Origin: a virus
Taxonomy: Duplodnaviria > Caudoviricetes
DNA: 64,000 nt
Strand: one strand, 5' to 3'
IMG/VR virus record: IMGVR_UViG_3300021255_002539
Coordinates: 256,001 to 320,000 of that record
Shown here: one piece after another, positions 1 through 64,000 of the stretch
Layout: each line of letters opens with the position of its first letter
How positions within the stretch are numbered: position 1 is the first letter of the stretch
The notes under the pieces: generated by a model
What the model saw: only the letters and a program-made list of their open reading frames with translations
What the model was told of the DNA's origin: nothing
Database searches by the model: none
Translations under genes and position numbers: made by a program

Positions 1-509
1 TAGTTCTCGTTCTATGACTTGTACAATGCCTCCTGACACAACTTGAAGGAATCGTACTCCCACGAATTGTGGACATGCCCATAGAACATCGGGTTGCCCT
101 TGTACCGTCCATTCCAAGTATAGAAGGGATAATGGGTCAAAACCAACCGAACTCCATCACCAATGTTCTGTTCCTTGTAGTTCTTGATCTCCACGAACTG
201 GTCCCGAAATGCGTTGTCGTGCAGGAACTGGTAGTCGTGGTTGCCCAATATTAAGTGCTTCTGACCCTTCAAGTTCTTCAACAACCCAATAGTCGTCTTT
301 GTGTCGTAGCAGGAGATGTCGCCCAGGATGAACACATGGTCGTCGTCCTTCACCACGGCATTCCAATTCTTGCTCAATCTGTTGTCGTAGTCCCTGGGAC
401 CATTCAGCTTGTAGTGGGAGAAGGTCATCTGGTACTGTGTCCGACGAATTGGGTTGGTGTCAGTCTAGTAGCCAAAGTGGATGTCCGATATGTAGAAGCA
501 GTTTGTCAC
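1..509 (-). CDS. Calcineurin-like metallophosphoesterase (3' end runs off window; TAG read-through)
   Basis: GTG 509 gives MTNCFYISDIHFGY*TD; the DxHxG motif lies upstream of TAG 465-467, followed in frame by LGD, GNHD and GHVH motifs; second TAG at 12-14. Confidence 0.85.
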
Positions 510-1141
510 AGTTGCGTTTCCTTTCTTCCTTGTATTGTATTTACATTCTTGGCGTTTTTCTCGAACACAACCTCGAACCATGGGTTTTCGTACAGGGACT
601 TCGCCAGATAGCACTTCCGCTTCACCAACCCCAGGAACTTCTTCACCTCAAATGTCTGTATGTCCGCAATTGGGTAGCAATTCGCCACCAACTCGAAGCA
701 ATAGAGCTTGCCCTGGTCGGACTTGTAGTCGAAGTCATAGGGTACGCCAATCTACTCCATCACGTGCGACAATGCGGTGGTCTGACCTCCATTTGGGTGC
801 AGAACCATTATGCGGTCCGCCTGGCAAAAGTCCAATATGTGGGTTTCCTGAACATATGGTGCGACGGCATGGACAACCAGGTTGTTTCCAATGTAGAGCC
901 CAGCATGGGAATACCCCCTGTTGTCTGGGATGAACTTGCCATCCAGGTACTTGTCGTAGCCCCGCAGGAGAATGTCCCCAGGTCTGACGAGGTTCATTAT
1001 CCTCTCCAAGTCGTATCCAGTCACATAGTAGGGTTCAGGATCATATGCCAATATGGGGAAGAAGCTGAAGGACAGAACCTTGATCTTCCCAAACTATGTC
1101 AGGAACTATGACCAAATCTTGTATAGAAACTGCTTTACCAT
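506..1141 (-). CDS. Permuted NlpC/P60 (YiiX/YaeF-like) papain-fold protein, 211 aa with 3 TAG
   Basis: RPGDILL, YSHAGLYIG, *IGVPYDF and LYCFELV lie in one frame joining ORFs 752-1051 and 506-691. Confidence 0.8.
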
Positions 1142-1180
1142 GATGATACTATTTACCATTTCTGTGGCAAATAGGCATCA

Positions 1181-1396
1181 TCAGTTGCTGCCCTTGTCTA
1201 CGATGTAGTAGCAAATGTAGATCAACCCCAGAAGGAAAAGAACCACGACAACAGGAATCCAGAGAGGCGCTGTCACCCACCACCAGGACCAGTCAATTAC
1301 ATGCGCGAGCTTCAATCCCAGGAACAGAAGGAACAGCGCCTGCATGAAGCCAATTCCAATTCCCCCAACCTTGTTTCCATTGTCGTCGTTTTTCAT
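1181..1396 (-). CDS. Small two-TM membrane protein
   Basis: LKLAHVIDWSWWWVTAPLW motif typical of small phage membrane proteins; AGGAG SD. Confidence 0.75.
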   Translation of the reverse strand: MKNDDNGNKVGGIGIGFMQALFLLFLGLKLAHVIDWSWWWVTAPLWIPVVVVLFLLGLIYICYYIVDKGSN

Positions 1397-1420
1397 GGTT
1401 TTACATATCTCCTTGTTTTT

Positions 1421-1810
1421 TCAATACACCAGCATAGGCAAAACTTCTTCGGTTGAGATTGTCCCATCCCAATATGCCTTTAGCGCATCCTTGTTGCGAA
1501 TGACGAAATTGACGAAGTACTCAATTTCCCTCGGAGTGAGTACATCACCAGTGTCGCCAACGATCTGTGGGGTATCGGAAATCGTCATGCTGAATGTTTC
1601 CCCACTTTGGAACGAATCTCCCTTGTTTTTCTGTATCTTGATCCTTGGACCGTGTTTTGCGTTCTTTGCAGAAATCCAAATGTTGGCTGGAAGCTCCTTG
1701 TGCAGACGCTTGGCGATGTTTGCCATTTCCCAAAAAAGCTCCTTGTCGGTATCGTTGTCGATATCAACATCCAATGGAATCCATTTCCCCTTGTTGCCAT
1801 CAATCGTCAT
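1421..1810 (-). CDS. Hypothetical protein, EMAN..LP.NIW family (paralog of 21202-21648)
   Basis: EMANIAK..LPANIWI..HGPRIK; TATAAT promoter upstream. Confidence 0.65.
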   Translation of the reverse strand: MTIDGNKGKWIPLDVDIDNDTDKELFWEMANIAKRLHKELPANIWISAKNAKHGPRIKIQKNKGDSFQSGETFSMTISDTPQIVGDTGDVLTPREIEYFVNFVIRNKDALKAYWDGTISTEEVLPMLVY

Positions 1811-1896
1811 GGTGATGTGCCCTTTTTCAACTTCAACTATATTATACCATATTTGGGGGTTACTGTAAAGGGGGTTGGTGTATATTGAAAAGGTTG

Positions 1897-1925
1897 GGAC
1901 TGTAAAGCCCCAACCGGAGGTAAAA
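1897..1925 (-). terminator. Rho-independent terminator (coordinates approximate)
   Basis: GGTTGGGG-ctttacag-TCCCAACC-TTTT on minus strand after the GT2 gene. Confidence 0.5.
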
Positions 1926-1986
1926 CAACTATGGAATTACACGTCGTTGTTTTGGAAATCGTATATATCAAAGTCCCTTGATGTTA

Positions 1987-2964
1987 TCAAAGACCCTTGA
2001 TATACTCAATCCACTGCTCGAATGTCTGCTTCTCCATCTCCATGCCAGCACCAATCTTGCCAGCACGGACCTGGTTCGAGACCACCAACTTCATGGCGTT
2101 GTCGAGCTTGTCGAACCTTTCGTGGAAGGTGTTGTAGAACTCGCGGAACCGCTTCTCGGTGTTGATTCGATACTCCTGGTTGTCCTGCTTGAGCCAGGCT
2201 TCCGTGTTCATGAGGTAGTAGGTGTCGAACATCTGGGTGCAAATGAGCATGTTGGCGTTCTGCTCCCTGCCCCGTTCAAGCAACTGCCCCACCAACGCCG
2301 TCACCGAGTCGATGTAGTTGTTGTAGGTCTTCTGCATGTAGAGGGGGTCGTGACGGCAAACAGATTCGTCGCGCCACTTCCAGAGGTAGATTGGAACATC
2401 ACTGTACTTGATGGTGTTTGGATCGTCGGCCAATGTAGTCGCCATGAAGTTGAAGTAGGAATCCTCGTGGACAGTGAGCTTGTCGTTGAACCTGATGTTC
2501 TTGTCAATCAAGTACTGGCGTTTGTGGAACTTGCCATGAACAAATGTCCTGTCTTGCTTGTGCTCTGTGAACCAGACCTTGCCATCCCTGTGAACTTCCT
2601 CGTAGAACTTCGTGGTGAGGGAGTTGAAGCCCTTGTCCATCTCGGCGAAGATGATGTTCAACCCCACCATGGAGAAGAACATGTCGTCGGCGTCGCAGAA
2701 CATCACATAGTCTGCTGTGGCGTGGTCAAGACAAGCATTCCGAGTGGCGGAGACACCCCGATGCTCCTCCATGTAGTAGTCGATCTTGAAGGGGTACGCC
2801 TTGAAGAACTTCTCGGGTATCTTGGTCTTTGGGTAGCCGTCGTTCACGATGACCACGCCAACTTCCTTGAAGTTAATTCCCTGCTGAAGCGCGATTGAAT
2901 CGAGAAGGGGCTTCAGCACCTCCTTCTTCTCCTTGTATTGTGGAACCAGAATCTGCAGTTTCAT
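1987..2964 (-). CDS. Glycosyltransferase family 2
   Basis: ILVPQY, IVNDG, GVSATRN, YVMFCDADD, HEDSYF motifs. Confidence 0.9.
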   Translation of the reverse strand: MKLQILVPQYKEKKEVLKPLLDSIALQQGINFKEVGVVIVNDGYPKTKIPEKFFKAYPFKIDYYMEEHRGVSATRNACLDHATADYVMFCDADDMFFSMVGLNIIFAEMDKGFNSLTTKFYEEVHRDGKVWFTEHKQDRTFVHGKFHKRQYLIDKNIRFNDKLTVHEDSYFNFMATTLADDPNTIKYSDVPIYLWKWRDESVCRHDPLYMQKTYNNYIDSVTALVGQLLERGREQNANMLICTQMFDTYYLMNTEAWLKQDNQEYRINTEKRFREFYNTFHERFDKLDNAMKLVVSNQVRAGKIGAGMEMEKQTFEQWIEYIKGL

Positions 2965-3071
2965 GTTGTTTGTCCGTCCTGTTTTGATATTTGATGTATA
3001 TCCTTCTTCAATTATACGAAACCGCCCCACCCAAATTCAGGATGAGGCGATTCTCGCTTGTTGTGCATCAA

Positions 3072-4616
3072 TCAACTGATTGCTGAGCCATTTGCATCCA
3101 ACCAAACCAAGGCTGCGTCAATTGCATTTCTGACAGCCTTTTCTGTTGGAAGTGCCGTGTCTGCACCAGTAGCACCAATTGCCGTCACAACTGTCTTGTC
3201 GGCCACGGATGTTGTTCCCAGTGTCGCGTTGAGACTTGCCTTTGTTATTGTGGTCGTGAGAGAGGTCAGCTTTCCATCAGATTGGACAACCTTTACATTT
3301 ACGCCAGAAGATCCATTGCTCACTGTGGAATCAAGTGCACCAATCTTGCCAGTAACATAGTCTGCCACGGCATTTGCAGTCACAACTTTCACTGCTGTGG
3401 TGGTAATGTCAGCAGATGTTGAAACAGGATTGACATATATGTCCATAATTGGACTAGAATTGGAGTAGAGTTCCACTATACCACTGATGCCATATGCACC
3501 AGAAGCATATCCAGTTCCTGTTTTCGCCTTGCTGCTATCCAACTCGCTGACGCTCGCATCCACATATGCCTTTGTCGCATATGTGTTTTGGTCGCCAATG
3601 AGTTCCCAGTCATAAGCTTTATCGTCAAATATCCACTCCTGTCCATTGACATATGAAGAACCCGAAGAAGCACTACCAATTATGATGATGTCACCACTTT
3701 GGGGATTTTCCAAATCATATGGAGATGAGTACACGCCCTGGAAGTGCATCACATTGCCGAACGCAGTTGCGTCTACGCTTACCACCTTGACAGAACCAGA
3801 CTGGGTCGTCACGCTCACTTTGATGCCATTGCTCGTACTTGTATGCGTTTCTGATGCAATTGCGGCAATTTGTTTGTCAGCCAATTGCTCCACCGTGCTT
3901 CCACCAACAGTGAGGTTCGTGGCTGACACATTCGTGACGCTGAAGTCTGCGGTGCTCGTGACTGTGAGGTTGGTGAATGTACCAGTCTGGGCACTCACAG
4001 TGGTTGGCGTGAGGTTCGCCGCAGTAAGGGACACCGCCGTGACCTGACCATTCTTGGTCGTTACGGATGCTGTTATGCCATTCGCGGTGCTTGACTTTGT
4101 TGATTCAGCTGCCGTATATGCTGGCGCAGTGACATCAACATTCGTAACAACACCACTGGTCGTTGTAACATCAACAGTGACTCCATTGCTCGTGCCATGC
4201 TCTGTGGACGAGTCAATGGATGGAATGGATGGGAATGCCTGGGCATATGCTTTGACATTGCCATTTGCGTCCTGCTCGATATGCGTGATGTAGGAACTTC
4301 CGTAGCCAGAAGCAAGGCCGCTAGTCATCAACGAAATCATCGCCTTTACCTGGACATCGTTCTCAATCTGCACCCACGCGCTGCCATTCCAGGCCTTTGT
4401 CCATCCAAATCCAACAGCAAGATCTCCAGAGATTTGCCCAGATATACTGGCTAGATCAGTGGAGGTAGATACTTGAAATACCTTGTTCGCACCAAACCTG
4501 GATGCTCCCTTGTAGAGTTCGCCACCATCGACGAAGTACACGCCACCAGCATCCTTGGTTCCTATCGCAGAATAGGAAGCGGCGGTAGTAGAATAAAACT
4601 TAACTTGTGTTGCCAT
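3072..4616 (-). CDS. Putative virion fibre/structural protein, Ser/Thr-rich (paralog of 4758-6470)
   Basis: Shares QVKFYS..GVYF..GGELYKG..RFG N-terminus, MHF.GV..GDIIIIG..GQEWI block and PTEKAVR motif; GTAAATA upstream. Confidence 0.65.
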   Translation of the reverse strand: MATQVKFYSTTAASYSAIGTKDAGGVYFVDGGELYKGASRFGANKVFQVSTSTDLASISGQISGDLAVGFGWTKAWNGSAWVQIENDVQVKAMISLMTSGLASGYGSSYITHIEQDANGNVKAYAQAFPSIPSIDSSTEHGTSNGVTVDVTTTSGVVTNVDVTAPAYTAAESTKSSTANGITASVTTKNGQVTAVSLTAANLTPTTVSAQTGTFTNLTVTSTADFSVTNVSATNLTVGGSTVEQLADKQIAAIASETHTSTSNGIKVSVTTQSGSVKVVSVDATAFGNVMHFQGVYSSPYDLENPQSGDIIIIGSASSGSSYVNGQEWIFDDKAYDWELIGDQNTYATKAYVDASVSELDSSKAKTGTGYASGAYGISGIVELYSNSSPIMDIYVNPVSTSADITTTAVKVVTANAVADYVTGKIGALDSTVSNGSSGVNVKVVQSDGKLTSLTTTITKASLNATLGTTSVADKTVVTAIGATGADTALPTEKAVRNAIDAALVWLDANGSAIS

Positions 4617-4696
4617 GTCGTTCTTTACCTCATATTTGCGTGATTTGCTTCAATATCACTGTGTCTATTTACAATTCTGAGGGCAAAAAGAACTAA

Positions 4697-4725
4697 ACCT
4701 CCCCTTTGGGTAAAAGGGGAGGTTC
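4697..4725 (-). terminator. Hairpin terminator
   Basis: AACCTCCCCTTT/AAAGGGGAGGTT inverted repeat with T-rich tail on minus strand. Confidence 0.65.
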
Positions 4726-4757
4726 GAGTTGTGTGTCTAATCATCAATCAAGATAGA

Positions 4758-6470
4758 TTAGGGTTGTTGTTCTGGTTCTGGGTCGGTAATCCACTCGAAT
4801 GTCACTGCACATGAAGTGAGTACGCCATTGGTTTGAGTGACCGTGACACCCACATTGCCCGCTGTGCTCGACACTGTTGCGCTAAGACCACTAATCAAGT
4901 CAGTCACGAAGGTGTGGACTGCGGATTCCGTAGGAAGATCCGTGCCAGTAGACGACAACTAATCAACATAGCCCTTGGATGCAGCAGCTCCAAGGTTGAG
5001 GGCCGTGCCGAGTTCAGTTGGATTAACCGTGAGTTCCACAGACGGAACCATTGTGGTAGAGTTAATAGTAACTTCCACACTAACGCCATTGTCTTCAGAA
5101 GTTCCAGTTCCACCCTCATAGGCGTCAATCGCGCCAGCAACAGCATGCATTGCAGCATCAAGAGTCGTGGCCGCGGAGGTGACGGTCTCTTCACCATGTG
5201 AATAGGACAACTGGGTTGAGACATAGGAAGCAACAGCACTGCAAGTTGGGAGTGTTGCTGCATTCGCAGTCACAGCATCAGCAGCGTCCTTTGCCGCAGC
5301 CGTGCCAACGCCCGTGAGCGTCACTGAAGGAGCGGCTGTCGCTGCAGCAGTCACAACTTGAACCGTGACACCACTGAGAGTGCTTGTGCTTGTTCCACCA
5401 GTTACTGCGGACTGATCGCCAATCTTCTCCCACTTGAAGTCTCCAGATGCCTTATCGTTGTATATCCATTCCTGTCCATCGACATATTCAGAACCCTGAG
5501 CAGCACCACCAATTATGATGATGTCGCCGCCTTGGGGAGTTGGGCAATCAGCTGGAGACGCGAATACACCCCTGAAGTGCATTGCGTTGTCGAATGCATT
5601 CAAGGCATCACGGACAGCCTTTTCAGTTGCGATCTTGCCATGGGATGCGGTGTCTTTGTCTCCAAGAACTTCTGTAACAGTCTTGCCAGCGAAGGTTGCG
5701 AGGTTGCCAGTTACAGCAACGCCAACTTCGCTCACGCCACCACCAAGGGTGCTTACCGTGACCGCAACACCAGAGTTGCTTCCGGTTGCGCTTGAAGCAG
5801 CAACATTGTTCACAGAAACATTGTTAATCTTTAGGGATCCAGCATCAACCTCAGTTGCTGTGAATGTGGCCGTGCTAGTGACATTCAAGTCCGTGAAGTT
5901 ACCGGTTGTTGCCGTTACCGTGCTGTTGGAGACATCAACGATGCCCTCGATTCCCGTGACGCGATCCGAGACACCTGTGATTTTCGCGGTGTTAAAAACA
6001 ACGCTTGCAACCAAAGCATCCCAGCCATTGACCTTTGCCGCATCGTCACCCAACTTCACCTCACCAGCATTGTCGCCAGATTCAAGTGCTGGGAATGCAA
6101 CAGCGTTTGCCGTCACATTGCCATTCGAGTCCTGCGAAATGCCAGTGATGTAGCTGCCATTGCCACCAGCAACAAGACCACTGGTCATGCTGCTTACGAT
6201 AGCGCGAATGTCAGCAACATCGCCACCCAGCTTTTGCCATGCGGATCCATCGAAGACCTTTGCGCCCTCGAATCCGACATTGATGTCACCACGGGCGGCG
6301 CTTGTAAGTGCGGATAGCTCAGCTGCTGTGGACGCCTTAGTGACGCGACCCAATCCAAAGCGCTGTGAACCCTTGTAGAGTTCGCCACCCTGAATGAAAT
6401 AGACGCCATTCTCGTCCAGCTTATCACCTGTTGGTAGGCTTGCCTTGGAGTAGAATTTAACTTGTGCCAT
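4758..6470 (-). CDS. Putative virion fibre/structural protein, 570 aa (1 TAG at 4959)
   Basis: GYVD*LSSTGTDLPTESAV is in frame; the LPTE.AV repeat continues past the TAG; ends at TAA. Confidence 0.7.
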
Positions 6471-6579
6471 ATTGTTTTTACCTCTTTGTTTTTGTTTTTA
6501 AGTTTTTGATCACTTCACCCGAAGCAATCCAATTTCAACTTAAATCGTCCTTTGATCTGCTTATGTATACCTCCTTTCC

Positions 6580-7032
6580 TTAGTCAGCGTCCCATTCTGG
6601 GGAGTCCTCGTCTCCAATCTCGAACCACTTCGCCAAGCCATTTGGCACTGGTTGCCCATTCTCGTCCACATCCACTCGGTACAGGAACTCCTTCTTCGTG
6701 TGAGCCAACGCCACGATGTCGTTCAGCTTTGGCGTGACCTCACCACCCCCTATTATGAGGACAGTGCCCTTTTGCGACATTTGCTCGTTCGGGTCAGTCT
6801 CTGTCTGGCCTATGTACCTCACAATCGAAGGATCAGACCAACCTTTCGTATAACATGTGCGCCGCCAATGGAAATCCACATAGATGTTCTACTCGTCCTC
6901 CACGAACATTATCTGTCCAGTGGAATATGGAGGAACGAAATCGTGCTCTGATTCCTTTGTCAGTGGAACGCCAGGATCGTTGAAACTGCCATCGTCCTTC
7001 CTCACTATCTTGAATGTGACTTTCGCACCCAT
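6580..7032 (-). CDS. Hypothetical late protein, 150 aa (1 TAG)
   Basis: MGAKVTFK..GQIMFVEDE*NIYVDFHW runs in frame into ORF 6580-6879. Confidence 0.7.
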
Positions 7033-7035
7033 TCG

Positions 7036-7455
7036 TCAACCCTCCTCCATCACTATGTCGTCGTTGTCGTTATTTCCTCTGGTTTCGTCTTCCCATTCCA
7101 TGCCTCCGCTTCCGCCACCACCTTCCTTGACGGCGTTGCGAATCTCGTATATCCACGGAATCGCCATGTTGATGTTGGGTTGGTTGAAGAAGCACTCCAA
7201 GTCCTTGAGGACTGGGTCTTCCTCACCCCTTTTCTTTTTCTTCTGTTGCTTTGACGAATCTGGTTTCACGACGTTTTTGTAGATTTCATAGAGCCACGGA
7301 AGCACCATGTTGATGTTTGGTTGGTTCAAGAAGCATTGGAGATCCTTGATCTTTGGATCGAATCCACCGGAACCCCTGTTCTGAACCTTCTTTCCCTTCT
7401 TGCTTGATGTTGTTCCCATGACACGCACACACATGTGGTTTGTTGTTCTTCTCAA
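7036..7455 (-). CDS. Hypothetical protein with internal duplication (start uncertain)
   Basis: KDL.CF.NQPNINM..PW.YEI occurs twice. Confidence 0.65.
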   Translation of the reverse strand: MRRTTNHMCVRVMGTTSSKKGKKVQNRGSGGFDPKIKDLQCFLNQPNINMVLPWLYEIYKNVVKPDSSKQQKKKKRGEEDPVLKDLECFFNQPNINMAIPWIYEIRNAVKEGGGGSGGMEWEDETRGNNDNDDIVMEEG

Positions 7456-7499
7456 GATATATTTACATTTTTTATGTTGAAAAGGTAAATACTTCTGTC

Positions 7500-7760
7500 A
7501 TGAGAAGAAGAAGGGAAACAATACAGAACATATCTTGCTTTGTAGCCGGGATGTCGGTTGCGATTATCCTGTAGTTCGCCATTCCACAGTTGTTTGCGCC
7601 ATCCAAACACAACAATCCACCAGAACCAGATGCTTTGAGCACAACCACCAATGTAGTGGATATCGTAGATATCGCATACACCAATAGACCAGCAAAACCA
7701 AATGCCGATTGGTTCAAGGACAATTCGACCTATATTTGGGAGAATTGGAAGTTGAGGTGA
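7500..7760 (+). CDS. Small single-TM protein, 86 aa (1 TAG), absent from the ORF track
   Basis: MRRRRETIQNISCFVAGMSVAIIL*FAIPQLF..WENWKLR-TGA; GTAAATA at 7485-7491. Confidence 0.55.
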
Positions 7761-10139
7761 TTAGTTTGATGAGATTACACCATCCTTTAGGTGTAGTCTA
7801 TAGCCAGATTCGATTCCCCATTTGGTGTCCATTGGAACCTGGGACATGTAGATGTTTGGCAGATACCAGTCGTGGTATACCCCAGCAAATGTGTTGTCGT
7901 TGAAGGCATTTGGATTGGATGTGGTTATTCTGTTTTCCTGCACATTCGTGTTGTAGAGCATATAGTCGCCAAAACTCCCATCTACGACTGTATCCAGGTT
8001 GTAGAGGTGTTCCAAACCAGTGCCCTAGAAGCAACCATTCTCAAACGAAACCGTCTATGGGGTGTTCGTCAAGCACACATTCGTCAAATTGCCACAATCG
8101 GCAAATGCATTTGTCTCCATCGTGATATTTGGCACTGACGACTTGTCGTTGTTGAAATACACCGCATATAGGTTGGAGCATGAAACAAATGCCATTTCCC
8201 CAATGTATTCCATGCTTGGACCAAATATGAGTTCTGGAATATTGGGGTTGTTTTCGAAAGCATATGATCCTATATGCTGACAATTACCCAGATAGTTCAC
8301 ATCAACATGTTGGCAACCATTGAACGCATAGTCTCCAATGTTCTGCGCACACATCAACTGGTCAGGCTTGTTGAATTCGATGTTTGTTCCAGCAAAGGCA
8401 TATGCACCAATTCCCGAACATGAATATAGCCCATCTACACTTGTCAAGGTTGATATGCCAGAGAAGCAATTGTCTGGAATCGAGAATTGGTATCCATCAG
8501 GCCCAGTTGAAGTCGCTATCGTGACATGTTCTAACATACTGCATCCCTGGAACATCGAAACCATAATGGACAGCCGGCTGGCCAATGTTGGTCCGACGTG
8601 AATGTAGGACACCGGGACATTATACATGTCCATTTGGTAGTCCACACCCACATTATCGACATAGAATAAGTTCAAGAATGGCAAGCTGTTGCATCCAACT
8701 ATGGTGTTCGTGGAAAACGACCTCTGAAACTCCAGGTTTACGATGTTGCTCAATCCACTGCAATCAGAGAATTGACCACTCTCCAGATACAACCTTCTGC
8801 TTCCAACCAGTGCCTCGACATCAGATACAGTGTAGACGGAACTATACGATGAAGGGCCAGGAAGTCCAATCCACCTTAGATTGGGATTGTCTGCAAATGC
8901 GTATGCCCCCATGTAGACGCAATTTCTGTCAACCCACAGACCCCTATCCGAATCTGGTCCCCCTTGTTCAGAGAAATTCCCACTCTCACCGAGGTGAGCA
9001 TACCGAAACGCCTCAGTGCCTATCTATGCAATGTTGGCCAGTTCCCCAGACTTTCCATACAAACCCCATCCAATCTTGGTCTCTCTGAATGCTGCACTTC
9101 CTATGATAGAGCAATCACGCAAACCAGTTGCCGACAGAGACACCTTTGGATCTGTCCCACCTGGGGAATAGTCGCCAGAAGTGTAGGAATACCCATCTAC
9201 ACTCGTCAAATTGTAACATCCATCGAACAACCCAGCGCAAATGCTGAAAGTCGTCGAGAAACTGTACATTATGTCAACCTGGTTGATGGTGGATTGCAGT
9301 CCATACAGAAAAAGGCATGTCTATGTTCCACTTTCATCGTATCCAGGTCCCCACAACTCCTCGTTCAATGTGACTTTGCTCAAACAACTTGATGGACCCA
9401 AGTCCCAGACTGTCGATCTAAAGTCGGCATACAGAAGTGTAGTGCAATTGTCCAACCTCAACTCCTGAATGGAACTGCAATAATCAACAGCATCTGGAGG
9501 AAACTGGGTCTGATACTCCAAGTTGAATATCCTCTACAAACTTTCACAATTTGTGAATTGTGAATGGTAATTGCCATATAATAATTGGTCAAATGTAACA
9601 CCATTTGGGCAAAGTGTTACCTCACTTATTCCTTGGCAATTATCGAACGCACTGATGCCCAGGAATCTGCAATCCCCCAAATCAACACTGGTCAAATTCC
9701 TGCAACTATGAAATGCTGCTGCCCCTATGGAAACCACATGGTTCAAGTTCACGACATTTGCCAGACTGGAGCAATTTCCGAAACATTCATCTGGTATGGT
9801 TATTCCACTGGCCAAGGAAATGTGTTGCAATGCTCCGCAAGAGTAAAAGGCCCGCTCGCCAATCATTGAGCAATTCCCAATGTCAACCGTTACATTATAA
9901 TCCCCCATTCCAATGTGTGTATAGGCAAATGCAGATGATCCAATTGCCACACAAGTGTCCAAGTTATCCACACTACTTAAATATGTCCACCCTGTGAATG
10001 CATAGTCGGGCAGGGTCACGCTTTGGGCGACAACAACCCTGTTTACATCCATGCAACTTACACTGGCATCAGACAATGCTTGGGAGATGTCGCCAAGTGA
10101 AGGCGTTGTTCCAAAACTAGTCAGGTTAAGTGTTACCAT
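7761..10139 (-). CDS. BspA-type leucine-rich-repeat protein, 792 aa (5 TAG)
   Basis: Repeated IG..AF..C..L..V units across five in-frame ORF fragments; TAG at 9534, 9321, 9024, 8055, 8025. Confidence 0.85.
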
Positions 10140-10206
10140 TCTACTGTACCTCTTGTTTTCAATTTCTAGAAGTATTTACAATTATTGGTTGAAGTGGCTT
10201 GAATGT

Positions 10207-10506
10207 TCATTCATCTTCTTGCAGGAGGTATAGTAGAAGTGTAATCAGATCGGAGTCAAGGATGTCATCCTCGTAGTCAGACGGTTCTCCAAGTTCTTGC
10301 ATCACCCTGGATTGTTCGTCAAGCTGGTCCAGGTCAACATCCGAGTCGTCTACCTATATGACCTCGTCGGGTGTGTACATCTGCGCCTCCAGTTGTTCGA
10401 TGCTGGGTTCGTAGATGGGGTAGATTTGACGATCTCCGAGGTAGACCGTCACTATGCGTCTTTCCCTAGCATATACTTGCGTGGTTTGTTCGTTCTCTTC
10501 AGCCAT
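10207..10506 (-). CDS. Acidic hypothetical protein, 99 aa (1 TAG)
   Basis: MAEENEQ..TVYLGDRQIYP..DEVI*VDD..QEDE-TGA; overlaps the stop of the upstream gene. Confidence 0.65.
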
Positions 10507-13345
10507 TGTCGTTACCCCCTTCTTGTGGTTCGGATTCGCTTGACTCAGATTCGTCTGCCTTGTATATCAAGTGCTCTATTGCATCGTCGGATATTGTGGT
10601 GTCGGATTCGTATCCAGGGAATTCGAATATCTCGCTGTTCAGGAATTCTGACGTACCATTTGCCTTAACCCCAGGCGTGTCTTCAAGCAGGAACGACCAT
10701 GGGTGGTATACTCCATTGACCTACATCAGTGAATGCGAGTTTTCGTACATCTAGGCGCGACATTTGTGGAAGTCCAAGAAGAAGTCTATGATGGCGTTGA
10801 AGGTGGATTTCAAATCATTTGGTACATATATATCATGTAAATTGTAATCATTAAGTATTGATCTACTATTTCTTGGTTCAATAAACGCCACGAAGTACCT
10901 GTCTATCTCTGGATTTAGCTTTATGAATCCCAATTTATTCTTCTTGATGAATCGTTGAATAGCAATAAAGCTCTTTATGTATTCTATCAGCAAGGACCTT
11001 TCATTGTTCGTCCTATCTATTATGAATTTATTGCGGGTAATGTTCTTCTGCCAGCTTCTAATATCCTTGAACCACGGATTCACCATGTAGTGGAAGAGGA
11101 CATAGCAGTACACAAATGGGTTTTTTTTGACAGCTTCGTTTCTATCGGAACCCGCTGCAATTATCTAGTTGAATTCATTTGCGTCGCTTGTGTATTCATA
11201 TGCATTCCAATTGACAAAATCATTAACACCAAATGATAACAACGAAGTTCCAATGAAATAGATGTGTTTATTGTAGAACTCCTTCAATACCTACAGGTTT
11301 GCATTTCGTATATTTTCGATGTCGGCGTTTATATTGTTGTTCCCATAGGTGTAATCGGTGTCAACTATACCAAAATCTCCATACTAAACAACATCTCCGA
11401 CGCAGTTCCCGTTCTTGTTCCTGTATGTTTGACTATTGGCGTTGTCTGCCCATTGCAACATGTAGTTGGCGTTGAAGTCTTCAGATACAGTGACCAGGGA
11501 GTAGTCATTGTTGTGTACTTCTTTCTCGAACAACCCACCCGCGTAGTTCGAGTTGCATATTATGATGTAGTATTCGTTGTCTCGTTTTATCCCAAGCAGT
11601 TGCTATATATGGTCGTATGTCAGGTAATTGTTTTTATTGATGCTATAATTAACTCCCATGTATATTAGGTTAGATGATGATAAAACGACTTTTGTTTTAC
11701 CTTCTTGATCTTTCAATGATGGAGCATTTATGAACACGACCTTGAGGGGGCATTTGCACTCCTTTATCTGCTGTATCTTCTAGTCTATCGTCCATTCGGT
11801 CCATTCACTTTCGTTTTTGTACAAATACCCTTGTTCGCCGTATTTGGCGTCCAAAGCCGCCTTTATCTTCTTGTGCCAGGGGTTGTCCTCGTTCTTGTAT
11901 ATGTTTGAGGTGTCCAAGTCTGTTGTGCAGTTCAGCTTGAAGTACGCGCACTTTAGGGTGTCTTCAACATTGACAAATATTGGGAACAAGTTGAGACCAT
12001 CATCAGTAATGGGAACATCTCCTTGACCATTCTTTGTCGACACTATTATGCGCTTGTATTCTTCCTCGCCTTGTTCTGTGTCTTTGACGAATGCGAACAT
12101 GTTTGTGAAAACCAAGTCGGGTCTTCCTGGTATTACATATTTGATTTTATTCCTGAGCTTCTTTACATTATTTCGTGTCGTGATGTAGTATTGTGGATAT
12201 TGTGGGAAAGTATTTTTGCGCCAGTTGTTGTAGGATGGAAAGTTGAAGAACAACTGCCTTGGATATTCAATTGTTGGATTTGGTACATTGGCGATGCTGT
12301 CACAAAATGGCTTTTGCGATACTTTCATTTCCAAATTTCCTTGTGAATTTGGTTCATATTCCAACCTGAATGTGCAATATGGAATTGAGCATCTGCCATC
12401 TGATATTGCAACCAGTTCATCATATATGATGTCTATGGTTTTGCCTTTTATAGAATAAGGAGTTGGTGGAGAGAAATTATCGTTTTTTGGGTCCCATGAT
12501 ATTTGACAGCAATCGCAAAGGCAGTCATTTTCTCTATATAGGTTTTCTTGACGATGGAAGGAATAAGCAAATGGAGCATCATCGTACTACCATGCGTTAT
12601 TCCCAAATGGTATTTTCATGGGTTCTAGTATTCTTCGATTCGCAATAGTAGTATTATTGAAGTTGGCCATTTCAATTGGACCATTCAAGTCAACACTTCC
12701 CATGTCAATCACGGTATTGGTTACATCTTTTACTACAAGACCACCTACGATGGATTTTCCCGTAAACACGGAAGCAAGATAAAGGCTCATCTCGCTTTCT
12801 GGGGTGGTTTCATCATTATTAGAGCAATAGTAGAAGTTTGCGTTTGAATTAAAGTAATTTGGTTCGCCTCTTATTGTAATTGTAACATTATATTTAGTGA
12901 AACTTCTTGATATCTTTTCTTGTTCTTCCCATCGCTTTTTTGTAGTTGCCATCGTGGAGCCACACTCGATTACATAAGGTGATATTATCTTGCAATAGTT
13001 CTTTTTATATGTTCTTTTTATGTTTTGGTAATTGTTTGGAAATAATAGGTGATTAAATAAACCAAGGTTAATAGTGCTGTTGTCGGTATATGCGGTGGTA
13101 GTAGCTACACCATGTCTATCGTACTTAGTGTAAATTGTTGTTGTCTCCACATTTGCTTTGTCTTCATATATCATGCTTCCATTGTTTGGAATCAACAATA
13201 TATTGTCACCTGAGTAGTTAGGTGTGTCGTCTGTGTAGGTTTCTGTATAATAGTCACTTGCCCTGCATACATTTGCAAACAATCCATCAGGATAGATTAT
13301 CGTATAAGTTCCAGCCTGCCCATAAGATATAGTTTCACTTCCCAT
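10499..13345 (-). CDS. Large Asn/Tyr-rich hypothetical (putative virion/receptor-binding) protein, 948 aa (8 TAG)
   Basis: Frame read manually from 13345 to TGA 10499; it is interrupted only by TAG; AT-rich. Confidence 0.75.
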
Positions 13346-13359
13346 CTTTCAATCACCTC

Positions 13360-14475
13360 TCATTGGTTTTCCTGGATTATGAAGTAGAATGTGTGTTCGT
13401 CCTTGTTCTCCAGTTCGTTGTATTGCGCCTATGTCAGGAACTGCATGTTGTAGCTGGCCAGATTGCCGAGGTTCTGCACCTTGCGCTCCACCGCCCTCAC
13501 CCGGCTGTCGAGAGCCGAGTCTGCGTCCTCCCTTTGTTCCTGCTCATCCTCAATCATCTCCATCAGTTCAGAGTTTGCCTACGACGAGTGGCCACTTTCT
13601 CCACCACCTCCACCACTTGATGTCGAACCACCCGAACTCTCCAATGTGGAGACTCGGTTCTTCAAGCTGGACACATCCGTCTCAAGTGTCGACACCCTGG
13701 CTCCAATGGAGTTGACTTGACCTTGGATGTCGGTTTGGTTGCTTTGGAGGGTTTCGCAACTGGCGTACAGTGTGTTGAGTCCATCTACCTGGTTGTTCAG
13801 ACCAGCTATGCTTCCCCTGATGGCGTTCAAGTTGCTGTTGAATGTAGATGTCGTGACATATACGCCAGGATCCAGTTCTGTTCCTCCACCTTCTGTTCCA
13901 TTGCGTTCCAGTTCTGCCACTCTGCTTTCGAGGGATGTGACTGACCTGTTCATCGTTCTGACATCCACGCCAATGTTGTTAACGGTCCTTTGGATGGAGT
14001 TTACGCTGGAGGTCAAGGTGGATATGCGCCCATTCAATGTGGATACATCAGACTCCAATGTGGTTATCTATGCGTCAATTTCTGTGACATCCCCCTCCAT
14101 CAGCCCTGTAATGTCCTTCATGTCGGTGACATTGGCAGTGACCTTCTATAGCCTCTCGTACAAGGCGTCTGTCTCGTGGTTGTCCTCGTATTCCTGCATC
14201 TCCCTGGTTCTCAATGATCCATCCTTCACGAACACTCTGTACTTCGTGTCTGGGGAGTTCTCGTCGGTTAGGACGATGTGGTCCCAAGGCCCGTTGTACT
14301 TGCCCGCTACCTTCAGAACATATTCCTTGATCTTGGCGTATAGTTGCTTTGCCCTGATGTCGATGTAGGAATTGATGTAGGCTATGCAGCCCTGAAAGAT
14401 GTGTCCATGTCCGTGTGGGCATGCGCCTGGGTCGGTCTGCCCCGTAGTCAATGTGTTTTCGTCTGATTGCGCCAT
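13360..14475 (-). CDS. Coiled-coil fibre-like protein, 371 aa (4 TAG)
   Basis: RVSTLE heptad repeats; C-terminal LT*AQYNELENKDEHTFYFI matches the common phage LTQAEY..L..KD..T.Y.I motif. Confidence 0.8.
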
Positions 14476-14591
14476 TTCGATTTCACCTCGTCAATTGGGT
14501 ATGTCTATGCTATTTACCAATATAGAGGCGAAAAAGAAGCCATCCCAGGGCAGGATGGCATCTATTGAGGTGGAAGAGAATTATTGTGGTA

Positions 14592-15248
14592 TTATGTCAG
14601 GTCTCCAACAAATGTGACATTTACTGTGCTTCCGAACTTCGTTTGATATGCTGTCAAGTATTCAGATTTGACATGGCAACGAGTAGGGTCATTTTCATTG
14701 AAGTCGTCCTTGCCACTATCATCCCAGGTCAAGTTAGTGGGATTTGGATAGCAATAGACATCATTGACATCTGTGCACCCGTAGAACGCATCATACCCGA
14801 TGCTCGTCACGCCATCACCTATGGTGATGCTCGTAAGTCCGCTGCAACCCGAGAACGCAGAATCCCCGATGCTCGTCACGCTGTCCGGTATCGTGATGTT
14901 CGTAATACCATAGCAGGCGTTGAACGCAGCCTACCCAATGTTCGTCACGTTGTTACCAATCGTCACGCTCATAAGATCCCTACATAAGTGGAACGCATAC
15001 TGCCCGATACTCGTTACTGCGCTTCCAATTTCGACTTCTGCTGGATATTTTATCCACGATGGTTCTTGTTCTGTCCCACTTCCTTCTGGCATCAACCCAG
15101 CTGCTATTAATGCTGGGCAATCCATAGAATCTTCTATCAAGTAATCTCCTTCTGTTCCATCGACAAACTTGATGTGCGTCTCAGCCTTTACAATTGGTCC
15201 AGTAGTTATCGTTATGCTGTTCGCTACCAATTTGCTTATCGTAATCAT
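14592..15248 (-). CDS. BspA-type LRR protein, 218 aa (1 TAG)
   Basis: VTSIGQYAF / VTNIG*AAF / VTSIGDSAF / VTSIGYDAF repeats. Confidence 0.85.
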
Positions 15249-15255
15249 GTTGTTT

Positions 15256-15528
15256 TCACCTCGTTTGTTTTGTTGTATTATAGTTTTCCAATGCCCGGGC
15301 AATTTGGTCTGGGCAAGAAGTATCCCGATTTCCGCATTTGATTCCCTTCAGTACCTCAATTGCCTCGACCACCCGCATTCCCCGCATCAGACGAATCAAT
15401 ACCGTCAAGTAGCCATGACATCCACCCAATATGGCGATATTGACCAGAGTGTCGTCGCTCTCGTCAACATATACCTTCATCATGGATGGACATATGCCAC
15501 CCTACGGGATGTACTCAAATGCTGTCAC
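15256..15528 (-). CDS. TSCPD-domain (TIGR03905-like) protein, 90 aa (1 TAG)
   Basis: YIP*GGICP..GGCHG..GIKCGNRDTSCPDQIARAL. Confidence 0.85.
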
Positions 15529-15532
15529 ATAT

Positions 15533-15724
15533 CTATTTACAAAAAACTTGCGACAACATCACCGAGGTGGCTGCCAAGCAGCAGGTGAAGTTCAAGGCCG
15601 ACAAAGCCAACATCGCCCAATCGATGGCATCTCTTGCAGCATCCATCAAGTACAACTTCAATATCTTCCAGGCCCACAAGTTGACGAGAACCATCAGGAA
15701 CAGTGTAATGGCAGTAGACATCAC
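15533..15724 (-). CDS. Small membrane protein
   Basis: GGAGG SD, two hydrophobic segments. Confidence 0.5.
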   Translation of the reverse strand: MMSTAITLFLMVLVNLWAWKILKLYLMDAARDAIDWAMLALSALNFTCCLAATSVMLSQVFCK

Positions 15725-15745
15725 AATCCTCCCTCTTCCTACTGG

Positions 15746-16759
15746 TCAATCACCCATTTGCTGACCGTACTTCTTGACGAGATCCCAAATCTCGTTCCAG
15801 ACCTTCTGACCCTCGTCATACATCTTCTTGTAGTCCAGCATGTTGTATGTGCCCTCGATGAGATAGAAGTGCATGTCGTCGGTCATGGTTTTCTTGGTTG
15901 GTTCCTGGTCGTCAATCTCCTGGTTGAGGTAGAATGTATAGAGGTCAACCAAATGCGCAATGTGATCGTAGGTTTGCTTCTGGTGTTCAACTGCAAGTTT
16001 CTCGATTTCCTCAGCTTCGCTCCTGTCAGCATTCATCATAATCTGGTTCATGCGCTTTTCTATTTCCTCGTCAGAATCCATGGGGTACTTGTCGTGCAAG
16101 ACATCGTACATGAACACAGTGTTGATGCCACAACCCTCTTCGTTGAGCTTCTTGAGGTTGTACTTCAAGTCCCGAAGCATGTGCAGCTCCAAGGACCAGT
16201 ATTCATCCAAGGAATGACCGGTCTTTTTCCAATTCTTGCAGTTCCTTCTGTTCCACCGCCAATCCTTAAACTTGTTCTTTGGCTTCTCCCAGCAATACCA
16301 AGTCAGGCCATCCCAGAACTTGAGCCAAGTCCAAAGCAACCCCCGAATGACCTTGCAGGACGACAACCTCCTGATCCTGGCAATCTTCTTGACATATTTC
16401 TCTCGGTTGGTCAAGTCCTGGTCCTTGCGCATCTTCACCCGAACCTTCGCAATCCAGTCGATGAACACGTTGTCGACATCAGACGCCCCCCATGAGCATA
16501 TCCCATCGCAATGCCAAAGCCCAAAGTCAGAAAAGTCCCTCGACCGCCTTGGACGCCAATAGTATGTCCAACCATCGGACTGATGTTCTTCCCTATACCG
16601 CTTCGTGTATTCAATTGCCTCTGCGTAGGAATGGACCTTGAATGTGTCCACTACCTTGGCGTTTGGTTCGCCAAAGAAGTTGTATTCCCTTGTATCGGCA
16701 TCCAATATGCAGAACAACTCGCAAGTGGTTCTCGTGTCTCTCCAATTGCTTCCCTTCAT
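15746..16759 (-). CDS. Hypothetical protein
   Basis: 337 aa ORF, SD and TATAAT upstream. Confidence 0.7.
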   Translation of the reverse strand: MKGSNWRDTRTTCELFCILDADTREYNFFGEPNAKVVDTFKVHSYAEAIEYTKRYREEHQSDGWTYYWRPRRSRDFSDFGLWHCDGICSWGASDVDNVFIDWIAKVRVKMRKDQDLTNREKYVKKIARIRRLSSCKVIRGLLWTWLKFWDGLTWYCWEKPKNKFKDWRWNRRNCKNWKKTGHSLDEYWSLELHMLRDLKYNLKKLNEEGCGINTVFMYDVLHDKYPMDSDEEIEKRMNQIMMNADRSEAEEIEKLAVEHQKQTYDHIAHLVDLYTFYLNQEIDDQEPTKKTMTDDMHFYLIEGTYNMLDYKKMYDEGQKVWNEIWDLVKKYGQQMGD

Positions 16760-16853
16760 GATTCGTATTTCTCCCTTGAGGAATTATACATCAGACCAGA
16801 GGAACCGTAAAGCCTCTACATCAAGTTGACCATGCCATTGGGGAGAAGAACCT

Positions 16854-17375
16854 TCACGACAACTTCAATCTGTACTTTCCATTGCCAAGTTTTTTCACTG
16901 ACAGTCCCTTGATTTGCTTCAAAACCTCAAGTGTCTCGTCGTGTTCGTCAGTCGCCTCAGAGACAAAGCCCTTCAAGTCAATTGTCTCGACTTCCTCGAA
17001 TGGTCCGTATTTCCTGTCGAAGTCGTCGTCAAGTTCATAATTTCTCTTGCCAATGCTTGACTTGGATATGTTCCGAAGTCTGGTTGAGTTGAGGTTGTCA
17101 GTTTTCAATACCTTAACTGACTTGCACCCGCGCTTCTTCAACTGAGATAGCACGGCATCCTTGTCCCGTTTGGAAATCTTCAATATGGATGTTTTGCACA
17201 GAACTGGATTATACCCCAATTCCAGAAACATCGCGTTGTCGAACTTGCTCTTGATGTTGTCGTCGTCTTCAGATGTTTTCATGTCAGATTCGTCCTTTAC
17301 AGTTACATTGAACCCATATTTCTTGAATTTCCTTGCTTGCTCCTCAAACCACCCCTTGGATTTCTTTTCAGTCAT
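16854..17375 (-). CDS. Hypothetical protein
   Basis: 173 aa ORF in operon. Confidence 0.65.
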   Translation of the reverse strand: MTEKKSKGWFEEQARKFKKYGFNVTVKDESDMKTSEDDDNIKSKFDNAMFLELGYNPVLCKTSILKISKRDKDAVLSQLKKRGCKSVKVLKTDNLNSTRLRNISKSSIGKRNYELDDDFDRKYGPFEEVETIDLKGFVSEATDEHDETLEVLKQIKGLSVKKLGNGKYRLKLS

Positions 17376-17385
17376 TGGCTATGCT

Positions 17386-17790
17386 CTACACATCAAAGTC
17401 TCCCATGTCCCAGAGGTATTCCTTGTCGTCGTCGTTTCTTCGGTACAGGGTTATCTTCCCCAGGCGAAGGAATGGAAACGCCTTTGCTGGATATCGCTTC
17501 CCAATTTCCTTGGAGAGGGCATCCTTGATTTCCTCAAAGGATTTCCAATTGCCAAATTCTGGGTATTCAGTGCACCATTCGAGTTGGTCGTCGATGTCAG
17601 GGATGTTGCGAACCCACACGGATTCGGTGACGTCAGAATATCCACTGGCAAGGTAGACGATTTGCTTTGCCTCAAGTGTCCTGTGGATTTGCTCTTCTGT
17701 TGGCTGGTTTGGTTTTGACATGGCAATTTCCTTGTCCCCCTTGAAGTTGGGGATTGCCAATAGCGAATCAACGAATTTCCTGTTTGTCAT
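17386..17790 (-). CDS. Hypothetical protein (ends at TAG; read-through adds 6 aa)
   Basis: ORF with AAGGA SD. Confidence 0.6.
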   Translation of the reverse strand: MTNRKFVDSLLAIPNFKGDKEIAMSKPNQPTEEQIHRTLEAKQIVYLASGYSDVTESVWVRNIPDIDDQLEWCTEYPEFGNWKSFEEIKDALSKEIGKRYPAKAFPFLRLGKITLYRRNDDDKEYLWDMGDFDV

Positions 17791-17809
17791 GTCGGTTTCC
17801 TTTTGGTTG

Positions 17810-18325
17810 TCAATCTTCCAAGGCAAATGTGGTTTTGATGTACTCCAATGTGGTCATGCCAGAATCCAATGGTTGGCAGATGATGTCGATTAGGGAGTCG
17901 ATGGAGGAAGCGAACGATTCAGCCACAGCCATCCTCCTGTCCCTGTCCATCAAACCCTCAACATCGAACTTGCTTCTGATTACGCCCATTATCTCCTTTG
18001 GGTCGTCGTATTCGTAGTATTCGACCAGCCACTTCTGAAGGGTTTTCTTCTTGTTGACCTTGCCCTTGATGGTCATTCGCCGCAGGGCATCGACATAGTT
18101 CACCACCTCTGCAGACCAATGCTTGAATGTTGGATTTCCCTTGTCGAACAAGTGGCAGTACTCGCACAAGCACCAATGGGAAGCCAAGGTCATGCTCAGA
18201 CCATCCATTCTGTCGATGAACACCTTCAGGGGAGTGGACATCTCAAGCAGAAATTCTGGATGTCGTCCAAGAACCCGCTTGATGGTGGATTCTGAAGATT
18301 CGTTTGCTATGTCAATCCACTTCAT
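17810..18325 (-). CDS. Hypothetical protein
   Basis: 171 aa ORF behind a sigma70-like promoter. Confidence 0.7.
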   Translation of the reverse strand: MKWIDIANESSESTIKRVLGRHPEFLLEMSTPLKVFIDRMDGLSMTLASHWCLCEYCHLFDKGNPTFKHWSAEVVNYVDALRRMTIKGKVNKKKTLQKWLVEYYEYDDPKEIMGVIRSKFDVEGLMDRDRRMAVAESFASSIDSLIDIICQPLDSGMTTLEYIKTTFALED

Positions 18326-18360
18326 GATCTCTTTTTCTTGATATATCCCATATCGCCTAT

Positions 18361-18390
18361 ATTATAGCACATTCAGAGGGTTTCTGTCAA
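18361..18390 (-). promoter_or_regulatory. Sigma70-like promoter
   Basis: TTGACA-18 nt-TATAAT with TG extension. Confidence 0.75.
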
Positions 18391-18398
18391 GGGGGTTA

Positions 18399-19283
18399 TC
18401 AAATGATTCCAGTCTTGAACACCCCTATTGCAGAAGGTGGGGTGTTGTCTGATGTGAACAATCCATCTGGGTAGTTTGGATCTACCTTGAACCTGTTCTT
18501 GGATGGAATCTTGGATATGTCCACCTTGAGAATTGAATATGTTGCATCGGAATTGGCTTTGCCCTTTGTCTTCCTCAAGTTCGGCAACAATTGATGTTCA
18601 AGCATTTTGGGGTCAAGCCCAAGGTAGATTCTGTCAGGATATCTGAACATGACATTGGATGATTTTGGATTCAGCCCATTCTTCAGTATTTTATCCACCT
18701 TGGCATCAGTTGTGACATGGTAGAGGAACTTGATGCCCGAGAATCTATTCAACTCGAAGTCCTTGTCGCTGAACTTCGGCTCCAAAATGAACTTGAATAT
18801 ATGTCCACTGTTTGCCGTGGCGAGTATGTCTTTTTTGGAAATGAACAGTCCACAGAATTTACACACCAAGTCTATGGAATCTATAAACTCCTCTTGCCTT
18901 GTTTTTGCATCGTCGCACACATCATATATGAACATTCCTATCCTATACACACCAAGTTCGATTTTCGAGTAGATTCCACCGCAGTATTTATCAGAGAGAT
19001 CGTTGTCGGGGTAGTTTATGAAAATATACGATTTGTTGCTTGCTACCACATTTGAACTTCTCGATCCGGGTCTTGTCAAATTTATGATGTCTATTCCAAA
19101 CGCAGACTTGAATGTGCTTTGCAGACGCGCTATGCAAAACTCTGGGTTGTGGGTTTTTATCAAGCCCTCGTTGAAATACACCTTGTCGGTCCACGAAAAC
19201 GAGTCCAACCAGAAAGATGGGTGGAATCTCGCCTCCATGAAGGTCTTCCTTCTTGTCGTATAATTCTCATTAGTCATAATCAA
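18399..19283 (-). CDS. Protein with C-terminal ADP-ribosyltransferase-fold (Tpt1/DarT-like) domain
   Basis: LYHVT..KILKNGLNP..YPDRIYL..ILKVD..F.VDPN; homologous to 59135-60178. Confidence 0.6.
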   Translation of the reverse strand: MIMTNENYTTRRKTFMEARFHPSFWLDSFSWTDKVYFNEGLIKTHNPEFCIARLQSTFKSAFGIDIINLTRPGSRSSNVVASNKSYIFINYPDNDLSDKYCGGIYSKIELGVYRIGMFIYDVCDDAKTRQEEFIDSIDLVCKFCGLFISKKDILATANSGHIFKFILEPKFSDKDFELNRFSGIKFLYHVTTDAKVDKILKNGLNPKSSNVMFRYPDRIYLGLDPKMLEHQLLPNLRKTKGKANSDATYSILKVDISKIPSKNRFKVDPNYPDGLFTSDNTPPSAIGVFKTGII

Positions 19284-19366
19284 TAGTCCTCATATTGGTT
19301 TTGATCAGATGCTCCATGAAACTCCTATTTCGTGGAGCATTGTTCTCACTATTCACCAATTATACA

Positions 19367-19393
19367 AAAAGAGGTGGGTTGTTCCACCTCTTT
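19367..19393. terminator. Bidirectional hairpin terminator
   Basis: AAAAGAGGTGG-gttgtt-CCACCTCTTTT. Confidence 0.7.
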
Positions 19394-19420
19394 TCTTCCT
19401 CTCGCAATTGAAGCAAACCG

Positions 19421-20524
19421 TCAATCCAGTACTTCAATCAGTTTTGGTATAATCTCTCCTGACTTCAGGATCTTCACCTTCTTGCCAATCTCCACTCCAA
19501 GGGACTCCATCCAGGTGATGTTGTTTAGGGTGACGCGCTTGACAGTGGTGCCACAAAGCTGAATGGGTTCGAGCAGACCAACAGGCGTGAACTTGCCATT
19601 CGCAGAGGGAGTGCCCCAGTCGATGCCAATGAGGGTGGTTACGCCGACGCCCTGGTTGATTTTGAACGCCTTGCAGCCATCCGGGCGGTACTGGTCCTCG
19701 TTCCTCCATTCGGAATCGCAAATCACAAGTCCATCAGTCTCGTAGGGAAGCTCGTCCTGAGCGGTCTTGAAGAGCCAATCAACGATGTCATCCCCGCGCC
19801 AATCCTGTCCCTTGGGATTGACCAGAACATTGCTGGCAACATTGAATCCCATATCCCCAAGAATTTCAAACTGCTCTTCCTTGGCGTACTGGTTGCCAAG
19901 AATGGTGTAGGGGACGAAAGACACAAGCCTTGCCTCAGTCTCGTTGAACTTCTTGTCTCCATCCTTTCTATTGCAGATTCCTGCACATGCATTCCTCGGA
20001 TTGGCGTACTTGTCCTTGATGGTCTCGAAATCCTCGCGCATAATCACCAACTCGCCACGAATGGAGCCGGTGAAGTTGTCCCAAGCGCCGTGGGGGAGAA
20101 CTGAGGGAAGCCCCTTGACATACTTCGCCTTGGAAGTGATGTCCTGACCAAAGTAGCCATCTCCACGGGTCGTGAGGGAGACGAGTTTGCCATTGCGATA
20201 CTCGGCTCGGGAGGAAATGCCATCAACCTTCGCGGACACGGAGAGCATGTTCTTGACATTCTCCTTGATCCACTTCTTGACAACTTCCGGCTCCTCGGCC
20301 TTCACCTTCTCAAGGCTGCCCATTGTAAACGGATGCTTGACCTTGCCATCCATGTTCTTCTCGATGCTGCCCTCGTTCAGGGTTGAGACGAATGCCTCGT
20401 ACTCGTCCTCTGGCATGGATGCCTTGAGGGATTCGAGCAGGTCGTCGTATTCCTGATCCGTCATGGTGGGTGTTCCGCTGCGGTACGCCTTGTTCGCTTC
20501 AATTATCTGCTCTTTGATGCTCAT
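19421..20524 (-). CDS. ligA: NAD-dependent DNA ligase, N-terminal part (Ia, adenylation and OB domains)
   Basis: AYRSG.P.MTDQEYD, MGSLEK, KVDG, TRGDG, RGE, NPRNA, TDGLV, LEPIQL.GT.V..VTL.N, SGEIIP. Confidence 0.92.
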   Translation of the reverse strand: MSIKEQIIEANKAYRSGTPTMTDQEYDDLLESLKASMPEDEYEAFVSTLNEGSIEKNMDGKVKHPFTMGSLEKVKAEEPEVVKKWIKENVKNMLSVSAKVDGISSRAEYRNGKLVSLTTRGDGYFGQDITSKAKYVKGLPSVLPHGAWDNFTGSIRGELVIMREDFETIKDKYANPRNACAGICNRKDGDKKFNETEARLVSFVPYTILGNQYAKEEQFEILGDMGFNVASNVLVNPKGQDWRGDDIVDWLFKTAQDELPYETDGLVICDSEWRNEDQYRPDGCKAFKINQGVGVTTLIGIDWGTPSANGKFTPVGLLEPIQLCGTTVKRVTLNNITWMESLGVEIGKKVKILKSGEIIPKLIEVLD

Positions 20525-20551
20525 AATGTCTCCTATTTCAAGTTCACCAAT

Positions 20552-20581
20552 ATTATATCATATTCTTGTTGGCTTTGTCAA
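20552..20581 (-). promoter_or_regulatory. Sigma70-like promoter of ligase N-half
   Basis: TTGACA-18 nt-TATAAT. Confidence 0.75.
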
Positions 20582-20615
20582 CCCACCTTTGGGGGTTCCG
20601 CAAACTTCGTTTACT

Positions 20616-20840
20616 TCAACCTACCTTGTAGATGCTCTTCGATGTGAGTTGCATGATTCTAACAATATCTTTAATTACAACGCAACCCTTTGACAGACCT
20701 TCAACAACACCAAATGCCAATTCTGCGCTTCTTCCGAGCACGCCTCTTTTAATGTACACAACTGTGTCTCCAACATGAACAGGAGTTCCATTGAAGTCCT
20801 TGACCTCAGTAATCGGGGATTTCTTGCTTGCCATTGTCAA
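20616..20840 (-). CDS. Small hypothetical protein
   Basis: DFNG.P..VGD.VVY; AAGGG SD. Confidence 0.65.
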   Translation of the reverse strand: MTMASKKSPITEVKDFNGTPVHVGDTVVYIKRGVLGRSAELAFGVVEGLSKGCVVIKDIVRIMQLTSKSIYKVG

Positions 20841-20851
20841 TTCCCTTTCTG

Positions 20852-21181
20852 TTAGTTGAACTTGATGAACTTCTTCTTAAAGTCCTCGGAAGTCCAGATA
20901 TCAACGCGCCATTTCTCCCAATCGTTATACGCCACGACAACATCCCCAATCTTGACATGTTCAGGTCTGTTGAGCTTGACACCCTCTGACTTGTCCTTGA
21001 ATGAAAGAAACGCTGTTCTCATATTCCAAGACCAGGTCATGTTGAACTTCTTGGCGAACTCGTCAATCTCACCCGCGTTTTTAAGAACGTAGTAGGATTC
21101 TTTTCCATTCTGCCAAAACACCTGCTCTCCCTTGACCTTTACGGCGTAGTAGGTTGGGCTTTTCATCCTGTAGGTGTTCAT
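20852..21181 (-). CDS. Hypothetical protein
   Basis: 109 aa, AAGGAG SD. Confidence 0.7.
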   Translation of the reverse strand: MNTYRMKSPTYYAVKVKGEQVFWQNGKESYYVLKNAGEIDEFAKKFNMTWSWNMRTAFLSFKDKSEGVKLNRPEHVKIGDVVVAYNDWEKWRVDIWTSEDFKKKFIKFN

Positions 21182-21201
21182 TTAGTTTGCTCCTTCTTGC
21201 A

Positions 21202-21648
21202 TCAATCCAACGAGTTGTTGTATTCAATCAGTTCATCCACCTTGAGGTTCAGCTTCTGGATTTCCTCAAAGGAGGCCGGTTCTCCACCCTTGATGATGCT
21301 CGGCCAAATGTCGTCTAGCCAAATGTCGTTGTCAGCAACATGTTCAAGTGCCACCTTGTTGTTCAGAACGAAGTTGCGAAGCGCATTGGTGTCATCTTGG
21401 CTCAACTCACCAATGTCCTGGCAGTGGAGGTTTCCATCCAAGTCCATAGTCCCGAATCGCGACAGGTTCATTCGATTCCCATGGTCAAGCTGAAACTTCA
21501 CCATCTTGGAATGGCGACCCCTGATGTAGGTCTGGTTTTCGTCAATCCAGATGTTCATCGGCAGCTGGGTCTGAGCCTTGTTCTTGTTCGCCATTTCGCA
21601 AACAAGCGTAGCCTCGTCAATTGGAATCCAATCCGACATTTCAATCAT
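21202..21648 (-). CDS. Hypothetical protein, EMAN..LP.NIW family
   Basis: EMANKNK..LPMNIWID..RH..VKFQ. Confidence 0.7.
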   Translation of the reverse strand: MIEMSDWIPIDEATLVCEMANKNKAQTQLPMNIWIDENQTYIRGRHSKMVKFQLDHGNRMNLSRFGTMDLDGNLHCQDIGELSQDDTNALRNFVLNNKVALEHVADNDIWLDDIWPSIIKGGEPASFEEIQKLNLKVDELIEYNNSLD

Positions 21649-22000
21649 GCTTCATGTATCTGTCCTTCACGAACTTGACTTTGCCGTTGTCGTCGATGTC
21701 AACGCGCACCTTGCTCAGGAAAGACAAGAACATCAACTTATCCTCGGGTGTACCGTGGTTGTCCTCGAACCAAGTGATCTTCTTGATTGGAGGTGAATTC
21801 CTCCTGTATTCCCTCACATGGGCAAGGTCATCGAAGTCAGGCCACAACATGCATCCAGTCTGACTTTCTACGATTGCGTTGTCTATGATTCGCAGACAAT
21901 TCTCGTCATGCTCCACATCTGGCGTGAACTTCTTCGTGTCGTGGTCATATACCACTGTAAGCAACTTGTCAGACGACTTGATTGTGAGTAGTGATTTCAT
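21641..22000 (-). CDS. Hypothetical protein
   Basis: 119 aa, AAGGAG SD. Confidence 0.65.
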   Translation of the reverse strand: MKSLLTIKSSDKLLTVVYDHDTKKFTPDVEHDENCLRIIDNAIVESQTGCMLWPDFDDLAHVREYRRNSPPIKKITWFEDNHGTPEDKLMFLSFLSKVRVDIDDNGKVKFVKDRYMKHD

Positions 22001-22026
22001 TGTCTCTTGTTCTCCTTTCTTGCTTT

Positions 22027-22833
22027 TTACAGGGCGTTGAACTCCGATTCTGACATGATGTGGATGCCCAACTTCATCGCCTTCTTGAGCTTTGACGAAG
22101 GTTCTCCCTTCAAGCCCGCGTCAGCAACCACGAGGGTTCCGAGACCCTTTGCCACGGACTCTGCGATTCCATATCCAAGTTCACGAGCCTTTGTCTGCGC
22201 CTGGGTTCTTGTCATCGTCTCCAATTTCCCAGTGAAGCATATTGTCCCCTTCTCCGGCACAATATCCGGAACCTGATAAACCTCCTTTGGTTCATGGTAC
22301 TTCTTGTTGAGGACAATGGATTCGTAGGCTTCCTTCACCACCGGGATGGCATTGATGATTGTAGTCTCCTTGACGGTTGGGCAATCTACATGTATGCCAC
22401 CGCCAAAATACAGTTCCCCACAATGGGAGTCCCAGAACTTCTTCATTTCCCTGCGTCCAACGCCATATACAAGCGCAGACAACGCAACGAAGATGTCCAC
22501 CTTCTGGGCGTTCCACATCTTCTTGTCAAGTTCCTCGGCAAACTTCACCTCGTTCTTGTACGCGGGATTCGGCTTGAACTCCACGATGTCCTTGATGGTC
22601 TTGATGCCCCAATTCTCAAGGGTCGTGTTGGAAACGCCCATGATGCCAAGTCTCTCGCAGAACGCCGATACCTGCTCGTTGAACCGGGAGGGACATTCCT
22701 CATTCACGCAAAATAGGTTCTTGACCCCATCTTTTGAGGTTTGGACTTCAAGTTTGCCACCACATACGGGGCAAGTTTCTGGGATACCAATCTTTGTAAG
22801 GTCTATCATAGTCTTTGCCTTTCTCAAGTTCAC
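22027..22833 (-). CDS. NAD-dependent DNA ligase, C-terminal part (Zn finger, HhH, BRCT)
   Basis: PETCPVCG..LFCVNEECP Zn finger; LGIMGVS and GVGRR HhH-like; GTICFTGKLETMTR..SSKLKKAMKLGI..SESEF BRCT. Confidence 0.88.
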   Translation of the reverse strand: MNLRKAKTMIDLTKIGIPETCPVCGGKLEVQTSKDGVKNLFCVNEECPSRFNEQVSAFCERLGIMGVSNTTLENWGIKTIKDIVEFKPNPAYKNEVKFAEELDKKMWNAQKVDIFVALSALVYGVGRREMKKFWDSHCGELYFGGGIHVDCPTVKETTIINAIPVVKEAYESIVLNKKYHEPKEVYQVPDIVPEKGTICFTGKLETMTRTQAQTKARELGYGIAESVAKGLGTLVVADAGLKGEPSSKLKKAMKLGIHIMSESEFNAL

Positions 22834-22837
22834 CTAT

Positions 22838-22867
22838 ATTATACCATAATCGGGGATTACTTGTCAA
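22838..22867 (-). promoter_or_regulatory. Sigma70-like promoter of ligase C-half
   Basis: TTGACA-18 nt-TATAAT. Confidence 0.7.
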
Positions 22868-23081
22868 TAACCCTTGGACAATTGTATTGCCTATGGAACT
22901 CGTCATATCCCATCAAGAGATAGTACAAGCCCTCAAACAAGCTGATGAATGCTGGCACCCCGGTTTCCGAGAACAAGAGGTATGCCAATCCCCACCACGG
23001 CTGTCCCAAGTAGAACTTGTGCGCTCCAAACCAGCCAAAGAAGAACGCCAGAAGGACGGCTATCCAACGTTCGCGTATCAT
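22857..23081 (-). CDS. TM2-domain membrane protein
   Basis: LLAFFFGWFGAHKFYLGQ. Confidence 0.85.
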   Translation of the reverse strand: MIRERWIAVLLAFFFGWFGAHKFYLGQPWWGLAYLLFSETGVPAFISLFEGLYYLLMGYDEFHRQYNCPRVIDK

Positions 23082-23368
23082 GAGATTGGTCTTATCTGAT
23101 GGACAGGGATTTCCCTATTCTCCCACTTTCTATAAGCATCCAAGTAGTAGAAGCCCTTGTGGTAGTCGTATGTGACCTCGTAGTACATTCCATCGGGAAG
23201 GGTGGTGGACATGAGCCACTTTCTGTTCCCAAGTATGCAACATTGCCAAACGACATACACCTGATATTCGATGTTTGGGTCTGACTTGTCAAGGTGTTCC
23301 TTAACATAGTCGTTTACGATGTTCAATGCCTCTGCATTGTAGTCTGGAAGGTTGTATGGTGTTGCCAT
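23078..23368 (-). CDS. Conserved phage protein (DUF6275-like)
   Basis: VYVVW.C.ILGN.K..ST...DGMYYEVTY....YLDAY.KWEN. Confidence 0.8.
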   Translation of the reverse strand: MATPYNLPDYNAEALNIVNDYVKEHLDKSDPNIEYQVYVVWQCCILGNRKWLMSTTLPDGMYYEVTYDYHKGFYYLDAYRKWENREIPVHQIRPIS

Positions 23369-23379
23369 GTTTCTGTCCT

Positions 23380-23757
23380 TTACTGTGCGATTAGTATTCC
23401 GAATGTGACCATTATCTGAACAAGGTGGAGCAACTGGTCTTGTATCAGGTTAATCTTCATCCTGTTCGCCTTGAGGTCGTCCACCACTGCATGTATGGTG
23501 GTGTTGACCAGGATGGCGTAGAAGAACCACGGCGAGGCGTAGAACGGTGCGCAAATGAAGATGCTCCAATAGAGGGCATGGCAGACCAGTGCAGCAACAT
23601 AGTCGTATTTGTACTTGTCAGGAACAGAATCTTCATATCCGCCGAATATCTTTCGCCACCACAACTTCTGCTTCCCATCTGCCAACCACCCCCGAAGGGT
23701 ATAGTCGGCCACGAGATGTCCAAGCAACATTAAAACCAATATCACTTGCCACGTCAT
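23380..23757 (-). CDS. DUF3307-like membrane protein
   Basis: GHLVADY, HA.VDD.K, DQLLH. Confidence 0.75.
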   Translation of the reverse strand: MTWQVILVLMLLGHLVADYTLRGWLADGKQKLWWRKIFGGYEDSVPDKYKYDYVAALVCHALYWSIFICAPFYASPWFFYAILVNTTIHAVVDDLKANRMKINLIQDQLLHLVQIMVTFGILIAQ

Positions 23758-23771
23758 TTGTGTCGTTTCCT

Positions 23772-24038
23772 TCAGTTGAACATGTCCGACAACACGCCAC
23801 CAATGCTGCAAGTCACGATTGGTGAGCCGTCCCAATTGCGTCTTCCCCAAGGCCAGTCGGTGTTGGTTGGATAGCATGGATTGGTTGGCGGCCAAGATGG
23901 ATATGTTGGCATCTCATCTGGCCAGTATGGATATGGTCTGTTGATTTGTGGGTATCCATTGTTCGGTGGATTCTCGACTATTCGCCGAATCTCCTCTTCG
24001 GTTCCCTCATATGTTATGCCGTTGATTGTCGCTTTCAT
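23772..24038 (-). CDS. Pro-rich hypothetical protein
   Basis: MKATINGITYEGT start with AGGAG SD. Confidence 0.6.
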   Translation of the reverse strand: MKATINGITYEGTEEEIRRIVENPPNNGYPQINRPYPYWPDEMPTYPSWPPTNPCYPTNTDWPWGRRNWDGSPIVTCSIGGVLSDMFN

Positions 24039-24724
24039 TTCGTTTCTCCTTGTTTCTTGACTTTCCCACATCCCCTCTTCTCAGGGCAATATCCCAGTTC
24101 CTCGCACTTTGGCTTGAATACCTTGAGGTCGTACACTAGTTCCTCCCATTCGTCAGAGTAGTTCTCCAACTGCCAGAGGATTTCCTTCATCAACTCTCGG
24201 TATTCCCAATATGCCCTGTTGCAGAGCCTTTGCCTGGACATGTCAATCAGGTTTCTAAGGTTCGTGCGCACAACCACCTTTGTGGAATATGCGAGTGGCA
24301 GGACATTGGTTGCGTCTTCGTTGGGTACGCCACAGAGCTTCAGCTTCTCAATCGTGGGGGCGACATTGGACATGAAGTCGTTCCAAAGCTCCTTCGCCTT
24401 TGGGTTGTTCTCAACAGAGTTTGGAACTACCTGCTTGAACCCATTGGAGTAGTCGATGTATCTCGTTGAAGCCTGAAGTCTGGTGGGTGCTCCGCCGATG
24501 TGCGTATAGAATTCGCGTATGACCTTGGCAGACCAGCCATCAAGCACCATGTAGATTTGGGGAAACTCCATCGCACGTCCGTGGTTGGACTTTATGCAAT
24601 CAATTCCACGCTTGTGGTTCTCCTCTGGGTCTTCTATGTTTGCGCCATAGCAGATTCCGGCTTCTTCTCCAACCAATGTGATTGGGTCTATTGTCGTTCG
24701 TTTTTGAATGGTTACTGTTCCCAT
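24035..24724 (-). CDS. thyX: Flavin-dependent thymidylate synthase
   Basis: H.RAMEF, QASTRY, EDA..VLP, NLRNL...RLC.RA.WE.R. Confidence 0.9.
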   Translation of the reverse strand: MGTVTIQKRTTIDPITLVGEEAGICYGANIEDPEENHKRGIDCIKSNHGRAMEFPQIYMVLDGWSAKVIREFYTHIGGAPTRLQASTRYIDYSNGFKQVVPNSVENNPKAKELWNDFMSNVAPTIEKLKLCGVPNEDATNVLPLAYSTKVVVRTNLRNLIDMSRQRLCNRAYWEYRELMKEILWQLENYSDEWEELVYDLKVFKPKCEELGYCPEKRGCGKVKKQGETK

Positions 24725-24749
24725 ATGTCATGTGTCCTATTTGGTTCAA

Positions 24750-24965
24750 TTATACGAAATGTTTGATTACCATGAACGACGACTCCACAACCATAATTGG
24801 TCTGCTGCATGATCCATTGTGCCGCCAGAACTGTAGATCATTCGTCTGCCCCATTATATTGGTCAATGCCATTTGGGTTCTCCACAGATGTTCGTTCAGT
24901 TCCCCGAATGGCGTCCTTGTCAGAACTACATCGACAATTGGCTCAACCATGAATTGCCTTATCAT
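24750..24965 (-). CDS. Hypothetical protein
   Basis: 71 aa, AGGAG SD. Confidence 0.5.
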   Translation of the reverse strand: MIRQFMVEPIVDVVLTRTPFGELNEHLWRTQMALTNIMGQTNDLQFWRHNGSCSRPIMVVESSFMVIKHFV

Positions 24966-24982
24966 GTTTTGCTTCTCCTTTC

Positions 24983-25414
24983 TCAGTCAAGCATTTCCAT
25001 TGCGGTGTACAGTCCATCCTGCGATTCTTCGTAGTTGTCCCTGTCCCCGTCTTCTGAATCCAGTTCGTCCTCGTCGAAGTCGCAATCCCCACCACTCGCC
25101 ACCTCGCGCGTCAGTTTTTGCTTGCACAAGTCCCCATATATTGGATGCAGTTCCCCACCTTCCACTTCAAGCGTTGTTGGGTTGATCTTCAATCCAACCT
25201 TCTCGAGCAAGTCCATCGCTTCCGCGCCCTTTTCCAGAATCTGGGTTCGCAGCTCCTCGTACCTGACTATCTCCTCTTGCATTTGGGATATGCGCTGTCG
25301 GTGGTTGTTGATCCTCTCCACCAACCATTCATGCGCCAGTTCGTCCCTGGCGTTGAACAAATCCTTCAATGCTTGTCCAACTTCAAGTCTGTCGTGCCAG
25401 TCCTCTTTTCGCAT
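24983..25414 (-). CDS. Coiled-coil hypothetical protein
   Basis: AMDLLEKVGLK motif resembles AMNLLEENGVK of the upstream gene. Confidence 0.65.
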   Translation of the reverse strand: MRKEDWHDRLEVGQALKDLFNARDELAHEWLVERINNHRQRISQMQEEIVRYEELRTQILEKGAEAMDLLEKVGLKINPTTLEVEGGELHPIYGDLCKQKLTREVASGGDCDFDEDELDSEDGDRDNYEESQDGLYTAMEMLD

Positions 25415-25416
25415 CT

Positions 25417-26424
25417 TTACTTTCCTGATATGTCGCAACTGTACTCGTCAGCAGTCCAATCCTTGTCGTAATCTGGCTTGCATGTTGCACATGTAGAATA
25501 TCCCCTGCCTATGGATATACATGGAGTCAGACTGTTCTCTATGCGAAATGTCCCTGACATCCCCAATGTGGAGATGTATTCCGAGCCATCGTCCTCAACG
25601 CCCTCAACCTTGCCCTTGGCATCCACCTTCACGCCATTCTCCTCAAGCAAGTTCATGGCGTCTGCCGCAGTCTCGTACAGGTCGTTCAACTGCTTCTCCC
25701 TCTCCGCAATTTCATCTTGTCTGGACTTGATTTGCTCCCGAAGGTCCTTGATGTCGTTTTCGATGTAGCTTGCGCTTCCATCCATTGCCCGAACAGACTC
25801 CAATGCTTGTTTCAGTTCCTCCACCTTCTTGTACGACTTTGCGTTGGGGAAGTACTTCCAATTGGAGTACAGAATGTTCATGTTCAGGAGGAATCCATGC
25901 AAGATGGTGAATGATGGTGCGTTCGACCCATATTGATCGCGTATTTCGCCAGTTGGGGCGATGGTTCCCCCAACCAGGGCATCTGGGTTGTTCTGGCTCC
26001 AAATCCTGTGGGTCTCCTCCCAAATCTCCTTCATCCTGGGAAATGGCTGGTCGTTGTCTTTCCCCACTATGTATATCTTGGCATATCCTGACCCCATCGT
26101 CCTGATTGGCTTGTACTCAACAACTATTCCATTGCCAACCTGGATTGCCTTGTGCGGAACGCACCCATTCTCCTCAGAAGCCCAACTTGGCATAGGGATG
26201 TCTTTGCCTGGATGTGGGGATGTGTACATCTCATCATTTAATATGTACGTGCCATCATCGTCATTTAATCTGTACATTGGTTGGCCGCCACAATATATCT
26301 GGCCGTCCCTTAATTCCAATTGGGGCATTATCTTGGAGAGATCCAATTCCGCGAGTGTGTCCATGGCTTGCTTTTCAAGTTCTGGGTCAAATGTGGTGTC
26401 GTATAATGGTTCGTGTATTGCCAT
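25417..26424 (-). CDS. Hypothetical protein with C-terminal coiled coil
   Basis: 335 aa ORF. Confidence 0.7.
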   Translation of the reverse strand: MAIHEPLYDTTFDPELEKQAMDTLAELDLSKIMPQLELRDGQIYCGGQPMYRLNDDDGTYILNDEMYTSPHPGKDIPMPSWASEENGCVPHKAIQVGNGIVVEYKPIRTMGSGYAKIYIVGKDNDQPFPRMKEIWEETHRIWSQNNPDALVGGTIAPTGEIRDQYGSNAPSFTILHGFLLNMNILYSNWKYFPNAKSYKKVEELKQALESVRAMDGSASYIENDIKDLREQIKSRQDEIAEREKQLNDLYETAADAMNLLEENGVKVDAKGKVEGVEDDGSEYISTLGMSGTFRIENSLTPCISIGRGYSTCATCKPDYDKDWTADEYSCDISGK

Positions 26425-26429
26425 TGTGC

Positions 26430-26801
26430 TTACATCCCCTCACTCTTGTTCAATGCGTCCATATAGGCGATTGCGTTGGCTTCCCTGTTCTTGAGGTCGT
26501 ATACGAACCAGTCCATGCCATTTCCACAGACGAACCCATGTTTTGGGATGTCCTTGTCGAACACAACCACCATTCCCCCAACTGGGACATCCCCACCCAT
26601 AATCATGTCATCCACATGATCAAGTTCGTTTCGCCCAATTGCGTCGAGAATCTCCTGCTCGCTTTCGCATCTGGCATCTTCGTCAGAACGGGATATGTTC
26701 GCCCAATTCCACTTTACCTTCGTCAGGTCAACAGAACAGGTGTTGCGCGAGAGGTTGAGTATGTCGGTTTCGTTCTTCGCAGTTATGATGTACTTCTTCA
26801 T
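26430..26801 (-). CDS. Hypothetical protein
   Basis: 123 aa ORF. Confidence 0.65.
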   Translation of the reverse strand: MKKYIITAKNETDILNLSRNTCSVDLTKVKWNWANISRSDEDARCESEQEILDAIGRNELDHVDDMIMGGDVPVGGMVVVFDKDIPKHGFVCGNGMDWFVYDLKNREANAIAYMDALNKSEGM

Positions 26802-26808
26802 AGTTCAA

Positions 26809-26994
26809 TCATGTCCGCCTGGCAACCACAGAATACCAGCCATCCTCTATGTCCATTCGGGCGTCCTTCATGTGGTCTTTGACGATATAGGAATTGCCCT
26901 TGTATAGCATTGTCTTCTTGCCCAGGACATGCGCCTGAAGCAGAGCTGTAATGAAGCCCTTGTTGTATCTCGGTCCGCGTGGCACAGTTGGCAT
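26809..26994 (-). CDS. Small hypothetical protein
   Basis: GGGAG SD; first gene after TTGACA-18-TATAAT at 27032-27061. Confidence 0.6.
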   Translation of the reverse strand: MPTVPRGPRYNKGFITALLQAHVLGKKTMLYKGNSYIVKDHMKDARMDIEDGWYSVVARRT

Positions 26995-27080
26995 AATCTT
27001 CTCCCTTGTGTGGTTTTCTAACTATGCCTATATTATACCATATTCTGACCCTCGATGTCAATGCCCCTTGGCATTCGTCG

Positions 27081-27611
27081 TCAAGTCATCACGAACACGA
27101 CCCGGTATTCCTCGCCATATTCTGTGTATTCGCTAATGGCGAGATCCATGGCCTCCACCTGGCCGATTTTCCTCATCGTGTTGTAGCCATACTGGATGTC
27201 CTCCACCAACGACTTGTTGACTGGGAATGTGAGCTTATCGCCAGACTCGTCACCCCAAGGCTCCAGTTCGTCACCATCGTCAGAGTACATCCTGACGCAC
27301 CCCAGCGCCCTCACGACGACATTGAGCTTCGTATATGCGTCGTGGATCTTCTTCGACACCTCTTCCTCCAACTCCTGAACGGTCTTGGTGTAGAAGCTGG
27401 CGTAGCAGACCTCCTTGCCCTCAGAGTCCTTTTCCCTCTTGTACTTCTCCTGAAGCCCCGTGGACAATTCCTCCCAATTGAGCTTTGGGTAGTCCTGATA
27501 GTCCTCGAAGATGTACTTCAGGTAGCTGGACACTGGTTTCTCACTGGCCAGTTCCCACTTCCCTGTGTCCTTGTTCTTGTGCTCTACATATGCTCCAATG
27601 TTGTATCCCAT
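27081..27611 (-). CDS. Hypothetical protein
   Basis: 176 aa ORF. Confidence 0.7.
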   Translation of the reverse strand: MGYNIGAYVEHKNKDTGKWELASEKPVSSYLKYIFEDYQDYPKLNWEELSTGLQEKYKREKDSEGKEVCYASFYTKTVQELEEEVSKKIHDAYTKLNVVVRALGCVRMYSDDGDELEPWGDESGDKLTFPVNKSLVEDIQYGYNTMRKIGQVEAMDLAISEYTEYGEEYRVVFVMT

Positions 27612-27612
27612 G

Positions 27613-28065
27613 TCAATTCACCCTTTCCTTTTCTGTTGAGTTTGCTTTTGTCTGGTCTCCCTCAGCTGACCAATTTGGCGAGAGGCAATCTCCTGCATAA
27701 CAATACTTCTCTGTCCACCATGGTTGTTCGCCACCGTATGTGAACTCCACAGTGGTGGTTCCATCGCCATTCTCGACTTCCTCTGCACCATCTGGGATTT
27801 CCGCCGCCCCCTTGAGGGTGTCGTTTGGTGGGGTTGGTGGCTTTGGGACATTTGTTGGCTCTGGTGGTTCCTCTGTATCCTCAGAACCCGAATCCTCCAC
27901 GAATCTCCCATTTGCGTGGTCTTTCTGCCCATCCATTCCAAACAGCTTCAGAATGAAGTCATATGTCATCCCAATGAACACCAGTATTGCCACAATCGCA
28001 ATTATGAACAAGAATGGTTGTTTCAGAAGTTCAAGCCAGAATGTCGTGTTTTCTTCCATGTTCAA
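27613..28065 (-). CDS. Membrane-anchored acidic/Pro-rich protein
   Basis: N-terminal TM segment. Confidence 0.65.
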   Translation of the reverse strand: MNMEENTTFWLELLKQPFLFIIAIVAILVFIGMTYDFILKLFGMDGQKDHANGRFVEDSGSEDTEEPPEPTNVPKPPTPPNDTLKGAAEIPDGAEEVENGDGTTTVEFTYGGEQPWWTEKYCYAGDCLSPNWSAEGDQTKANSTEKERVN

Positions 28066-28180
28066 TGTGTCTCCTTGTTTTGGTTTTCCAATATATTATA
28101 CGACCTTTGTGGGAAAAAGTAAAGATGGATTGGCGAACAGCCAACCCATCTTCCGTACTGTGGATTTGGAGTTTACTCTA

Positions 28181-28783
28181 TTACCACTTCTTGCCATCGA
28201 CACTCTTGAGCTTGAAGCTTGCGGACTTGCCATAGATTGGCATAATCTCGGTCTCCTCCTCGAAGTCGATCTCGCAAGAGCCATCCCAAGCGGTGAACGT
28301 GCCGCCACATGGACAAATGTAGTTGCCAATCACAACACCGTCCAGCTTCTTGACGCGAGAGCAGGTCTCCGTCGTGTCGCCACATGGTGTGCATCCACCA
28401 GTCGTCTTGGTCTTCAACGTGCCCATTCCACAGAATGTGAGGTTGATAAGACCCTCGTCGGCCAGATCATCGTTGACAAATGTCAGCACAGTGGAGACAT
28501 CTGCGTTCTTCTTGCCAAAAACCGCATATGCCATATCGCCATCAAGACTGAGGGTATATGTAGTGTTGGTCTTCTTGAACTTGACAACCAATGTTGCTGT
28601 GGTGTTGGTCGAATCTTCATCCGTAACAACGGTAAGCGTACCATCAACCCTGGTGGATGCTGGAACAAATGCATCCTTGCCAATAGCTGGATACTTCATC
28701 GTTGTCTTGAATGTATAGACATCCGTAGACGCCATTGCGAACATGCTTGCAACAAGGGCAAGCCCCATGATCAGTTTCTTCAT
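28181..28783 (-). CDS. Secreted Cys-containing protein
   Basis: Signal peptide MKKLIMGLALVASMFAMA; CTPCG..C and CPCG motifs; hairpin terminator 28124-28152. Confidence 0.75.
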   Translation of the reverse strand: MKKLIMGLALVASMFAMASTDVYTFKTTMKYPAIGKDAFVPASTRVDGTLTVVTDEDSTNTTATLVVKFKKTNTTYTLSLDGDMAYAVFGKKNADVSTVLTFVNDDLADEGLINLTFCGMGTLKTKTTGGCTPCGDTTETCSRVKKLDGVVIGNYICPCGGTFTAWDGSCEIDFEEETEIMPIYGKSASFKLKSVDGKKW

Positions 28784-28965
28784 TGTTTTTCCTCTTTCGT
28801 TTTGTTTTTCTTTGTTTGTTTGTCTTGGATTGGATTCAGGATAACCTCTATCTATCATCCAACTCTGAACATTGAATATTAATTATACGAAATTCCACCA
28901 CCCAAAAGTGGTAAATCGCATGTTGTTGAGATGTATTTACGCAAAACTTGACAAAAACCAATCGT

Positions 28966-29367
28966 TCAGTTGAACATTGGCAATCCATCTGCGCTGCCGT
29001 GCTCCTTTTTCCATTGTTTCTTGAATGCCTTTGCCAGTTCCCTCATGGTGTCCTTGTTTCCTGTCGTCTCCTCGTATACTGGTATCACATACATGCACAT
29101 GAAGGGGAACATCTGCACGTTGTTTGGTCTGCCAAGGTATTCCTTTGCTGCCTCCAGTGGATTGTCGTTGAAGGAGTACATTGGGCACCTTGGACCACAT
29201 TTGTCGTGTTCCCTCAACCAGCAGTTTTGGCAGCGTTCCTTCTTCCCAGCCAAGATGTCGGTTCCATATCTGACGAGAATCAGGTTTCTGGCGTCCATGT
29301 CAACTGGGTTGCCCTGGATGTCCAGTCCCAGTTTAGTCAACGCCTCGTCTAGTTCCTATAGTGTCAT
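28966..29367 (-). CDS. Hypothetical Cys-containing protein, 133 aa (TAG at codon 4)
   Basis: ATG ACA CTA TAG GAA CTA = MTL*EL, comparable to MTIQEL at 54702. Confidence 0.6.
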
Positions 29368-29375
29368 GTACTCAA

Positions 29376-30014
29376 TTATACCTTGAACAAGCCCTTGATG
29401 TAGTCGTATTCGATTGGGGCGCAATTCCAACGCTCCACGCAAGCACAAAGCCTGTTTGGGTCGATGGTGTTGAAGTATTTGCTGCCATGCACATGCCCAT
29501 AGATGTTCACCTTGCCATCTGGTATGGTCTCAAGTGGCTCGTGCGAGAATATGAACTTGCCGTCCAGGAGGAATGGATGCTTGATTGCCTTGTCGAATCC
29601 AAGGTCTATCCAGTTGTAGTGTTGTTCCCTGTCGTGGTTTCCCAGCAGAAGCCAGATTCTCCCATTGAGCCTGGACACGATTTCCTTGATTCTGTTCTTG
29701 TTCCCAAAGGAGAAGTCCCCGAGATGGAGAACCAAGTCGGCATCACTGACCCTCTCGTTCCACCTCTGAATCAGGGCTTCGTTCATCTCGTCCCTGTCCT
29801 TGAAGGGTCTGTTGGCTGCTTCGTAGATAAGGATGTTGCGGTGACAAAAGTGGCTGTCCGAAGTCACCCATATCTTGTTCTTGACCACGTTGGTTGGGTT
29901 TTCAGCATCGTCCAGGAAGTTGCCGATGAACTGCTCTGAACTCCCCAGATCGTTTTCTGGGGAATCCACGAACACTGACTTTGCTCCGAAGTTGCTGCCC
30001 TCTACGTCTGACAT
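29376..30014 (-). CDS. Calcineurin-like metallophosphoesterase
   Basis: SDSHFCH, HLGDF, GNHD, SHEP, GHVH. Confidence 0.9.
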   Translation of the reverse strand: MSDVEGSNFGAKSVFVDSPENDLGSSEQFIGNFLDDAENPTNVVKNKIWVTSDSHFCHRNILIYEAANRPFKDRDEMNEALIQRWNERVSDADLVLHLGDFSFGNKNRIKEIVSRLNGRIWLLLGNHDREQHYNWIDLGFDKAIKHPFLLDGKFIFSHEPLETIPDGKVNIYGHVHGSKYFNTIDPNRLCACVERWNCAPIEYDYIKGLFKV

Positions 30015-30018
30015 GTTA

Positions 30019-31758
30019 TCATCTCTCCAATATCGAGAACACTGGCTTTTCGTTTGGCTGGCATCTCTTGAGAACCTTCTTCCCAAAGTGCTTGTCGTAT
30101 ATTGGCGCATTGTTTGGTCCGCATAGATCAACCCTGGTAACTCCCAGTCCTGCGCAAAGCTTCGCCACGATGTCCTGCGTGTCCTTGTCTCCGTGGACGA
30201 TGGTCAGGTCAACCTTGTTCATCAATGCGATCATCAACTTGCCCAATGCCCGTGGATCTATGTTGTCCATATTGTCGACGACCAACTCGAATGGTGGCTT
30301 GCTTGGCTTTACGACTTCCTCTACTGGCTTCTCTGTCGCATCTGCCACATTTGGCTTTGGTGCTTCGACCACCTTCTTCTCTGGCTCGACCTTGGTTGTC
30401 TCTGCCGTGTTCGGGCAATCCACGCCATAGATGTAGTCAGGGGCGTCCGCGTACTTCTCCGCTAACATGGACTTGGTGTCGTAGGTGTCTTCCTCCTGCG
30501 TGTTGATGACCCTCATGCCATAGTTGTTCTCGCCAGGGATTGGGACAACGCCATCTCTCAGGTGAAGTGTCTGCTTGAATCCACTGTAGTCAACATAGTG
30601 GTGCCACCTGTGGAACTTCCACACGACCTTCGCAATGTCCGGGTAGACTTTCGCCAGCATCTCGCTCTTTGGCTTGGTTCCCTCCTTGGAATAGAACACC
30701 TCTGTGTTGCCACCCTTGACCTTCTGTGTAGTGCATTTGCCAAACAGCGCCCAATTTGCCTGAACAGTACACCATCCGGCCGTGAGCATGTCCAGCGACA
30801 GAATGGTGTCTTCGTTGTACCTGCCCCTCCACCTGAATGGAACATCGTTGCGAATCATGTTGCACGAGTATATTCTGGTGTTCATTGTATATGGCGGGTG
30901 GTACGCATCCATCGTCACGAACATCTTGTAGTTGGGACCGAACATGGCTATGTTGTCGTATCTGTCCACCCAATCCTCGCAAGCAGCAAGCAATGCGCCA
31001 GTCCTGCACTTCACCTTCACATTGTGCCAGAACCAATGGAATCCCTCTGTGGCGTTGTCGTCCATGACCCAATGCCATTTGTAGCCCCGCTTGATGGAGT
31101 CGTCCCACGCGAAGTTTCTGGCTGGACCGGGCCCAGTGGAGTGGGTGGCGTTGTCCCAGTCGTCCAATGTATCGTATTTGTCCTTGTACGACATGTCCAA
31201 CTCCAATATAGTGGCGTACTTGTTGGCGACCTTTTCCTGGTAGGCAGCCACATCTTGTGGTTCGACCACCACGAAATGCGGAACTTCCATTTGGCTCAGA
31301 AACCTGGAGGTATAGCATCGTTCGCTTCTGCTTCTGGACACGATGTATATTGGATATCTGGGGTTCTTGTCCCCACCAACGACCCTCAACTTGGAATACC
31401 ATCCTGGAACAAGCTTTGGATACCAAACAGAAATGGTCTTGGCAGATACGTTTTGGTCGAAGATCTTCTTGGCTAGATCCAAGTCCCCCTCGTTGAACTT
31501 GAAGTCAACTTGAGCATACGGCTTCGCTGCGTCATGGGACTCGTATACTGGCATCTGCCACCACTGGTCCTTCCACTTCGCGTCCCTCGCAGAATCGTCC
31601 TTCTTCGCCTTTTTCTTGGTGGGTTTCTTCTTTTCCACCTTTGTCTTGGCATTGACATCGTATTCCTTCGTCAGGCAAGTGATGTCAGTGCCATTGCGCT
31701 TGTTGAAGTCGTCCAATGCGGCTTGGTCAGCGAATCTGCAAATAATCCTCGTGTTCAT
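30019..31758 (-). CDS. GT-A glycosyltransferase, TET-associated (TAGT/GREB1-like) family; candidate DNA base glycosylation
   Basis: YPIYIVSRSR, VVEPQD...Y, GPGPARNFAWD, HWVMDDN, NTRIYSC, WRGRYNED, GGNT, RWHHYVDY. Confidence 0.75.
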   Translation of the reverse strand: MNTRIICRFADQAALDDFNKRNGTDITCLTKEYDVNAKTKVEKKKPTKKKAKKDDSARDAKWKDQWWQMPVYESHDAAKPYAQVDFKFNEGDLDLAKKIFDQNVSAKTISVWYPKLVPGWYSKLRVVGGDKNPRYPIYIVSRSRSERCYTSRFLSQMEVPHFVVVEPQDVAAYQEKVANKYATILELDMSYKDKYDTLDDWDNATHSTGPGPARNFAWDDSIKRGYKWHWVMDDNATEGFHWFWHNVKVKCRTGALLAACEDWVDRYDNIAMFGPNYKMFVTMDAYHPPYTMNTRIYSCNMIRNDVPFRWRGRYNEDTILSLDMLTAGWCTVQANWALFGKCTTQKVKGGNTEVFYSKEGTKPKSEMLAKVYPDIAKVVWKFHRWHHYVDYSGFKQTLHLRDGVVPIPGENNYGMRVINTQEEDTYDTKSMLAEKYADAPDYIYGVDCPNTAETTKVEPEKKVVEAPKPNVADATEKPVEEVVKPSKPPFELVVDNMDNIDPRALGKLMIALMNKVDLTIVHGDKDTQDIVAKLCAGLGVTRVDLCGPNNAPIYDKHFGKKVLKRCQPNEKPVFSILER

Positions 31759-31779
31759 ATCCGAAATCTCCTTGTCATA

Positions 31780-32601
31780 TTATACATCGGTTGGGCTGTT
31801 CTGTAAAGACGAGAAGTTGAACTTGCTCAAGTCATATGTTGGGTAGCAATGTTCCAAGGTGTCCTCGTATGTGTTGCCATTCAGCTTGTTGGCATATGCG
31901 TTCTTGTCTTGCATGGCCACAGCATTGTCTCCTGTCGTACAATACAGGTTCAAGCCCTTCATCTCCCCGTTCTTGCCATATGTATATTGGTCAATCGCCC
32001 CCAATGGCTCGGTCTCGCTCTCCATCCTCTCCACTATTCTGTCGATGGCCTTTTTTGACAACCCCAAGCAGCTGCTGTCGTATACGACCGAATCGTACCT
32101 CATGACCAGGGCCTGATCCCAGTTCTGATTTACCTCGTTCCCCTCCAAGTCGAAGTACTTTCCCCAACAACCCTTTCCATTGCCCATCCAACCCTTCCTA
32201 CGGAACGGCGCGTAGTTCATTATGTCGTAGTCGTCTGGAGTTGCGTCCAATATGGTCTGGATTTCACCCAAGTCCTTTCTGAACACGATGTCGTCCTCCA
32301 GGAATAGAACATGGTTGAATTGCTGATACTGCAATCTCTTCAACAAGATATAGCATTGCAGTGTATATTCCCTGATGTTCATGGTTATCTTCTTGTTCAC
32401 GCCCTTTTTCCTCCAAGTTATCATCTTGGTGAAGAACCAAGGTGTCGTGAATTCCATATCCAACCTGCCAGACCTGGAAATCCCAACCCTGTCCAACTCG
32501 GACATCAACTTGGGCAACCTTTCTGCCTTGGGCGTGAAGTGCATGCAGACTATTCTGTCGAACCTGTTCCACATCGCTGAAGTTCCCTCAATCGACATCA
32601 C
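31780..32601 (-). CDS. Glycosyltransferase, GT25-like
   Basis: FDRIVCM..ERL, VLFLEDDIVF, PDDYDI. Confidence 0.65.
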   Translation of the reverse strand: MMSIEGTSAMWNRFDRIVCMHFTPKAERLPKLMSELDRVGISRSGRLDMEFTTPWFFTKMITWRKKGVNKKITMNIREYTLQCYILLKRLQYQQFNHVLFLEDDIVFRKDLGEIQTILDATPDDYDIMNYAPFRRKGWMGNGKGCWGKYFDLEGNEVNQNWDQALVMRYDSVVYDSSCLGLSKKAIDRIVERMESETEPLGAIDQYTYGKNGEMKGLNLYCTTGDNAVAMQDKNAYANKLNGNTYEDTLEHCYPTYDLSKFNFSSLQNSPTDV

Positions 32602-32954
32602 TTCACCTCCATTCCAGATGGGGACAACTTGAATTCAACCACTGTCCATTCGTCTGTTGGTTCAACCTTCCAATAGAACTTGAGGTGGAATTCATTCGCC
32701 AGGATTGTATCAGGCGTATTTACTGTCCCATCGCAAACCACCTTGGCCGCAGAAAGGCACTCCCCCCAATATTCGTCTACGACACCAGTGACTTTTTCGT
32801 GGATTCTGCCCCATATTGTCGGACAATTCGCCTCGTACAGTGCGTTTGCCTCAATTGTCTGAGCAATATCACTATAGGCAAATGGCTTCAGGGTCATCCA
32901 CCTTTCCTTTCGGGTTTGAACATTGGTTTCCATGCTCAATTCCCCTTGCTCCAT
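32598..32954 (-). CDS. Small protein resembling the tail-sheath C-terminal domain
   Basis: YEAN...W.RI, KVVCDGTVNTPDTILANEF. Confidence 0.5.
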   Translation of the reverse strand: MEQGELSMETNVQTRKERWMTLKPFAYSDIAQTIEANALYEANCPTIWGRIHEKVTGVVDEYWGECLSAAKVVCDGTVNTPDTILANEFHLKFYWKVEPTDEWTVVEFKLSPSGMEVK

Positions 32955-33157
32955 TCATCAACATCGTGGATGTCAAGCTTGTGCCTTGGAACTATGAGGA
33001 CTTCGCCAGAATGCCAGTCGAAGCCACAGGTCACTTCCTTCACTCCAACCACTGCACCATCTGGGCATATCCAACCTGCTGGCTCCCGAACGCATATGGA
33101 CACCTCGGCGCCTGCGTTGAAGTTGGATAGAACCTCAATCAACTCTGCTACTGTCAT
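32936..33157 (-). CDS. Hypothetical protein
   Basis: MTVAELIE.L start typical of small phage proteins. Confidence 0.65.
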   Translation of the reverse strand: MTVAELIEVLSNFNAGAEVSICVREPAGWICPDGAVVGVKEVTCGFDWHSGEVLIVPRHKLDIHDVDEWSKGN

Positions 33158-33474
33158 TCTCCACCCCTTTGCCCATCTACTGCATCCTGTATGATCTTCT
33201 TCACGAGAAGAAAACCCTCCCCAGGGGAGACATCCTCGTTGGGTGCATCCCCATCCTCAATTGCCTTGAGCCAGTCGTTGTGCGCCTTCTCTGCTGCCTT
33301 GTCAAGCATCTGGTAGAGTTCGTCCAAGTTGTCTGGGGCGAGACTCCATCCAATCCTCCACCAATTGCCCATTGCCTTTTCCATCAGGGCTTCACAATCC
33401 TTGTTGAACAAGTCTCGCTTGTCTGCCCTTGCGTCGTCCCATATCCTTTGCTTTGATGTTTCAAAGTCAATCAT
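33154..33474 (-). CDS. Hypothetical protein
   Basis: ORF with AAGGAG SD. Confidence 0.6.
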   Translation of the reverse strand: MIDFETSKQRIWDDARADKRDLFNKDCEALMEKAMGNWWRIGWSLAPDNLDELYQMLDKAAEKAHNDWLKAIEDGDAPNEDVSPGEGFLLVKKIIQDAVDGQRGGE

Positions 33475-33478
33475 GTCT

Positions 33479-34105
33479 CTATTTCTCCTTTGTTTCAATT
33501 ATACGCCTTTTCGTCTTGTTGTAGACTATTATCCAGCCAATGTCGTCGAATATGCATCCCACGCCCCAAAGCAATATGGCAGAATTGAGGCTGGGCATTG
33601 CCAGAATAGCAATGGCGAAACCAAGCACCGCAACGCCATTTCTGAATATGGAGCTGGTGTTGTCGTACATCTCCCTTTCCTTGCCATTCCAGAGCTTGGA
33701 TTGGAACATCATGATGCACTTGCCGATGAAGGTCGTTATTATGGAGGAATACAGCAAAGTGAGGATTGCGAACACCCAGACATTGTAGTTCACGAACACC
33801 AGATACAAGGACAGGGCGAACGACCCAAGGGATTCTGCCAACGCGAACCAGGTGAAGAACCTCATTGCGAATTCCCGGGTCTTGTTCTTCCATATCGCGC
33901 CTATTACTAGCGCCGACATGCAGCACCACGCACCCTCGAACGATATGTACTCTGCTGGGAGCTTGGATATGATTTCCTTGACTATTGGTGGGTTCGCGTA
34001 GGTGTAGATTAGCCCAGATATGGCAGACGAAAACAGGAGATACCCTTGGTTCTCCTGCACTTGGATGTTTAGAACCCGCTTGAAGAAATGCCAAAACCTG
34101 GACAT
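33479..34105 (-). CDS. Multi-pass membrane protein (ends at TAG; read-through adds 4 aa)
   Basis: About six hydrophobic segments. Confidence 0.7.
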   Translation of the reverse strand: MSRFWHFFKRVLNIQVQENQGYLLFSSAISGLIYTYANPPIVKEIISKLPAEYISFEGAWCCMSALVIGAIWKNKTREFAMRFFTWFALAESLGSFALSLYLVFVNYNVWVFAILTLLYSSIITTFIGKCIMMFQSKLWNGKEREMYDNTSSIFRNGVAVLGFAIAILAMPSLNSAILLWGVGCIFDDIGWIIVYNKTKRRIIETKEK

Positions 34106-34107
34106 CT

Positions 34108-34299
34108 TCAGTTTTTCATGGTCTGCTTGATGTTGCTCAGGGTCCCGACTGACTCCTCGTACCACTGGTCAATCGCAGGTTTCTCCACCCCAATGTTCTG
34201 AAGAATCTGATGGAACCGCCAATCAGGGCAAGCCTCCACGGTCGCCTTGATGTGTTCGACTATCAATCTGTTCGCTTCAAGTCTTGTCATCGTCAACAT
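34108..34299 (-). CDS. Hypothetical protein
   Basis: PDWRFHQIL motif. Confidence 0.6.
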   Translation of the reverse strand: MLTMTRLEANRLIVEHIKATVEACPDWRFHQILQNIGVEKPAIDQWYEESVGTLSNIKQTMKN

Positions 34300-34562
34300 A
34301 TTCCCTTCAGCTTTTCATCCACCGCTGCCCAATAGCCCTCATGAAATGCCAAGTACTCCTTGGTGCAGCCGTCCTTGATGGAAATACCCCTCTCCTGCGC
34401 CAAGTCATGGACAGCATCCTGCAGGTTGTTGATTGCATAGCACATTGGCTTCGGCAATTTGTAGTCACCAGCCACAATTGAATGTGCCAAGTTGAACGCC
34501 CAAGTCAGGACATTCTGCTCGTTCTTTGTCAACCTTGGTGGTGTTGGCAGATTTGTCTTCAT
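34293..34562 (-). CDS. Hypothetical protein
   Basis: 89 aa, GGAG SD. Confidence 0.6.
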   Translation of the reverse strand: MKTNLPTPPRLTKNEQNVLTWAFNLAHSIVAGDYKLPKPMCYAINNLQDAVHDLAQERGISIKDGCTKEYLAFHEGYWAAVDEKLKGIC

Positions 34563-35065
34563 TTCTGTTCTCCATTGTTGTTTCTCAACACATCGATTAT
34601 ACGCCTTGCGTCCTCAATTGTCAAGCCATATTTCATGTCGGTTTTCACGACCTTTGAGTTGTCCACATATGGCAAGATGTCCACTGTCTCGTCGTCCACA
34701 ACGCAATATGCATCCACTTCTGGATGCTCTGACAGCCATTGCTTGATCTCCATGCCCCTTCTGCCCAGCTTGTCGTTCCCAGTTTGGCCAGCGAACACCT
34801 CGTCCCTGGTTCTATGCAGCATCTCGGCAAGTACATCCCTCCAGTTTCTGTCTGGTTGGTATGGCGCATAGCTAGTGTGATGCCTCCAGGACGAAGATAC
34901 CACAATCCTGCAATCGGTGTTGGCTATGATGAACCGAAGTCTGGCTACCAGTTGGGGGTTCAGTCCATAACGCCACTCGTCCAAGTCCACCCATTCGTGG
35001 TCGTCAGATGGAGTTGGATAGGCGCAATTGAGAACGCCATCTATGTCCAGGAACAGAACCTTCAT
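34559..35065 (-). CDS. HAD-domain protein (RNA-repair-associated type)
   Basis: FLDIDGVLN, IVVSSSWR, RG.EI..WL, VVDD, GLT. Confidence 0.85.
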   Translation of the reverse strand: MKVLFLDIDGVLNCAYPTPSDDHEWVDLDEWRYGLNPQLVARLRFIIANTDCRIVVSSSWRHHTSYAPYQPDRNWRDVLAEMLHRTRDEVFAGQTGNDKLGRRGMEIKQWLSEHPEVDAYCVVDDETVDILPYVDNSKVVKTDMKYGLTIEDARRIIDVLRNNNGEQK

Positions 35066-35099
35066 ATCAGTTGCGTGATGGAGCCTCTTCTTGCCATCG

Positions 35100-35351
35100 T
35101 CAGTGGATTCCACCGGCCTTTCGGTTTCGGCTGATCTTTTGGGAATTGCCAAAAGGCATGGACTTTCTGAACTGACCCCTTCCACTCGGTCCCATGAACA
35201 CAGGACCTCGGTTCGACTTTTTGTTGCATTTGCAAGTGCCAATCTGTTTGATTGCTGCCGATACCTGAAGGTTGGTGACGACCATTATTATCATCTGAAC
35301 CAGCAATACCATGCCACACGCGATTAGCGCAATTGTAGTTGTTGTTGTCAT
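35100..35351 (-). CDS. Small membrane protein
   Basis: N-terminal TM segment, GGAGG SD. Confidence 0.55.
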   Translation of the reverse strand: MTTTTTIALIACGMVLLVQMIIMVVTNLQVSAAIKQIGTCKCNKKSNRGPVFMGPSGRGQFRKSMPFGNSQKISRNRKAGGIH

Positions 35352-35929
35352 GTTGCTTTCTTCCTCCTGTTTTTTGTGTTCTTTTCTTCCTTCTTCCCAC
35401 GAAACTCCCATTGCGAAACCACAGTGTAGGATTTCGAGTTGGATTTCGTGCAAATCAATCCTGTCCCACAATCCCTGTCCACTGGGATGTAGCTTTTCGC
35501 CTCGTCCACTATCCAGGTCATTGTCTGGTCAGAGAACTTGATTCCGTACTTCGAGTGTGCGTATTCCACCCCAAGCATCGTAATCCACAGTTCGTATTGG
35601 TACTTGGATGTGTCGTTCCAAGCATAGCCCTCCACTTGCGACGGAACCCGCTTCGACAACACGCAATGCGAGAGTTCGTGGAAGAACGCAATCAACATGC
35701 TCTCTATGGGGTTGTCGCAGTTGGAGTGGATTCCGTGACCCTTGACCTTATCACCCATCTTCGCCTTCACGAATGGCGAGAGCATGATTGTGTTTCCAGT
35801 GGAGCCCCCGTAGTTGTAGCCACCCATTCCCTCGTTCGCCTTGAGGAATGTGAGCTTTACGCCCTCCTGCTTGGCAATTGAGCGCATCAACTTCTTGGTG
35901 GATTCCAATGTTCGGGTGTATGTCTTCAT
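35348..35929 (-). CDS. HExxH metallopeptidase-like protein
   Basis: AFFHELSH. Confidence 0.6.
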   Translation of the reverse strand: MKTYTRTLESTKKLMRSIAKQEGVKLTFLKANEGMGGYNYGGSTGNTIMLSPFVKAKMGDKVKGHGIHSNCDNPIESMLIAFFHELSHCVLSKRVPSQVEGYAWNDTSKYQYELWITMLGVEYAHSKYGIKFSDQTMTWIVDEAKSYIPVDRDCGTGLICTKSNSKSYTVVSQWEFRGKKEEKNTKNRRKKAT

Positions 35930-36702
35930 CAGGCCACCTTTCTGTACACTGGCTTGTGTCCGGGCTTGAGCGAGACCATCTTGCTTTTGCCGAGGTGGCG
36001 TTTGGGGATGTGTGACTCGCCCTTTGTGGTGGTATAGAGCAGTTCTGAACGGATGCCCAGTTCCAGGCAGAGTTCGTTCAGCTTAGTACGCTCCTTCACC
36101 TTGCTGTGTACGACCGTGATGTAGTTGCTTTGCTTCAGATTCACGAGCATCTTGCGCATCTCCTGCATGTCGATGTTCACGAGGGAGTCTATCACAATCT
36201 CCTTGTGGGGCTTCGTGGCGTATTCCTCCCCCATGTACTCGTATGAGAACCGCTCAGAGTTCACGATGTACATGTTCTGGTTCCTGCCATTGATCTTGCC
36301 ATTGGACACATCTCCCTTCTTGCCATTCCTCGGACCTTCCTTCCACAGGTTGGAGTTCTCGAAGTGGTGGGCCAGGGACTCGTGTGCAGTTCTGATGAAC
36401 ATCTTGTACCCCTTGTCAACATACATCTTGCACAGGGTCTCCAAGAACTTCGTGCCCAGACCCAGACCTTGGAAGTCGGGGAGTATGACCAGACGATGGA
36501 CTGCCTTGCTGAAGTTCAACGAGCCATTCGGATATGGGCGTATTGCGCAGAATCCAACATAGGCGTCGTTCCACTTCAAGACCCAACAATCTGCCGCCAG
36601 GAGAAGATCGTGGCTCAGATAGTGATACGGAGCGAATATCTTCCAGACCTCTCCCTTGCGCTCCGATTCAACTCGCTCGAAGGAGAGGTCGATGCTTTTC
36701 CC
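35929..36702 (-). CDS. GNAT (Mom-like) acetyltransferase domain, expressed by -1 frameshift from the ABC ATPase
   Basis: WKIFAPYHYLS, VGFCA, RLVILPDFQGLGLG; no in-frame ATG before the conserved W..F..YHYL motif. Confidence 0.8.
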   Translation of the reverse strand, partial: GKSIDLSFERVESERKGEVWKIFAPYHYLSHDLLLAADCWVLKWNDAYVGFCAIRPYPNGSLNFSKAVHRLVILPDFQGLGLGTKFLETLCKMYVDKGYKMFIRTAHESLAHHFENSNLWKEGPRNGKKGDVSNGKINGRNQNMYIVNSERFSYEYMGEEYATKPHKEIVIDSLVNIDMQEMRKMLVNLKQSNYITVVHSKVKERTKLNELCLELGIRSELLYTTTKGESHIPKRHLGKSKMVSLKPGHKPVYRKVA

Positions 36703-37355
36703 AGGCGGAACCCCCTGAGGTCATATACCTTTTCGGTGTTCAGGTCAACGAGGATGTCCGGCTTGAGCATGGGGATGATGTCGTAGTGGCATCCACAGAA
36801 GATGACATTCTTGAGCCCGTTCTTCCGGATGTACTTCTGAACGCTATGGCTGGCACTCATTGCGCACTCCCTGTTCACCACGCTCGTGTATTCGTCAATC
36901 ATGACCTTGGATTCGAGGTTGAGCGCGAGATCGGCCCGGAAACCCTCGCCAGTGGAGAGGACATTCCTGGGACGGCACCAATGGGGAATCGAGTTCAGCC
37001 CAACTGACTTGAGCTTGGACTTGCCTTTCTTGGGGTTGTCCGGGAAGTTCGATATGATTGCCTTGGAGTTGTCGTAGACCTTGTTGGGGAAATGCCAACC
37101 AGCCTTCTCGAACGCCTTGAGGAATGTGGACTTGCCAGCACCAGAGGGACCGACAATCTGGATGATGTTCACATCCAGGTTCAGAATCTCGTTGGGGATG
37201 ACGAAGGGGTATACCTTGGACTCCCCAGTGAACTCGTAATCGAATGCCTTCTTGATGAGGTTGATGCCCTCGTCAATCGGCACCTTGCTTACTTTTGGCT
37301 CGGTGCTTCGCTTCAACTCGCAAAGCACGGGCGCGTTCTCCCAGCTTTCACTCAT
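36615..37355 (-). CDS. ABC-type ATPase
   Basis: GPSGAGKST Walker A, LSTGE signature, IDEYTSVVNR Walker B, CHYDI. Confidence 0.9.
   Translation of the reverse strand: MSESWENAPVLCELKRSTEPKVSKVPIDEGINLIKKAFDYEFTGESKVYPFVIPNEILNLDVNIIQIVGPSGAGKSTFLKAFEKAGWHFPNKVYDNSKAIISNFPDNPKKGKSKLKSVGLNSIPHWCRPRNVLSTGEGFRADLALNLESKVMIDEYTSVVNRECAMSASHSVQKYIRKNGLKNVIFCGCHYDIIPMLKPDILVDLNTEKVYDLRGFRLGKASTSPSSELNRSARERSGRYSLRITI
36646..36716 (-). promoter_or_regulatory. Programmed -1 ribosomal frameshift cassette
   Basis: AGGGGG (36711-36716), G_GGA_AAA (36696-36702), 5-nt spacer, GACCTCTCC/GGAGAGGTC stem (36646-36690). Confidence 0.75.
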
Positions 37356-37383
37356 TTCTTGCGTTTCTCCTTGTTTGCTTTTG

Positions 37384-37593
37384 TTATAGACCAATCCCAC
37401 GGAAGTTGAAGTCTCCCCTACTTACGGCCAGCCTTTCGGCATCCCTGGCGGCCTCGTAGTCGCTCCGCTCACGTTCCTCCTTGGCGCACTGCATGCAGAT
37501 GCAGTCGGTGTTGTACATCGACATCGTGCGTCCACCATCAAGGGGCGATCCACACCTGTCGCAAGTTTTCTGCGTAAAGAACTTGTCTGCCAT
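37384..37593 (-). CDS. Small C4 zinc-finger protein
   Basis: CDRCG..MSMYNTDCICMQC. Confidence 0.75.
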   Translation of the reverse strand: MADKFFTQKTCDRCGSPLDGGRTMSMYNTDCICMQCAKEERERSDYEAARDAERLAVSRGDFNFRGIGL

Positions 37594-37670
37594 TGTCTAT
37601 CTCCTTTCAACACCTATAGTATAGCATAATCAGGTGGTGAATGTCAATACCCCTTGGACAAGAAAACCAC

Positions 37671-38033
37671 TTACTCCAGGAATTCGTCAATGTCAACAAC
37701 CCCAATTCGTTGCTTCGTCGAGTCGGTCTGGCGTTGTTCAAGTGCAGGCTTCAGCCAGGACATCACCTTGGTGTCCAGGCATAGTTGAACCCTCTCCGGC
37801 GGTATGTCCCCCCAGACGCAAACCTCATCCAGTTCTGGTTGCCATGTTGTGATTGGGCAGTCAAGACCATCTATATCCACCTCAAGCAGCACCATTCCCT
37901 GTTGAATCCAACTATTGGGCTTTTCGGAAAGGGAGATGAACGCAGACTTGTGGAGACCATGTTCCCTCAACAACCCACACTTCAAGATGGAAGTGAGGTT
38001 CTTTGATGGGGTTGCATGGTAGAGGGTCTTCAT
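37671..38033 (-). CDS. Small ART-fold (Tpt1-like) protein
   Basis: LYHAT..NL.SIL..GL, ISLS, LLEVD, DIPPE. Confidence 0.6.
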   Translation of the reverse strand: MKTLYHATPSKNLTSILKCGLLREHGLHKSAFISLSEKPNSWIQQGMVLLEVDIDGLDCPITTWQPELDEVCVWGDIPPERVQLCLDTKVMSWLKPALEQRQTDSTKQRIGVVDIDEFLE

Positions 38034-38380
38034 GGCGTCAGGAATACCTTGAGGGGATACCAGTCCGAACCATCGAACAACCTGTTCTTTCCCTTGCCAT
38101 AGAGGATGATGGAGCAGGAACCACGGCTATCCTTGTCAATCACCTTCAGCCAATCCTTCGCCTCGGCGAACGTGCTGAACTTCTGCGCGTCGTTTGGCAG
38201 GTCAATCCACTTTTCCTGCTCCCAGAACATACACTCGTCCTCGGTGGAGATGTGGTCAGCCTCGTTGTAGAAGCCACCGAAGAACTTGTCCTCGTCAGTG
38301 TCTGGGTCGTGCCACACCAGCATGAACGCAATGTGGTTTTTGTCCACAGACGAAACAGTTTCGATCTTGTTCTCAGCCAT
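38030..38380 (-). CDS. Hypothetical protein
   Basis: 116 aa ORF. Confidence 0.65.
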   Translation of the reverse strand: MAENKIETVSSVDKNHIAFMLVWHDPDTDEDKFFGGFYNEADHISTEDECMFWEQEKWIDLPNDAQKFSTFAEAKDWLKVIDKDSRGSCSIILYGKGKNRLFDGSDWYPLKVFLTP

Positions 38381-38381
38381 A

Positions 38382-38603
38382 TTACTTCCCCCTCTTCGCC
38401 CGTGCCTTGGCCAGCCTCTCTGCGGCCGCCTTGCGCTGCTCGTCAGTCATGTTCCTCGCCCTCCTGGGGTTCTTGCCCAGACGATACTGCCAAAGCGGGC
38501 ATGTCTTCACAGGGCACTCCTTGACTTCGTTTCGCTCTCCACAACAGCAATCCAGACACTTTGCCTTGATTGCCTTGATTGGCGTGATGTTGGACTCGCT
38601 CAT
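38382..38603 (-). CDS. Small Cys-rich basic protein
   Basis: KAIKAKCLDCCCG..ECP..CPLW.YRLG; own SD and TTTACA-17-TATAAT promoter. Confidence 0.75.
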   Translation of the reverse strand: MSESNITPIKAIKAKCLDCCCGERNEVKECPVKTCPLWQYRLGKNPRRARNMTDEQRKAAAERLAKARAKRGK

Positions 38604-38657
38604 TTGCTCGTTCTCCTTCTTTGGTCTATTATACCACTTTTTGGTTGTTCTGTAAAA

Positions 38658-39539
38658 CTACGGGTGGTTACCCTTCAAGGTTTCGTCCAGGGAGTTCCAC
38701 ACCTCTGTCTTTTCGTATTCGTGCTTGTCCCCATTCCAGGACTTGTGTACAATGGAGAGTACATCCTCAGCAGCGAACAGCCTGTTGATCCTATGGTACT
38801 CCCACTTGTCGTAATAGATGGACTTGAGGTAGGTATATGCGGTCTTCACCACTGGGATATTGATTGGTTCTCCTGTTTTGTCAAGCGAAATCAAGTCGGG
38901 GTTGTAGCGATATATGATATAATCCAGTCTTCTGCTGTCGATATCCACCCTTACAGCCCGCTTGGATGGCCCGTCCACCTTCATTGTCTGCCAACCACAA
39001 TATGGAGAATTGGCGAGGTCGATTATCTTCTTCCAATCCGCAATCGTGGCGTCGTAGGTCTCAACTGACTTGTCGTCGGCCAACACCTTGTCCCGAATCT
39101 TCTCGTTGTATCGTTCAAGCAGTCGGTTCATCCACATTGGCACCTGCATATCCTCAGACACCTTGGCATTCGTCAGATTGCCATTCTTGTCCAGTTTCCC
39201 ATCCATCATGTAGATTGAGCGCAGAACCTTGTTCTTTTCGTGGACAACCGTAGCCCTCCTCCACAACTTGAAGCCATATTCCCATGTGCCATCGAAATGG
39301 TGGAGCTTCACGAACATCGGAATCCTGTCGTCCGAAAACGAATCCTTGAGTTGCTGGTACGTGGCGCACACATCCTCTATTTGGAGTTCCTCCAGTTCAC
39401 CATCGTCCTTGGACAGAACCATCGCATAGTCGTTGCTGGAATACTTGCCAGAGTGAATCGCCTCTCGTATGCTCTGCCAGAGACCGCAATTGGCAAGTTC
39501 CTTTGGCGTAATCTCCTCAACCCACTTCACTGCCTTCAT
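38658..39539 (-). CDS. Hypothetical protein (TAG stop; in frame with the next gene)
   Basis: 293 aa ORF. Confidence 0.7.
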   Translation of the reverse strand: MKAVKWVEEITPKELANCGLWQSIREAIHSGKYSSNDYAMVLSKDDGELEELQIEDVCATYQQLKDSFSDDRIPMFVKLHHFDGTWEYGFKLWRRATVVHEKNKVLRSIYMMDGKLDKNGNLTNAKVSEDMQVPMWMNRLLERYNEKIRDKVLADDKSVETYDATIADWKKIIDLANSPYCGWQTMKVDGPSKRAVRVDIDSRRLDYIIYRYNPDLISLDKTGEPINIPVVKTAYTYLKSIYYDKWEYHRINRLFAAEDVLSIVHKSWNGDKHEYEKTEVWNSLDETLKGNHP

Positions 39540-39871
39540 GATACACTCCCTTTCTTCGACAACACATCCTCGTTCACCTTCTTCGTGCCATCGTATGTGG
39601 TCACGACCAACTGGACCACACCCCGTTTGGCGTTGGATGGTATGAACGACTTTGTTTCCACTGTATACCTCTCCATCGCGGCAGTGAAGTTGCCATAGTC
39701 AGACCTGAATGTCCTGACCTTGTTGCTCTTGTATACATACATCGCAACCACCGAGTAGATGTTCTTGTACCCACTTGAATGGCGTTTCTCCAGATGCGTT
39801 CTGCACCCGAAGTCGTCGAAGTATGGCACATATGCTGACGTTTTCTTTACCCTTTTTCCCATAGCACACAT
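39536..39871 (-). CDS. Hypothetical protein
   Basis: Follows TTGACA-17-TACAAT. Confidence 0.6.
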   Translation of the reverse strand: MCAMGKRVKKTSAYVPYFDDFGCRTHLEKRHSSGYKNIYSVVAMYVYKSNKVRTFRSDYGNFTAAMERYTVETKSFIPSNAKRGVVQLVVTTYDGTKKVNEDVLSKKGSVS

Positions 39872-39919
39872 ATTGTAGCATATATGGGTCGGAATGTCAA
39901 TAGACCTTGGGTATTCAAG

Positions 39920-40294
39920 TCAGAGCTGAATTTCCTCAACCTCCACGCCAGTGTTCTTGGTAATCCAATCTGCCACGAGATGTCTATGGCAGAACTCACC
40001 TGGCTTTTCGTAGCAAAGCATCACTGCGCCATCCCCCAGATTCCTGACGACTTCGTTTGGATCAAGCTTGCTCAATACAGTGTTGTTGTATTGTTCCACA
40101 TAGAACATATTTGGCAAGTGGTTGTCGTGCCAATATTGCCACCACAACTTCTTGGGTGCGAGTTCTGGCATGAAATGGGCGTTCGGCATGTCGTGGAAGG
40201 ACTTTGGGGCATATCCAGCGATGCAGACCAAGTTGTCGAACCCCATTTCCTGCAGGTTCTTGACATTTGCGAAATAGGACGTGTATATGTTCAT
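39920..40294 (-). CDS. DUF488-like protein
   Basis: IYTSYF, LAP, LCYEKPGEFCHRHLVADW. Confidence 0.8.
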   Translation of the reverse strand: MNIYTSYFANVKNLQEMGFDNLVCIAGYAPKSFHDMPNAHFMPELAPKKLWWQYWHDNHLPNMFYVEQYNNTVLSKLDPNEVVRNLGDGAVMLCYEKPGEFCHRHLVADWITKNTGVEVEEIQL

Positions 40295-40305
40295 TGGGTG
40301 TCCAA

Positions 40306-40758
40306 TCACTTGAGCAAGCCTTGAAGAACCTTTGCGCAGAATTTCTTGTCGCAATTCGTGGGAAGCATCTTCATCAAGCTTCCAAAGTCCTTCTTCGTCA
40401 GACTTCTGCCAAGTTGCTCTTCGTTCTTTGCAACCAACTCCTTTATGATTGCCTCAATTTGGTCGTTGGGAATCATGGATGGAAGAAATTCAGAAACAAT
40501 GGCAAGTTCACCCCTTGCCTTCTCCTCCAAGTCTATTCTGGATGCCATCTTCGCTGATTCAATGGAGTCCTCCACCTGCTTTGCGAACTTCTTGAGGCAA
40601 GAGACCACGATTTCCTCTGTGATGTCCTTTCCCTCGTTCACGGTCTTGTTCTTGACGTCAGAAACCACCATTCTGAGGACATCACTCTTCGTGGAATTGC
40701 CCGCCTTCATGGATTGCTTGATTGCATCTTGTATTCTGTCATATGTCTCGCTTGCCAT
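40306..40758 (-). CDS. Stand-alone GatB/YqeY-domain protein
   Basis: I..AIKQSMKA..VLRM...VKN..SIE....R.DL....EL....FLP..KDFG.LMK. Confidence 0.85.
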   Translation of the reverse strand: MASETYDRIQDAIKQSMKAGNSTKSDVLRMVVSDVKNKTVNEGKDITEEIVVSCLKKFAKQVEDSIESAKMASRIDLEEKARGELAIVSEFLPSMIPNDQIEAIIKELVAKNEEQLGRSLTKKDFGSLMKMLPTNCDKKFCAKVLQGLLK

Positions 40759-40776
40759 TGTTGAAGTCCTTTCTGT

Positions 40777-41073
40777 TCATCTGATTATTGGTGTGTCTGG
40801 TGTTGGCTCTTCGGAAGGTTCGCTTCCCTTTGGTGGATATTTCCTCGCAAGTTCCCTTGCTGTGAGCATGTCGTCCTCTTCGTGGTAGCCTTCAGATGCG
40901 TACATTATCTTGCAGAGTCTGGGCAACAAATTCTCAGGCTTGTACCCACCCGGGTAGTCCCCCTCGCATTGGGCAGCAAGCCGCAACTCCCGATCTATTT
41001 GACGCAGGGTATATGCCATCGAAAGTGCCTTGTCCCTCATGCTTTCGTACCGTAGTTTCTCTTCGTCTGTCAT
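40777..41073 (-). CDS. Hypothetical protein
   Basis: ORF directly after TTGAAC-18-TATAAT. Confidence 0.6.
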   Translation of the reverse strand: MTDEEKLRYESMRDKALSMAYTLRQIDRELRLAAQCEGDYPGGYKPENLLPRLCKIMYASEGYHEEDDMLTARELARKYPPKGSEPSEEPTPDTPIIR

Positions 41074-41080
41074 GTCTATA

Positions 41081-41257
41081 TTATACCACATTTGACTTCG
41101 GGTGTTCAACCCTCACCCGGAATATCGTGGGTCTCGTGGCTTCGTCTGGGAATTCCAATCTGAATTGGGATACTGCGTCCTCGTATGTGTTGACCTCGTA
41201 CTTTCGGCTCTGCTCCTTGTCATCTTCTTGCTTGAAGTGGAACTCAACGATCTCCAT
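41081..41257 (-). CDS. Small hypothetical protein, 58 aa
   Basis: MEIVEFHFKQ.. fills the gap after the Pth2 gene; AGGGGG SD. Confidence 0.5.
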   Translation of the reverse strand: MEIVEFHFKQEDDKEQSRKYEVNTYEDAVSQFRLEFPDEATRPTIFRVRVEHPKSNVV

Positions 41258-41848
41258 TCAATTTCCCCCTTGCTTGTCGAACGCCCCGTAAAGCTTGAAT
41301 TTCTTGCTTATCTTGTGCGCATCATCGTCCTTGAGGGGCTTGAACCACATACCAACTGTGCAGGTTCCATCTGGGTTCTCTGGCGTCAAGTCAGTCTTGC
41401 AGTGGTCGTTGATGTAGCCATAATCTACACCTTCTACCAGACCCAGTTCCTTGATGGGTTCCTCTGTCTTGGACTTCAGTTGCTCCAGGTTCTTGGCCTC
41501 GCAAATGGTCTTGGTGAAGATGTCGTTGATGTAGCCCTCCCAGATGTCCTTTTGGATTTCAACTGTGACGCTCACTGTATTCCTTGGAAACTGCGTCTTG
41601 ACCTTGAAGTACTTCTCCCCGGCCTTGAACGCCTCCTCTGCCTTCTTGCAGACATCTGGGTGCTTGTATGTGGCTGGCCGACCAGGACGCCACGGATCTT
41701 CTGACAACAGGGTGTCGAACTCGTTGTCCTGCACATTGCCCGACTTCAACATGTTGGTGAAGAATGCCTCTGCGCAATGTCCAACCATTGCAGCCAGTTT
41801 CCCTGGCCTCAGATGAAGGTCTTTTCGGATTATGAATATGCGTCTCAT
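41258..41848 (-). CDS. Peptidyl-tRNA hydrolase, Pth2 type (with central insertion)
   Basis: IIRKDLHLRPGKLAAMVGH, FTKTI, INDHCKTDL, T.TVGM..P, I...F..Y. Confidence 0.8.
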   Translation of the reverse strand: MRRIFIIRKDLHLRPGKLAAMVGHCAEAFFTNMLKSGNVQDNEFDTLLSEDPWRPGRPATYKHPDVCKKAEEAFKAGEKYFKVKTQFPRNTVSVTVEIQKDIWEGYINDIFTKTICEAKNLEQLKSKTEEPIKELGLVEGVDYGYINDHCKTDLTPENPDGTCTVGMWFKPLKDDDAHKISKKFKLYGAFDKQGGN

Positions 41849-41863
41849 AGTGGTTCAATTATA

Positions 41864-41898
41864 CAAAAATCTACACTAGGCGCGAACCTAGTGTAGAT
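41864..41898 (-). terminator. Terminator directly 3' of the tRNA
   Basis: ATCTACACTAGG-ttcgcg-CCTAGTGTAGAT-TTTT, 12-bp perfect stem. Confidence 0.8.
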
Positions 41899-41901
41899 AA
41901 G

Positions 41902-41980
41902 TGGCTGATCCACCTCCTTTGCCACGGAGGACCCAGCGGGTTAGAGCCGCTTGTGCTATTAGGCATTACACTATGGATCA
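41902..41980 (-). tRNA. Amber suppressor tRNA (anticodon CUA), probably Gln-accepting, with non-canonical D and T loops
   Basis: TGATCCA-TA-GTGT-AATGCCTAATA-GCAC-A-AGCGG-CTCTAAC-CCGCT-GGGT-CCTCC-GTGGCAAA-GGAGG-TGGATCA-G-CCA: all four stems pair and CCA is encoded. Confidence 0.92.
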
Positions 41981-42006
41981 ATTGAAACTGTCTCGTTTCT
42001 CATTGC

Positions 42007-42019
42007 CTTCAATTATACG
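42007..42019 (-). promoter_or_regulatory. CGTATAATTGA -10 element for the tRNA (recurring class lacking a clear -35)
   Basis: TATAAT at 42012-42017; same context at about 3011, 19359, 24749, 28882, 29375, 33498, 41858, 54747. Confidence 0.6.
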
Positions 42020-42030
42020 AAATCCCAACA

Positions 42031-45000
42031 TCAGAAATCGCCCAAATCGACAGCATCAGAATCTTGCATCTTCACCGTGTTGTCTGGGGCCATGGATGGC
42101 GCGTTCTGAATCACCATTGCGCTTCCTACTGGTATCTTGTTCACTTCCTCCACATACTCCTAGAGGTTTCCATGTAGTCCGACTGCCGTCTCCTTGACCT
42201 CGGTGAATGTCTTCTCTGAAATCTTGTCTCCACGTATCAAGGCCAGCTTCAACTCCCGTTCCTCCCTGGGCAGTTTTGCGATTCTGTTCTCTGCCTCTTG
42301 CTTGATGTTGTTCACATCGTCGCCCAGTGACTTCAAGTCCTCGTCAGTGACCTTCCCAGGATCCTCAATCAACTTGCCGAGTATAGTTTCGTAGTTCTGC
42401 TCCTGCTTTTTGATTGCCTCCGCCGCCTTGATCTTCGCTTCCGCTATTACCAATGCTTCCTTGCGCTTGGCTTCCTCCTTGAGTTTCCTCTCGCGTTCCT
42501 CCTTTGCCTTGCGCTCCTCCTCTGCTTTTCTTGCTGCCTCTTTTGCCTCCCTCTGGCGGCGTTCCTCCTCTAGCTCTGCCATCGTCTTTGGTGGTTCCAA
42601 TGGGGTGGCGTTGTCGGCAATCTGACCAGGTTTCTTGACAATCGACTGACCTTGCATCTGCGAGGATATTCGCTTCTTGCGCTCGTCTCCGAACGCCACC
42701 CACACCTTCTTGAGTTGGTCCAGGTATCTGATGTCGCCCGTGAACTTCGCCTCGTACTGTGCCTTTTGCATCAAGGGTTGCAGGAGGTCTATGTTCTTCT
42801 GCAGTTCGACATCTGTCATTTCAGACATCTTCCCCCACAGACCAAACCACGTCTTCAGTATGGTGTCCTTCTCCTTGTCGTTGGGAATTCCCAGGCTTTT
42901 TCTGTACTCATCGAGTTTCTTGCGTTGTTTAGAGTTCGCGTTCGAGTAGTCGATGAGCCTCAGTTCCATGTTCGGGAATCTGAGGTACTTCTTCATGAAT
43001 CCAAACAGAAGTGGGGGTCGGAACAGAATCAGGAGTTTGTTGATCGAATCGTCGAGTGCCTGTTTGGACTTCTTGTCCCTGTTCGTGATGAAGTTGCCCA
43101 GTGCGTCCTCCACCCTGTTCCACTGGGGGATTATCTTGAAGGAAATGTACTCCAGGAAGATTTGAGCGAAGGCCCTCTGGGATGGGAGGTCGTGGAACAT
43201 ATTCTTCCAATCGAACCCCCGTATGTTGACGAAGTTGAAGAAGTTCCATGCCAGGCTGGCCAGAGGGGTTGTCTGGATGTCGTCCCCAAAGTCCTTGTCG
43301 AATTTCTTGATTATCTTGTTCTTGACGAAGAACTCTATTATTGGGATGGCGACTTGGATGCTGTTGTGTATTTGGCCAGACGAGAACAGGTCCAGTACGC
43401 CTCCATCGAACATCAGGCTCCTGACATCGCCGTATCTTATCCCAAATGCGGTAATGTCCTTCACCTTCTGGAGGATCCGCATGGTCTCGTACATCCTCTT
43501 GGACTTCCTGGAGGCGGCCTTGGCCTTGTCCAGAATCCCATCCTCTGGCTTGGCGTCGTACTTGCTCAGGTTCTTGTCGTAGTTCAAGAACCGTTCGATG
43601 CCCGCCTGACCCTTCTGAACTGGCTTCTTGAATGCTGACGAGATTTTCGAGACGATGTTCTTGTTGATTTGAATGGAATCCTCGATGCCGAAGGCCAGTC
43701 CAAACTTGGTCTCAACCTGGGTGTTCGCGTTCTCAAGCGAGTTGTTTTCGTCGGTTATCTCGCCCTTTTGGAGTCTGGTGTAGAAGTCTGTGAACCTGTT
43801 CTTGAATATGACGTTCCGTTCAACATCGTACCCACCAACATCGTGGTCGGCCAGTGCAGAGTTCCATTGCTTCCATTGCACCGCATAGTCTGCTATGTCG
43901 AGTTCCTTGGACTTGGTTGGATCCCAGAAACTGGGCTTGCCCAGGTCCTTGCACACGTTTTCGTATATCTCCCTGATGGCCTTCGCCCTGGCCAGTTCGT
44001 ATAGAATTGGGTGCACAGATATCTTCGCCTTGTTCTGCATCCATGTGAATGGCAAGAACCCAGTTGATGTGGTCTCGGCCTCTGCTGGACTGCCGAAGTA
44101 TATGTCTGGGGTCTGGTGTATGGACTCGAATGGGTTCAGTGGTATTATCGTCCTCAAGTCGCTGGCCATCACCCGATATCCAGGGTTCCATCCACTCACT
44201 GGGTCGTACAACAGACCCTGGACATTCTTGAACCTCTGGGACTTGCTGAGTTCGGTTATGTAGATGTCGAGTGCTTGAATCTGTGGCTGGATCGTCTCGG
44301 CGATCTTCCTGGCCTTCAGTTCCTTCAACTTCCTGCCCCTCTCCCTGGCAGCCGCGAATGGGTTGTACAACAAGGGTTGGTTGGCCTTCCATTCGTCCAT
44401 GTGCTAGTCGAGTTCCTGGCTGATGGTTGTCATGTTGGCGTTCAACCTGGCCAGAAGGTCGTTTGTTCCCCTTTCCTTGAGCCTGTTCTCTGTCTCCTCC
44501 CTGGTCGTCTTCTCGTCTACGGCCTGCTCCTGAATCTCCTGCGCCTTGCTGAACGACTTGGAGTACCGCATGTCCACGCTTCGCATTATGGCTCCACGTG
44601 GGATTCCACCTTGGAGCGTGGACTTCGACTGACCCTTACCTGTCTATAGCCCTGGGATGTTCACCATCTGGTTCTTGAAGGTCTTCACGCCCCTGCCAGC
44701 CTTCTTCAGGGCAGCCATGTAGACATTTATCTGACCCTTGGAGTCAGCCATCATGTCCTGGACATTGTTCTGCATCGCCCTCTCTGCGTCTGCCTTCTTG
44801 TTGTTCCAGTGGAGCATCACTTGGGTCGAGATGAAGGTGATTATGGCTGGTATGAGCTTGACTATGAACGACAGTATTGGTCCGACCCCGGGGACAATGC
44901 TCAGAACCCAACCCAGAATCTTGGCCAGTACCCCACCAGCAGATTTCCTCACTACGCCAATCAACCATGCGCCAAACAGCTTCCTCATGGTGTTCCTGGT

Positions 45001-46683
45001 CTCTATTCCATCTCTGATGGCACCCTTCTTTCCGAACAACTTCTTCTTGATGCCCTTGAAGAACCCAGACAATCTGTCGATGAAGTTCCTCAGACCAACA
45101 GTGACGAAGTTGTATATCCCCAGACCAATTGACTTCAGTGTACTCCATCCAGGTATTGGAACCCCGAATATCGTCATCTATGAACCATCGTTCTTGGGCA
45201 TGTACGCCTATGACCACTTGTTCAGGGCGAATCTGGTCAGACCTATCAGAATCAACGCTCCCAGGGCGAACACCATGAACTTCCCAATGCCACCAAAGAA
45301 CATTCCAAGCAGGGCATTGGCCTTCGCCTTTGCCTTCAACATGAATATCTGCCTTTGGGTCTTCTTCAAGTTCTTGGCTATTTCAGACTCCCCCTTGTCG
45401 ATCTTCTTCATCTGCTGGCCCAACCCCTTTTGGATTGCGTTGTAGTTTGGGGAGAACGCATTCACGAACTTCTTGTTTTGCAGTGTCTTCTGGAGGTTGT
45501 TGTGTATCTTGCCCAATGTGGACACTACGCCAGCTCTGGTTATGGAACCACCTTCAGCCCCAGGTTCCCGAATCGCACTGGGCAATTGGGTGTCCTCTGT
45601 TGGGCCGTGTGGTTGACCCAATTGGTGTACATGTCCACATATTGGGCAAGTGCACAGACCATTTGACGCCTTTTTTGTTGGGGACACATCAATCTTCGAC
45701 TGCTTTTGATCCACCTCTGGAATCTTTGTCTTCTCCAGACCCTTGGATTCCTTCGCAAAGAGGGATATGTCGTTCTGGATTTCCTTCTCGTATTGCTTCT
45801 GTTCCTTCTCCAGTTCCCTCCATTGCTTCCCATCCTGTTCCACAACTTCTGGCTGTGTCTGATCAATTCCCCCAATTTGATTACTACCCTCGATTTCACT
45901 TACCAGTTTTCTGAGGTCAATCTGTTTTGGTGGCTTGTTGTCCTGTAACTTGACTTTCTGACCTTGTTGAATTGCCTTGTTCAACTGGTCTATGCTGGAC
46001 GAGATGCCCTGTTCAACGTCTCCAGACAAGTCCAGTGTCTTGAGCATGGACTCAATCTGGCTCAATCTCTCCAGTTTCCATTGCTCGTCCTCGTCAGCCA
46101 GATTCCCCAATGCGTCTACTGTGCCTTGACCCTGCTCGGTTAATGTCTTGTTGAGGTTGTCGATGTCCTGTTGCTGACCTTCCTTGGACTTCGCCCATTC
46201 CAGTTTCCTTCTCTCGTATTCCCTAGAGAGGTTCAGCCTAACCTGTAGAATGGCCGTCTGAAGTTCGTCCATGAAGTCCAGCACCACCTGCATTATGTCG
46301 CAGTTGTCTGGCGTGAGTGTCTTGAGGACGACTTGCTTTGTCGTCTGCGACACCATGGCGGAATCCACATTCTCTGGGGTGAGATTGGCTTGATTTGCCT
46401 TTATCACTTCTGAGATTTTGTCGACAGTCTTGGAGTCTTTGACTATGTTCAGAAACTTCTCGTCAAGCGACCGATAGATGGTCCTAGGCAAGTATTCAGA
46501 ATTTGCGCCCTATTGGGTCAATGCGCCCTGTGTAAAGTCGTCGAACAGCCTGCCGAGTCCATTGTAGATGTCCTGCATGTGCTTTGTGGAGGACACTGGC
46601 TCCACGCCACCAACAAACGAAGTGAAGTTCTTCGTTGCTGAATTGGCTACTGCCTACAGGTCTTGTGTTTTTGGCTAGGACAT
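42031..46683 (-). CDS. Large helical protein, 1550 aa (8 TAG), tape-measure/baseplate-hub-like
   Basis: Four ORF fragments are in one frame; TAG at 46675, 46654, 46510, 45208, 45178, 44644, 44404, 42160; coiled coils and a central hydrophobic/amphipathic region; GTAAATA upstream. Confidence 0.75.
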
Positions 46684-46708
46684 TATTTCACGGTTCTGTC
46701 ATTATCGG

Positions 46709-46715
46709 TATTTAC
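46709..46715 (-). promoter_or_regulatory. Putative late promoter GTAAATA (representative copy)
   Basis: Also at 538, 1150, 4666, 7460, 10173, 14511, 15534, 28934, 47677, 52592 (-) and 7485, 48831 (+); each lies upstream of, and oriented towards, a gene start. Confidence 0.65.
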
Positions 46716-46734
46716 CATTTCTGGGTAGGGGAAA

Positions 46735-46766
46735 ACGAAAACGACCCCGAGGTTGAGGTCGTTTCG
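46735..46766 (-). terminator. Hairpin terminator
   Basis: ACGAAAACGACC..GGTCGTTTCGT. Confidence 0.55.
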
Positions 46767-46794
46767 TCATGTTGTTCTGGATTCTGAATTGGGA

Positions 46795-47646
46795 TTATGG
46801 CAAGGTAGTTGCCTGTGGATGCATTGAGTCAATGGACACCCAGTTCTCTCCGAAGTTGTCGTTGTTCTCTTCGTCGTCCTCGTAAGGTTCGTCTGCCCTT
46901 GGAGTAGACACCCTCTTCTTTGGTTCAATATCCTTGAATGTATCTTCGTCGTCAGAATACAAATCCAATCGCTCATCGTCAGGTGTCAAAGGTTTTGCCT
47001 TTGGAATGGACACCCTCTTCTTTGGTTCAATATCCTTGAATGTATCTTCATCGTCAGAATACAAATCCAATCCTTCATCATATGGTTCGTTTGCCCTGGG
47101 GTCGAGTGACACCGTCTTGAATGTGCTTGGATCGTAGTGGAACTTGGCGCAAATCGCCTCAATCTTGTTCTGACCCAATTCTGCGTGCTGGAACACCTGT
47201 GCTGCCTTGATGTCGTCTGTCCACTCAAGCTCACCCTTGTTCAGACCTTCGTCGCTCTTCAAGTAGCCGTGCATGTCAAGGTCGTCGTCGTCTATGCGTA
47301 TCACGACTTCCTCGGAGATGTCGCCATCGTCAGCACTCTCCTGCTTCACCTCGTCGTTGTTCGTTGCCAACAACGCTCCATCAAGTTTCTTCGGATCCTT
47401 CTTGAGATTGTCAAGGGTTTTTTGGTCAACCCCCTTGTCAAGTAGGATTTTCTTCTTCTGGTCGTCCGTGAGTGAATCCGTTGAGATTTCAATGGTGTTT
47501 TCGCCATCTTCCTTCACTATGTCTGTCTTGTCGTCCTTTACCACATTGTCGTTAGCCTTTATTTCGGTGTTTACGATGCCCTTCTCAAGCATTTCCTTGT
47601 CAAGTGCCTCGTTCATCTTCACCAGTTTGTCAAAATACTTTCCCAT
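46795..47646 (-). CDS. Acidic hypothetical protein with internal repeat
   Basis: 283 aa; GAGG SD; GTAAATA upstream. Confidence 0.7.
   Translation of the reverse strand: MGKYFDKLVKMNEALDKEMLEKGIVNTEIKANDNVVKDDKTDIVKEDGENTIEISTDSLTDDQKKKILLDKGVDQKTLDNLKKDPKKLDGALLATNNDEVKQESADDGDISEEVVIRIDDDDLDMHGYLKSDEGLNKGELEWTDDIKAAQVFQHAELGQNKIEAICAKFHYDPSTFKTVSLDPRANEPYDEGLDLYSDDEDTFKDIEPKKRVSIPKAKPLTPDDERLDLYSDDEDTFKDIEPKKRVSTPRADEPYEDDEENNDNFGENWVSIDSMHPQATTLP
46911..47070. repeat. Intragenic direct repeat (about 58 bp, period 102)
   Basis: LDLYSDDEDTFKDIEPKKRVS twice, near-identical DNA. Confidence 0.85.
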
Positions 47647-47691
47647 GTTATAACCTCTTTGGTTTAATTGTATTTGTATTTACCATTACAT

Positions 47692-48804
47692 TCATCGAAA
47701 TGGGGTCATTGCGTCGGCAACCACCTTGAACAACTTGTTCCTGGTGTCTGAATCCTGAAATTCCATCAGCCCTCTCGCCATCTTGCAGAACTCCCTGTCC
47801 GTCATTATGTCAATCAGAAAGTCAGTGGCATCTACATTGTGCAAGGTGCAGTCCAATTCAAACGACTCGAACACCCCATCTGCAGACTTCAACCAATCAT
47901 CCACCAACAGAGTCGACAACCCCTTTTTGTCCAGTTTCTCGTAATTCTCGTTCCAAATGCGGTCGATCTTCTCCTGATTGAACAACTTGTATGTCCCACC
48001 TGTTGCTGCCAACTTGTCTTGTTCGTTGCATAGTTGGTTCCAAGCCATCATCTTCACGCGGTTGGTGTATATTCCCCTTTCGTCTGCCAGGATGTGCTTG
48101 ATGAGCAATTGAGGTGGGTTTAATTCCCTCCCAGGTTTCCATGTCCCACGCAATCCAACGCCCATCTTGGTGAACTTGGACAGAAACTCGAAGTACTTGG
48201 AGAGGTTGCCTACCATGACGATGTGCTCTGCCTCTGACAACTCCTGGAAGAACTTGGGGTTCAGCATCTCGGGGAGGAACAACGAGTAGCTGAAGTCAAT
48301 CTGGTCCTTGTCCTTGGTGTCCATGAACTTCTGGATTCTGCCAACAATCATCTGCCTCAAGGTGATCTTCCTTTGCAGAACCAACATATCCTGATCCTTG
48401 ATGTTGTTGCCGAGCATCGTGAGGGGGTTGTTCAGCAGATCGAATCCCTGCATGCCGTGTTCTGTGAGGAAGTTGTCGTATTCGTCCTGCAATTGGGTAG
48501 ACCCACCATCCATCTGGTAGTTGAAGTACAGTCTGGTCACACGAGGCAGGGCAGGAAGGCAGTTGTAGAGCCTTTGCCTGAAGTCAGAACTGAATTGCTC
48601 CAGAACATCCAACTTGAACAACCAATAGGCGCAAGTGGAGAGCCTGACGGCATCGAACAGAATATCGTCGTCAACCAGGGCGCAGTTCAACTCAACCACA
48701 TCTGGTGTAGTCGTCTGTGGCATTATGATGGCATCCAAGTCCAAGGGACATTGAATATAGTCCCTTGGATTCGGTGGTTTCTGTCTTTGACCTTTCTTTG
48801 CCAT
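47692..48804 (-). CDS. Hypothetical protein
   Basis: About 370 aa ORF, start uncertain. Confidence 0.7.
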   Translation of the reverse strand: MAKKGQRQKPPNPRDYIQCPLDLDAIIMPQTTTPDVVELNCALVDDDILFDAVRLSTCAYWLFKLDVLEQFSSDFRQRLYNCLPALPRVTRLYFNYQMDGGSTQLQDEYDNFLTEHGMQGFDLLNNPLTMLGNNIKDQDMLVLQRKITLRQMIVGRIQKFMDTKDKDQIDFSYSLFLPEMLNPKFFQELSEAEHIVMVGNLSKYFEFLSKFTKMGVGLRGTWKPGRELNPPQLLIKHILADERGIYTNRVKMMAWNQLCNEQDKLAATGGTYKLFNQEKIDRIWNENYEKLDKKGLSTLLVDDWLKSADGVFESFELDCTLHNVDATDFLIDIMTDREFCKMARGLMEFQDSDTRNKLFKVVADAMTPFR

Positions 48805-48859
48805 TTGCCACATATATTGTACAACAAATGGTAAATACAGGAAAGGAAAGCGAGAAAAC

Positions 48860-51199
48860 ATGGTACATAGAGTCGGAACACAGGAAACAGAGGAACAAGA
48901 GGATCCAAAGAAGAAGAAGGGTGGTGGTCCTTGCAGTTCGGCGTCGCAGAATGGGGATGCATCTCAGGATTCGGCGGAGTATCCATCTGGTGGAGACCCC
49001 GAGCAGGACTTGGGCGAGGTCGGGATGGACGATGTTGACGCCTCTGTCAACTCGATGTGCAAGAAAACCTATACAGTCTACCGAGCAATACACAAGGACT
49101 ACAACTGCCCATCAGCCAGAAGGGACAACGTGGCCGACCAGTTCACTCCCCAAGACGACCTGCTCGTAATGGAGAAGACCGTAAGGGACTTCCTGAAGTT
49201 GGAGGGCAAGGTATACGACCCACAGACCACCAACCCCAGGTTCTTCGCCCCAGAGGGATGGGTGCAGAACTACGAGAAGGACAAGAATGTGGTATTGGCA
49301 GCGCTGGACCAGTTCAAGGCCAACATCATCAGAATGGAACACCTCTACACGGTGGCAGACAACAATTCCTACTCGAAACTGCTGTCCATACCCAACCAGG
49401 ACTGCAAGGAGTCCTTTCAGACGAACATCTGGTGGACATCCAGGGCGTTGAAGGATTGGGCGAACAACTGGTTCATCAAGCGCAACGCATACTCCAACAC
49501 GAAACTGTACGACCAGGACTATTGGGTTCCTGGGATGACTGGGCAGATGATTCAGTGGATGAACATTGGATCGTACAACGAGTTCAACATGGACGCAATC
49601 TCGAACGAGACGATGCTCAGAAAGGTCGATCTCCTGGAGGGCGTGATTGACAGGCTCATGAACAAGACGGCTGTGCAGGAGACAATCTCCAACTACGTCA
49701 ACCTCAAGGAGGCGATAGAGTCCACGGCAGATCAGAACAAGGAGAAGATCTTCACGACAAAGGTGATAGACTCCCAAATGGGCAAGAAGTTGGGCGTGAC
49801 TGACACAGGGGTGGAGAACCAGAAGGTTGAGGGCACGACCTACATAGCACCGAAGGAAGATTCAGTGGAGGACTACACCCTGCAGTGCAAATTGAGTTGC
49901 GTCAAGAACTTGTTCAAGGAGTTCAGGGAGAAGTCGACCGAGACTATGGATGCCTGCAGGTGCGTGTCCCCAACTGGACCTGGCCCATATCCACAGATTT
50001 GGACGAACATAGATGTCCTGGCTGCCCCAGTGTACACAGATCTGGACATAATGAACGAACTCGTGATGGATGTCTACAACGACAGCGAGAACCCAGGGAA
50101 GCATTGCTCAGTGACACACCAACCATTGGATTCTCAGGAACTCATGACCAGAATAGCATCCTTCAAGTGCATCATACAGGATGGCGTGATAGACATCATG
50201 ACGAACCAAGCCCTGTTGCCGAAGAAGGGCAAGAACATCCTCGACTCCATGTTCAACCAACTGTGGGAATATGGCGAAAAGGGACCGACAGTCGATTTGC
50301 CAGACTGGTGCAAGCAAGCCATAGAGAGCATCAATGGGTTCGAGAGGACGATGATGGACGCATGGAGCGAAGTGTACGACTGTTGGGAGAGGGAGTTCAT
50401 CACCCGCCTGTGGAGCATAGAGGTCGACCACCACACATCAAATTGGGAGAGGACGCAGACGAGATCGGTGAGAACAATACACAACCACGTGCATCCATAT
50501 GTCCCCTTGACCATGATGACACTGGCCTCGATTGGGGGAGACACCAGAAACCTGGACACGACCCCACTGAAGGGCGTGATGAGCTGCCCTGGGCACTTGG
50601 AGAGGTTGATGAAGCCAGTGTGCATCCAATACAGGGTGTTCAATGTGGCGCATCTGGCCAGGAACTTCAGGACAGACGTCAAGGCACTTTGCCAATGGAT
50701 GGTGTCTGCCATAGAAGCTATTGGCATCAAGCAAGCAGCAATATCGGCAGTGATGTCCGACCCAACCTTGAATGGTGACTGTGGGAACTGTGGCTGCCAT
50801 GGCCCACTCGGCCAGATAAACAAGCTCAGGGAGAAGAACAACAAGCTGCTTGAGAAGGTGGAGAAGGCCTATGGCATCTACTCTGATGTCAACAACATGA
50901 AGAACAAGAAGGAGTACGACGAGGAAATTGCCCTCCACGAACTGCAACCCAACAAGTTCAGCAACGAGGATCAGTTGAACATGTCGTCCAGCGTCCAATC
51001 TGAATCCAACGAGACTGGACTGGACTCAGAATTGTGCCAAGGTGGGATAGACATAGAGCAATTGAGGCCATGGAACCACCTGGAATTGTCAGAGAACAAG
51101 ATCAACCCAGTTCCACTTCCAGTTGAGCCAGCATGCAACAAGTTCGACAAGATAATCCAGACTGTCGCTGGCTTCGAGACCTTCTTCAACAAGGGGTGA
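48860..51199 (+). CDS. Large Cys-rich hypothetical protein
   Basis: 779 aa; GTAAATA at 48831 and AAGGA SD; convergent with 51200. Confidence 0.8.
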   Translation: MVHRVGTQETEEQEDPKKKKGGGPCSSASQNGDASQDSAEYPSGGDPEQDLGEVGMDDVDASVNSMCKKTYTVYRAIHKDYNCPSARRDNVADQFTPQDDLLVMEKTVRDFLKLEGKVYDPQTTNPRFFAPEGWVQNYEKDKNVVLAALDQFKANIIRMEHLYTVADNNSYSKLLSIPNQDCKESFQTNIWWTSRALKDWANNWFIKRNAYSNTKLYDQDYWVPGMTGQMIQWMNIGSYNEFNMDAISNETMLRKVDLLEGVIDRLMNKTAVQETISNYVNLKEAIESTADQNKEKIFTTKVIDSQMGKKLGVTDTGVENQKVEGTTYIAPKEDSVEDYTLQCKLSCVKNLFKEFREKSTETMDACRCVSPTGPGPYPQIWTNIDVLAAPVYTDLDIMNELVMDVYNDSENPGKHCSVTHQPLDSQELMTRIASFKCIIQDGVIDIMTNQALLPKKGKNILDSMFNQLWEYGEKGPTVDLPDWCKQAIESINGFERTMMDAWSEVYDCWEREFITRLWSIEVDHHTSNWERTQTRSVRTIHNHVHPYVPLTMMTLASIGGDTRNLDTTPLKGVMSCPGHLERLMKPVCIQYRVFNVAHLARNFRTDVKALCQWMVSAIEAIGIKQAAISAVMSDPTLNGDCGNCGCHGPLGQINKLREKNNKLLEKVEKAYGIYSDVNNMKNKKEYDEEIALHELQPNKFSNEDQLNMSSSVQSESNETGLDSELCQGGIDIEQLRPWNHLELSENKINPVPLPVEPACNKFDKIIQTVAGFETFFNKG

Positions 51200-51583
51200 T
51201 CAATCAGACGATTCGCCGTCCATTATCTCCAATCCACATTTCTTGGCAATCCCCAGTTCCTGCAATGTGCCCTTTGACCGCCTCCACCCAGGGAGCAGAT
51301 ATATCGCATCACAGTTTTGAAGTTGCTCCAAGTCGGTTTCGATCATTTCCCTGGCCAGTTCAGACCGTTTGCCCTTGTCTCCAGAATACAGAGCCTCAAA
51401 CGACTTCTGTATCTCGTCCCATGTTCCCAGTCTCTTTGCGATTTCAAATGGATTTACGGTTTCGTATCCATAGTCCTTCAAGACACGTTCGGTGTCATAG
51501 AACGCATCTTGGTTGAATCTTGGCATTCCTGTTATTGGTCCGGCTATGTACACCCTCATGTTCAATTTCCTCAGTGTTATCAT
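51200..51583 (-). CDS. DUF4406/nucleoside deoxyribosyltransferase-like protein
   Basis: VYIAGPITG, VNPF, DL..L..CDAIYLLPGW..S.G...E. Confidence 0.8.
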   Translation of the reverse strand: MITLRKLNMRVYIAGPITGMPRFNQDAFYDTERVLKDYGYETVNPFEIAKRLGTWDEIQKSFEALYSGDKGKRSELAREMIETDLEQLQNCDAIYLLPGWRRSKGTLQELGIAKKCGLEIMDGESSD

Positions 51584-52101
51584 CCAAATGTGGTGGACAG
51601 CACCCTCAATACCTCGCAGTTGAAGTGTACCTTCTCGTGGATGTTGATTGCGTTGTTCGCAACATAGTCCTCCAGGTTGCGCTCAAGCATCAGGTTGAAG
51701 TACATGTTGAACCAATACGCGATTGCCTGGGAACGGGAACGACCAGCCCAACAATGCACAACCACAGTGGCGTTGTGGTCCACCTTCCAGATGCCCATCA
51801 ACCAGTTCATGATGTCAGACGCCAGTTCCTGGTTGAAGAACACCGGCTGTCTAGTACCATCCTCGAACTTCGCCTTTACCCATGGATGTTCCATGTCGTG
51901 GTAGAAGCGATAAGGATCTATGTCGTCGAAATGGACGACCTTCGCGTTGATGTTGTTCCTCGCAATCCTTCTGTCCAGACAGGCATGCTTCTCGTCGGTC
52001 TCGGTGTCGGTGTAGGGATCGCGTATTGACAACAAGTTGCATCCAGGCCGCCTCTCGACGACCCTCAACACCTTGTTCAGACTGTATACTTCAAACTTCA
52101 A
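51580..52101 (-). CDS. Protein-tyrosine/dual-specificity phosphatase-like protein
   Basis: HFDDI, VVHCWAGRSRS (CX5R). Confidence 0.8.
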   Translation of the reverse strand: MKFEVYSLNKVLRVVERRPGCNLLSIRDPYTDTETDEKHACLDRRIARNNINAKVVHFDDIDPYRFYHDMEHPWVKAKFEDGTRQPVFFNQELASDIMNWLMGIWKVDHNATVVVHCWAGRSRSQAIAYWFNMYFNLMLERNLEDYVANNAINIHEKVHFNCEVLRVLSTTFG

Positions 52102-52559
52102 GGCGTCTGCTTCTTTCCATATTCAAGCTTGTAGGCACCCATGTCGTCGAAACTGAGAACCTTCACTTTCCCTGGCACATTCTTCAACACAGTCGCTGGT
52201 CTGTCAGAATACCAATAGAGGGGTTTTTCCTCTGCGGTGACAAGGTTCATGAGTTTCTTCTGAAGCTCCAACTGACGGTCGTTGTACCCAGTCAAATCCC
52301 TGTTTGGATCCCACCACTGCTCCAATGGAACTATGGTTTTCACCAAAGTGACCTCCAGGTTTTTTGGCTCGAAGTTCTCTATGTTCGAGTAGTCGTATTC
52401 TATGGTTGCGACAAACGAGTTGTCAGTGAACTTGGTCACCTGTATCCCATTTGCCTCAGCAGTATCGTAGTCCACGAATGTGAAGCCTGTCCTATGTGCG
52501 CATCCAGTGGCAAATGCGCAAAACAGACCAATAATTGCAGTTTTAATAATCGTTTTCAT
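52098..52559 (-). CDS. Putative lipoprotein
   Basis: MKTIIKTAIIGLFCAFATG-C lipobox; GTAAATA upstream. Confidence 0.6.
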   Translation of the reverse strand: MKTIIKTAIIGLFCAFATGCAHRTGFTFVDYDTAEANGIQVTKFTDNSFVATIEYDYSNIENFEPKNLEVTLVKTIVPLEQWWDPNRDLTGYNDRQLELQKKLMNLVTAEEKPLYWYSDRPATVLKNVPGKVKVLSFDDMGAYKLEYGKKQTP

Positions 52560-52594
52560 TGTTGTTTGTGCTTGTGTTGTTTTGTTATATGTAT

Positions 52595-53488
52595 TTACAC
52601 GCAAAAGTCGCATAATTCGTTCTTTGTGATGTACTTCCCAACGAAATCTGGGAGTACCTTTGCGAACTGCCGGAAGTCGCATAGGTAGTTTGTGGCAGCA
52701 TAGAGCAGAACCTTCCGCTTGTCCAGGCTTCCATCCATCAACTGAATGTCGAACTCAGGATCAACCATGGTTTCGTTGCTTTCATACCACTTGTCCACCA
52801 TTCGCTTTTCCTTGGAGTAGCCCACGACCAAAAACTTGTCTGGGTGCTTCTCCATAACCTGGGTCAGGGCGTTCCTGCCAGCTTCACTGTCCTCCCACGC
52901 AATCACGAACTTGCGTCTCGGTGGCTTCTTCAGCCCATCCAATCCAACCAAGATTCTATTGTTGTTGTACAAATCCATGTTGACATCGAATTCAGTGAGT
53001 CCATTTGTGGAGTCAATCCATTCCATTATGGTTTCCCCAGAGCAACTGTCGTGTTCCTTCACGAGTCCCCATTCGGCGTTCATAATCCACTCGCCGCTCC
53101 CCAGTACCCTGTTCTTGTACGACTGAAATGGCGTGGATTCGTAGGTGTACCAGACAAGTTCATCCATATTTGGTTTGTTGACGAGATTCCTGGCGAACTT
53201 GGTCACATAGGGAAATCCACTTCTGCTGCTTCCAACACCGCACAATCCAATGGGGGTTCCGAACTTCGCCATCTTCAGGGAGGAGTAGAAGCCAACAAGC
53301 ATGATTGTGTTCGTGTACATCCAAGTAGGATACAGAACTATGATATTCCTCCTGGACGAAAACATCTGGTTGAACTCGCACCAGTCCACAGGGAACGACA
53401 TGTTCTTGTCCAATGGCTGGTAGATGCAATCCAACTGCATCTGACGCCACTTCGCCAAGTCCTTGAAGCTGAACTTCTTGCCACCCAT
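52595..53488 (-). CDS. Hypothetical protein
   Basis: About 297 aa ORF directly after the sigma gene. Confidence 0.65.
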   Translation of the reverse strand: MGGKKFSFKDLAKWRQMQLDCIYQPLDKNMSFPVDWCEFNQMFSSRRNIIVLYPTWMYTNTIMLVGFYSSLKMAKFGTPIGLCGVGSSRSGFPYVTKFARNLVNKPNMDELVWYTYESTPFQSYKNRVLGSGEWIMNAEWGLVKEHDSCSGETIMEWIDSTNGLTEFDVNMDLYNNNRILVGLDGLKKPPRRKFVIAWEDSEAGRNALTQVMEKHPDKFLVVGYSKEKRMVDKWYESNETMVDPEFDIQLMDGSLDKRKVLLYAATNYLCDFRQFAKVLPDFVGKYITKNELCDFCV

Positions 53489-53489
53489 G

Positions 53490-54278
53490 TCACTTGATGT
53501 ACTCTCGTAGGCGACTGCCAATGGGTGATTTCCTGATCTTCTTGAATGCACTGGACATCAACTGGGATATGCGCATCCTGCTCAACTTCATCTCAATGGA
53601 AATCTCTGTCTGTGTCTTTCCATCCATTGTCCGTCCAATTACATACCTCTCCTTCTCGTTCAGGAACTGATTCATGGTTTTGCGCAGTTCGAGCACCCCA
53701 CCCCGAATGTCGTTTTCGTGGTTGATTTCCCTCTGGGTCTTCAAGTTCTTCGACAACACGAAGTTCGGAGACACATTTTCGATGGAGATTATGTTGGACA
53801 ATGTATCACCATCGTCGTTGGATGAGGATGACTTTCCATTTGGAATGGCATTGTCAAGCGAAACCACACTGAGATGGGTGTTGTATCTGTGGTTGAGGGC
53901 AGACATCTCCTCTGAAATCAGTCCTGATCTTGAATAGGTGCTCTGATGCTGCATGATTGCCCACCTGATTGGATTGGTTATCCAGGTTGAAATCTTGCCC
54001 TTCCTCTTTGGGTCGAACTTCTTCAGAGCATCCACCATGCCTATAACGGCCTTCTGCATCACATCCTCGTTCTTGTTGAACGCCAGTTTGTTCACAATCT
54101 TGAACACCAACCCCAGGTTGTGCTTCATAGCCTCGTTCACGAACCTGTCCTTCATTGCCCTGCTTTTCCACTTCCCAGTCTTGGTGGTGCAGGTTCGGAT
54201 GAATTCGGCCTCCTCTTCACTCGTCCAGCCTGGGTTTTCTTCGGCCAGCGAGGAATACACTTCCATTACGCTTTTCAT
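53490..54278 (-). CDS. Sigma70-family RNA polymerase sigma factor
   Basis: HNLGLVFKIV, IG..DA.KKFDP.R..KISTW...IR (region 2), VSLDN, LNEKE..T..EI...LSRMRISQL (region 4). Confidence 0.88.
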   Translation of the reverse strand: MKSVMEVYSSLAEENPGWTSEEEAEFIRTCTTKTGKWKSRAMKDRFVNEAMKHNLGLVFKIVNKLAFNKNEDVMQKAVIGMVDALKKFDPKRKGKISTWITNPIRWAIMQHQSTYSRSGLISEEMSALNHRYNTHLSVVSLDNAIPNGKSSSSNDDGDTLSNIISIENVSPNFVLSKNLKTQREINHENDIRGGVLELRKTMNQFLNEKERYVIGRTMDGKTQTEISIEMKLSRMRISQLMSSAFKKIRKSPIGSRLREYIK

Positions 54279-54477
54279 TGGTCTCTATTACCTCCTTGCA
54301 CCAATAGTATAGCAAATCTTTGGGTAAATGTCAATGGGGTTGGCAAAGCCAAAACCATTGTTTTCTGTCAATTGGGTTGCGAAGCAAGCCAATTGTTCAT
54401 CTAAAAGCGAAACGCCACATATTATGGATGTGGCGTCTGTTTCTTGTTCTACTTGACAATTTGTCGGAATTCAGAAA

Positions 54478-54702
54478 TCAATCCCAATCGTCTGCCACAT
54501 TTCCGTAGTCGTACAACCCATAATGCTCAGACTTGCAGGGGAGTCTGATCTCGACGCACTTTACGGAATTCTTCACATCGAACACATCCAAGTTGTTCTC
54601 AATCACACCGCCACCAATATCTGCTATGCTAATTGTCGCCGTTTTTCTGAACTTCTCGTCCCCAGATTCCATTAGCCTGTCAATTAGTTCCTGGATTGTC
54701 AT
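54478..54702 (-). CDS. Small hypothetical protein
   Basis: MTIQELIDRL start, AAGGAG SD. Confidence 0.6.
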   Translation of the reverse strand: MTIQELIDRLMESGDEKFRKTATISIADIGGGVIENNLDVFDVKNSVKCVEIRLPCKSEHYGLYDYGNVADDWD

Positions 54703-55534
54703 TGTGGTTCTCCTTTGATGAAATTGTTGTTGTCGTCGTCTTTTCAATTATACCACCTGTGGAATTTGGCGTAAAGTCCTTCTGCGCATCATCCACCCTT
54801 TTTTTGGCGACATCGAAGTACTTCTGCTCCAGCTCAATGCCAATGCCCCTTCTTCCCTCCAATGCCGCTGCCACCATCGTAGTCCCCGAACCCATCGTTG
54901 CGTCAAGCACAGTCTCCCCTGGGTTGGTGTATGTGCGCACGAGCCAGCGGCAGAGATCAACGCTCTTCTCGGTTGGGTGGTTTCCAGTGCAGTGGGGTCT
55001 TGGGAAGCTCAATATGGAGCCGGGGAACTTCTTTCCCTCCACTCCACAACTCTGAAGCCGCTTCACCTCCCCATAGCACCTGTTGGTCTCCTTGTGCTTT
55101 CCCCTGCCCTGGACATGACTTGGTTCCCGACCATTGAGGTCTTCAAGTTGGACATTGTAGGTGGGCAACGAACGGTAGAACACGCAAATGTCCTCGTGCC
55201 TCCTCAATGGCATCCTCTTGGAGTTGAGGAAACCTGAAGCCCGACACTTGTCCCATATCAAGTTGTATCTCCAGTACTTTGGCTGGGACATCATCAACTG
55301 GGCAGTGAACATCCCCTGGGCGAACAACACAATTGCACCATTGGGCTTCAACACGCGCCAGAACTGCTCCCACAACGGCTCCATCGCTATTGGGGAGTCC
55401 CACTTCCCAGCTTCGCTTGCCTTGTTCGTCACGCCATATGGAAGGTCAGTTATGATGCAATCGACATGTCCATCAGGTATCGTTGGCAGAACCTTCAGGC
55501 AATCGTCATTGTACAGATAGAATCCCATGGTCAA
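54680..55534 (-). CDS. Beta-class N4-C/N6-A DNA methyltransferase
   Basis: DLPY, HPTEKS, VLD.TMGSGTT, GIE. Confidence 0.92.
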   Translation of the reverse strand: MTMGFYLYNDDCLKVLPTIPDGHVDCIITDLPYGVTNKASEAGKWDSPIAMEPLWEQFWRVLKPNGAIVLFAQGMFTAQLMMSQPKYWRYNLIWDKCRASGFLNSKRMPLRRHEDICVFYRSLPTYNVQLEDLNGREPSHVQGRGKHKETNRCYGEVKRLQSCGVEGKKFPGSILSFPRPHCTGNHPTEKSVDLCRWLVRTYTNPGETVLDATMGSGTTMVAAALEGRRGIGIELEQKYFDVAKKRVDDAQKDFTPNSTGGIIEKTTTTTISSKENHNDNPGTN

Positions 55535-55731
55535 ATGAATTCTATCGCATCTTCTTTGTACATAACCAAGTTTAGCGTTCCACCATTTTCAATATTTTTG
55601 TTGCTTTCATCAAAGCACACAAGGTAAAGTGTCTTTCCATTTATTGTCTGTGTGTGGTCAAGCGCACCGACTTTACCTGTATTCTTCACTCTAATCTTTC
55701 TTCCGTCAATATTTATCACTTTTTTGTCCAT
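55531..55731 (-). CDS. Small AT-rich hypothetical protein
   Basis: Own TATAAT and AAGGA SD. Confidence 0.55.
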   Translation of the reverse strand: MDKKVINIDGRKIRVKNTGKVGALDHTQTINGKTLYLVCFDESNKNIENGGTLNLVMYKEDAIEFI

Positions 55732-55754
55732 GGTATATGTCCTTTCTATATGAA

Positions 55755-56429
55755 TTATACAAATAGTCGCTCCTTTGCTATGTCGTAGTACTTCTGGTCC
55801 CGTTCAATGCCAATGAAGTTTCTGTTGGTTTCCTTGCAGGCGACTCCACACGAACCAGTCCCCATGAACGGATCCATAACCAAGTCCCCTTCCTTGCTTG
55901 AATTTCGGATGTAGAACTTCAGCAAGTCAACTGGCTTTTCGCAGGGATGCGTTTTGTTGCCAATAATGTTGTTGAACTGATGCACAGTCTTGCTTCCACC
56001 AATGTCGTTGATCCACTTTGCGCGGCCCTTTCTCAGGAACAGGACATATTCGCAATTTTTCATGTAGAACTGGGATGGGGTGCAGTTGTTCTTCTCCCAT
56101 ACCAGGAGGTTGTGGAGCTTGAACCCAGCATTCTCGGCTTCTACCATCATCTCCTTCAGGTTCAGGGCGTTGGTGAAGATGTAGGCATGTGATTCTGGCT
56201 TTAGAACTTCGTACACCAATGGCATCCAGTCGCGTATCTCTATGTCGTTCTGGTGCTTGAACAGCTTTTTGTTCCCAGAGAGCATTCCCTTTGGTCTGTT
56301 GCCAGAATCCCCACCAGATATTGTTCTGTATGGAGGGTCAGTAACGAGAAGGTCTATGCACTCAGGCTCCATTCTGGCCAGCAGTTCAAGACAATCTCCA
56401 TTGAACAGTTCAATCCTCGGCATTTCCAA
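55755..56429 (-). CDS. Beta-class DNA methyltransferase
   Basis: DPPY, HPCEKP, DPFMGTGS. Confidence 0.92.
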   Translation of the reverse strand: MEMPRIELFNGDCLELLARMEPECIDLLVTDPPYRTISGGDSGNRPKGMLSGNKKLFKHQNDIEIRDWMPLVYEVLKPESHAYIFTNALNLKEMMVEAENAGFKLHNLLVWEKNNCTPSQFYMKNCEYVLFLRKGRAKWINDIGGSKTVHQFNNIIGNKTHPCEKPVDLLKFYIRNSSKEGDLVMDPFMGTGSCGVACKETNRNFIGIERDQKYYDIAKERLFV

Positions 56430-57288
56430 TCTCCTTCTTCAATTCAATGTTCGCTTGAGCCATCTTGACATACCGTTCGTTCAAGTCAAAGCTCAGGAAC
56501 CTGCCACCCATTTCCTTTACGACAAGACATTCAGATCCACTGCCACAGAATGGAATCAGCACATTGAACTCGCCATCTGGCCTACATGACTTGATGAGCC
56601 TGGTCGTCAATTCCATGGGCTTTTGTGTTGGATGTACAACCAGGTCGTGTTGCAGATGTTCGCCCCTGCTTCTTGGGTCGATTATCCTCCCACATGTCTC
56701 GCACCACATTATGCGCTCCTTCAAGGATGCCCCACCAGCCAGACTGGGAACATCAATCACATCCCTGGGCAACGCACCCAATGGATTTGCGTTGTAGACT
56801 GACTCCTTTTGCCCTCCACGACCAGTTCCTGATATTGGTCTTTTCTTCCCAGCGCTCCCCTTCACAAAACCCTCAGTATATGGCTCGCGGATGGCATCTC
56901 GGTTGAACATTGGATTCCCCTTCCAGGCGCAGATTATGGACTCGTGGCTCCGCTGCCAGAAGTTCAAGCTGGCGACATTCTTGTTCGTGTAGTGCCATAT
57001 CAACCAATGCTGCTTGTCAATGGGGATCATGGTGGAGATTCTGGCGAGGATTTCATCGAAACCATAGATGAACATCGTGCCAGTTGGTTTCAACAATCTT
57101 GTCCACTCCCCAACCCATGTTCTGCACAAATCAAGGTAGTCCCCCAAATCCATCTTGTCAGAATCGTTCCCAAAGTCCTTGCCAATGTTGTAGGGTGGGT
57201 AGGAGATTATGATGTCAAAGGTGTTGTCTGGGATGTCCTTCACCCCAACCATGAAGTCTCCGACCCGAATTGTGTCGTAGTTTATCAA
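56410..57288 (-). CDS. Beta-class DNA methyltransferase (catalytic motif reads YPPY)
   Basis: SYPPYNIG, HPTQKP, PFCGSGS. Confidence 0.85.
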   Translation of the reverse strand: MINYDTIRVGDFMVGVKDIPDNTFDIIISYPPYNIGKDFGNDSDKMDLGDYLDLCRTWVGEWTRLLKPTGTMFIYGFDEILARISTMIPIDKQHWLIWHYTNKNVASLNFWQRSHESIICAWKGNPMFNRDAIREPYTEGFVKGSAGKKRPISGTGRGGQKESVYNANPLGALPRDVIDVPSLAGGASLKERIMWCETCGRIIDPRSRGEHLQHDLVVHPTQKPMELTTRLIKSCRPDGEFNVLIPFCGSGSECLVVKEMGGRFLSFDLNERYVKMAQANIELKKEIGNAED

Positions 57289-57300
57289 TCAGAACTCCTT

Positions 57301-57729
57301 TCATTTACAAGTCAAAAGCAATTTCTTGACTTTTACAACATCTTTTTCCTTACACACTACATTGCAAACCCATTGATTCTGACTCTCCTTGTTGTCCATC
57401 ACATATCCACGGTGGACAGGACATACATGACCGTTCGACAAAGTGGCTATTGGATATTCAATTTTTGACAGCCTTTTTGCCACCATGTATCTCATCTGTT
57501 TTTTGTCAAGTCGGATATTAAACCACCCTTTTCGTATCAAAGGCAAATCCCATATTGAGGACAATCTATAGTCGTCTCCAATATGCCTTGCTATTGTCTT
57601 TTGCTCAGTAAGAACCTTTTCATAGGGAATGCCAAGGCAATATGCAATGCACCTTGATGTGCAGTTTGTTCTGGCATCTTGACTATTCGGCGTCAGTTCA
57701 ATGTATTTGAAATATTGCTTGTTTCGCAT
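57301..57729 (-). CDS. Hypothetical protein, possibly papain-like Cys/His fold
   Basis: NCTSRCIAY..GIPY..V, GHVCPV..G...D. Confidence 0.55.
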   Translation of the reverse strand: MRNKQYFKYIELTPNSQDARTNCTSRCIAYCLGIPYEKVLTEQKTIARHIGDDYRLSSIWDLPLIRKGWFNIRLDKKQMRYMVAKRLSKIEYPIATLSNGHVCPVHRGYVMDNKESQNQWVCNVVCKEKDVVKVKKLLLTCK

Positions 57730-59138
57730 CAGAACTCCTTTTCGATTTCGTCAAGGTCCGCCAGCCACATGTCCTCTATGCTCTCTTTCTGGGTGGTCTT
57801 GATGAGTTCCTTCAATCCCTTGATCTTCTCTGTCAGCTCAGCCATCTTCTCCTTGGTGATTGAGGACATCGGCATGTTCAAGAGGTAGTTGAAGGAGCCG
57901 TCCTTTGGGACAATCTTGTCGGTCTTCTCCAACTGCTTGACGATATCATCCTTCTTCTTGTTCTTGATGTGGATTGTCTCGTCAATAACGCCCTTGCACC
58001 AGACATACTTGGAGACATCCAACTGAATCTCATCCATGTACTTGTTGAGCAGATAGGTCTTGCGCTTCTTATAGTATTCAAGACGGATCTTGATAAACGC
58101 ATCCAGAATCTCCTTGATGTTGTTGAACTCCCTGATTCTGTTGTTCTCGTCGATGCAATTCAACTGCTCGTTCAGTGGCTTCGCCAGGTTGAACACCTTT
58201 ACCCAACTGTCAATGTCCTTGTTGCTTTCGAAGAACACGCGCTTGACCTTGATGGTGAACTCAAACTTGTCGGTCTTTGGGTCAGAGAGGTCTTCGTAGT
58301 CCTCAATAGTCCCCTTCTCAACAAGATTGTCCAGAACCTTGATGTACGCCGCGTAGGTGTAGGTGATTGGTATCTCGGAAATGTGCAAAGTGTTGGAATT
58401 GACCTTCTCCACCACGCCATAGTTGACGACCTTGGTGTTGGTCTTCCCATCCGCATCCTTTTCCTTCACCAATTTCGTCTCGCCAGCAAATCCCTTGAAC
58501 CATGGCAATGCGTTCTCCACATGCGGAACCTTGTCAGCCTTGTTGAGGATTGCCCTGATGTACTTGAGGATGTCCTTGGGGTTGCGTGGGTATATTGTTG
58601 TCTTCCACCCAGTGGAGATTCCATCTGTGCCATTGAGGAACAGAATTGGAAATATTGGCATCATGTATTGAGGCTCTATTTCAGTGCCCTCGAACACTTG
58701 TGGTTTGCACAAGGCTCTGTCGGTCTCCATGAACAACTTGGAGGAGATTGGGGATATTGAGCAATATGTATAACGGGGGGCGGCTGCGCTTCCTGCTCCA
58801 CTGAATCTGGTGCCGAAGTTGCCATGTCCCTTCACCAATGGATAGTTGTTGCTTCCGACAAAGGATGCGGCCATTGTGTCCAGAACTTGAGTCAAACTCG
58901 CCTCTCCATGGAGGTACTCGGTGCATTCAGCGACAGAAGAAGCCAGTCTTGCGGTCTTGTTCTCGCTTCCTGGGTTTGGGAATTTCTTGAACAATGTGTA
59001 CATCACCTTGCGTTGGGACAGCTTCATGCCATCCACATAGGAGGCAATCTTGCGCAGGTTGTCGTATGCTCCATATGAAGGGGCGTCGTTTTCGTAGAAT
59101 TCAGAAAAGGATATCGTGTTTTTATCTGCATTGCTCAT
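57729..59138 (-). CDS. Type IIA DNA topoisomerase, breakage-reunion subunit (T4 gp52-like)
   Basis: DGMK.SQRK, Y.HGE.SL, G.FG.R, AAPRY, EP....P..P....NG..GI..GW. Confidence 0.93.
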   Translation of the reverse strand: MSNADKNTISFSEFYENDAPSYGAYDNLRKIASYVDGMKLSQRKVMYTLFKKFPNPGSENKTARLASSVAECTEYLHGEASLTQVLDTMAASFVGSNNYPLVKGHGNFGTRFSGAGSAAAPRYTYCSISPISSKLFMETDRALCKPQVFEGTEIEPQYMMPIFPILFLNGTDGISTGWKTTIYPRNPKDILKYIRAILNKADKVPHVENALPWFKGFAGETKLVKEKDADGKTNTKVVNYGVVEKVNSNTLHISEIPITYTYAAYIKVLDNLVEKGTIEDYEDLSDPKTDKFEFTIKVKRVFFESNKDIDSWVKVFNLAKPLNEQLNCIDENNRIREFNNIKEILDAFIKIRLEYYKKRKTYLLNKYMDEIQLDVSKYVWCKGVIDETIHIKNKKKDDIVKQLEKTDKIVPKDGSFNYLLNMPMSSITKEKMAELTEKIKGLKELIKTTQKESIEDMWLADLDEIEKEF

Positions 59139-60178
59139 TGTTTGTCGTCTCCAATTTCAAAGTGCATTGTGTCGTCTTCCAGAAGTTCTGGTGGGATGTT
59201 GTTGTATGTGAATATCGCTTGGTAGACACCCTCGTCGTTTGGTGGGAAAAGACCACCGCGATAGTGCGAATCCACATAGAACACCATCTTTCCTGACTTG
59301 TACAGTCTGTGGTTCAAGAGGTTGTCCCTCGATATCTTGTATATATCGAATCCACCATCTTCGTCCGTATGCTTGTTGAAGCAGGACGTGGACAACTTCA
59401 TCTTTCCATATGACTTCAGCCTCTCGATGTCGTCGTGGCAAAACAGATACACTCTGTCTGGATAGTTGAACAAGTCCTTGCTTGATCTCGGAACCAATCC
59501 GCGTTGACGAATCTTGTTGAAGTATCTGTGCGGCGCCACGTGAAACAGGTTTTCTGACAAATCCAAGTCTAGTCTGGAATACCTCGTCTCGAAAGACAAG
59601 TCCAAGATTCCAATCTTGTCGTAGTTGAATGGTTGTAGGGTTCTGTTGTCGGACACCTTGTCGGCAGAATCCAAGTTCCATCCACACACATACATGCTTC
59701 TCGACAGTTTCTCAACCAACTCCCTCCAATCAACGAAGTCTGAGACGAAATATGGCAATATGAATTCCACTATGTGGGAATCAGCCGAGCATAGATGCCA
59801 ATCAACAACCCTGTCCTGCCCATGTCTGGCTGGGGGATGCTTCAATACATCACACATCTTCAACTTGACCAACGTGGAATCCATCTCGTTCAAGAAGAAC
59901 TTCTTGAACTTCGCAACCAACTTGTCCAATGGGTATGTGGCAATGAGGGCTTCGTCCAATATGATGTATTCTGAATCCATCTTCCTCATCGCATTGGTCA
60001 GATTCAATGGGTGGTTCAACGAATGGAAGCAAAGTCCACATGGATGCAATGAATCGTCAGACTTGCCACTCTCAAGCAAAAGTCTGGAGGCCGGAACGGA
60101 CCTGGTTTCGTACACTGTTCCACATTTCCAATAGAAATCAGAGTATTCGTTCAATCTTTCTTTGACGTCTTTTCTCAT
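59135..60178 (-). CDS. Protein with C-terminal ART-fold domain, located between the topoisomerase subunits
   Basis: LFHVAP...KIRQRGLVP.S..FNYPDRVYL, FYVD, FTYNNIPP. Confidence 0.6.
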   Translation of the reverse strand: MRKDVKERLNEYSDFYWKCGTVYETRSVPASRLLLESGKSDDSLHPCGLCFHSLNHPLNLTNAMRKMDSEYIILDEALIATYPLDKLVAKFKKFFLNEMDSTLVKLKMCDVLKHPPARHGQDRVVDWHLCSADSHIVEFILPYFVSDFVDWRELVEKLSRSMYVCGWNLDSADKVSDNRTLQPFNYDKIGILDLSFETRYSRLDLDLSENLFHVAPHRYFNKIRQRGLVPRSSKDLFNYPDRVYLFCHDDIERLKSYGKMKLSTSCFNKHTDEDGGFDIYKISRDNLLNHRLYKSGKMVFYVDSHYRGGLFPPNDEGVYQAIFTYNNIPPELLEDDTMHFEIGDDKQ

Positions 60179-60193
60179 GGTGATTTGCGTGTG

Positions 60194-62137
60194 TCAAACC
60201 TTCTCTATGTCCAAATTATACTCGCGGAGATATTGCTTTCGGATGTCAGTCTTGTTGGAGTTCAGCCAATCGTCCACCAAAACCCCATCCTTTTCGTCCA
60301 AACTAAAGTATTCCAGGAAGTCCTCTATGCCATTTGGGGACGAGTCGAACAGGTGCTGGAATTGCTCTGGACTCCACGACCCAAGACCCTTGAAGTAGTT
60401 TTTCTTGTATTTGGATATGTCGTGGTTGGCTTCATATGCCTTGTATTCGTCCAAAGTGTAGAACGCCTTGAATATCTTGGTCATCTTCTGGTCCGACCAC
60501 AATATCACAAGGGGTGTTCTCAATCTGGCAATCTTGTGCATGTTGAACAGCTCCTTGCCAAACTTCATCCACCACCCCAGGTATATCATCTGAATGTGCA
60601 GTCCATCTATGTCACTGTCGTTCGCAAGCACAATCTTGTCGAAGTTCAGGAACTTGTTGTCGTTCTTTGATGGGTCTATGCCAAGCAATGTGGTTATGTC
60701 AGAGAATTCCTTGTTCGAGAGCATTTGGGACACCTTGCAGTCCCACACATTCAATGGAACTCCACGTCCAGCATAGTATCCAATGCCTTTTCTGCCCAGA
60801 GCTTGGGAAATCCCGGTAGCGGCTGAAAACCCCTCCGCTATGATGAAATACTTCTTGTCGTTCCCTGTTGGCGATATGTACTTCGTGGCGTCTATCTTGA
60901 CTTTTGACCGACCCGCCTGCTTCAACGCCACGCGCTCCTTGACTTCCTCCTTCAACTTGAACGTCTCAACGATTGGGTCGAGGATGTATTCGTTCTTGAG
61001 AATGTTCTTTGCTAGCTTATTCCAATCAACAGAATCACCGAAGTACTTGGTTATCTCGGATGGCAGGTTTGTCAAGGTCTCCTTTGTCTGAGAGTCGAAC
61101 TTCAGGTTGGGGAAGTCCCGAAGGAACACAACCATGCTCAGACGGTTCTTGATGTCAGCTGGCTTGATTGTCTTGTACTTCTTCGTCAGCTTCTCCCTCA
61201 CAGGTCCAACCACTTTGTCAACTATGTAGTCGATGTGGGAACCACCACGGGTCAACGCCAGTCCATCTACATAGGTGAAGAAGTTGAATTCGTCAGAATC
61301 GTTGGGGTAGATGCCAATGAACCCTCGGTCGAATGTCTGGAAGGTGATGTGCTTGCTGAACAGATTGAGGAACGCCCGTTCGTTGACATTGACCTGTTTG
61401 CCGTTGAGGGAGAACTTGATTCCAGGAAAGGTGATGCCCAGGCAAATCAACCTCTGACGCATTAGTTCGACATATACATCCTCCACCTCGGTCATGTTGA
61501 ATCTGGCGAAATCAGGGTAGAACTTCACTCTGACTCCATGCGACTTGGATTCAGAAACCTCGGTCTGTACGGTCTCCAGGTTGTTCTTCGCAACCACCTT
61601 GCACATCTTCTTGCCATCGTCAGAAATGCCAACGAACTTCTTGGAGAAGATGGATGTGCATTTGGAGCCGAGACCATGTGAGCCAATCGTGGTCTTGTCG
61701 GCAGAATCCTTGAAGTTGGATCCAGAGAACAGGCGGGTCCACGCAATCTCTGGCAGGTAGGTGTTCGCAATCTTCTGCTTTTCCTCGTTGGACATTCTGC
61801 TGTCGGTGATGTCCTTTATGTCCTTTCGGATTACTGGGATGCCAGGCCCATCGTCCTCTATGTAGATCCACTCCTTGTCCATGACGACCTTGACCTTGCC
61901 CTTGCCCTTGCATGTCTTGATGAGGACGTCGATGCAGTTGTCTAGAACCTCGTCTATGATCTTCCTGAATGCGGGGATGAAAGTGACTTCCTTGTATTCG
62001 ACGCCCTCGCCATTCACCATGAACATCTTCTGTGTGAGTGGTGACATGCTGCCAATCCACATCTGTGGTCTCAATATGATCTGCTGTATGCCACTCAGCG
62101 CCTCAAAGTCTTCTGCTTGCTTGTTTGTCTTCATCAA
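60194..62137 (-). CDS. Type IIA DNA topoisomerase ATPase+TOPRIM subunit (T4 gp39+60-like)
   Basis: RP.M.IGS, DEV.DN..D, DDGPGIP, G.HGLGSK, FDSQTKE, AEGFSA, RG.PLN, DSDIDG, YFKGLG. Confidence 0.93.
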   Translation of the reverse strand: MMKTNKQAEDFEALSGIQQIILRPQMWIGSMSPLTQKMFMVNGEGVEYKEVTFIPAFRKIIDEVLDNCIDVLIKTCKGKGKVKVVMDKEWIYIEDDGPGIPVIRKDIKDITDSRMSNEEKQKIANTYLPEIAWTRLFSGSNFKDSADKTTIGSHGLGSKCTSIFSKKFVGISDDGKKMCKVVAKNNLETVQTEVSESKSHGVRVKFYPDFARFNMTEVEDVYVELMRQRLICLGITFPGIKFSLNGKQVNVNERAFLNLFSKHITFQTFDRGFIGIYPNDSDEFNFFTYVDGLALTRGGSHIDYIVDKVVGPVREKLTKKYKTIKPADIKNRLSMVVFLRDFPNLKFDSQTKETLTNLPSEITKYFGDSVDWNKLAKNILKNEYILDPIVETFKLKEEVKERVALKQAGRSKVKIDATKYISPTGNDKKYFIIAEGFSAATGISQALGRKGIGYYAGRGVPLNVWDCKVSQMLSNKEFSDITTLLGIDPSKNDNKFLNFDKIVLANDSDIDGLHIQMIYLGWWMKFGKELFNMHKIARLRTPLVILWSDQKMTKIFKAFYTLDEYKAYEANHDISKYKKNYFKGLGSWSPEQFQHLFDSSPNGIEDFLEYFSLDEKDGVLVDDWLNSNKTDIRKQYLREYNLDIEKV

Positions 62138-62192
62138 TAGTGTTCCTCAATTGTTCGATGTATTTCACACATTTACCCATATTATACACAAA

Positions 62193-62567
62193 TCATCTGT
62201 ATGCGTTTAGCATTCCCTCAATCAAGTCAGCATCTATGTTGGTGCTTCCATCGTCCGATTTGGTGATGAATATGCCTCCACTCTTGTCCACGAACATCAC
62301 CTTGTGTGTGAGGGAGACATCGAACATAAACTCAATGAACTCGTCCTTGCCCCTGTAGTTGGCGTCAGTGAATCCCACTACCCCAAAGTGGTGTGGATGA
62401 CCATCCTTGAACTTGACATCAAATACCCTCATGACAGTCTGCCGCCAACTCCATTGGGACATTATGTTCATCATGACCTCCCTTGGCATGCCATTGCGGG
62501 CCTCCAAGTCATATACATCAGACTTCAAGGTGATGGTGTTCCAGGATATGTTGTTCAGGTTTACCAT
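62193..62567 (-). CDS. TNIDAD-family paralog
   Basis: C-terminal GSTNIDADLIE. Confidence 0.65.
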   Translation of the reverse strand: MVNLNNISWNTITLKSDVYDLEARNGMPREVMMNIMSQWSWRQTVMRVFDVKFKDGHPHHFGVVGFTDANYRGKDEFIEFMFDVSLTHKVMFVDKSGGIFITKSDDGSTNIDADLIEGMLNAYR

Positions 62568-62576
62568 AGATATGTT

Positions 62577-62945
62577 TCAGTCACCCACCTTTCCGACTAT
62601 TGCCTCTATGGTTTCTGCCTCAATTGGAGAACCCTCGATGGCCGTCTCCTCCACATACAAGTCGTGTGGTTCGGCAAGTCCGACGATTCTGTGGTAGTGC
62701 GCGATGTCGAACATGTCGCATATGAACTCGTCCCTTTGGCTGGACAGACAATAGTCCCTCGAAATCAGATCAACCTTTCCCAGATAGCCTCTTACGACCT
62801 TGTATATCCGAATCCAAGGGGTTTTTCCATATCCGAATGTCCACTGCAAATCCACATTCGTAATTGGATGCCGTTTAGCCCGGTCGAGGATGATTAAATC
62901 AAAGCGGTCTGCTGGATATGGTCGGTTGTCGGGCTTGAACATCAT
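62577..62945 (-). CDS. TNIDAD-family paralog (divergent)
   Basis: C-terminal GSPIEAETIEAIV; DEF...MFD+ shared with 62193. Confidence 0.6.
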   Translation of the reverse strand: MMFKPDNRPYPADRFDLIILDRAKRHPITNVDLQWTFGYGKTPWIRIYKVVRGYLGKVDLISRDYCLSSQRDEFICDMFDIAHYHRIVGLAEPHDLYVEETAIEGSPIEAETIEAIVGKVGD

Positions 62946-63349
62946 TTGCCAATCCCCTTCACGATTGCGTCAATCATATCAGCATCTATGTTGGTGGTGC
63001 CGTCCTTGGACTCCACGAGCGCGATGCACACCCCATAGGTCATGGTCAATACCCCTACCATCATGTGCGTAAGGGAGAGCTCCGACAGGTCTGAAACGAG
63101 GGAATCCTTTGCGTTTGGAAGCACATATAGGATGTCCCGCGCACACCACTTTCCATCCATTTGCTCTAGTTCATAGATGCGCACGAAGCCACTGCATCTT
63201 TTCTTCTTCGCACTTTGTATGCAGTCAATTGCTTTCTCGATGTCAAGGGGGACATTTGGGTTCTCCACCCATTCCCAATAGCCATTGAGTTTGTCCACCA
63301 CATACCACTTCACATTGTCGTCAAATACCATTGCCACTACCTCCTCCAA
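62942..63349 (-). CDS. TNIDAD-family paralog
   Basis: KDSLVSDLSELSLTH..GTTNIDADMIDAIV. Confidence 0.65.
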   Translation of the reverse strand: MEEVVAMVFDDNVKWYVVDKLNGYWEWVENPNVPLDIEKAIDCIQSAKKKRCSGFVRIYELEQMDGKWCARDILYVLPNAKDSLVSDLSELSLTHMMVGVLTMTYGVCIALVESKDGTTNIDADMIDAIVKGIGK

Positions 63350-63728
63350 TCTTCCTCACGATTGCGTCTATGACGTCTGCATCTATGTTGGTCTGGTGGT
63401 TTGGGGTCTCGGCCACTCCAATGCAGTTGTCTTGATGATTCAAGATGGGTCCAATGTAGATTATGCCATGCGAAAGGGATATCTCCGAGAGGTCAGATAT
63501 GATGCCATCTTTGTCATTGGGATTGTGGAACAGATTCTGAGCAAATGCGGGCCCACACTCGTCGCATATGATGTTTTTGATGTTGATGTCGAAGTTGTTG
63601 TCGAAATTCCATCTGTCTATCGCCTGCACAATCTCGTCCTTTGTCAGGAACCTCTTTCCCCTCCAGAAGTTGCTGCTGCATCCAGTGAGGGCAAATGTCA
63701 TGGTTCTTCTCTCGTCGTCGAACACCAT
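63321..63728 (-). CDS. TNIDAD-family paralog
   Basis: KDGIISDLSEISLSH..TNIDADVIDAIV. Confidence 0.65.
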   Translation of the reverse strand: MVFDDERRTMTFALTGCSSNFWRGKRFLTKDEIVQAIDRWNFDNNFDINIKNIICDECGPAFAQNLFHNPNDKDGIISDLSEISLSHGIIYIGPILNHQDNCIGVAETPNHQTNIDADVIDAIVRKIGGGSGNGI

Positions 63729-63729
63729 G

Positions 63730-64000
63730 TCAACGCCACCTCGGCTTTCTGTCCTCGATTGCCTCCTTCACCACATCGACCAGGGTGGTCAGAACCTCGT
63801 CGTCTATGTTGGTACTGAAGTCCTTTGTCTTCTGGAGGTATATGCCAGTGAGGGTGTCCATGGAGGCATACCGTATTGTATAGCCCTCTATGGACGCCTG
63901 GAAGAGATATCCAACCAATTCGTCCAAGTCCTTGAGTTTTTCCATGTCAAAGGCTACTTTCTCGCATTCAACATCGTCGAATCTGCTCCAATCTGATTCT
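63730..64000 (-). CDS. TNIDAD-family paralog (5' end outside window)
   Basis: STNIDDEVL; frame open to the window edge. Confidence 0.6.
   Translation of the reverse strand, partial: ESDWSRFDDVECEKVAFDMEKLKDLDELVGYLFQASIEGYTIRYASMDTLTGIYLQKTKDFSTNIDDEVLTTLVDVVKEAIEDRKPRWR

Follow-up and report, generated by a model that had tools for sequence, protein, structure and literature searches.

A predicted -1 frameshift joins an ABC ATPase to a GNAT domain in a phage gene whose in-frame relatives carry a putative +1 counterpart

The window analysed here is a stretch of 64,000 nucleotides (positions 256001-320000) from a complete virus record of 414,060 bp that has direct terminal repeats. Its minus strand holds the only copy in the genome of a gene in which the reading frame of an ABC ATPase overlaps a -1 frame encoding a GNAT acetyltransferase domain (Table 1). 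The ATPase (0) frame ends at TGA 36617-36615 after 246 codons. The -1 frame, which opens only at 36720 after TGA 36723, runs into the GNAT domain and ends at TGA 35931-35929, so that both frames are as a first-pass annotation of the DNA had described them. TAG is absent from both frames at this site, and a possible recoding of TAG in this phage is therefore irrelevant to it; a crude coverage test for such recoding was confounded, since coverage also rose when TGA was opened. A tRNA-like sequence whose anticodon loop reads CTCTAAC (CUA), located at 41902-41980 on the minus strand and not called by ARAGORN, would fit TAG recoding. A cluster of 27 tRNA genes at genome positions 361964-370952 includes Leu(GAG) and, as the only Lys tRNA called, Lys(UUU). 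Two adjoining glycosyltransferase-like ORFs lie at 30019-32601 of the window, also on the minus strand, and a TAGT gene (PF20691) is found near the fused sister gene of locus L093.

Table 1 Features of the ATPase-GNAT locus, in window coordinates
Feature	Position	Strand	Remarks
Sigma-70-type promoter-like site TTGACA-18-TATACT, extended -10	37618..37647	-	11/12 match; consensus match only
Zinc-finger-like ORF, 69 aa, phrog_27033, directly 5' of the gene	37384..37593	-	does not adjoin the gene in L001
0-frame ORF, 246 aa: ABC ATPase (residues 1-220) plus 26-aa tail; predicted default short product	36615..37355	-	ORF from ATG 37355
ATPase motifs: Walker A 69-76, signature 133-137, Walker B 151-155, H190	within the 0-frame ORF	-
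Internal SD-like AGGGGG, 8 nt 5' of the heptamer	36711..36716	-	position homologous to the +1-cassette SD of in-frame sisters
Slippery heptamer G_GGA_AAA, ATPase frame	36696..36702	-
11-bp hairpin (putative stimulator), 5 nt 3' of the heptamer	36646..36690	-
Dual-coded segment: 0-frame tail with Ile-Thr-Ile-stop at 36626-36615	36615..36695	-	-1 frame encodes GNAT beta-1, alpha-1 and the YHYL motif
-1 frame: GNAT domain (PF00583, E 6e-9) plus C-terminal extension; would complete a 475-aa fusion	35929..36696	-

Inside the ORF overlap, the ATPase codons CTG GGA AAA form an in-frame X_XXY_YYZ heptamer, preceded by the SD-like run and followed by a stem of nine Watson-Crick pairs extended by a G-U and an A-U. 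All three elements had been proposed in the first-pass annotation and lie exactly where it placed them. The hairpin has a folding energy of -23.0 kcal/mol (z-score -2.0 against dinucleotide shuffles) and beats synonymous recoding of the same peptide (p = 0.012). The two strands of the 414-kb genome contain 816 X3(A3/U3)H heptamers, and this site is the only one that combines an SD-like run upstream with a strong hairpin 4-9 nt downstream, by criteria fixed after the site had been seen. The SD-like run may be inherited rather than stimulatory, because it is placed where the sister group carries the SD of the +1 cassette described below. Its spacing falls just below the 9-14 nt reported for stimulation of -1 shifts, as opposed to 3 nt for +1 shifts (PMC5009743). 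Against synonymous recoding it is marginal (p = 0.044), and in relatives it is mostly not significant; in a subclade with a five-residue insertion a purine run is found at an unchanged distance and is absent in fused sisters, again without significance. In E. coli, G_GGA_AAG is highly shift-prone and A_AAA_AAA is weaker than A_AAA_AAG (PMC5009743). Since sites ending in AAA are weaker than those ending in AAG in that host, the efficiency of a -1 shift at the window site would probably be moderate to modest; no shift has been measured.

A -1 shift at the heptamer would join 220 residues of the ATPase to 255 residues of the -1 frame in a product of 475 aa. Natural in-frame sister fusions, at about 70% identity, have 471-482 aa, with 475 aa among them, and both halves of the window gene match phrog_11143, a fused profile of 357 positions, with E values of 4e-45 and 4e-28. 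In a structure model of a natural in-frame fusion (pLDDT 89.7, pTM 0.84), the slip point falls exactly between the last ATPase helix and GNAT beta-1, and structure comparison aligns the GNAT folds from residue 225 onward.

Conservation of the frame break in homologues had been suggested as a check on this interpretation, and the break is indeed kept, in the -1 direction, together with in-frame heptamers and hairpins. Of the 120 ORFs that best match the ATPase ORF (50-96% identity), nearly all encode the ATPase alone; 116 carry LGK, LKK or LGE at the break site, and most end in ITI, III or FTI. A frame census of the fetched loci places the GNAT at -1 in 52 and calls two as +1. One of these (L105) is a -1 junction plus a later break, which leaves the other (L286), a G7-for-G5 variant, as the sole true +1. 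These counts (231 in-frame genes versus 52 split ones) provide no estimate of prevalence, because scans with the fused alignment rank full-length in-frame matches first. The -1 arrangement is also present in the cultured phages TR-TP1, P335, 315.4, Vinitor-27 and 9184, where it is annotated as two genes. A 608-aa homologue (P0132) with homing-endonuclease/intein-type Pfam matches (PF05204, PF14528) still has the LKK site and a III tail, and in Tenacibaculum phage pT24 (LC168164; L108:2366-3538) an in-frame stop splits the gene after HHYL, not at the linker.

The heptamers of the -1 relatives vary (GGGAAAA, AAAAAAA, GGGGGAA, AAATTTT, GGATTTT) and all are in frame. They are followed after 3-6 nt by hairpins of unrelated sequence with energies of -18 to -24 kcal/mol. 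In 14 of 20 loci the hairpin outperforms synonymous recoding (p<0.05); fused sisters free of the signal fold at -7 to -10 only, the null level. The stem of the window clade is 94.5% paired and shows two compensatory changes, evidence that is weak taken alone (24/500 shuffles). The hairpin is weak or absent in some -1 genes, namely L017/L101 and a group with a T9 run. Sisters at about 70% identity (P0123-P0131) are fused without a recognisable signal, from which we infer that some lineages can do without the short form. The linker of L102-L104 and L107, from Oenococcus, Lactococcus P335 and Streptococcus prophages, is at -1 without a classical heptamer; it has a G_GTT_TTT-like or T-rich site and a weaker hairpin, with a ParB-like/methyltransferase gene upstream and a terminase gene downstream.

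The in-frame relatives carry a different signal at the same linker. Three in-frame sisters (L018, L019, L090) have AGG GGG, three bases and CTT, which is the geometry of prfB. We searched 126 in-frame homologues at <=80% identity for the pattern NGG RGG, 3 nt and an XYY codon at the linker, and in 106 of them found an SD followed, after 3 nt, by a P-site codon that could re-pair at +1. The pattern had been defined on 46 genes that are contained in the larger set. Chance would provide far fewer, with a positional background of 0.4% per window and a synonymous null with mean 1.3 and a maximum of 5 in 500; after thinning to <50% identity, the cassette remains in 12 of 16 genes versus 0.2 expected. 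The residues encoded by the SD vary (RR, RG, WR, GR, WG) while the purine run stays, the argument that has been used for prfB (PMC5009743). The P-site codon is CTT in 83 cassettes, whereas elsewhere CTT makes up 13% of the Leu codons. It is never followed by G (0/83), and GAA, CAA or AAA is always followed by A (13/13), so that +1 re-pairing is possible throughout. The A-site codons are sense, most of them for Arg or Gln (CGG 44, AGG 21, CAA 19), so the UGA of prfB has no equivalent. These cassettes are found in phages of Aeromonas, Gordonia, Arthrobacter, Burkholderia, Pseudomonas, Pseudoalteromonas, Leptospira and Pasteurella, including the cultured phages PX29, Jace, EastWest, phiE255, Komp_PAO1_1 and SL25, and in planctomycete, actinobacterial and archaeal genome contigs.

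A +1 slip in these cassette genes would enter the very frame in which the window gene ends its short product, and selection is observed on both of the overlapping frames. Over the 22 codons from the linker to HHY, that frame contains no stop in any of 106 cassette genes (null 41 +/- 4.6) or of 24 split genes (null 9.7), and the +1 frame of control windows agrees with the null. The tail end I-T/I-I-stop is likewise enriched in the 106 cassette genes, with Ile in 102 versus 53 expected, Ile in 103 versus 50 and the stop in 84 versus 41; after thinning to <50% identity there are still 0 stops versus 5.4 expected and 12 tail motifs versus 3.9. In relatives with separate genes, free of the overlap, the ATPase ends in GSFKI, GRIQL or GEFKI, as compared with GSITI in split genes. 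Since these overlap-free ATPases keep similar ends, the tail is most simply read as a protein feature of the free ATPase. The predicted short product of the window gene is, on this evidence, an ATPase with a 26-aa tail under selection, not a junk tail. By its sequence alone, this tail seems to resemble the G-x-I-x-I strand of transporter ABC domains.

It is very likely, although no +1 product has been measured, that most in-frame relatives make the same two proteins by a prfB-like +1 slip. The rival account that best withstands the data accepts the -1 shift of the window gene and takes the cassette of the in-frame relatives as a pause site or a nucleic-acid motif without any +1 frameshift. An SD followed by a slow codon can indeed pause ribosomes between domains, and the sense codon in the A site, unlike the UGA of prfB, would be compatible with such a role. 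However, a P-site codon capable of +1 re-pairing is not required for a pause, and a pause explains neither the stop-free +1 frame nor the selected I-T/I-I-stop at the point where -1 genes end their short product. We consider it unlikely, but not to be disregarded, and retain the +1 slip as the preferred reading of the cassette.

For the window gene itself, two separately initiated genes would make a shift unnecessary. Gene callers annotate two ORFs, and true two-gene versions exist in the family (L087, L287), in which the ATG overlaps the upstream stop and the GNAT has an N-terminal extension; the window gene has neither feature. In one of them (L287:1910-2587) an HNH/NUMOD gene is inserted between ATPase and GNAT, and both halves are intact with their own stop and start. 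The claim that the GNAT has no good start of its own is borne out, as there is no ATG or GTG in the -1 frame between 36720 and 36480 and the first TTG, at 36579, lacks an SD (pairing of only -2.8 kcal/mol). Initiation of a complete GNAT at this TTG, which would have refuted the programmed shift, is highly unlikely, since the protein would lose 39 residues with beta-1, alpha-1 and the invariant W, F, H and Y. A start at ATA 36639, behind the purine-rich 3' arm of the stem, has an SD-like run upstream (-8.6 kcal/mol), but would lose the invariant Trp. Separate initiation would also leave the conserved heptamer unexplained, and we regard it as highly improbable.

Addition of an extra A by the RNA polymerase would give the same frame change as ribosomal slippage. 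This has some appeal in the family, where A7 or T9 runs occur in relatives, and slippage is known on runs of 9 A or T (PMC5009743). A group from aquatic viruses has a T9 run at the linker and includes in-frame T10 variants (L043, L082); for this group only, transcriptional slippage is the likely mechanism. The two T10 variants lie inside the T9 (-1) clade and could be assembly miscalls or a reversed slippage state. The window run, however, is only A4, the variants G_GGG_GAA, G_GAT_TTT and A_AAT_TTT are no homopolymers, and the hairpin keeps a fixed spacing of 3-6 nt, as ribosomal stimulators do. We therefore give transcriptional slippage only a very small chance at the window gene and favor a ribosomal shift. 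Lastly, an assembly indel, which would also have refuted the shift, or a recently broken pseudogene in this genome, as intact fusions of 471-482 aa at about 70% identity might suggest, is effectively ruled out even without read data. Independent assemblies from ENA, Logan, JGI and IMG/VR, at identities between 96% and 40%, share this break, as do the cultured phages TR-TP1, P335, 315.4, Vinitor and 9184; it is almost always -1, and the GNAT frame is open and conserved.

In the ATPase tree, the -1, +1, T9, two-gene and signal-free forms are observed to be interleaved. The sister of the -1 group of the window gene is formed by the in-frame L018, L019 and L090 (support 99), which have an Arg-Gly or Arg-Arg SD at the same place. 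A single clade of -1 genes, with nested derivatives, is rejected (p-AU 2.8e-9), in a test that left out L106, L236, L286 and 43 near-neighbours and in which the groups were named after the first tree had been seen. The predicted shift mechanism has thus switched repeatedly within the family. We claim no order of events, because the tree, obtained by a quick search, is unrooted and recombination at the linker is possible.

The proteins themselves fit a known family. The ATPase has the ABC nucleotide-binding fold in structure comparison (Z about 12), and the succession of Walker A, signature, Walker B and H-loop, followed by a GNAT with HHYL and V-x-x-P-D-x-Q-G, is that of the phrog_11143 family. 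The ATPase homodimer model scores 0.81 versus 0.00 for the best control, with at least 95% of contacts agreeing between runs and pLDDT of at least 89; the mark used for this score is reached by 20 of 30 solved pairs and by 1 of 23 solved single chains. The ATPase is thereby modelled as a textbook ABC head-to-tail dimer, which may reflect memory of solved ABC dimers. The GNAT fold matches generic N-acetyltransferases (Z about 15), none of which stands out. The first-pass annotation had called this domain Mom-like; membership in an ABC-coupled GNAT family stands, but no Mom profile is among the matches, and GNATs coupled with an ABC ATPase are listed apart from the Mom family (PMC7824862). That paper, citing Iyer et al. 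2013, predicts that the ABC-coupled GNAT acylates a DNA base, and it contains no mention of frameshifting for ABC-GNAT; its example phage, pT24, encodes a homologue (E 5e-41).

Genes next to the relatives encode ParB-like, formyltransferase, methyltransferase and terminase proteins. On the strength of the published prediction and of these neighbours, we lean slightly towards phage DNA as the substrate of the GNAT, with acylation being inferred and untested. In L114, L117, L118 and L121 (Porphyromonas, Gordonia, Burkholderia and Pseudomonas phages) a formyltransferase gene directly follows ABC-GNAT, and it could provide an acyl donor or a second modification step. A search for ParB_N gave no match in the genome of the window, and Pfam revealed no Com-like activator upstream in Mu-like phages.

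Based on the above data, we propose that one mRNA would give rise to two proteins. Most ribosomes would translate the ATPase frame as far as TGA 36617, which yields the 246-aa ABC ATPase, ending with its selected G-x-hydrophobic-x-hydrophobic tail. A fraction would be held up by the hairpin while GGA occupies the P site and AAA the A site. After a tandem slip the tRNAs would re-pair with GGG and AAA, and further translation in the -1 frame would produce a minority of 475-aa ATPase-GNAT; the internal SD may tune this slip. In most in-frame relatives the fusion would be the default and the tailed ATPase would arise from the SD-driven +1 slip. Short and long chains could then form mixed ABC dimers with one GNAT per dimer, and the ATPase would exceed the acyltransferase. 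Because the ATPase models as a head-to-tail dimer, such inferred mixed dimers are the simplest reason for keeping both products, an idea to which we give a little more credence than not; a regulatory or degradable short form is an alternative. The conserved break, its -1 direction, the heptamers and hairpins, and the natural 475-aa fusions support the programmed -1 fusion put forward in the first-pass annotation. We conclude with high confidence that the window gene contains a real programmed -1 frameshift that would work in a dnaX-like manner, while its occurrence in vivo and its ribosomal nature are inferred. With less assurance, we consider it probable that this widespread gene family of phages, prophages and bacteria produces the same two proteins by ribosomal frameshifts of opposite direction that have replaced each other several times, that the +1 element is a natural prfB-like cassette acting at a sense codon that is read slowly, in genes whose annotation as intact hides it, and that the C-terminal strand of the short protein, whose frame overlaps HHYL, is functional.

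Our literature search revealed no paper linking the ABC-GNAT family to frameshifting, and no earlier paper on the +1 cassette of in-frame relatives or on the stop-free overlapping frame with its selected tail. The search covered few subscription journals and neither the GeneTack (Antonov 2013) nor the Sharma 2011 tables, so this absence is unproven. Neither mechanism is new in kind, but we found no description of the two being used in mirror image within one family together with a selected dual-coded tail. To our knowledge, bacteria and phages offer few well-supported examples of natural +1 frameshifts, and screens for broken ORFs miss those that an SD drives at a sense codon in a gene that looks intact. 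With more than a hundred natural variants of the cassette, of both directions and some of them from cultured phages, the family makes the upkeep of a two-product ratio and flips in shift direction directly testable. If the mechanism holds, the supply of Arg and Gln tRNAs could set the product ratio during infection. Reconstitution of the predicted ABC-GNAT DNA-modification system from the fusion alone, or from only the two annotated ORFs, would probably fail to give the working complex.

Among known systems, prfB (PMC5009743) resembles the in-frame relatives in its +1 geometry, with a GG_GGG or GG_AGG SD, a 3-nt spacer and CUU in the P site. Unlike in prfB, the next codon is sense instead of UGA, the genes do not belong to the RF2 type, a +1 slip would truncate rather than complete the protein, and the cassette is located mid-gene at a domain linker; the window gene itself has no +1 slip site. 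The orfA-orfB genes of insertion sequences and lambda g-gt share the X_XXY_YYZ -1 shift, with a short protein and a fusion produced in a fixed ratio, but their proteins are unrelated, the window gene being neither a transposase nor a tail chaperone. The ABC-coupled GNATs (PMC7824862) correspond at the protein level, as both halves of the window gene match phrog_11143. A further likeness is that to dnaX tau/gamma (PMC5009743), where one gene yields a short ATPase and a longer form with extra C-terminal domains, stimulated by a heptamer, a hairpin and an SD, the last of uncertain role in the window gene, and where the same two products can arise via -1 shifting, transcriptional slippage or with roles reversed. 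The ABC-GNAT family differs in having an ABC instead of an AAA+ fold, in its mostly phage or prophage location and in an apparent +1 route, and the default product of the window gene is the short one. The gamma product of dnaX ends almost immediately after the shift, whereas the short form of ABC-GNAT is predicted to carry a selected 26-aa tail encoded in an overlapping frame.

Follow-up and report, generated by a model that had tools for sequence, protein, structure and literature searches.

A probable amber-decoding, glutamine-type tRNA with a non-canonical elbow in a phage that reads TAG as glutamine

We analyzed a window of 64,000 nt (positions 256,001 to 320,000 of the IMG/VR virus record IMGVR_UViG_3300021255_002539) and found that it carries, on the minus strand, the gene of a tRNA with a CUA anticodon, tRNA(CUA), whose D-loop and T-loop both lack the usual elbow motifs. 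Judging from sequence comparisons, this is very probably a working amber tRNA, and there is a good probability that its two loops pair with each other in a short helix. That both hold jointly, so that an amber-decoding tRNA-Gln has a D-loop/T-loop (D/T) helix as its corner, is the explanation we favor, and we regard it as likely.

A cloverleaf tRNA gene without the usual elbow motifs

The gene and its parts, identified from the cloverleaf and its covariation, lie as follows.

41902..41980, minus strand: tRNA gene with CUA anticodon, Gln-type acceptor end, encoded CCA and non-canonical elbow
41942..41944, minus strand: CUA anticodon, which reads UAG
41957..41967, minus strand: D-loop of 11 nt without the GG motif; GCC at 41964-41962 is one proposed helix strand, with U 41965 optional
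41918..41925, minus strand: T-loop of 8 nt without UUC and without the G53-C61 closing pair; GGC at 41923-41921 is the other proposed helix strand

The feature is a real cloverleaf tRNA gene. Sequence, fold and a stem scan confirmed what a preliminary description had reported of it, namely a cloverleaf with U1:A72, G2:C71, G73, CCA and the anticodon loop CU-CUA-AC. The 79 nt comprise a 7-bp acceptor stem (with U1-A72 and G2-C71), a 4-bp D stem and 11-nt D-loop, a 5-bp anticodon stem with a 7-nt loop, a 4-nt variable loop, a 5-bp T stem with an 8-nt T-loop, G73 and the encoded CCA, and all 21 stem pairs are intact. The folding energy, taken alone, is unremarkable (z -1.33). Since an independent ENA assembly (L231) contains the identical 79-nt sequence, we rejected an assembly error.

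Several canonical tRNA features are present in the sequence, including U8, A14, A15, U48 (R15:Y48), C32, U33 (which is C33 in homologue G001) and A37. The retention of U8, A14, A15 and U48 suggests a normal inner core. Absent from tRNA(CUA) are G18 G19, G53-C61 and the 7-nt T-loop UUCRANY. When we scanned the 414 kb for stems only, ignoring any D-loop or T-loop consensus, we recovered 22 strict cloverleafs, 20 of them with CCA; these 20 were 19 tRNAs with ordinary anticodons (18 in the tRNA cluster) and tRNA(CUA) itself. This whole-genome scan found no second CUA cloverleaf in the complete 414-kb genome.

Evidence that TAG encodes glutamine

The genome is that of a jumbo phage, a complete record of 414,060 bp with terminal repeats. 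Reading TAG as sense (Q) raised its coding density from 0.81 to 0.90, and the longest frame opened in this way spans 3880 aa and 20 TAGs. Coding density is a crude measure, and since reading TGA as sense likewise raised it, to 0.88, it is an alignment test that carries the weight for TAG = Gln. In this test, TAG codons of relatives stood opposite Gln residues of the phage at a rate of 15.1 per 1000, compared to at most 3.0 for any other residue, and a Q was faced in 9 of the 14 columns where at least two relatives share TAG. By alignment with its relatives, the phage is shown to use TAG as Gln. TAG is found inside 81 of 147 ORFs of at least 300 aa, as crudely called.

We also noted other features of the window and the genome. 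TAG-rich long frames lie at 7761-14475 of the window, where GC is lower (792 aa with 5 TAGs, 948 aa with 8 and 371 aa with 4). The type II topoisomerase A and B genes (window 57729-62137) are both free of TAG, with a 347-aa ORF without a Pfam match between them. A TET-associated glycosyltransferase gene (window 30019-31758; PF20691, E 4e-35) suggests DNA base modification, and the phage encodes a tmRNA (G000:C1:368037-368369) with the tag GNDYRMAA.

One genomic slot with several amber tRNA alleles

The surroundings of the tRNA gene are arranged as follows, in the order of the minus strand.

42031..46683, minus strand: 1550-aa gene immediately upstream, with 8 in-frame TAGs; it marks the slot on its 5' side and is a likely client of the tRNA
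42012..42019, minus strand: -10-only promoter-like motif CGTATAAT of putative function, found before the slot in relatives whichever tRNA is present
41984..41999, minus strand: short leader hairpin GAAAC...GTTTC, found before odd and canonical alleles alike
41864..41898, minus strand: intrinsic-terminator-like 13-bp hairpin plus U run, the hairpin itself at 41898-41869
41858..41865, minus strand: second YGTATAAT motif, 10 nt before the Pth2 start
41258..41848, minus strand: Pth2 peptidyl-tRNA hydrolase gene without an internal TAG
40306..40758, minus strand: stand-alone YqeY gene, which also neighbors alleles without the odd elbow

The tRNA had been described as possessing its own TATAAT and terminator. 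The terminator is clear, and the TATAAT is present at 42017-42012 but lacks a -35 hexamer, so that it went unlisted in a consensus promoter scan. The genome holds 89 copies of YGTATAAT compared to about 30 expected (roughly threefold), and 42 of these 89 occurrences lie outside ORFs, although ORFs leave only about 10% of the genome uncovered. The phage has sigma-70-like promoters and Shine-Dalgarno-like leaders, which we take to argue against a Bacteroidota host.

We considered an amber-gated Pth2 and rejected it, because the Pth2 gene contains no TAG. No odd-elbow amber tRNA was found near the Pth2 homologues of distant phages, and a search with YqeY found no cellular relative. One related phage (L241) has two Pth2 genes 1.6 kb apart, at 5001-5582 and 7153-7776.

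Relatives of the phage under study (G000) were found via gyrase B and Pth2. In these relatives the slot again follows the upstream gene directly, the promoter motif and usually the leader hairpin precede it as they do here, and in all of them it holds a CUA tRNA, of differing build. The odd elbow occurs in G001 and L234, both of which were found without the elbow sequence as a required pattern. G002 and L232/233 carry a canonical amber tRNA, as does L239, where only the 3' end of one is visible; the L237 allele has an A18-type corner; and the alleles of G003, L240 and L242/243 have a long variable arm, that of G003 being 80% like the annotated tRNA-Gln of crAssphage cr113_1. The CUA tRNAs in the slot of G002, G003, L232/233, L237, L240 and L242/243 are visible to tRNA finders. 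This positional match with the amber tRNAs of relatives is the strongest argument for function: given that kin have ordinary amber tRNAs in the same slot, behind the same promoter, tRNA(CUA) is very probably an amber decoder.

We propose that this one genomic slot can hold any of several interchangeable alleles, of which tRNA(CUA) is one. In trees of the flanking genes, the odd alleles were not grouped (G000 paired with L240 at 100/99 and with L239 at 100/98, and G001 with L232/L237 at 99/98), and odd and ordinary alleles, mixed as they are on these trees, look exchanged between lineages in a cassette-like manner.

Some alleles of the slot have further peculiarities. An A1.A72 mismatch is present in canonical-type alleles (L232:4558-4636, L237:3572-3648 and G002:C1:268611-268687), C33 is found in L232 and G001, and the 3' end reads CCC instead of CCA in G002 and L237. 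In G003, an apparent 5' half of a Gln-type tRNA (L141, ~10576-10620) lies between the promoter and the long-arm amber tRNA and is perhaps a remnant of allele replacement. Directly behind the canonical long-arm amber tRNA of L240 lies another stem-loop (L240:3556-3660), which has a CUA anticodon loop and long hairpins and is not a normal cloverleaf. At L191:1102-1248 (also L199:294-440), the odd-elbow gene is followed after 7 nt by a second CUA tRNA, in which ARAGORN places a 72-nt intron that has tRNA-like arms of its own.

What might drive such variety is a separate question from decoding, and one answer, compatible with an amber decoder, is diversifying pressure, wherein rebuilt loops escape a reader of the canonical T-arm motif. 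This reader could be a homing endonuclease that cuts tRNA genes, acting on DNA, or a host defense that attacks tRNAs, acting on RNA; T4 SegB, for example, recognizes and cuts tRNA genes at a conserved T-arm motif (PMC2330249). At least four designs share one slot, the odd alleles are ungrouped on the flanking-gene trees, and a free-standing endonuclease gene, with a zinc finger and Phage_endo_I (PF05367), lies directly 3' of the amber tRNA in G001, G002, L234 and L237.

L099:421-1407, L234:3596-4453, L237:3757-4749 and G002:C1:267518-268492: endonuclease gene

However, the endonuclease is absent from the slot of the phage under study, belongs to a different family from SegB and is also found beside a canonical allele (G002). 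Its target and the defense system are only hypothetical here, and neutral exchange would yield the same trees, so we offer diversifying pressure as a tentative possibility. A 36% relative of the slot endonuclease is located in the main tRNA cluster of the phage (G000:C1:362175-362918).

The D-loop and T-loop probably form a short antiparallel helix

The D-loop UGCC (41965-41962) and the T-loop GGCA (41923-41920) are complementary at the positions given in the preliminary description. We compared five distinct odd-elbow sequences, from this phage, G001, L234, L170 and L191/L199, and found that an antiparallel D/T match of at least 3 bp is present in all five variants, with one double change and modest statistics. 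Its 3-bp core, RCC:GGY, is kept in 5/5 homologues, while the fourth pair is U-A, U-G, U-G, C.A and U.U across them and is broken in two of the five; thus, of the 4-bp kissing pair once proposed, the core is conserved and the fourth pair is optional. The constancy of CC:GG is partly circular, as L170 and L191 were retrieved with a pattern demanding CC and GG.

Covariation between the loops of homologues, which had been suggested as a check, was found in part. In the four homologues that share one length, both partners have changed at nine pairs, eight of them in cloverleaf stems and one in the D/T match, where the third pair (41964 with 41921) goes from G-C to A-U; CC:GG never varies. The cloverleaf covariation in these four was equaled in 0/500 shuffles, a control that ignores relatedness. 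The D/T match of tRNA(CUA) alone is only modestly unusual (shuffle P ~0.035), the per-sequence values for odd elbows range from 0.004 to 0.40, and a D/T score as high is found in 1 of 34 canonical phage tRNAs. A test of own against crossed pairs gave 1/120 for five motifs and 1/6 for three independent lineages, with the loops chosen after inspection. Predicted D/T duplex energies were -3.4 to -8.0 kcal/mol in eight odd-elbow tRNAs, compared to -0.5 and +1.0 kcal/mol in two canonical ones.

We also assessed 80 crAss-like loci before TerL, a closely related and redundant sample, most of which have canonical amber tRNAs. ARAGORN missed 14 of the 72 CUA tRNAs in these loci, and 12 of the 14 have a D/T match. 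These 12 represent three other, independent designs, UGCU:AGCA, GGCU:GGCC (extendable to 7 bp) and CGAC:GUUG, with matches of 4-7 bp that are unlike the jumbo-type in sequence and involve no CC/GG swap. Taken together, the D/T statistics of the crAss cases and the jumbo-type are suggestive only.

In a normal elbow, G18 contacts U55 and G19 contacts C56 (PMC7912444, PMC4810234), and these 18:55 and 19:56 contacts do not make an antiparallel helix. A compensatory swap of G-C polarity, as the preliminary description had it, and a kissing helix are therefore different shapes, and because the covarying pair is in antiparallel register, it is not predicted by a plain swap; that part of the description is not supported as it was worded. 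The alternative would be a normal fold with C19-G56 in place of G19-C56 and with C18 against G55, the rest of the complementarity being incidental. Counted from the D stem, CC does occupy the usual place of GG, G-U-G-G can be read as G53 U54 G55 G56, and both CC and GG are invariant. But this leaves the adjacent G-C to A-U double change unexplained, position 58 would be A, G, G, A and U, which leaves no conserved 54-58 pair, C61 is lacking, the T-loop is 8 nt long, and the crAss odd elbows have a D/T match with no swap. Under another numbering of the loops, a G of the D-loop remains paired with a C of the T-loop, which is also the case in the crAss versions and in the tRNA-Gly(UCC) of this phage (GCC:GGC). 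A short antiparallel D/T helix fits better than a swapped G19:C56, and we consider the swap unlikely.

Both G53-C61 and a fixed 54-58 pair are absent, and their absence normally weakens a tRNA. It could be that tRNA(CUA) is functional with a loose elbow that has no stable loop pairing, and that its D/T match is due to chance or is vestigial; loose elbows occur in tRNA-Pyl or type II mitochondrial tRNAs (PMC7609411). This would accommodate the weak per-sequence statistics, the one canonical tRNA in 34 with an equal score and the loss of the fourth pair. It would not account for a 3-bp core in 5/5 jumbo-type sequences and a 4-7-bp match in 3/3 crAss designs, when canonical controls are without a stable D/T duplex, and we find it improbable.

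BLAST of three odd-elbow genes against GenBank phages gave no match, an elbow-free pattern run on IMG/VR returned only the two homologues already known, and a strict pattern had no match in GTDB genomes.

A likely route through host enzymes

The bacterial Gln identity elements G73, U1-A72, G2-C71, G10, U35 and A37 are present in tRNA(CUA), while G3-C70, G36 and U38 of the same set are missing, with A3-U70, A36 (forced by CUA) and C38 instead (PMC9976931). That this is an amber-decoding tRNA of Gln type, as originally suggested, is well supported by the TAG = Gln genome and by the canonical amber tRNAs in the same slot of relatives. A genome search found no phage gene for GlnRS/GluRS, a PylRS-family enzyme, GatB or a release factor (PF00749, PF01409 and PF02934 without a match). 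With none of these synthetase genes found, tRNA(CUA) would have to use host enzymes. As kin also use ordinary tRNAs in the slot, the earlier idea of orthogonality is unsupported.

One form of that idea is a phage kit: YqeY of the phage would read the odd elbow, with Pth2 serving it, and the tRNA would stay apart from host factors. Pth2 and YqeY are indeed encoded just downstream, and GatB-type tail domains contact the tRNA corner. However, YqeY is also a neighbor of the canonical allele in L232 and of the A18-type allele in L237, and G002 and G003 lack it, on which grounds we rejected it as a dedicated partner of the odd tRNA; with the three Pfam families named above missing too, such a kit is quite improbable.

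Returning to the amber decoder with a helical corner, we envisage that a small transcription unit would run from the YGTATAAT motif to the terminator, and that the transcript would mature through 5' processing by host enzymes, the CCA being already encoded. Host machinery, either GlnRS or GluRS/GatCAB, reading U1-A72, G2-C71, G10, U35, A37 and G73 would then charge it with Gln, and it would read UAG in recoded genes in competition with host RF1. The L-shape would keep its usual core contacts, U8-A14 and A15-U48, while the corner G18/G19-Psi55/C56 would be replaced by a 3-bp antiparallel Watson-Crick helix of D-loop RCC with T-loop GGY, to which a fourth pair would be added in some homologues. 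Elbow recognition by RNA machines relies on stacking against a flat base pair (PMC4810234), a surface that the end of the short D/T helix might supply.

A decayed or non-decoding allele (a pseudogene, decoy or recombination site), with UAG read by a host near-cognate tRNA or a co-infecting phage, would explain why motifs used by the ribosome, RNase P and modification enzymes are missing (PMC4810234), but it is very improbable: the 21 stem pairs are all intact, compensatory changes are numerous, diverged homologues retain CUA and CCA, and TAG occurs in 81/147 ORFs of at least 300 aa with no other CUA tRNA.

Relation to known suppressor tRNAs

Literature searches, with most subscription papers outside their reach, returned no description of a natural D/T-helix suppressor. 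Suppressors whose normal corner is replaced by a D/T double helix were reportedly selected in the laboratory (Kotlova, 2007); the libraries are said to have used an 8-nt T-loop as well, and the products to be engineered E. coli tRNAs that work in vivo. Compared with these engineered suppressors, tRNA(CUA) is natural, of Gln type and a suppressor predicted from sequence. If its helix is real, it would be the natural counterpart of a corner so far reported from laboratory selections, and it would allow a test of how far bacterial translation depends on the near-universal elbow.

E. coli supE (glnV44), a tRNA-Gln body with CUA, inserts Gln via host GlnRS. Both supE and tRNA(CUA) join a tRNA-Gln body to CUA, but supE keeps the canonical elbow, G3-C70 and U38. 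The code-15 phage Sup-CTA tRNA-Gln (Borges et al.; e.g., KNV54_gt01 of crAssphage cr113_1, NC_055896.1) shares with tRNA(CUA) the anticodon, the Gln-type acceptor end, a TAG = Gln genome, the lack of a phage synthetase and a slot shared with canonical alleles of kin. Unlike it, tRNA(CUA) has no D-loop GG, no T-loop UUC, an 8-nt T-loop and an 11-nt D-loop, and it is missed by ARAGORN and Rfam.

There is also a likeness to tRNA-Pyl (PMC7609411), which has CUA and is without G18/G19 and the T-Psi-C motif; unlike tRNA-Pyl, tRNA(CUA) has a 2-nt acceptor/D linker, a 5-bp anticodon stem, a large D-loop and a 4-nt variable loop. We rejected a tRNA-Pyl identity given that the 1-nt linker, 6-bp anticodon stem, small D-loop and 3-nt variable loop are all lacking and no PylRS-family gene was found. 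As for a Jade-type code-change module, which combines a suppressor tRNA, a synthetase and a release factor, neither a GlnRS/GluRS/PylRS-type synthetase nor a release factor was found here.

Detection by tRNA finders and altered corners in other tRNAs

tRNA(CUA) was not called by ARAGORN at default or at thresholds down to 50%, and Rfam gave no RF00005 match to it at the gathering threshold or at E<=10, so the expectation that tRNA finders would easily miss it was correct for both. They probably miss it because the corner of the L-shape is rebuilt as a short double helix. Borges et al. (10.1101/2021.08.26.457843) found TAG suppressors in just 40% of the phage genomes with recoded TAG, and their guess was that tRNAs of non-canonical build had escaped notice. 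tRNA(CUA) is a concrete example of an overlooked suppressor, for which kin with an ordinary tRNA in the same slot are built-in controls, and its rebuilt corner is a testable reason why many recoded phages are seemingly without an amber tRNA. We would raise, as a speculation that may well prove wrong, that phage amber suppressors have repeatedly and independently evolved a ribosome-accepted D/T-helix corner that escapes T-arm readers (homing endonucleases or host anti-tRNA defenses), and that this hidden class makes up a real share of suppressor-less recoded phages and offers a natural scaffold for engineering.

Several tRNAs of the phage clade with ordinary anticodons also have D/T matches, of 3-6 bp, and the D/T-helix design may be one end of a range. 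In the main tRNA cluster, outside the window (G000:C1:361964-370952), many tRNAs have altered corners, with the T-loop GGCAGCA in Gly(GCC), Gly(UCC) and Lys(CUU), or with C55; several of them are missed by default ARAGORN, and some have 3-5-bp D/T matches. In the crAss slot, the amber tRNAs of L307/L319 are missed by ARAGORN, and several amber tRNAs (L256, L261, L280, L307) have a bulged base in the T stem.
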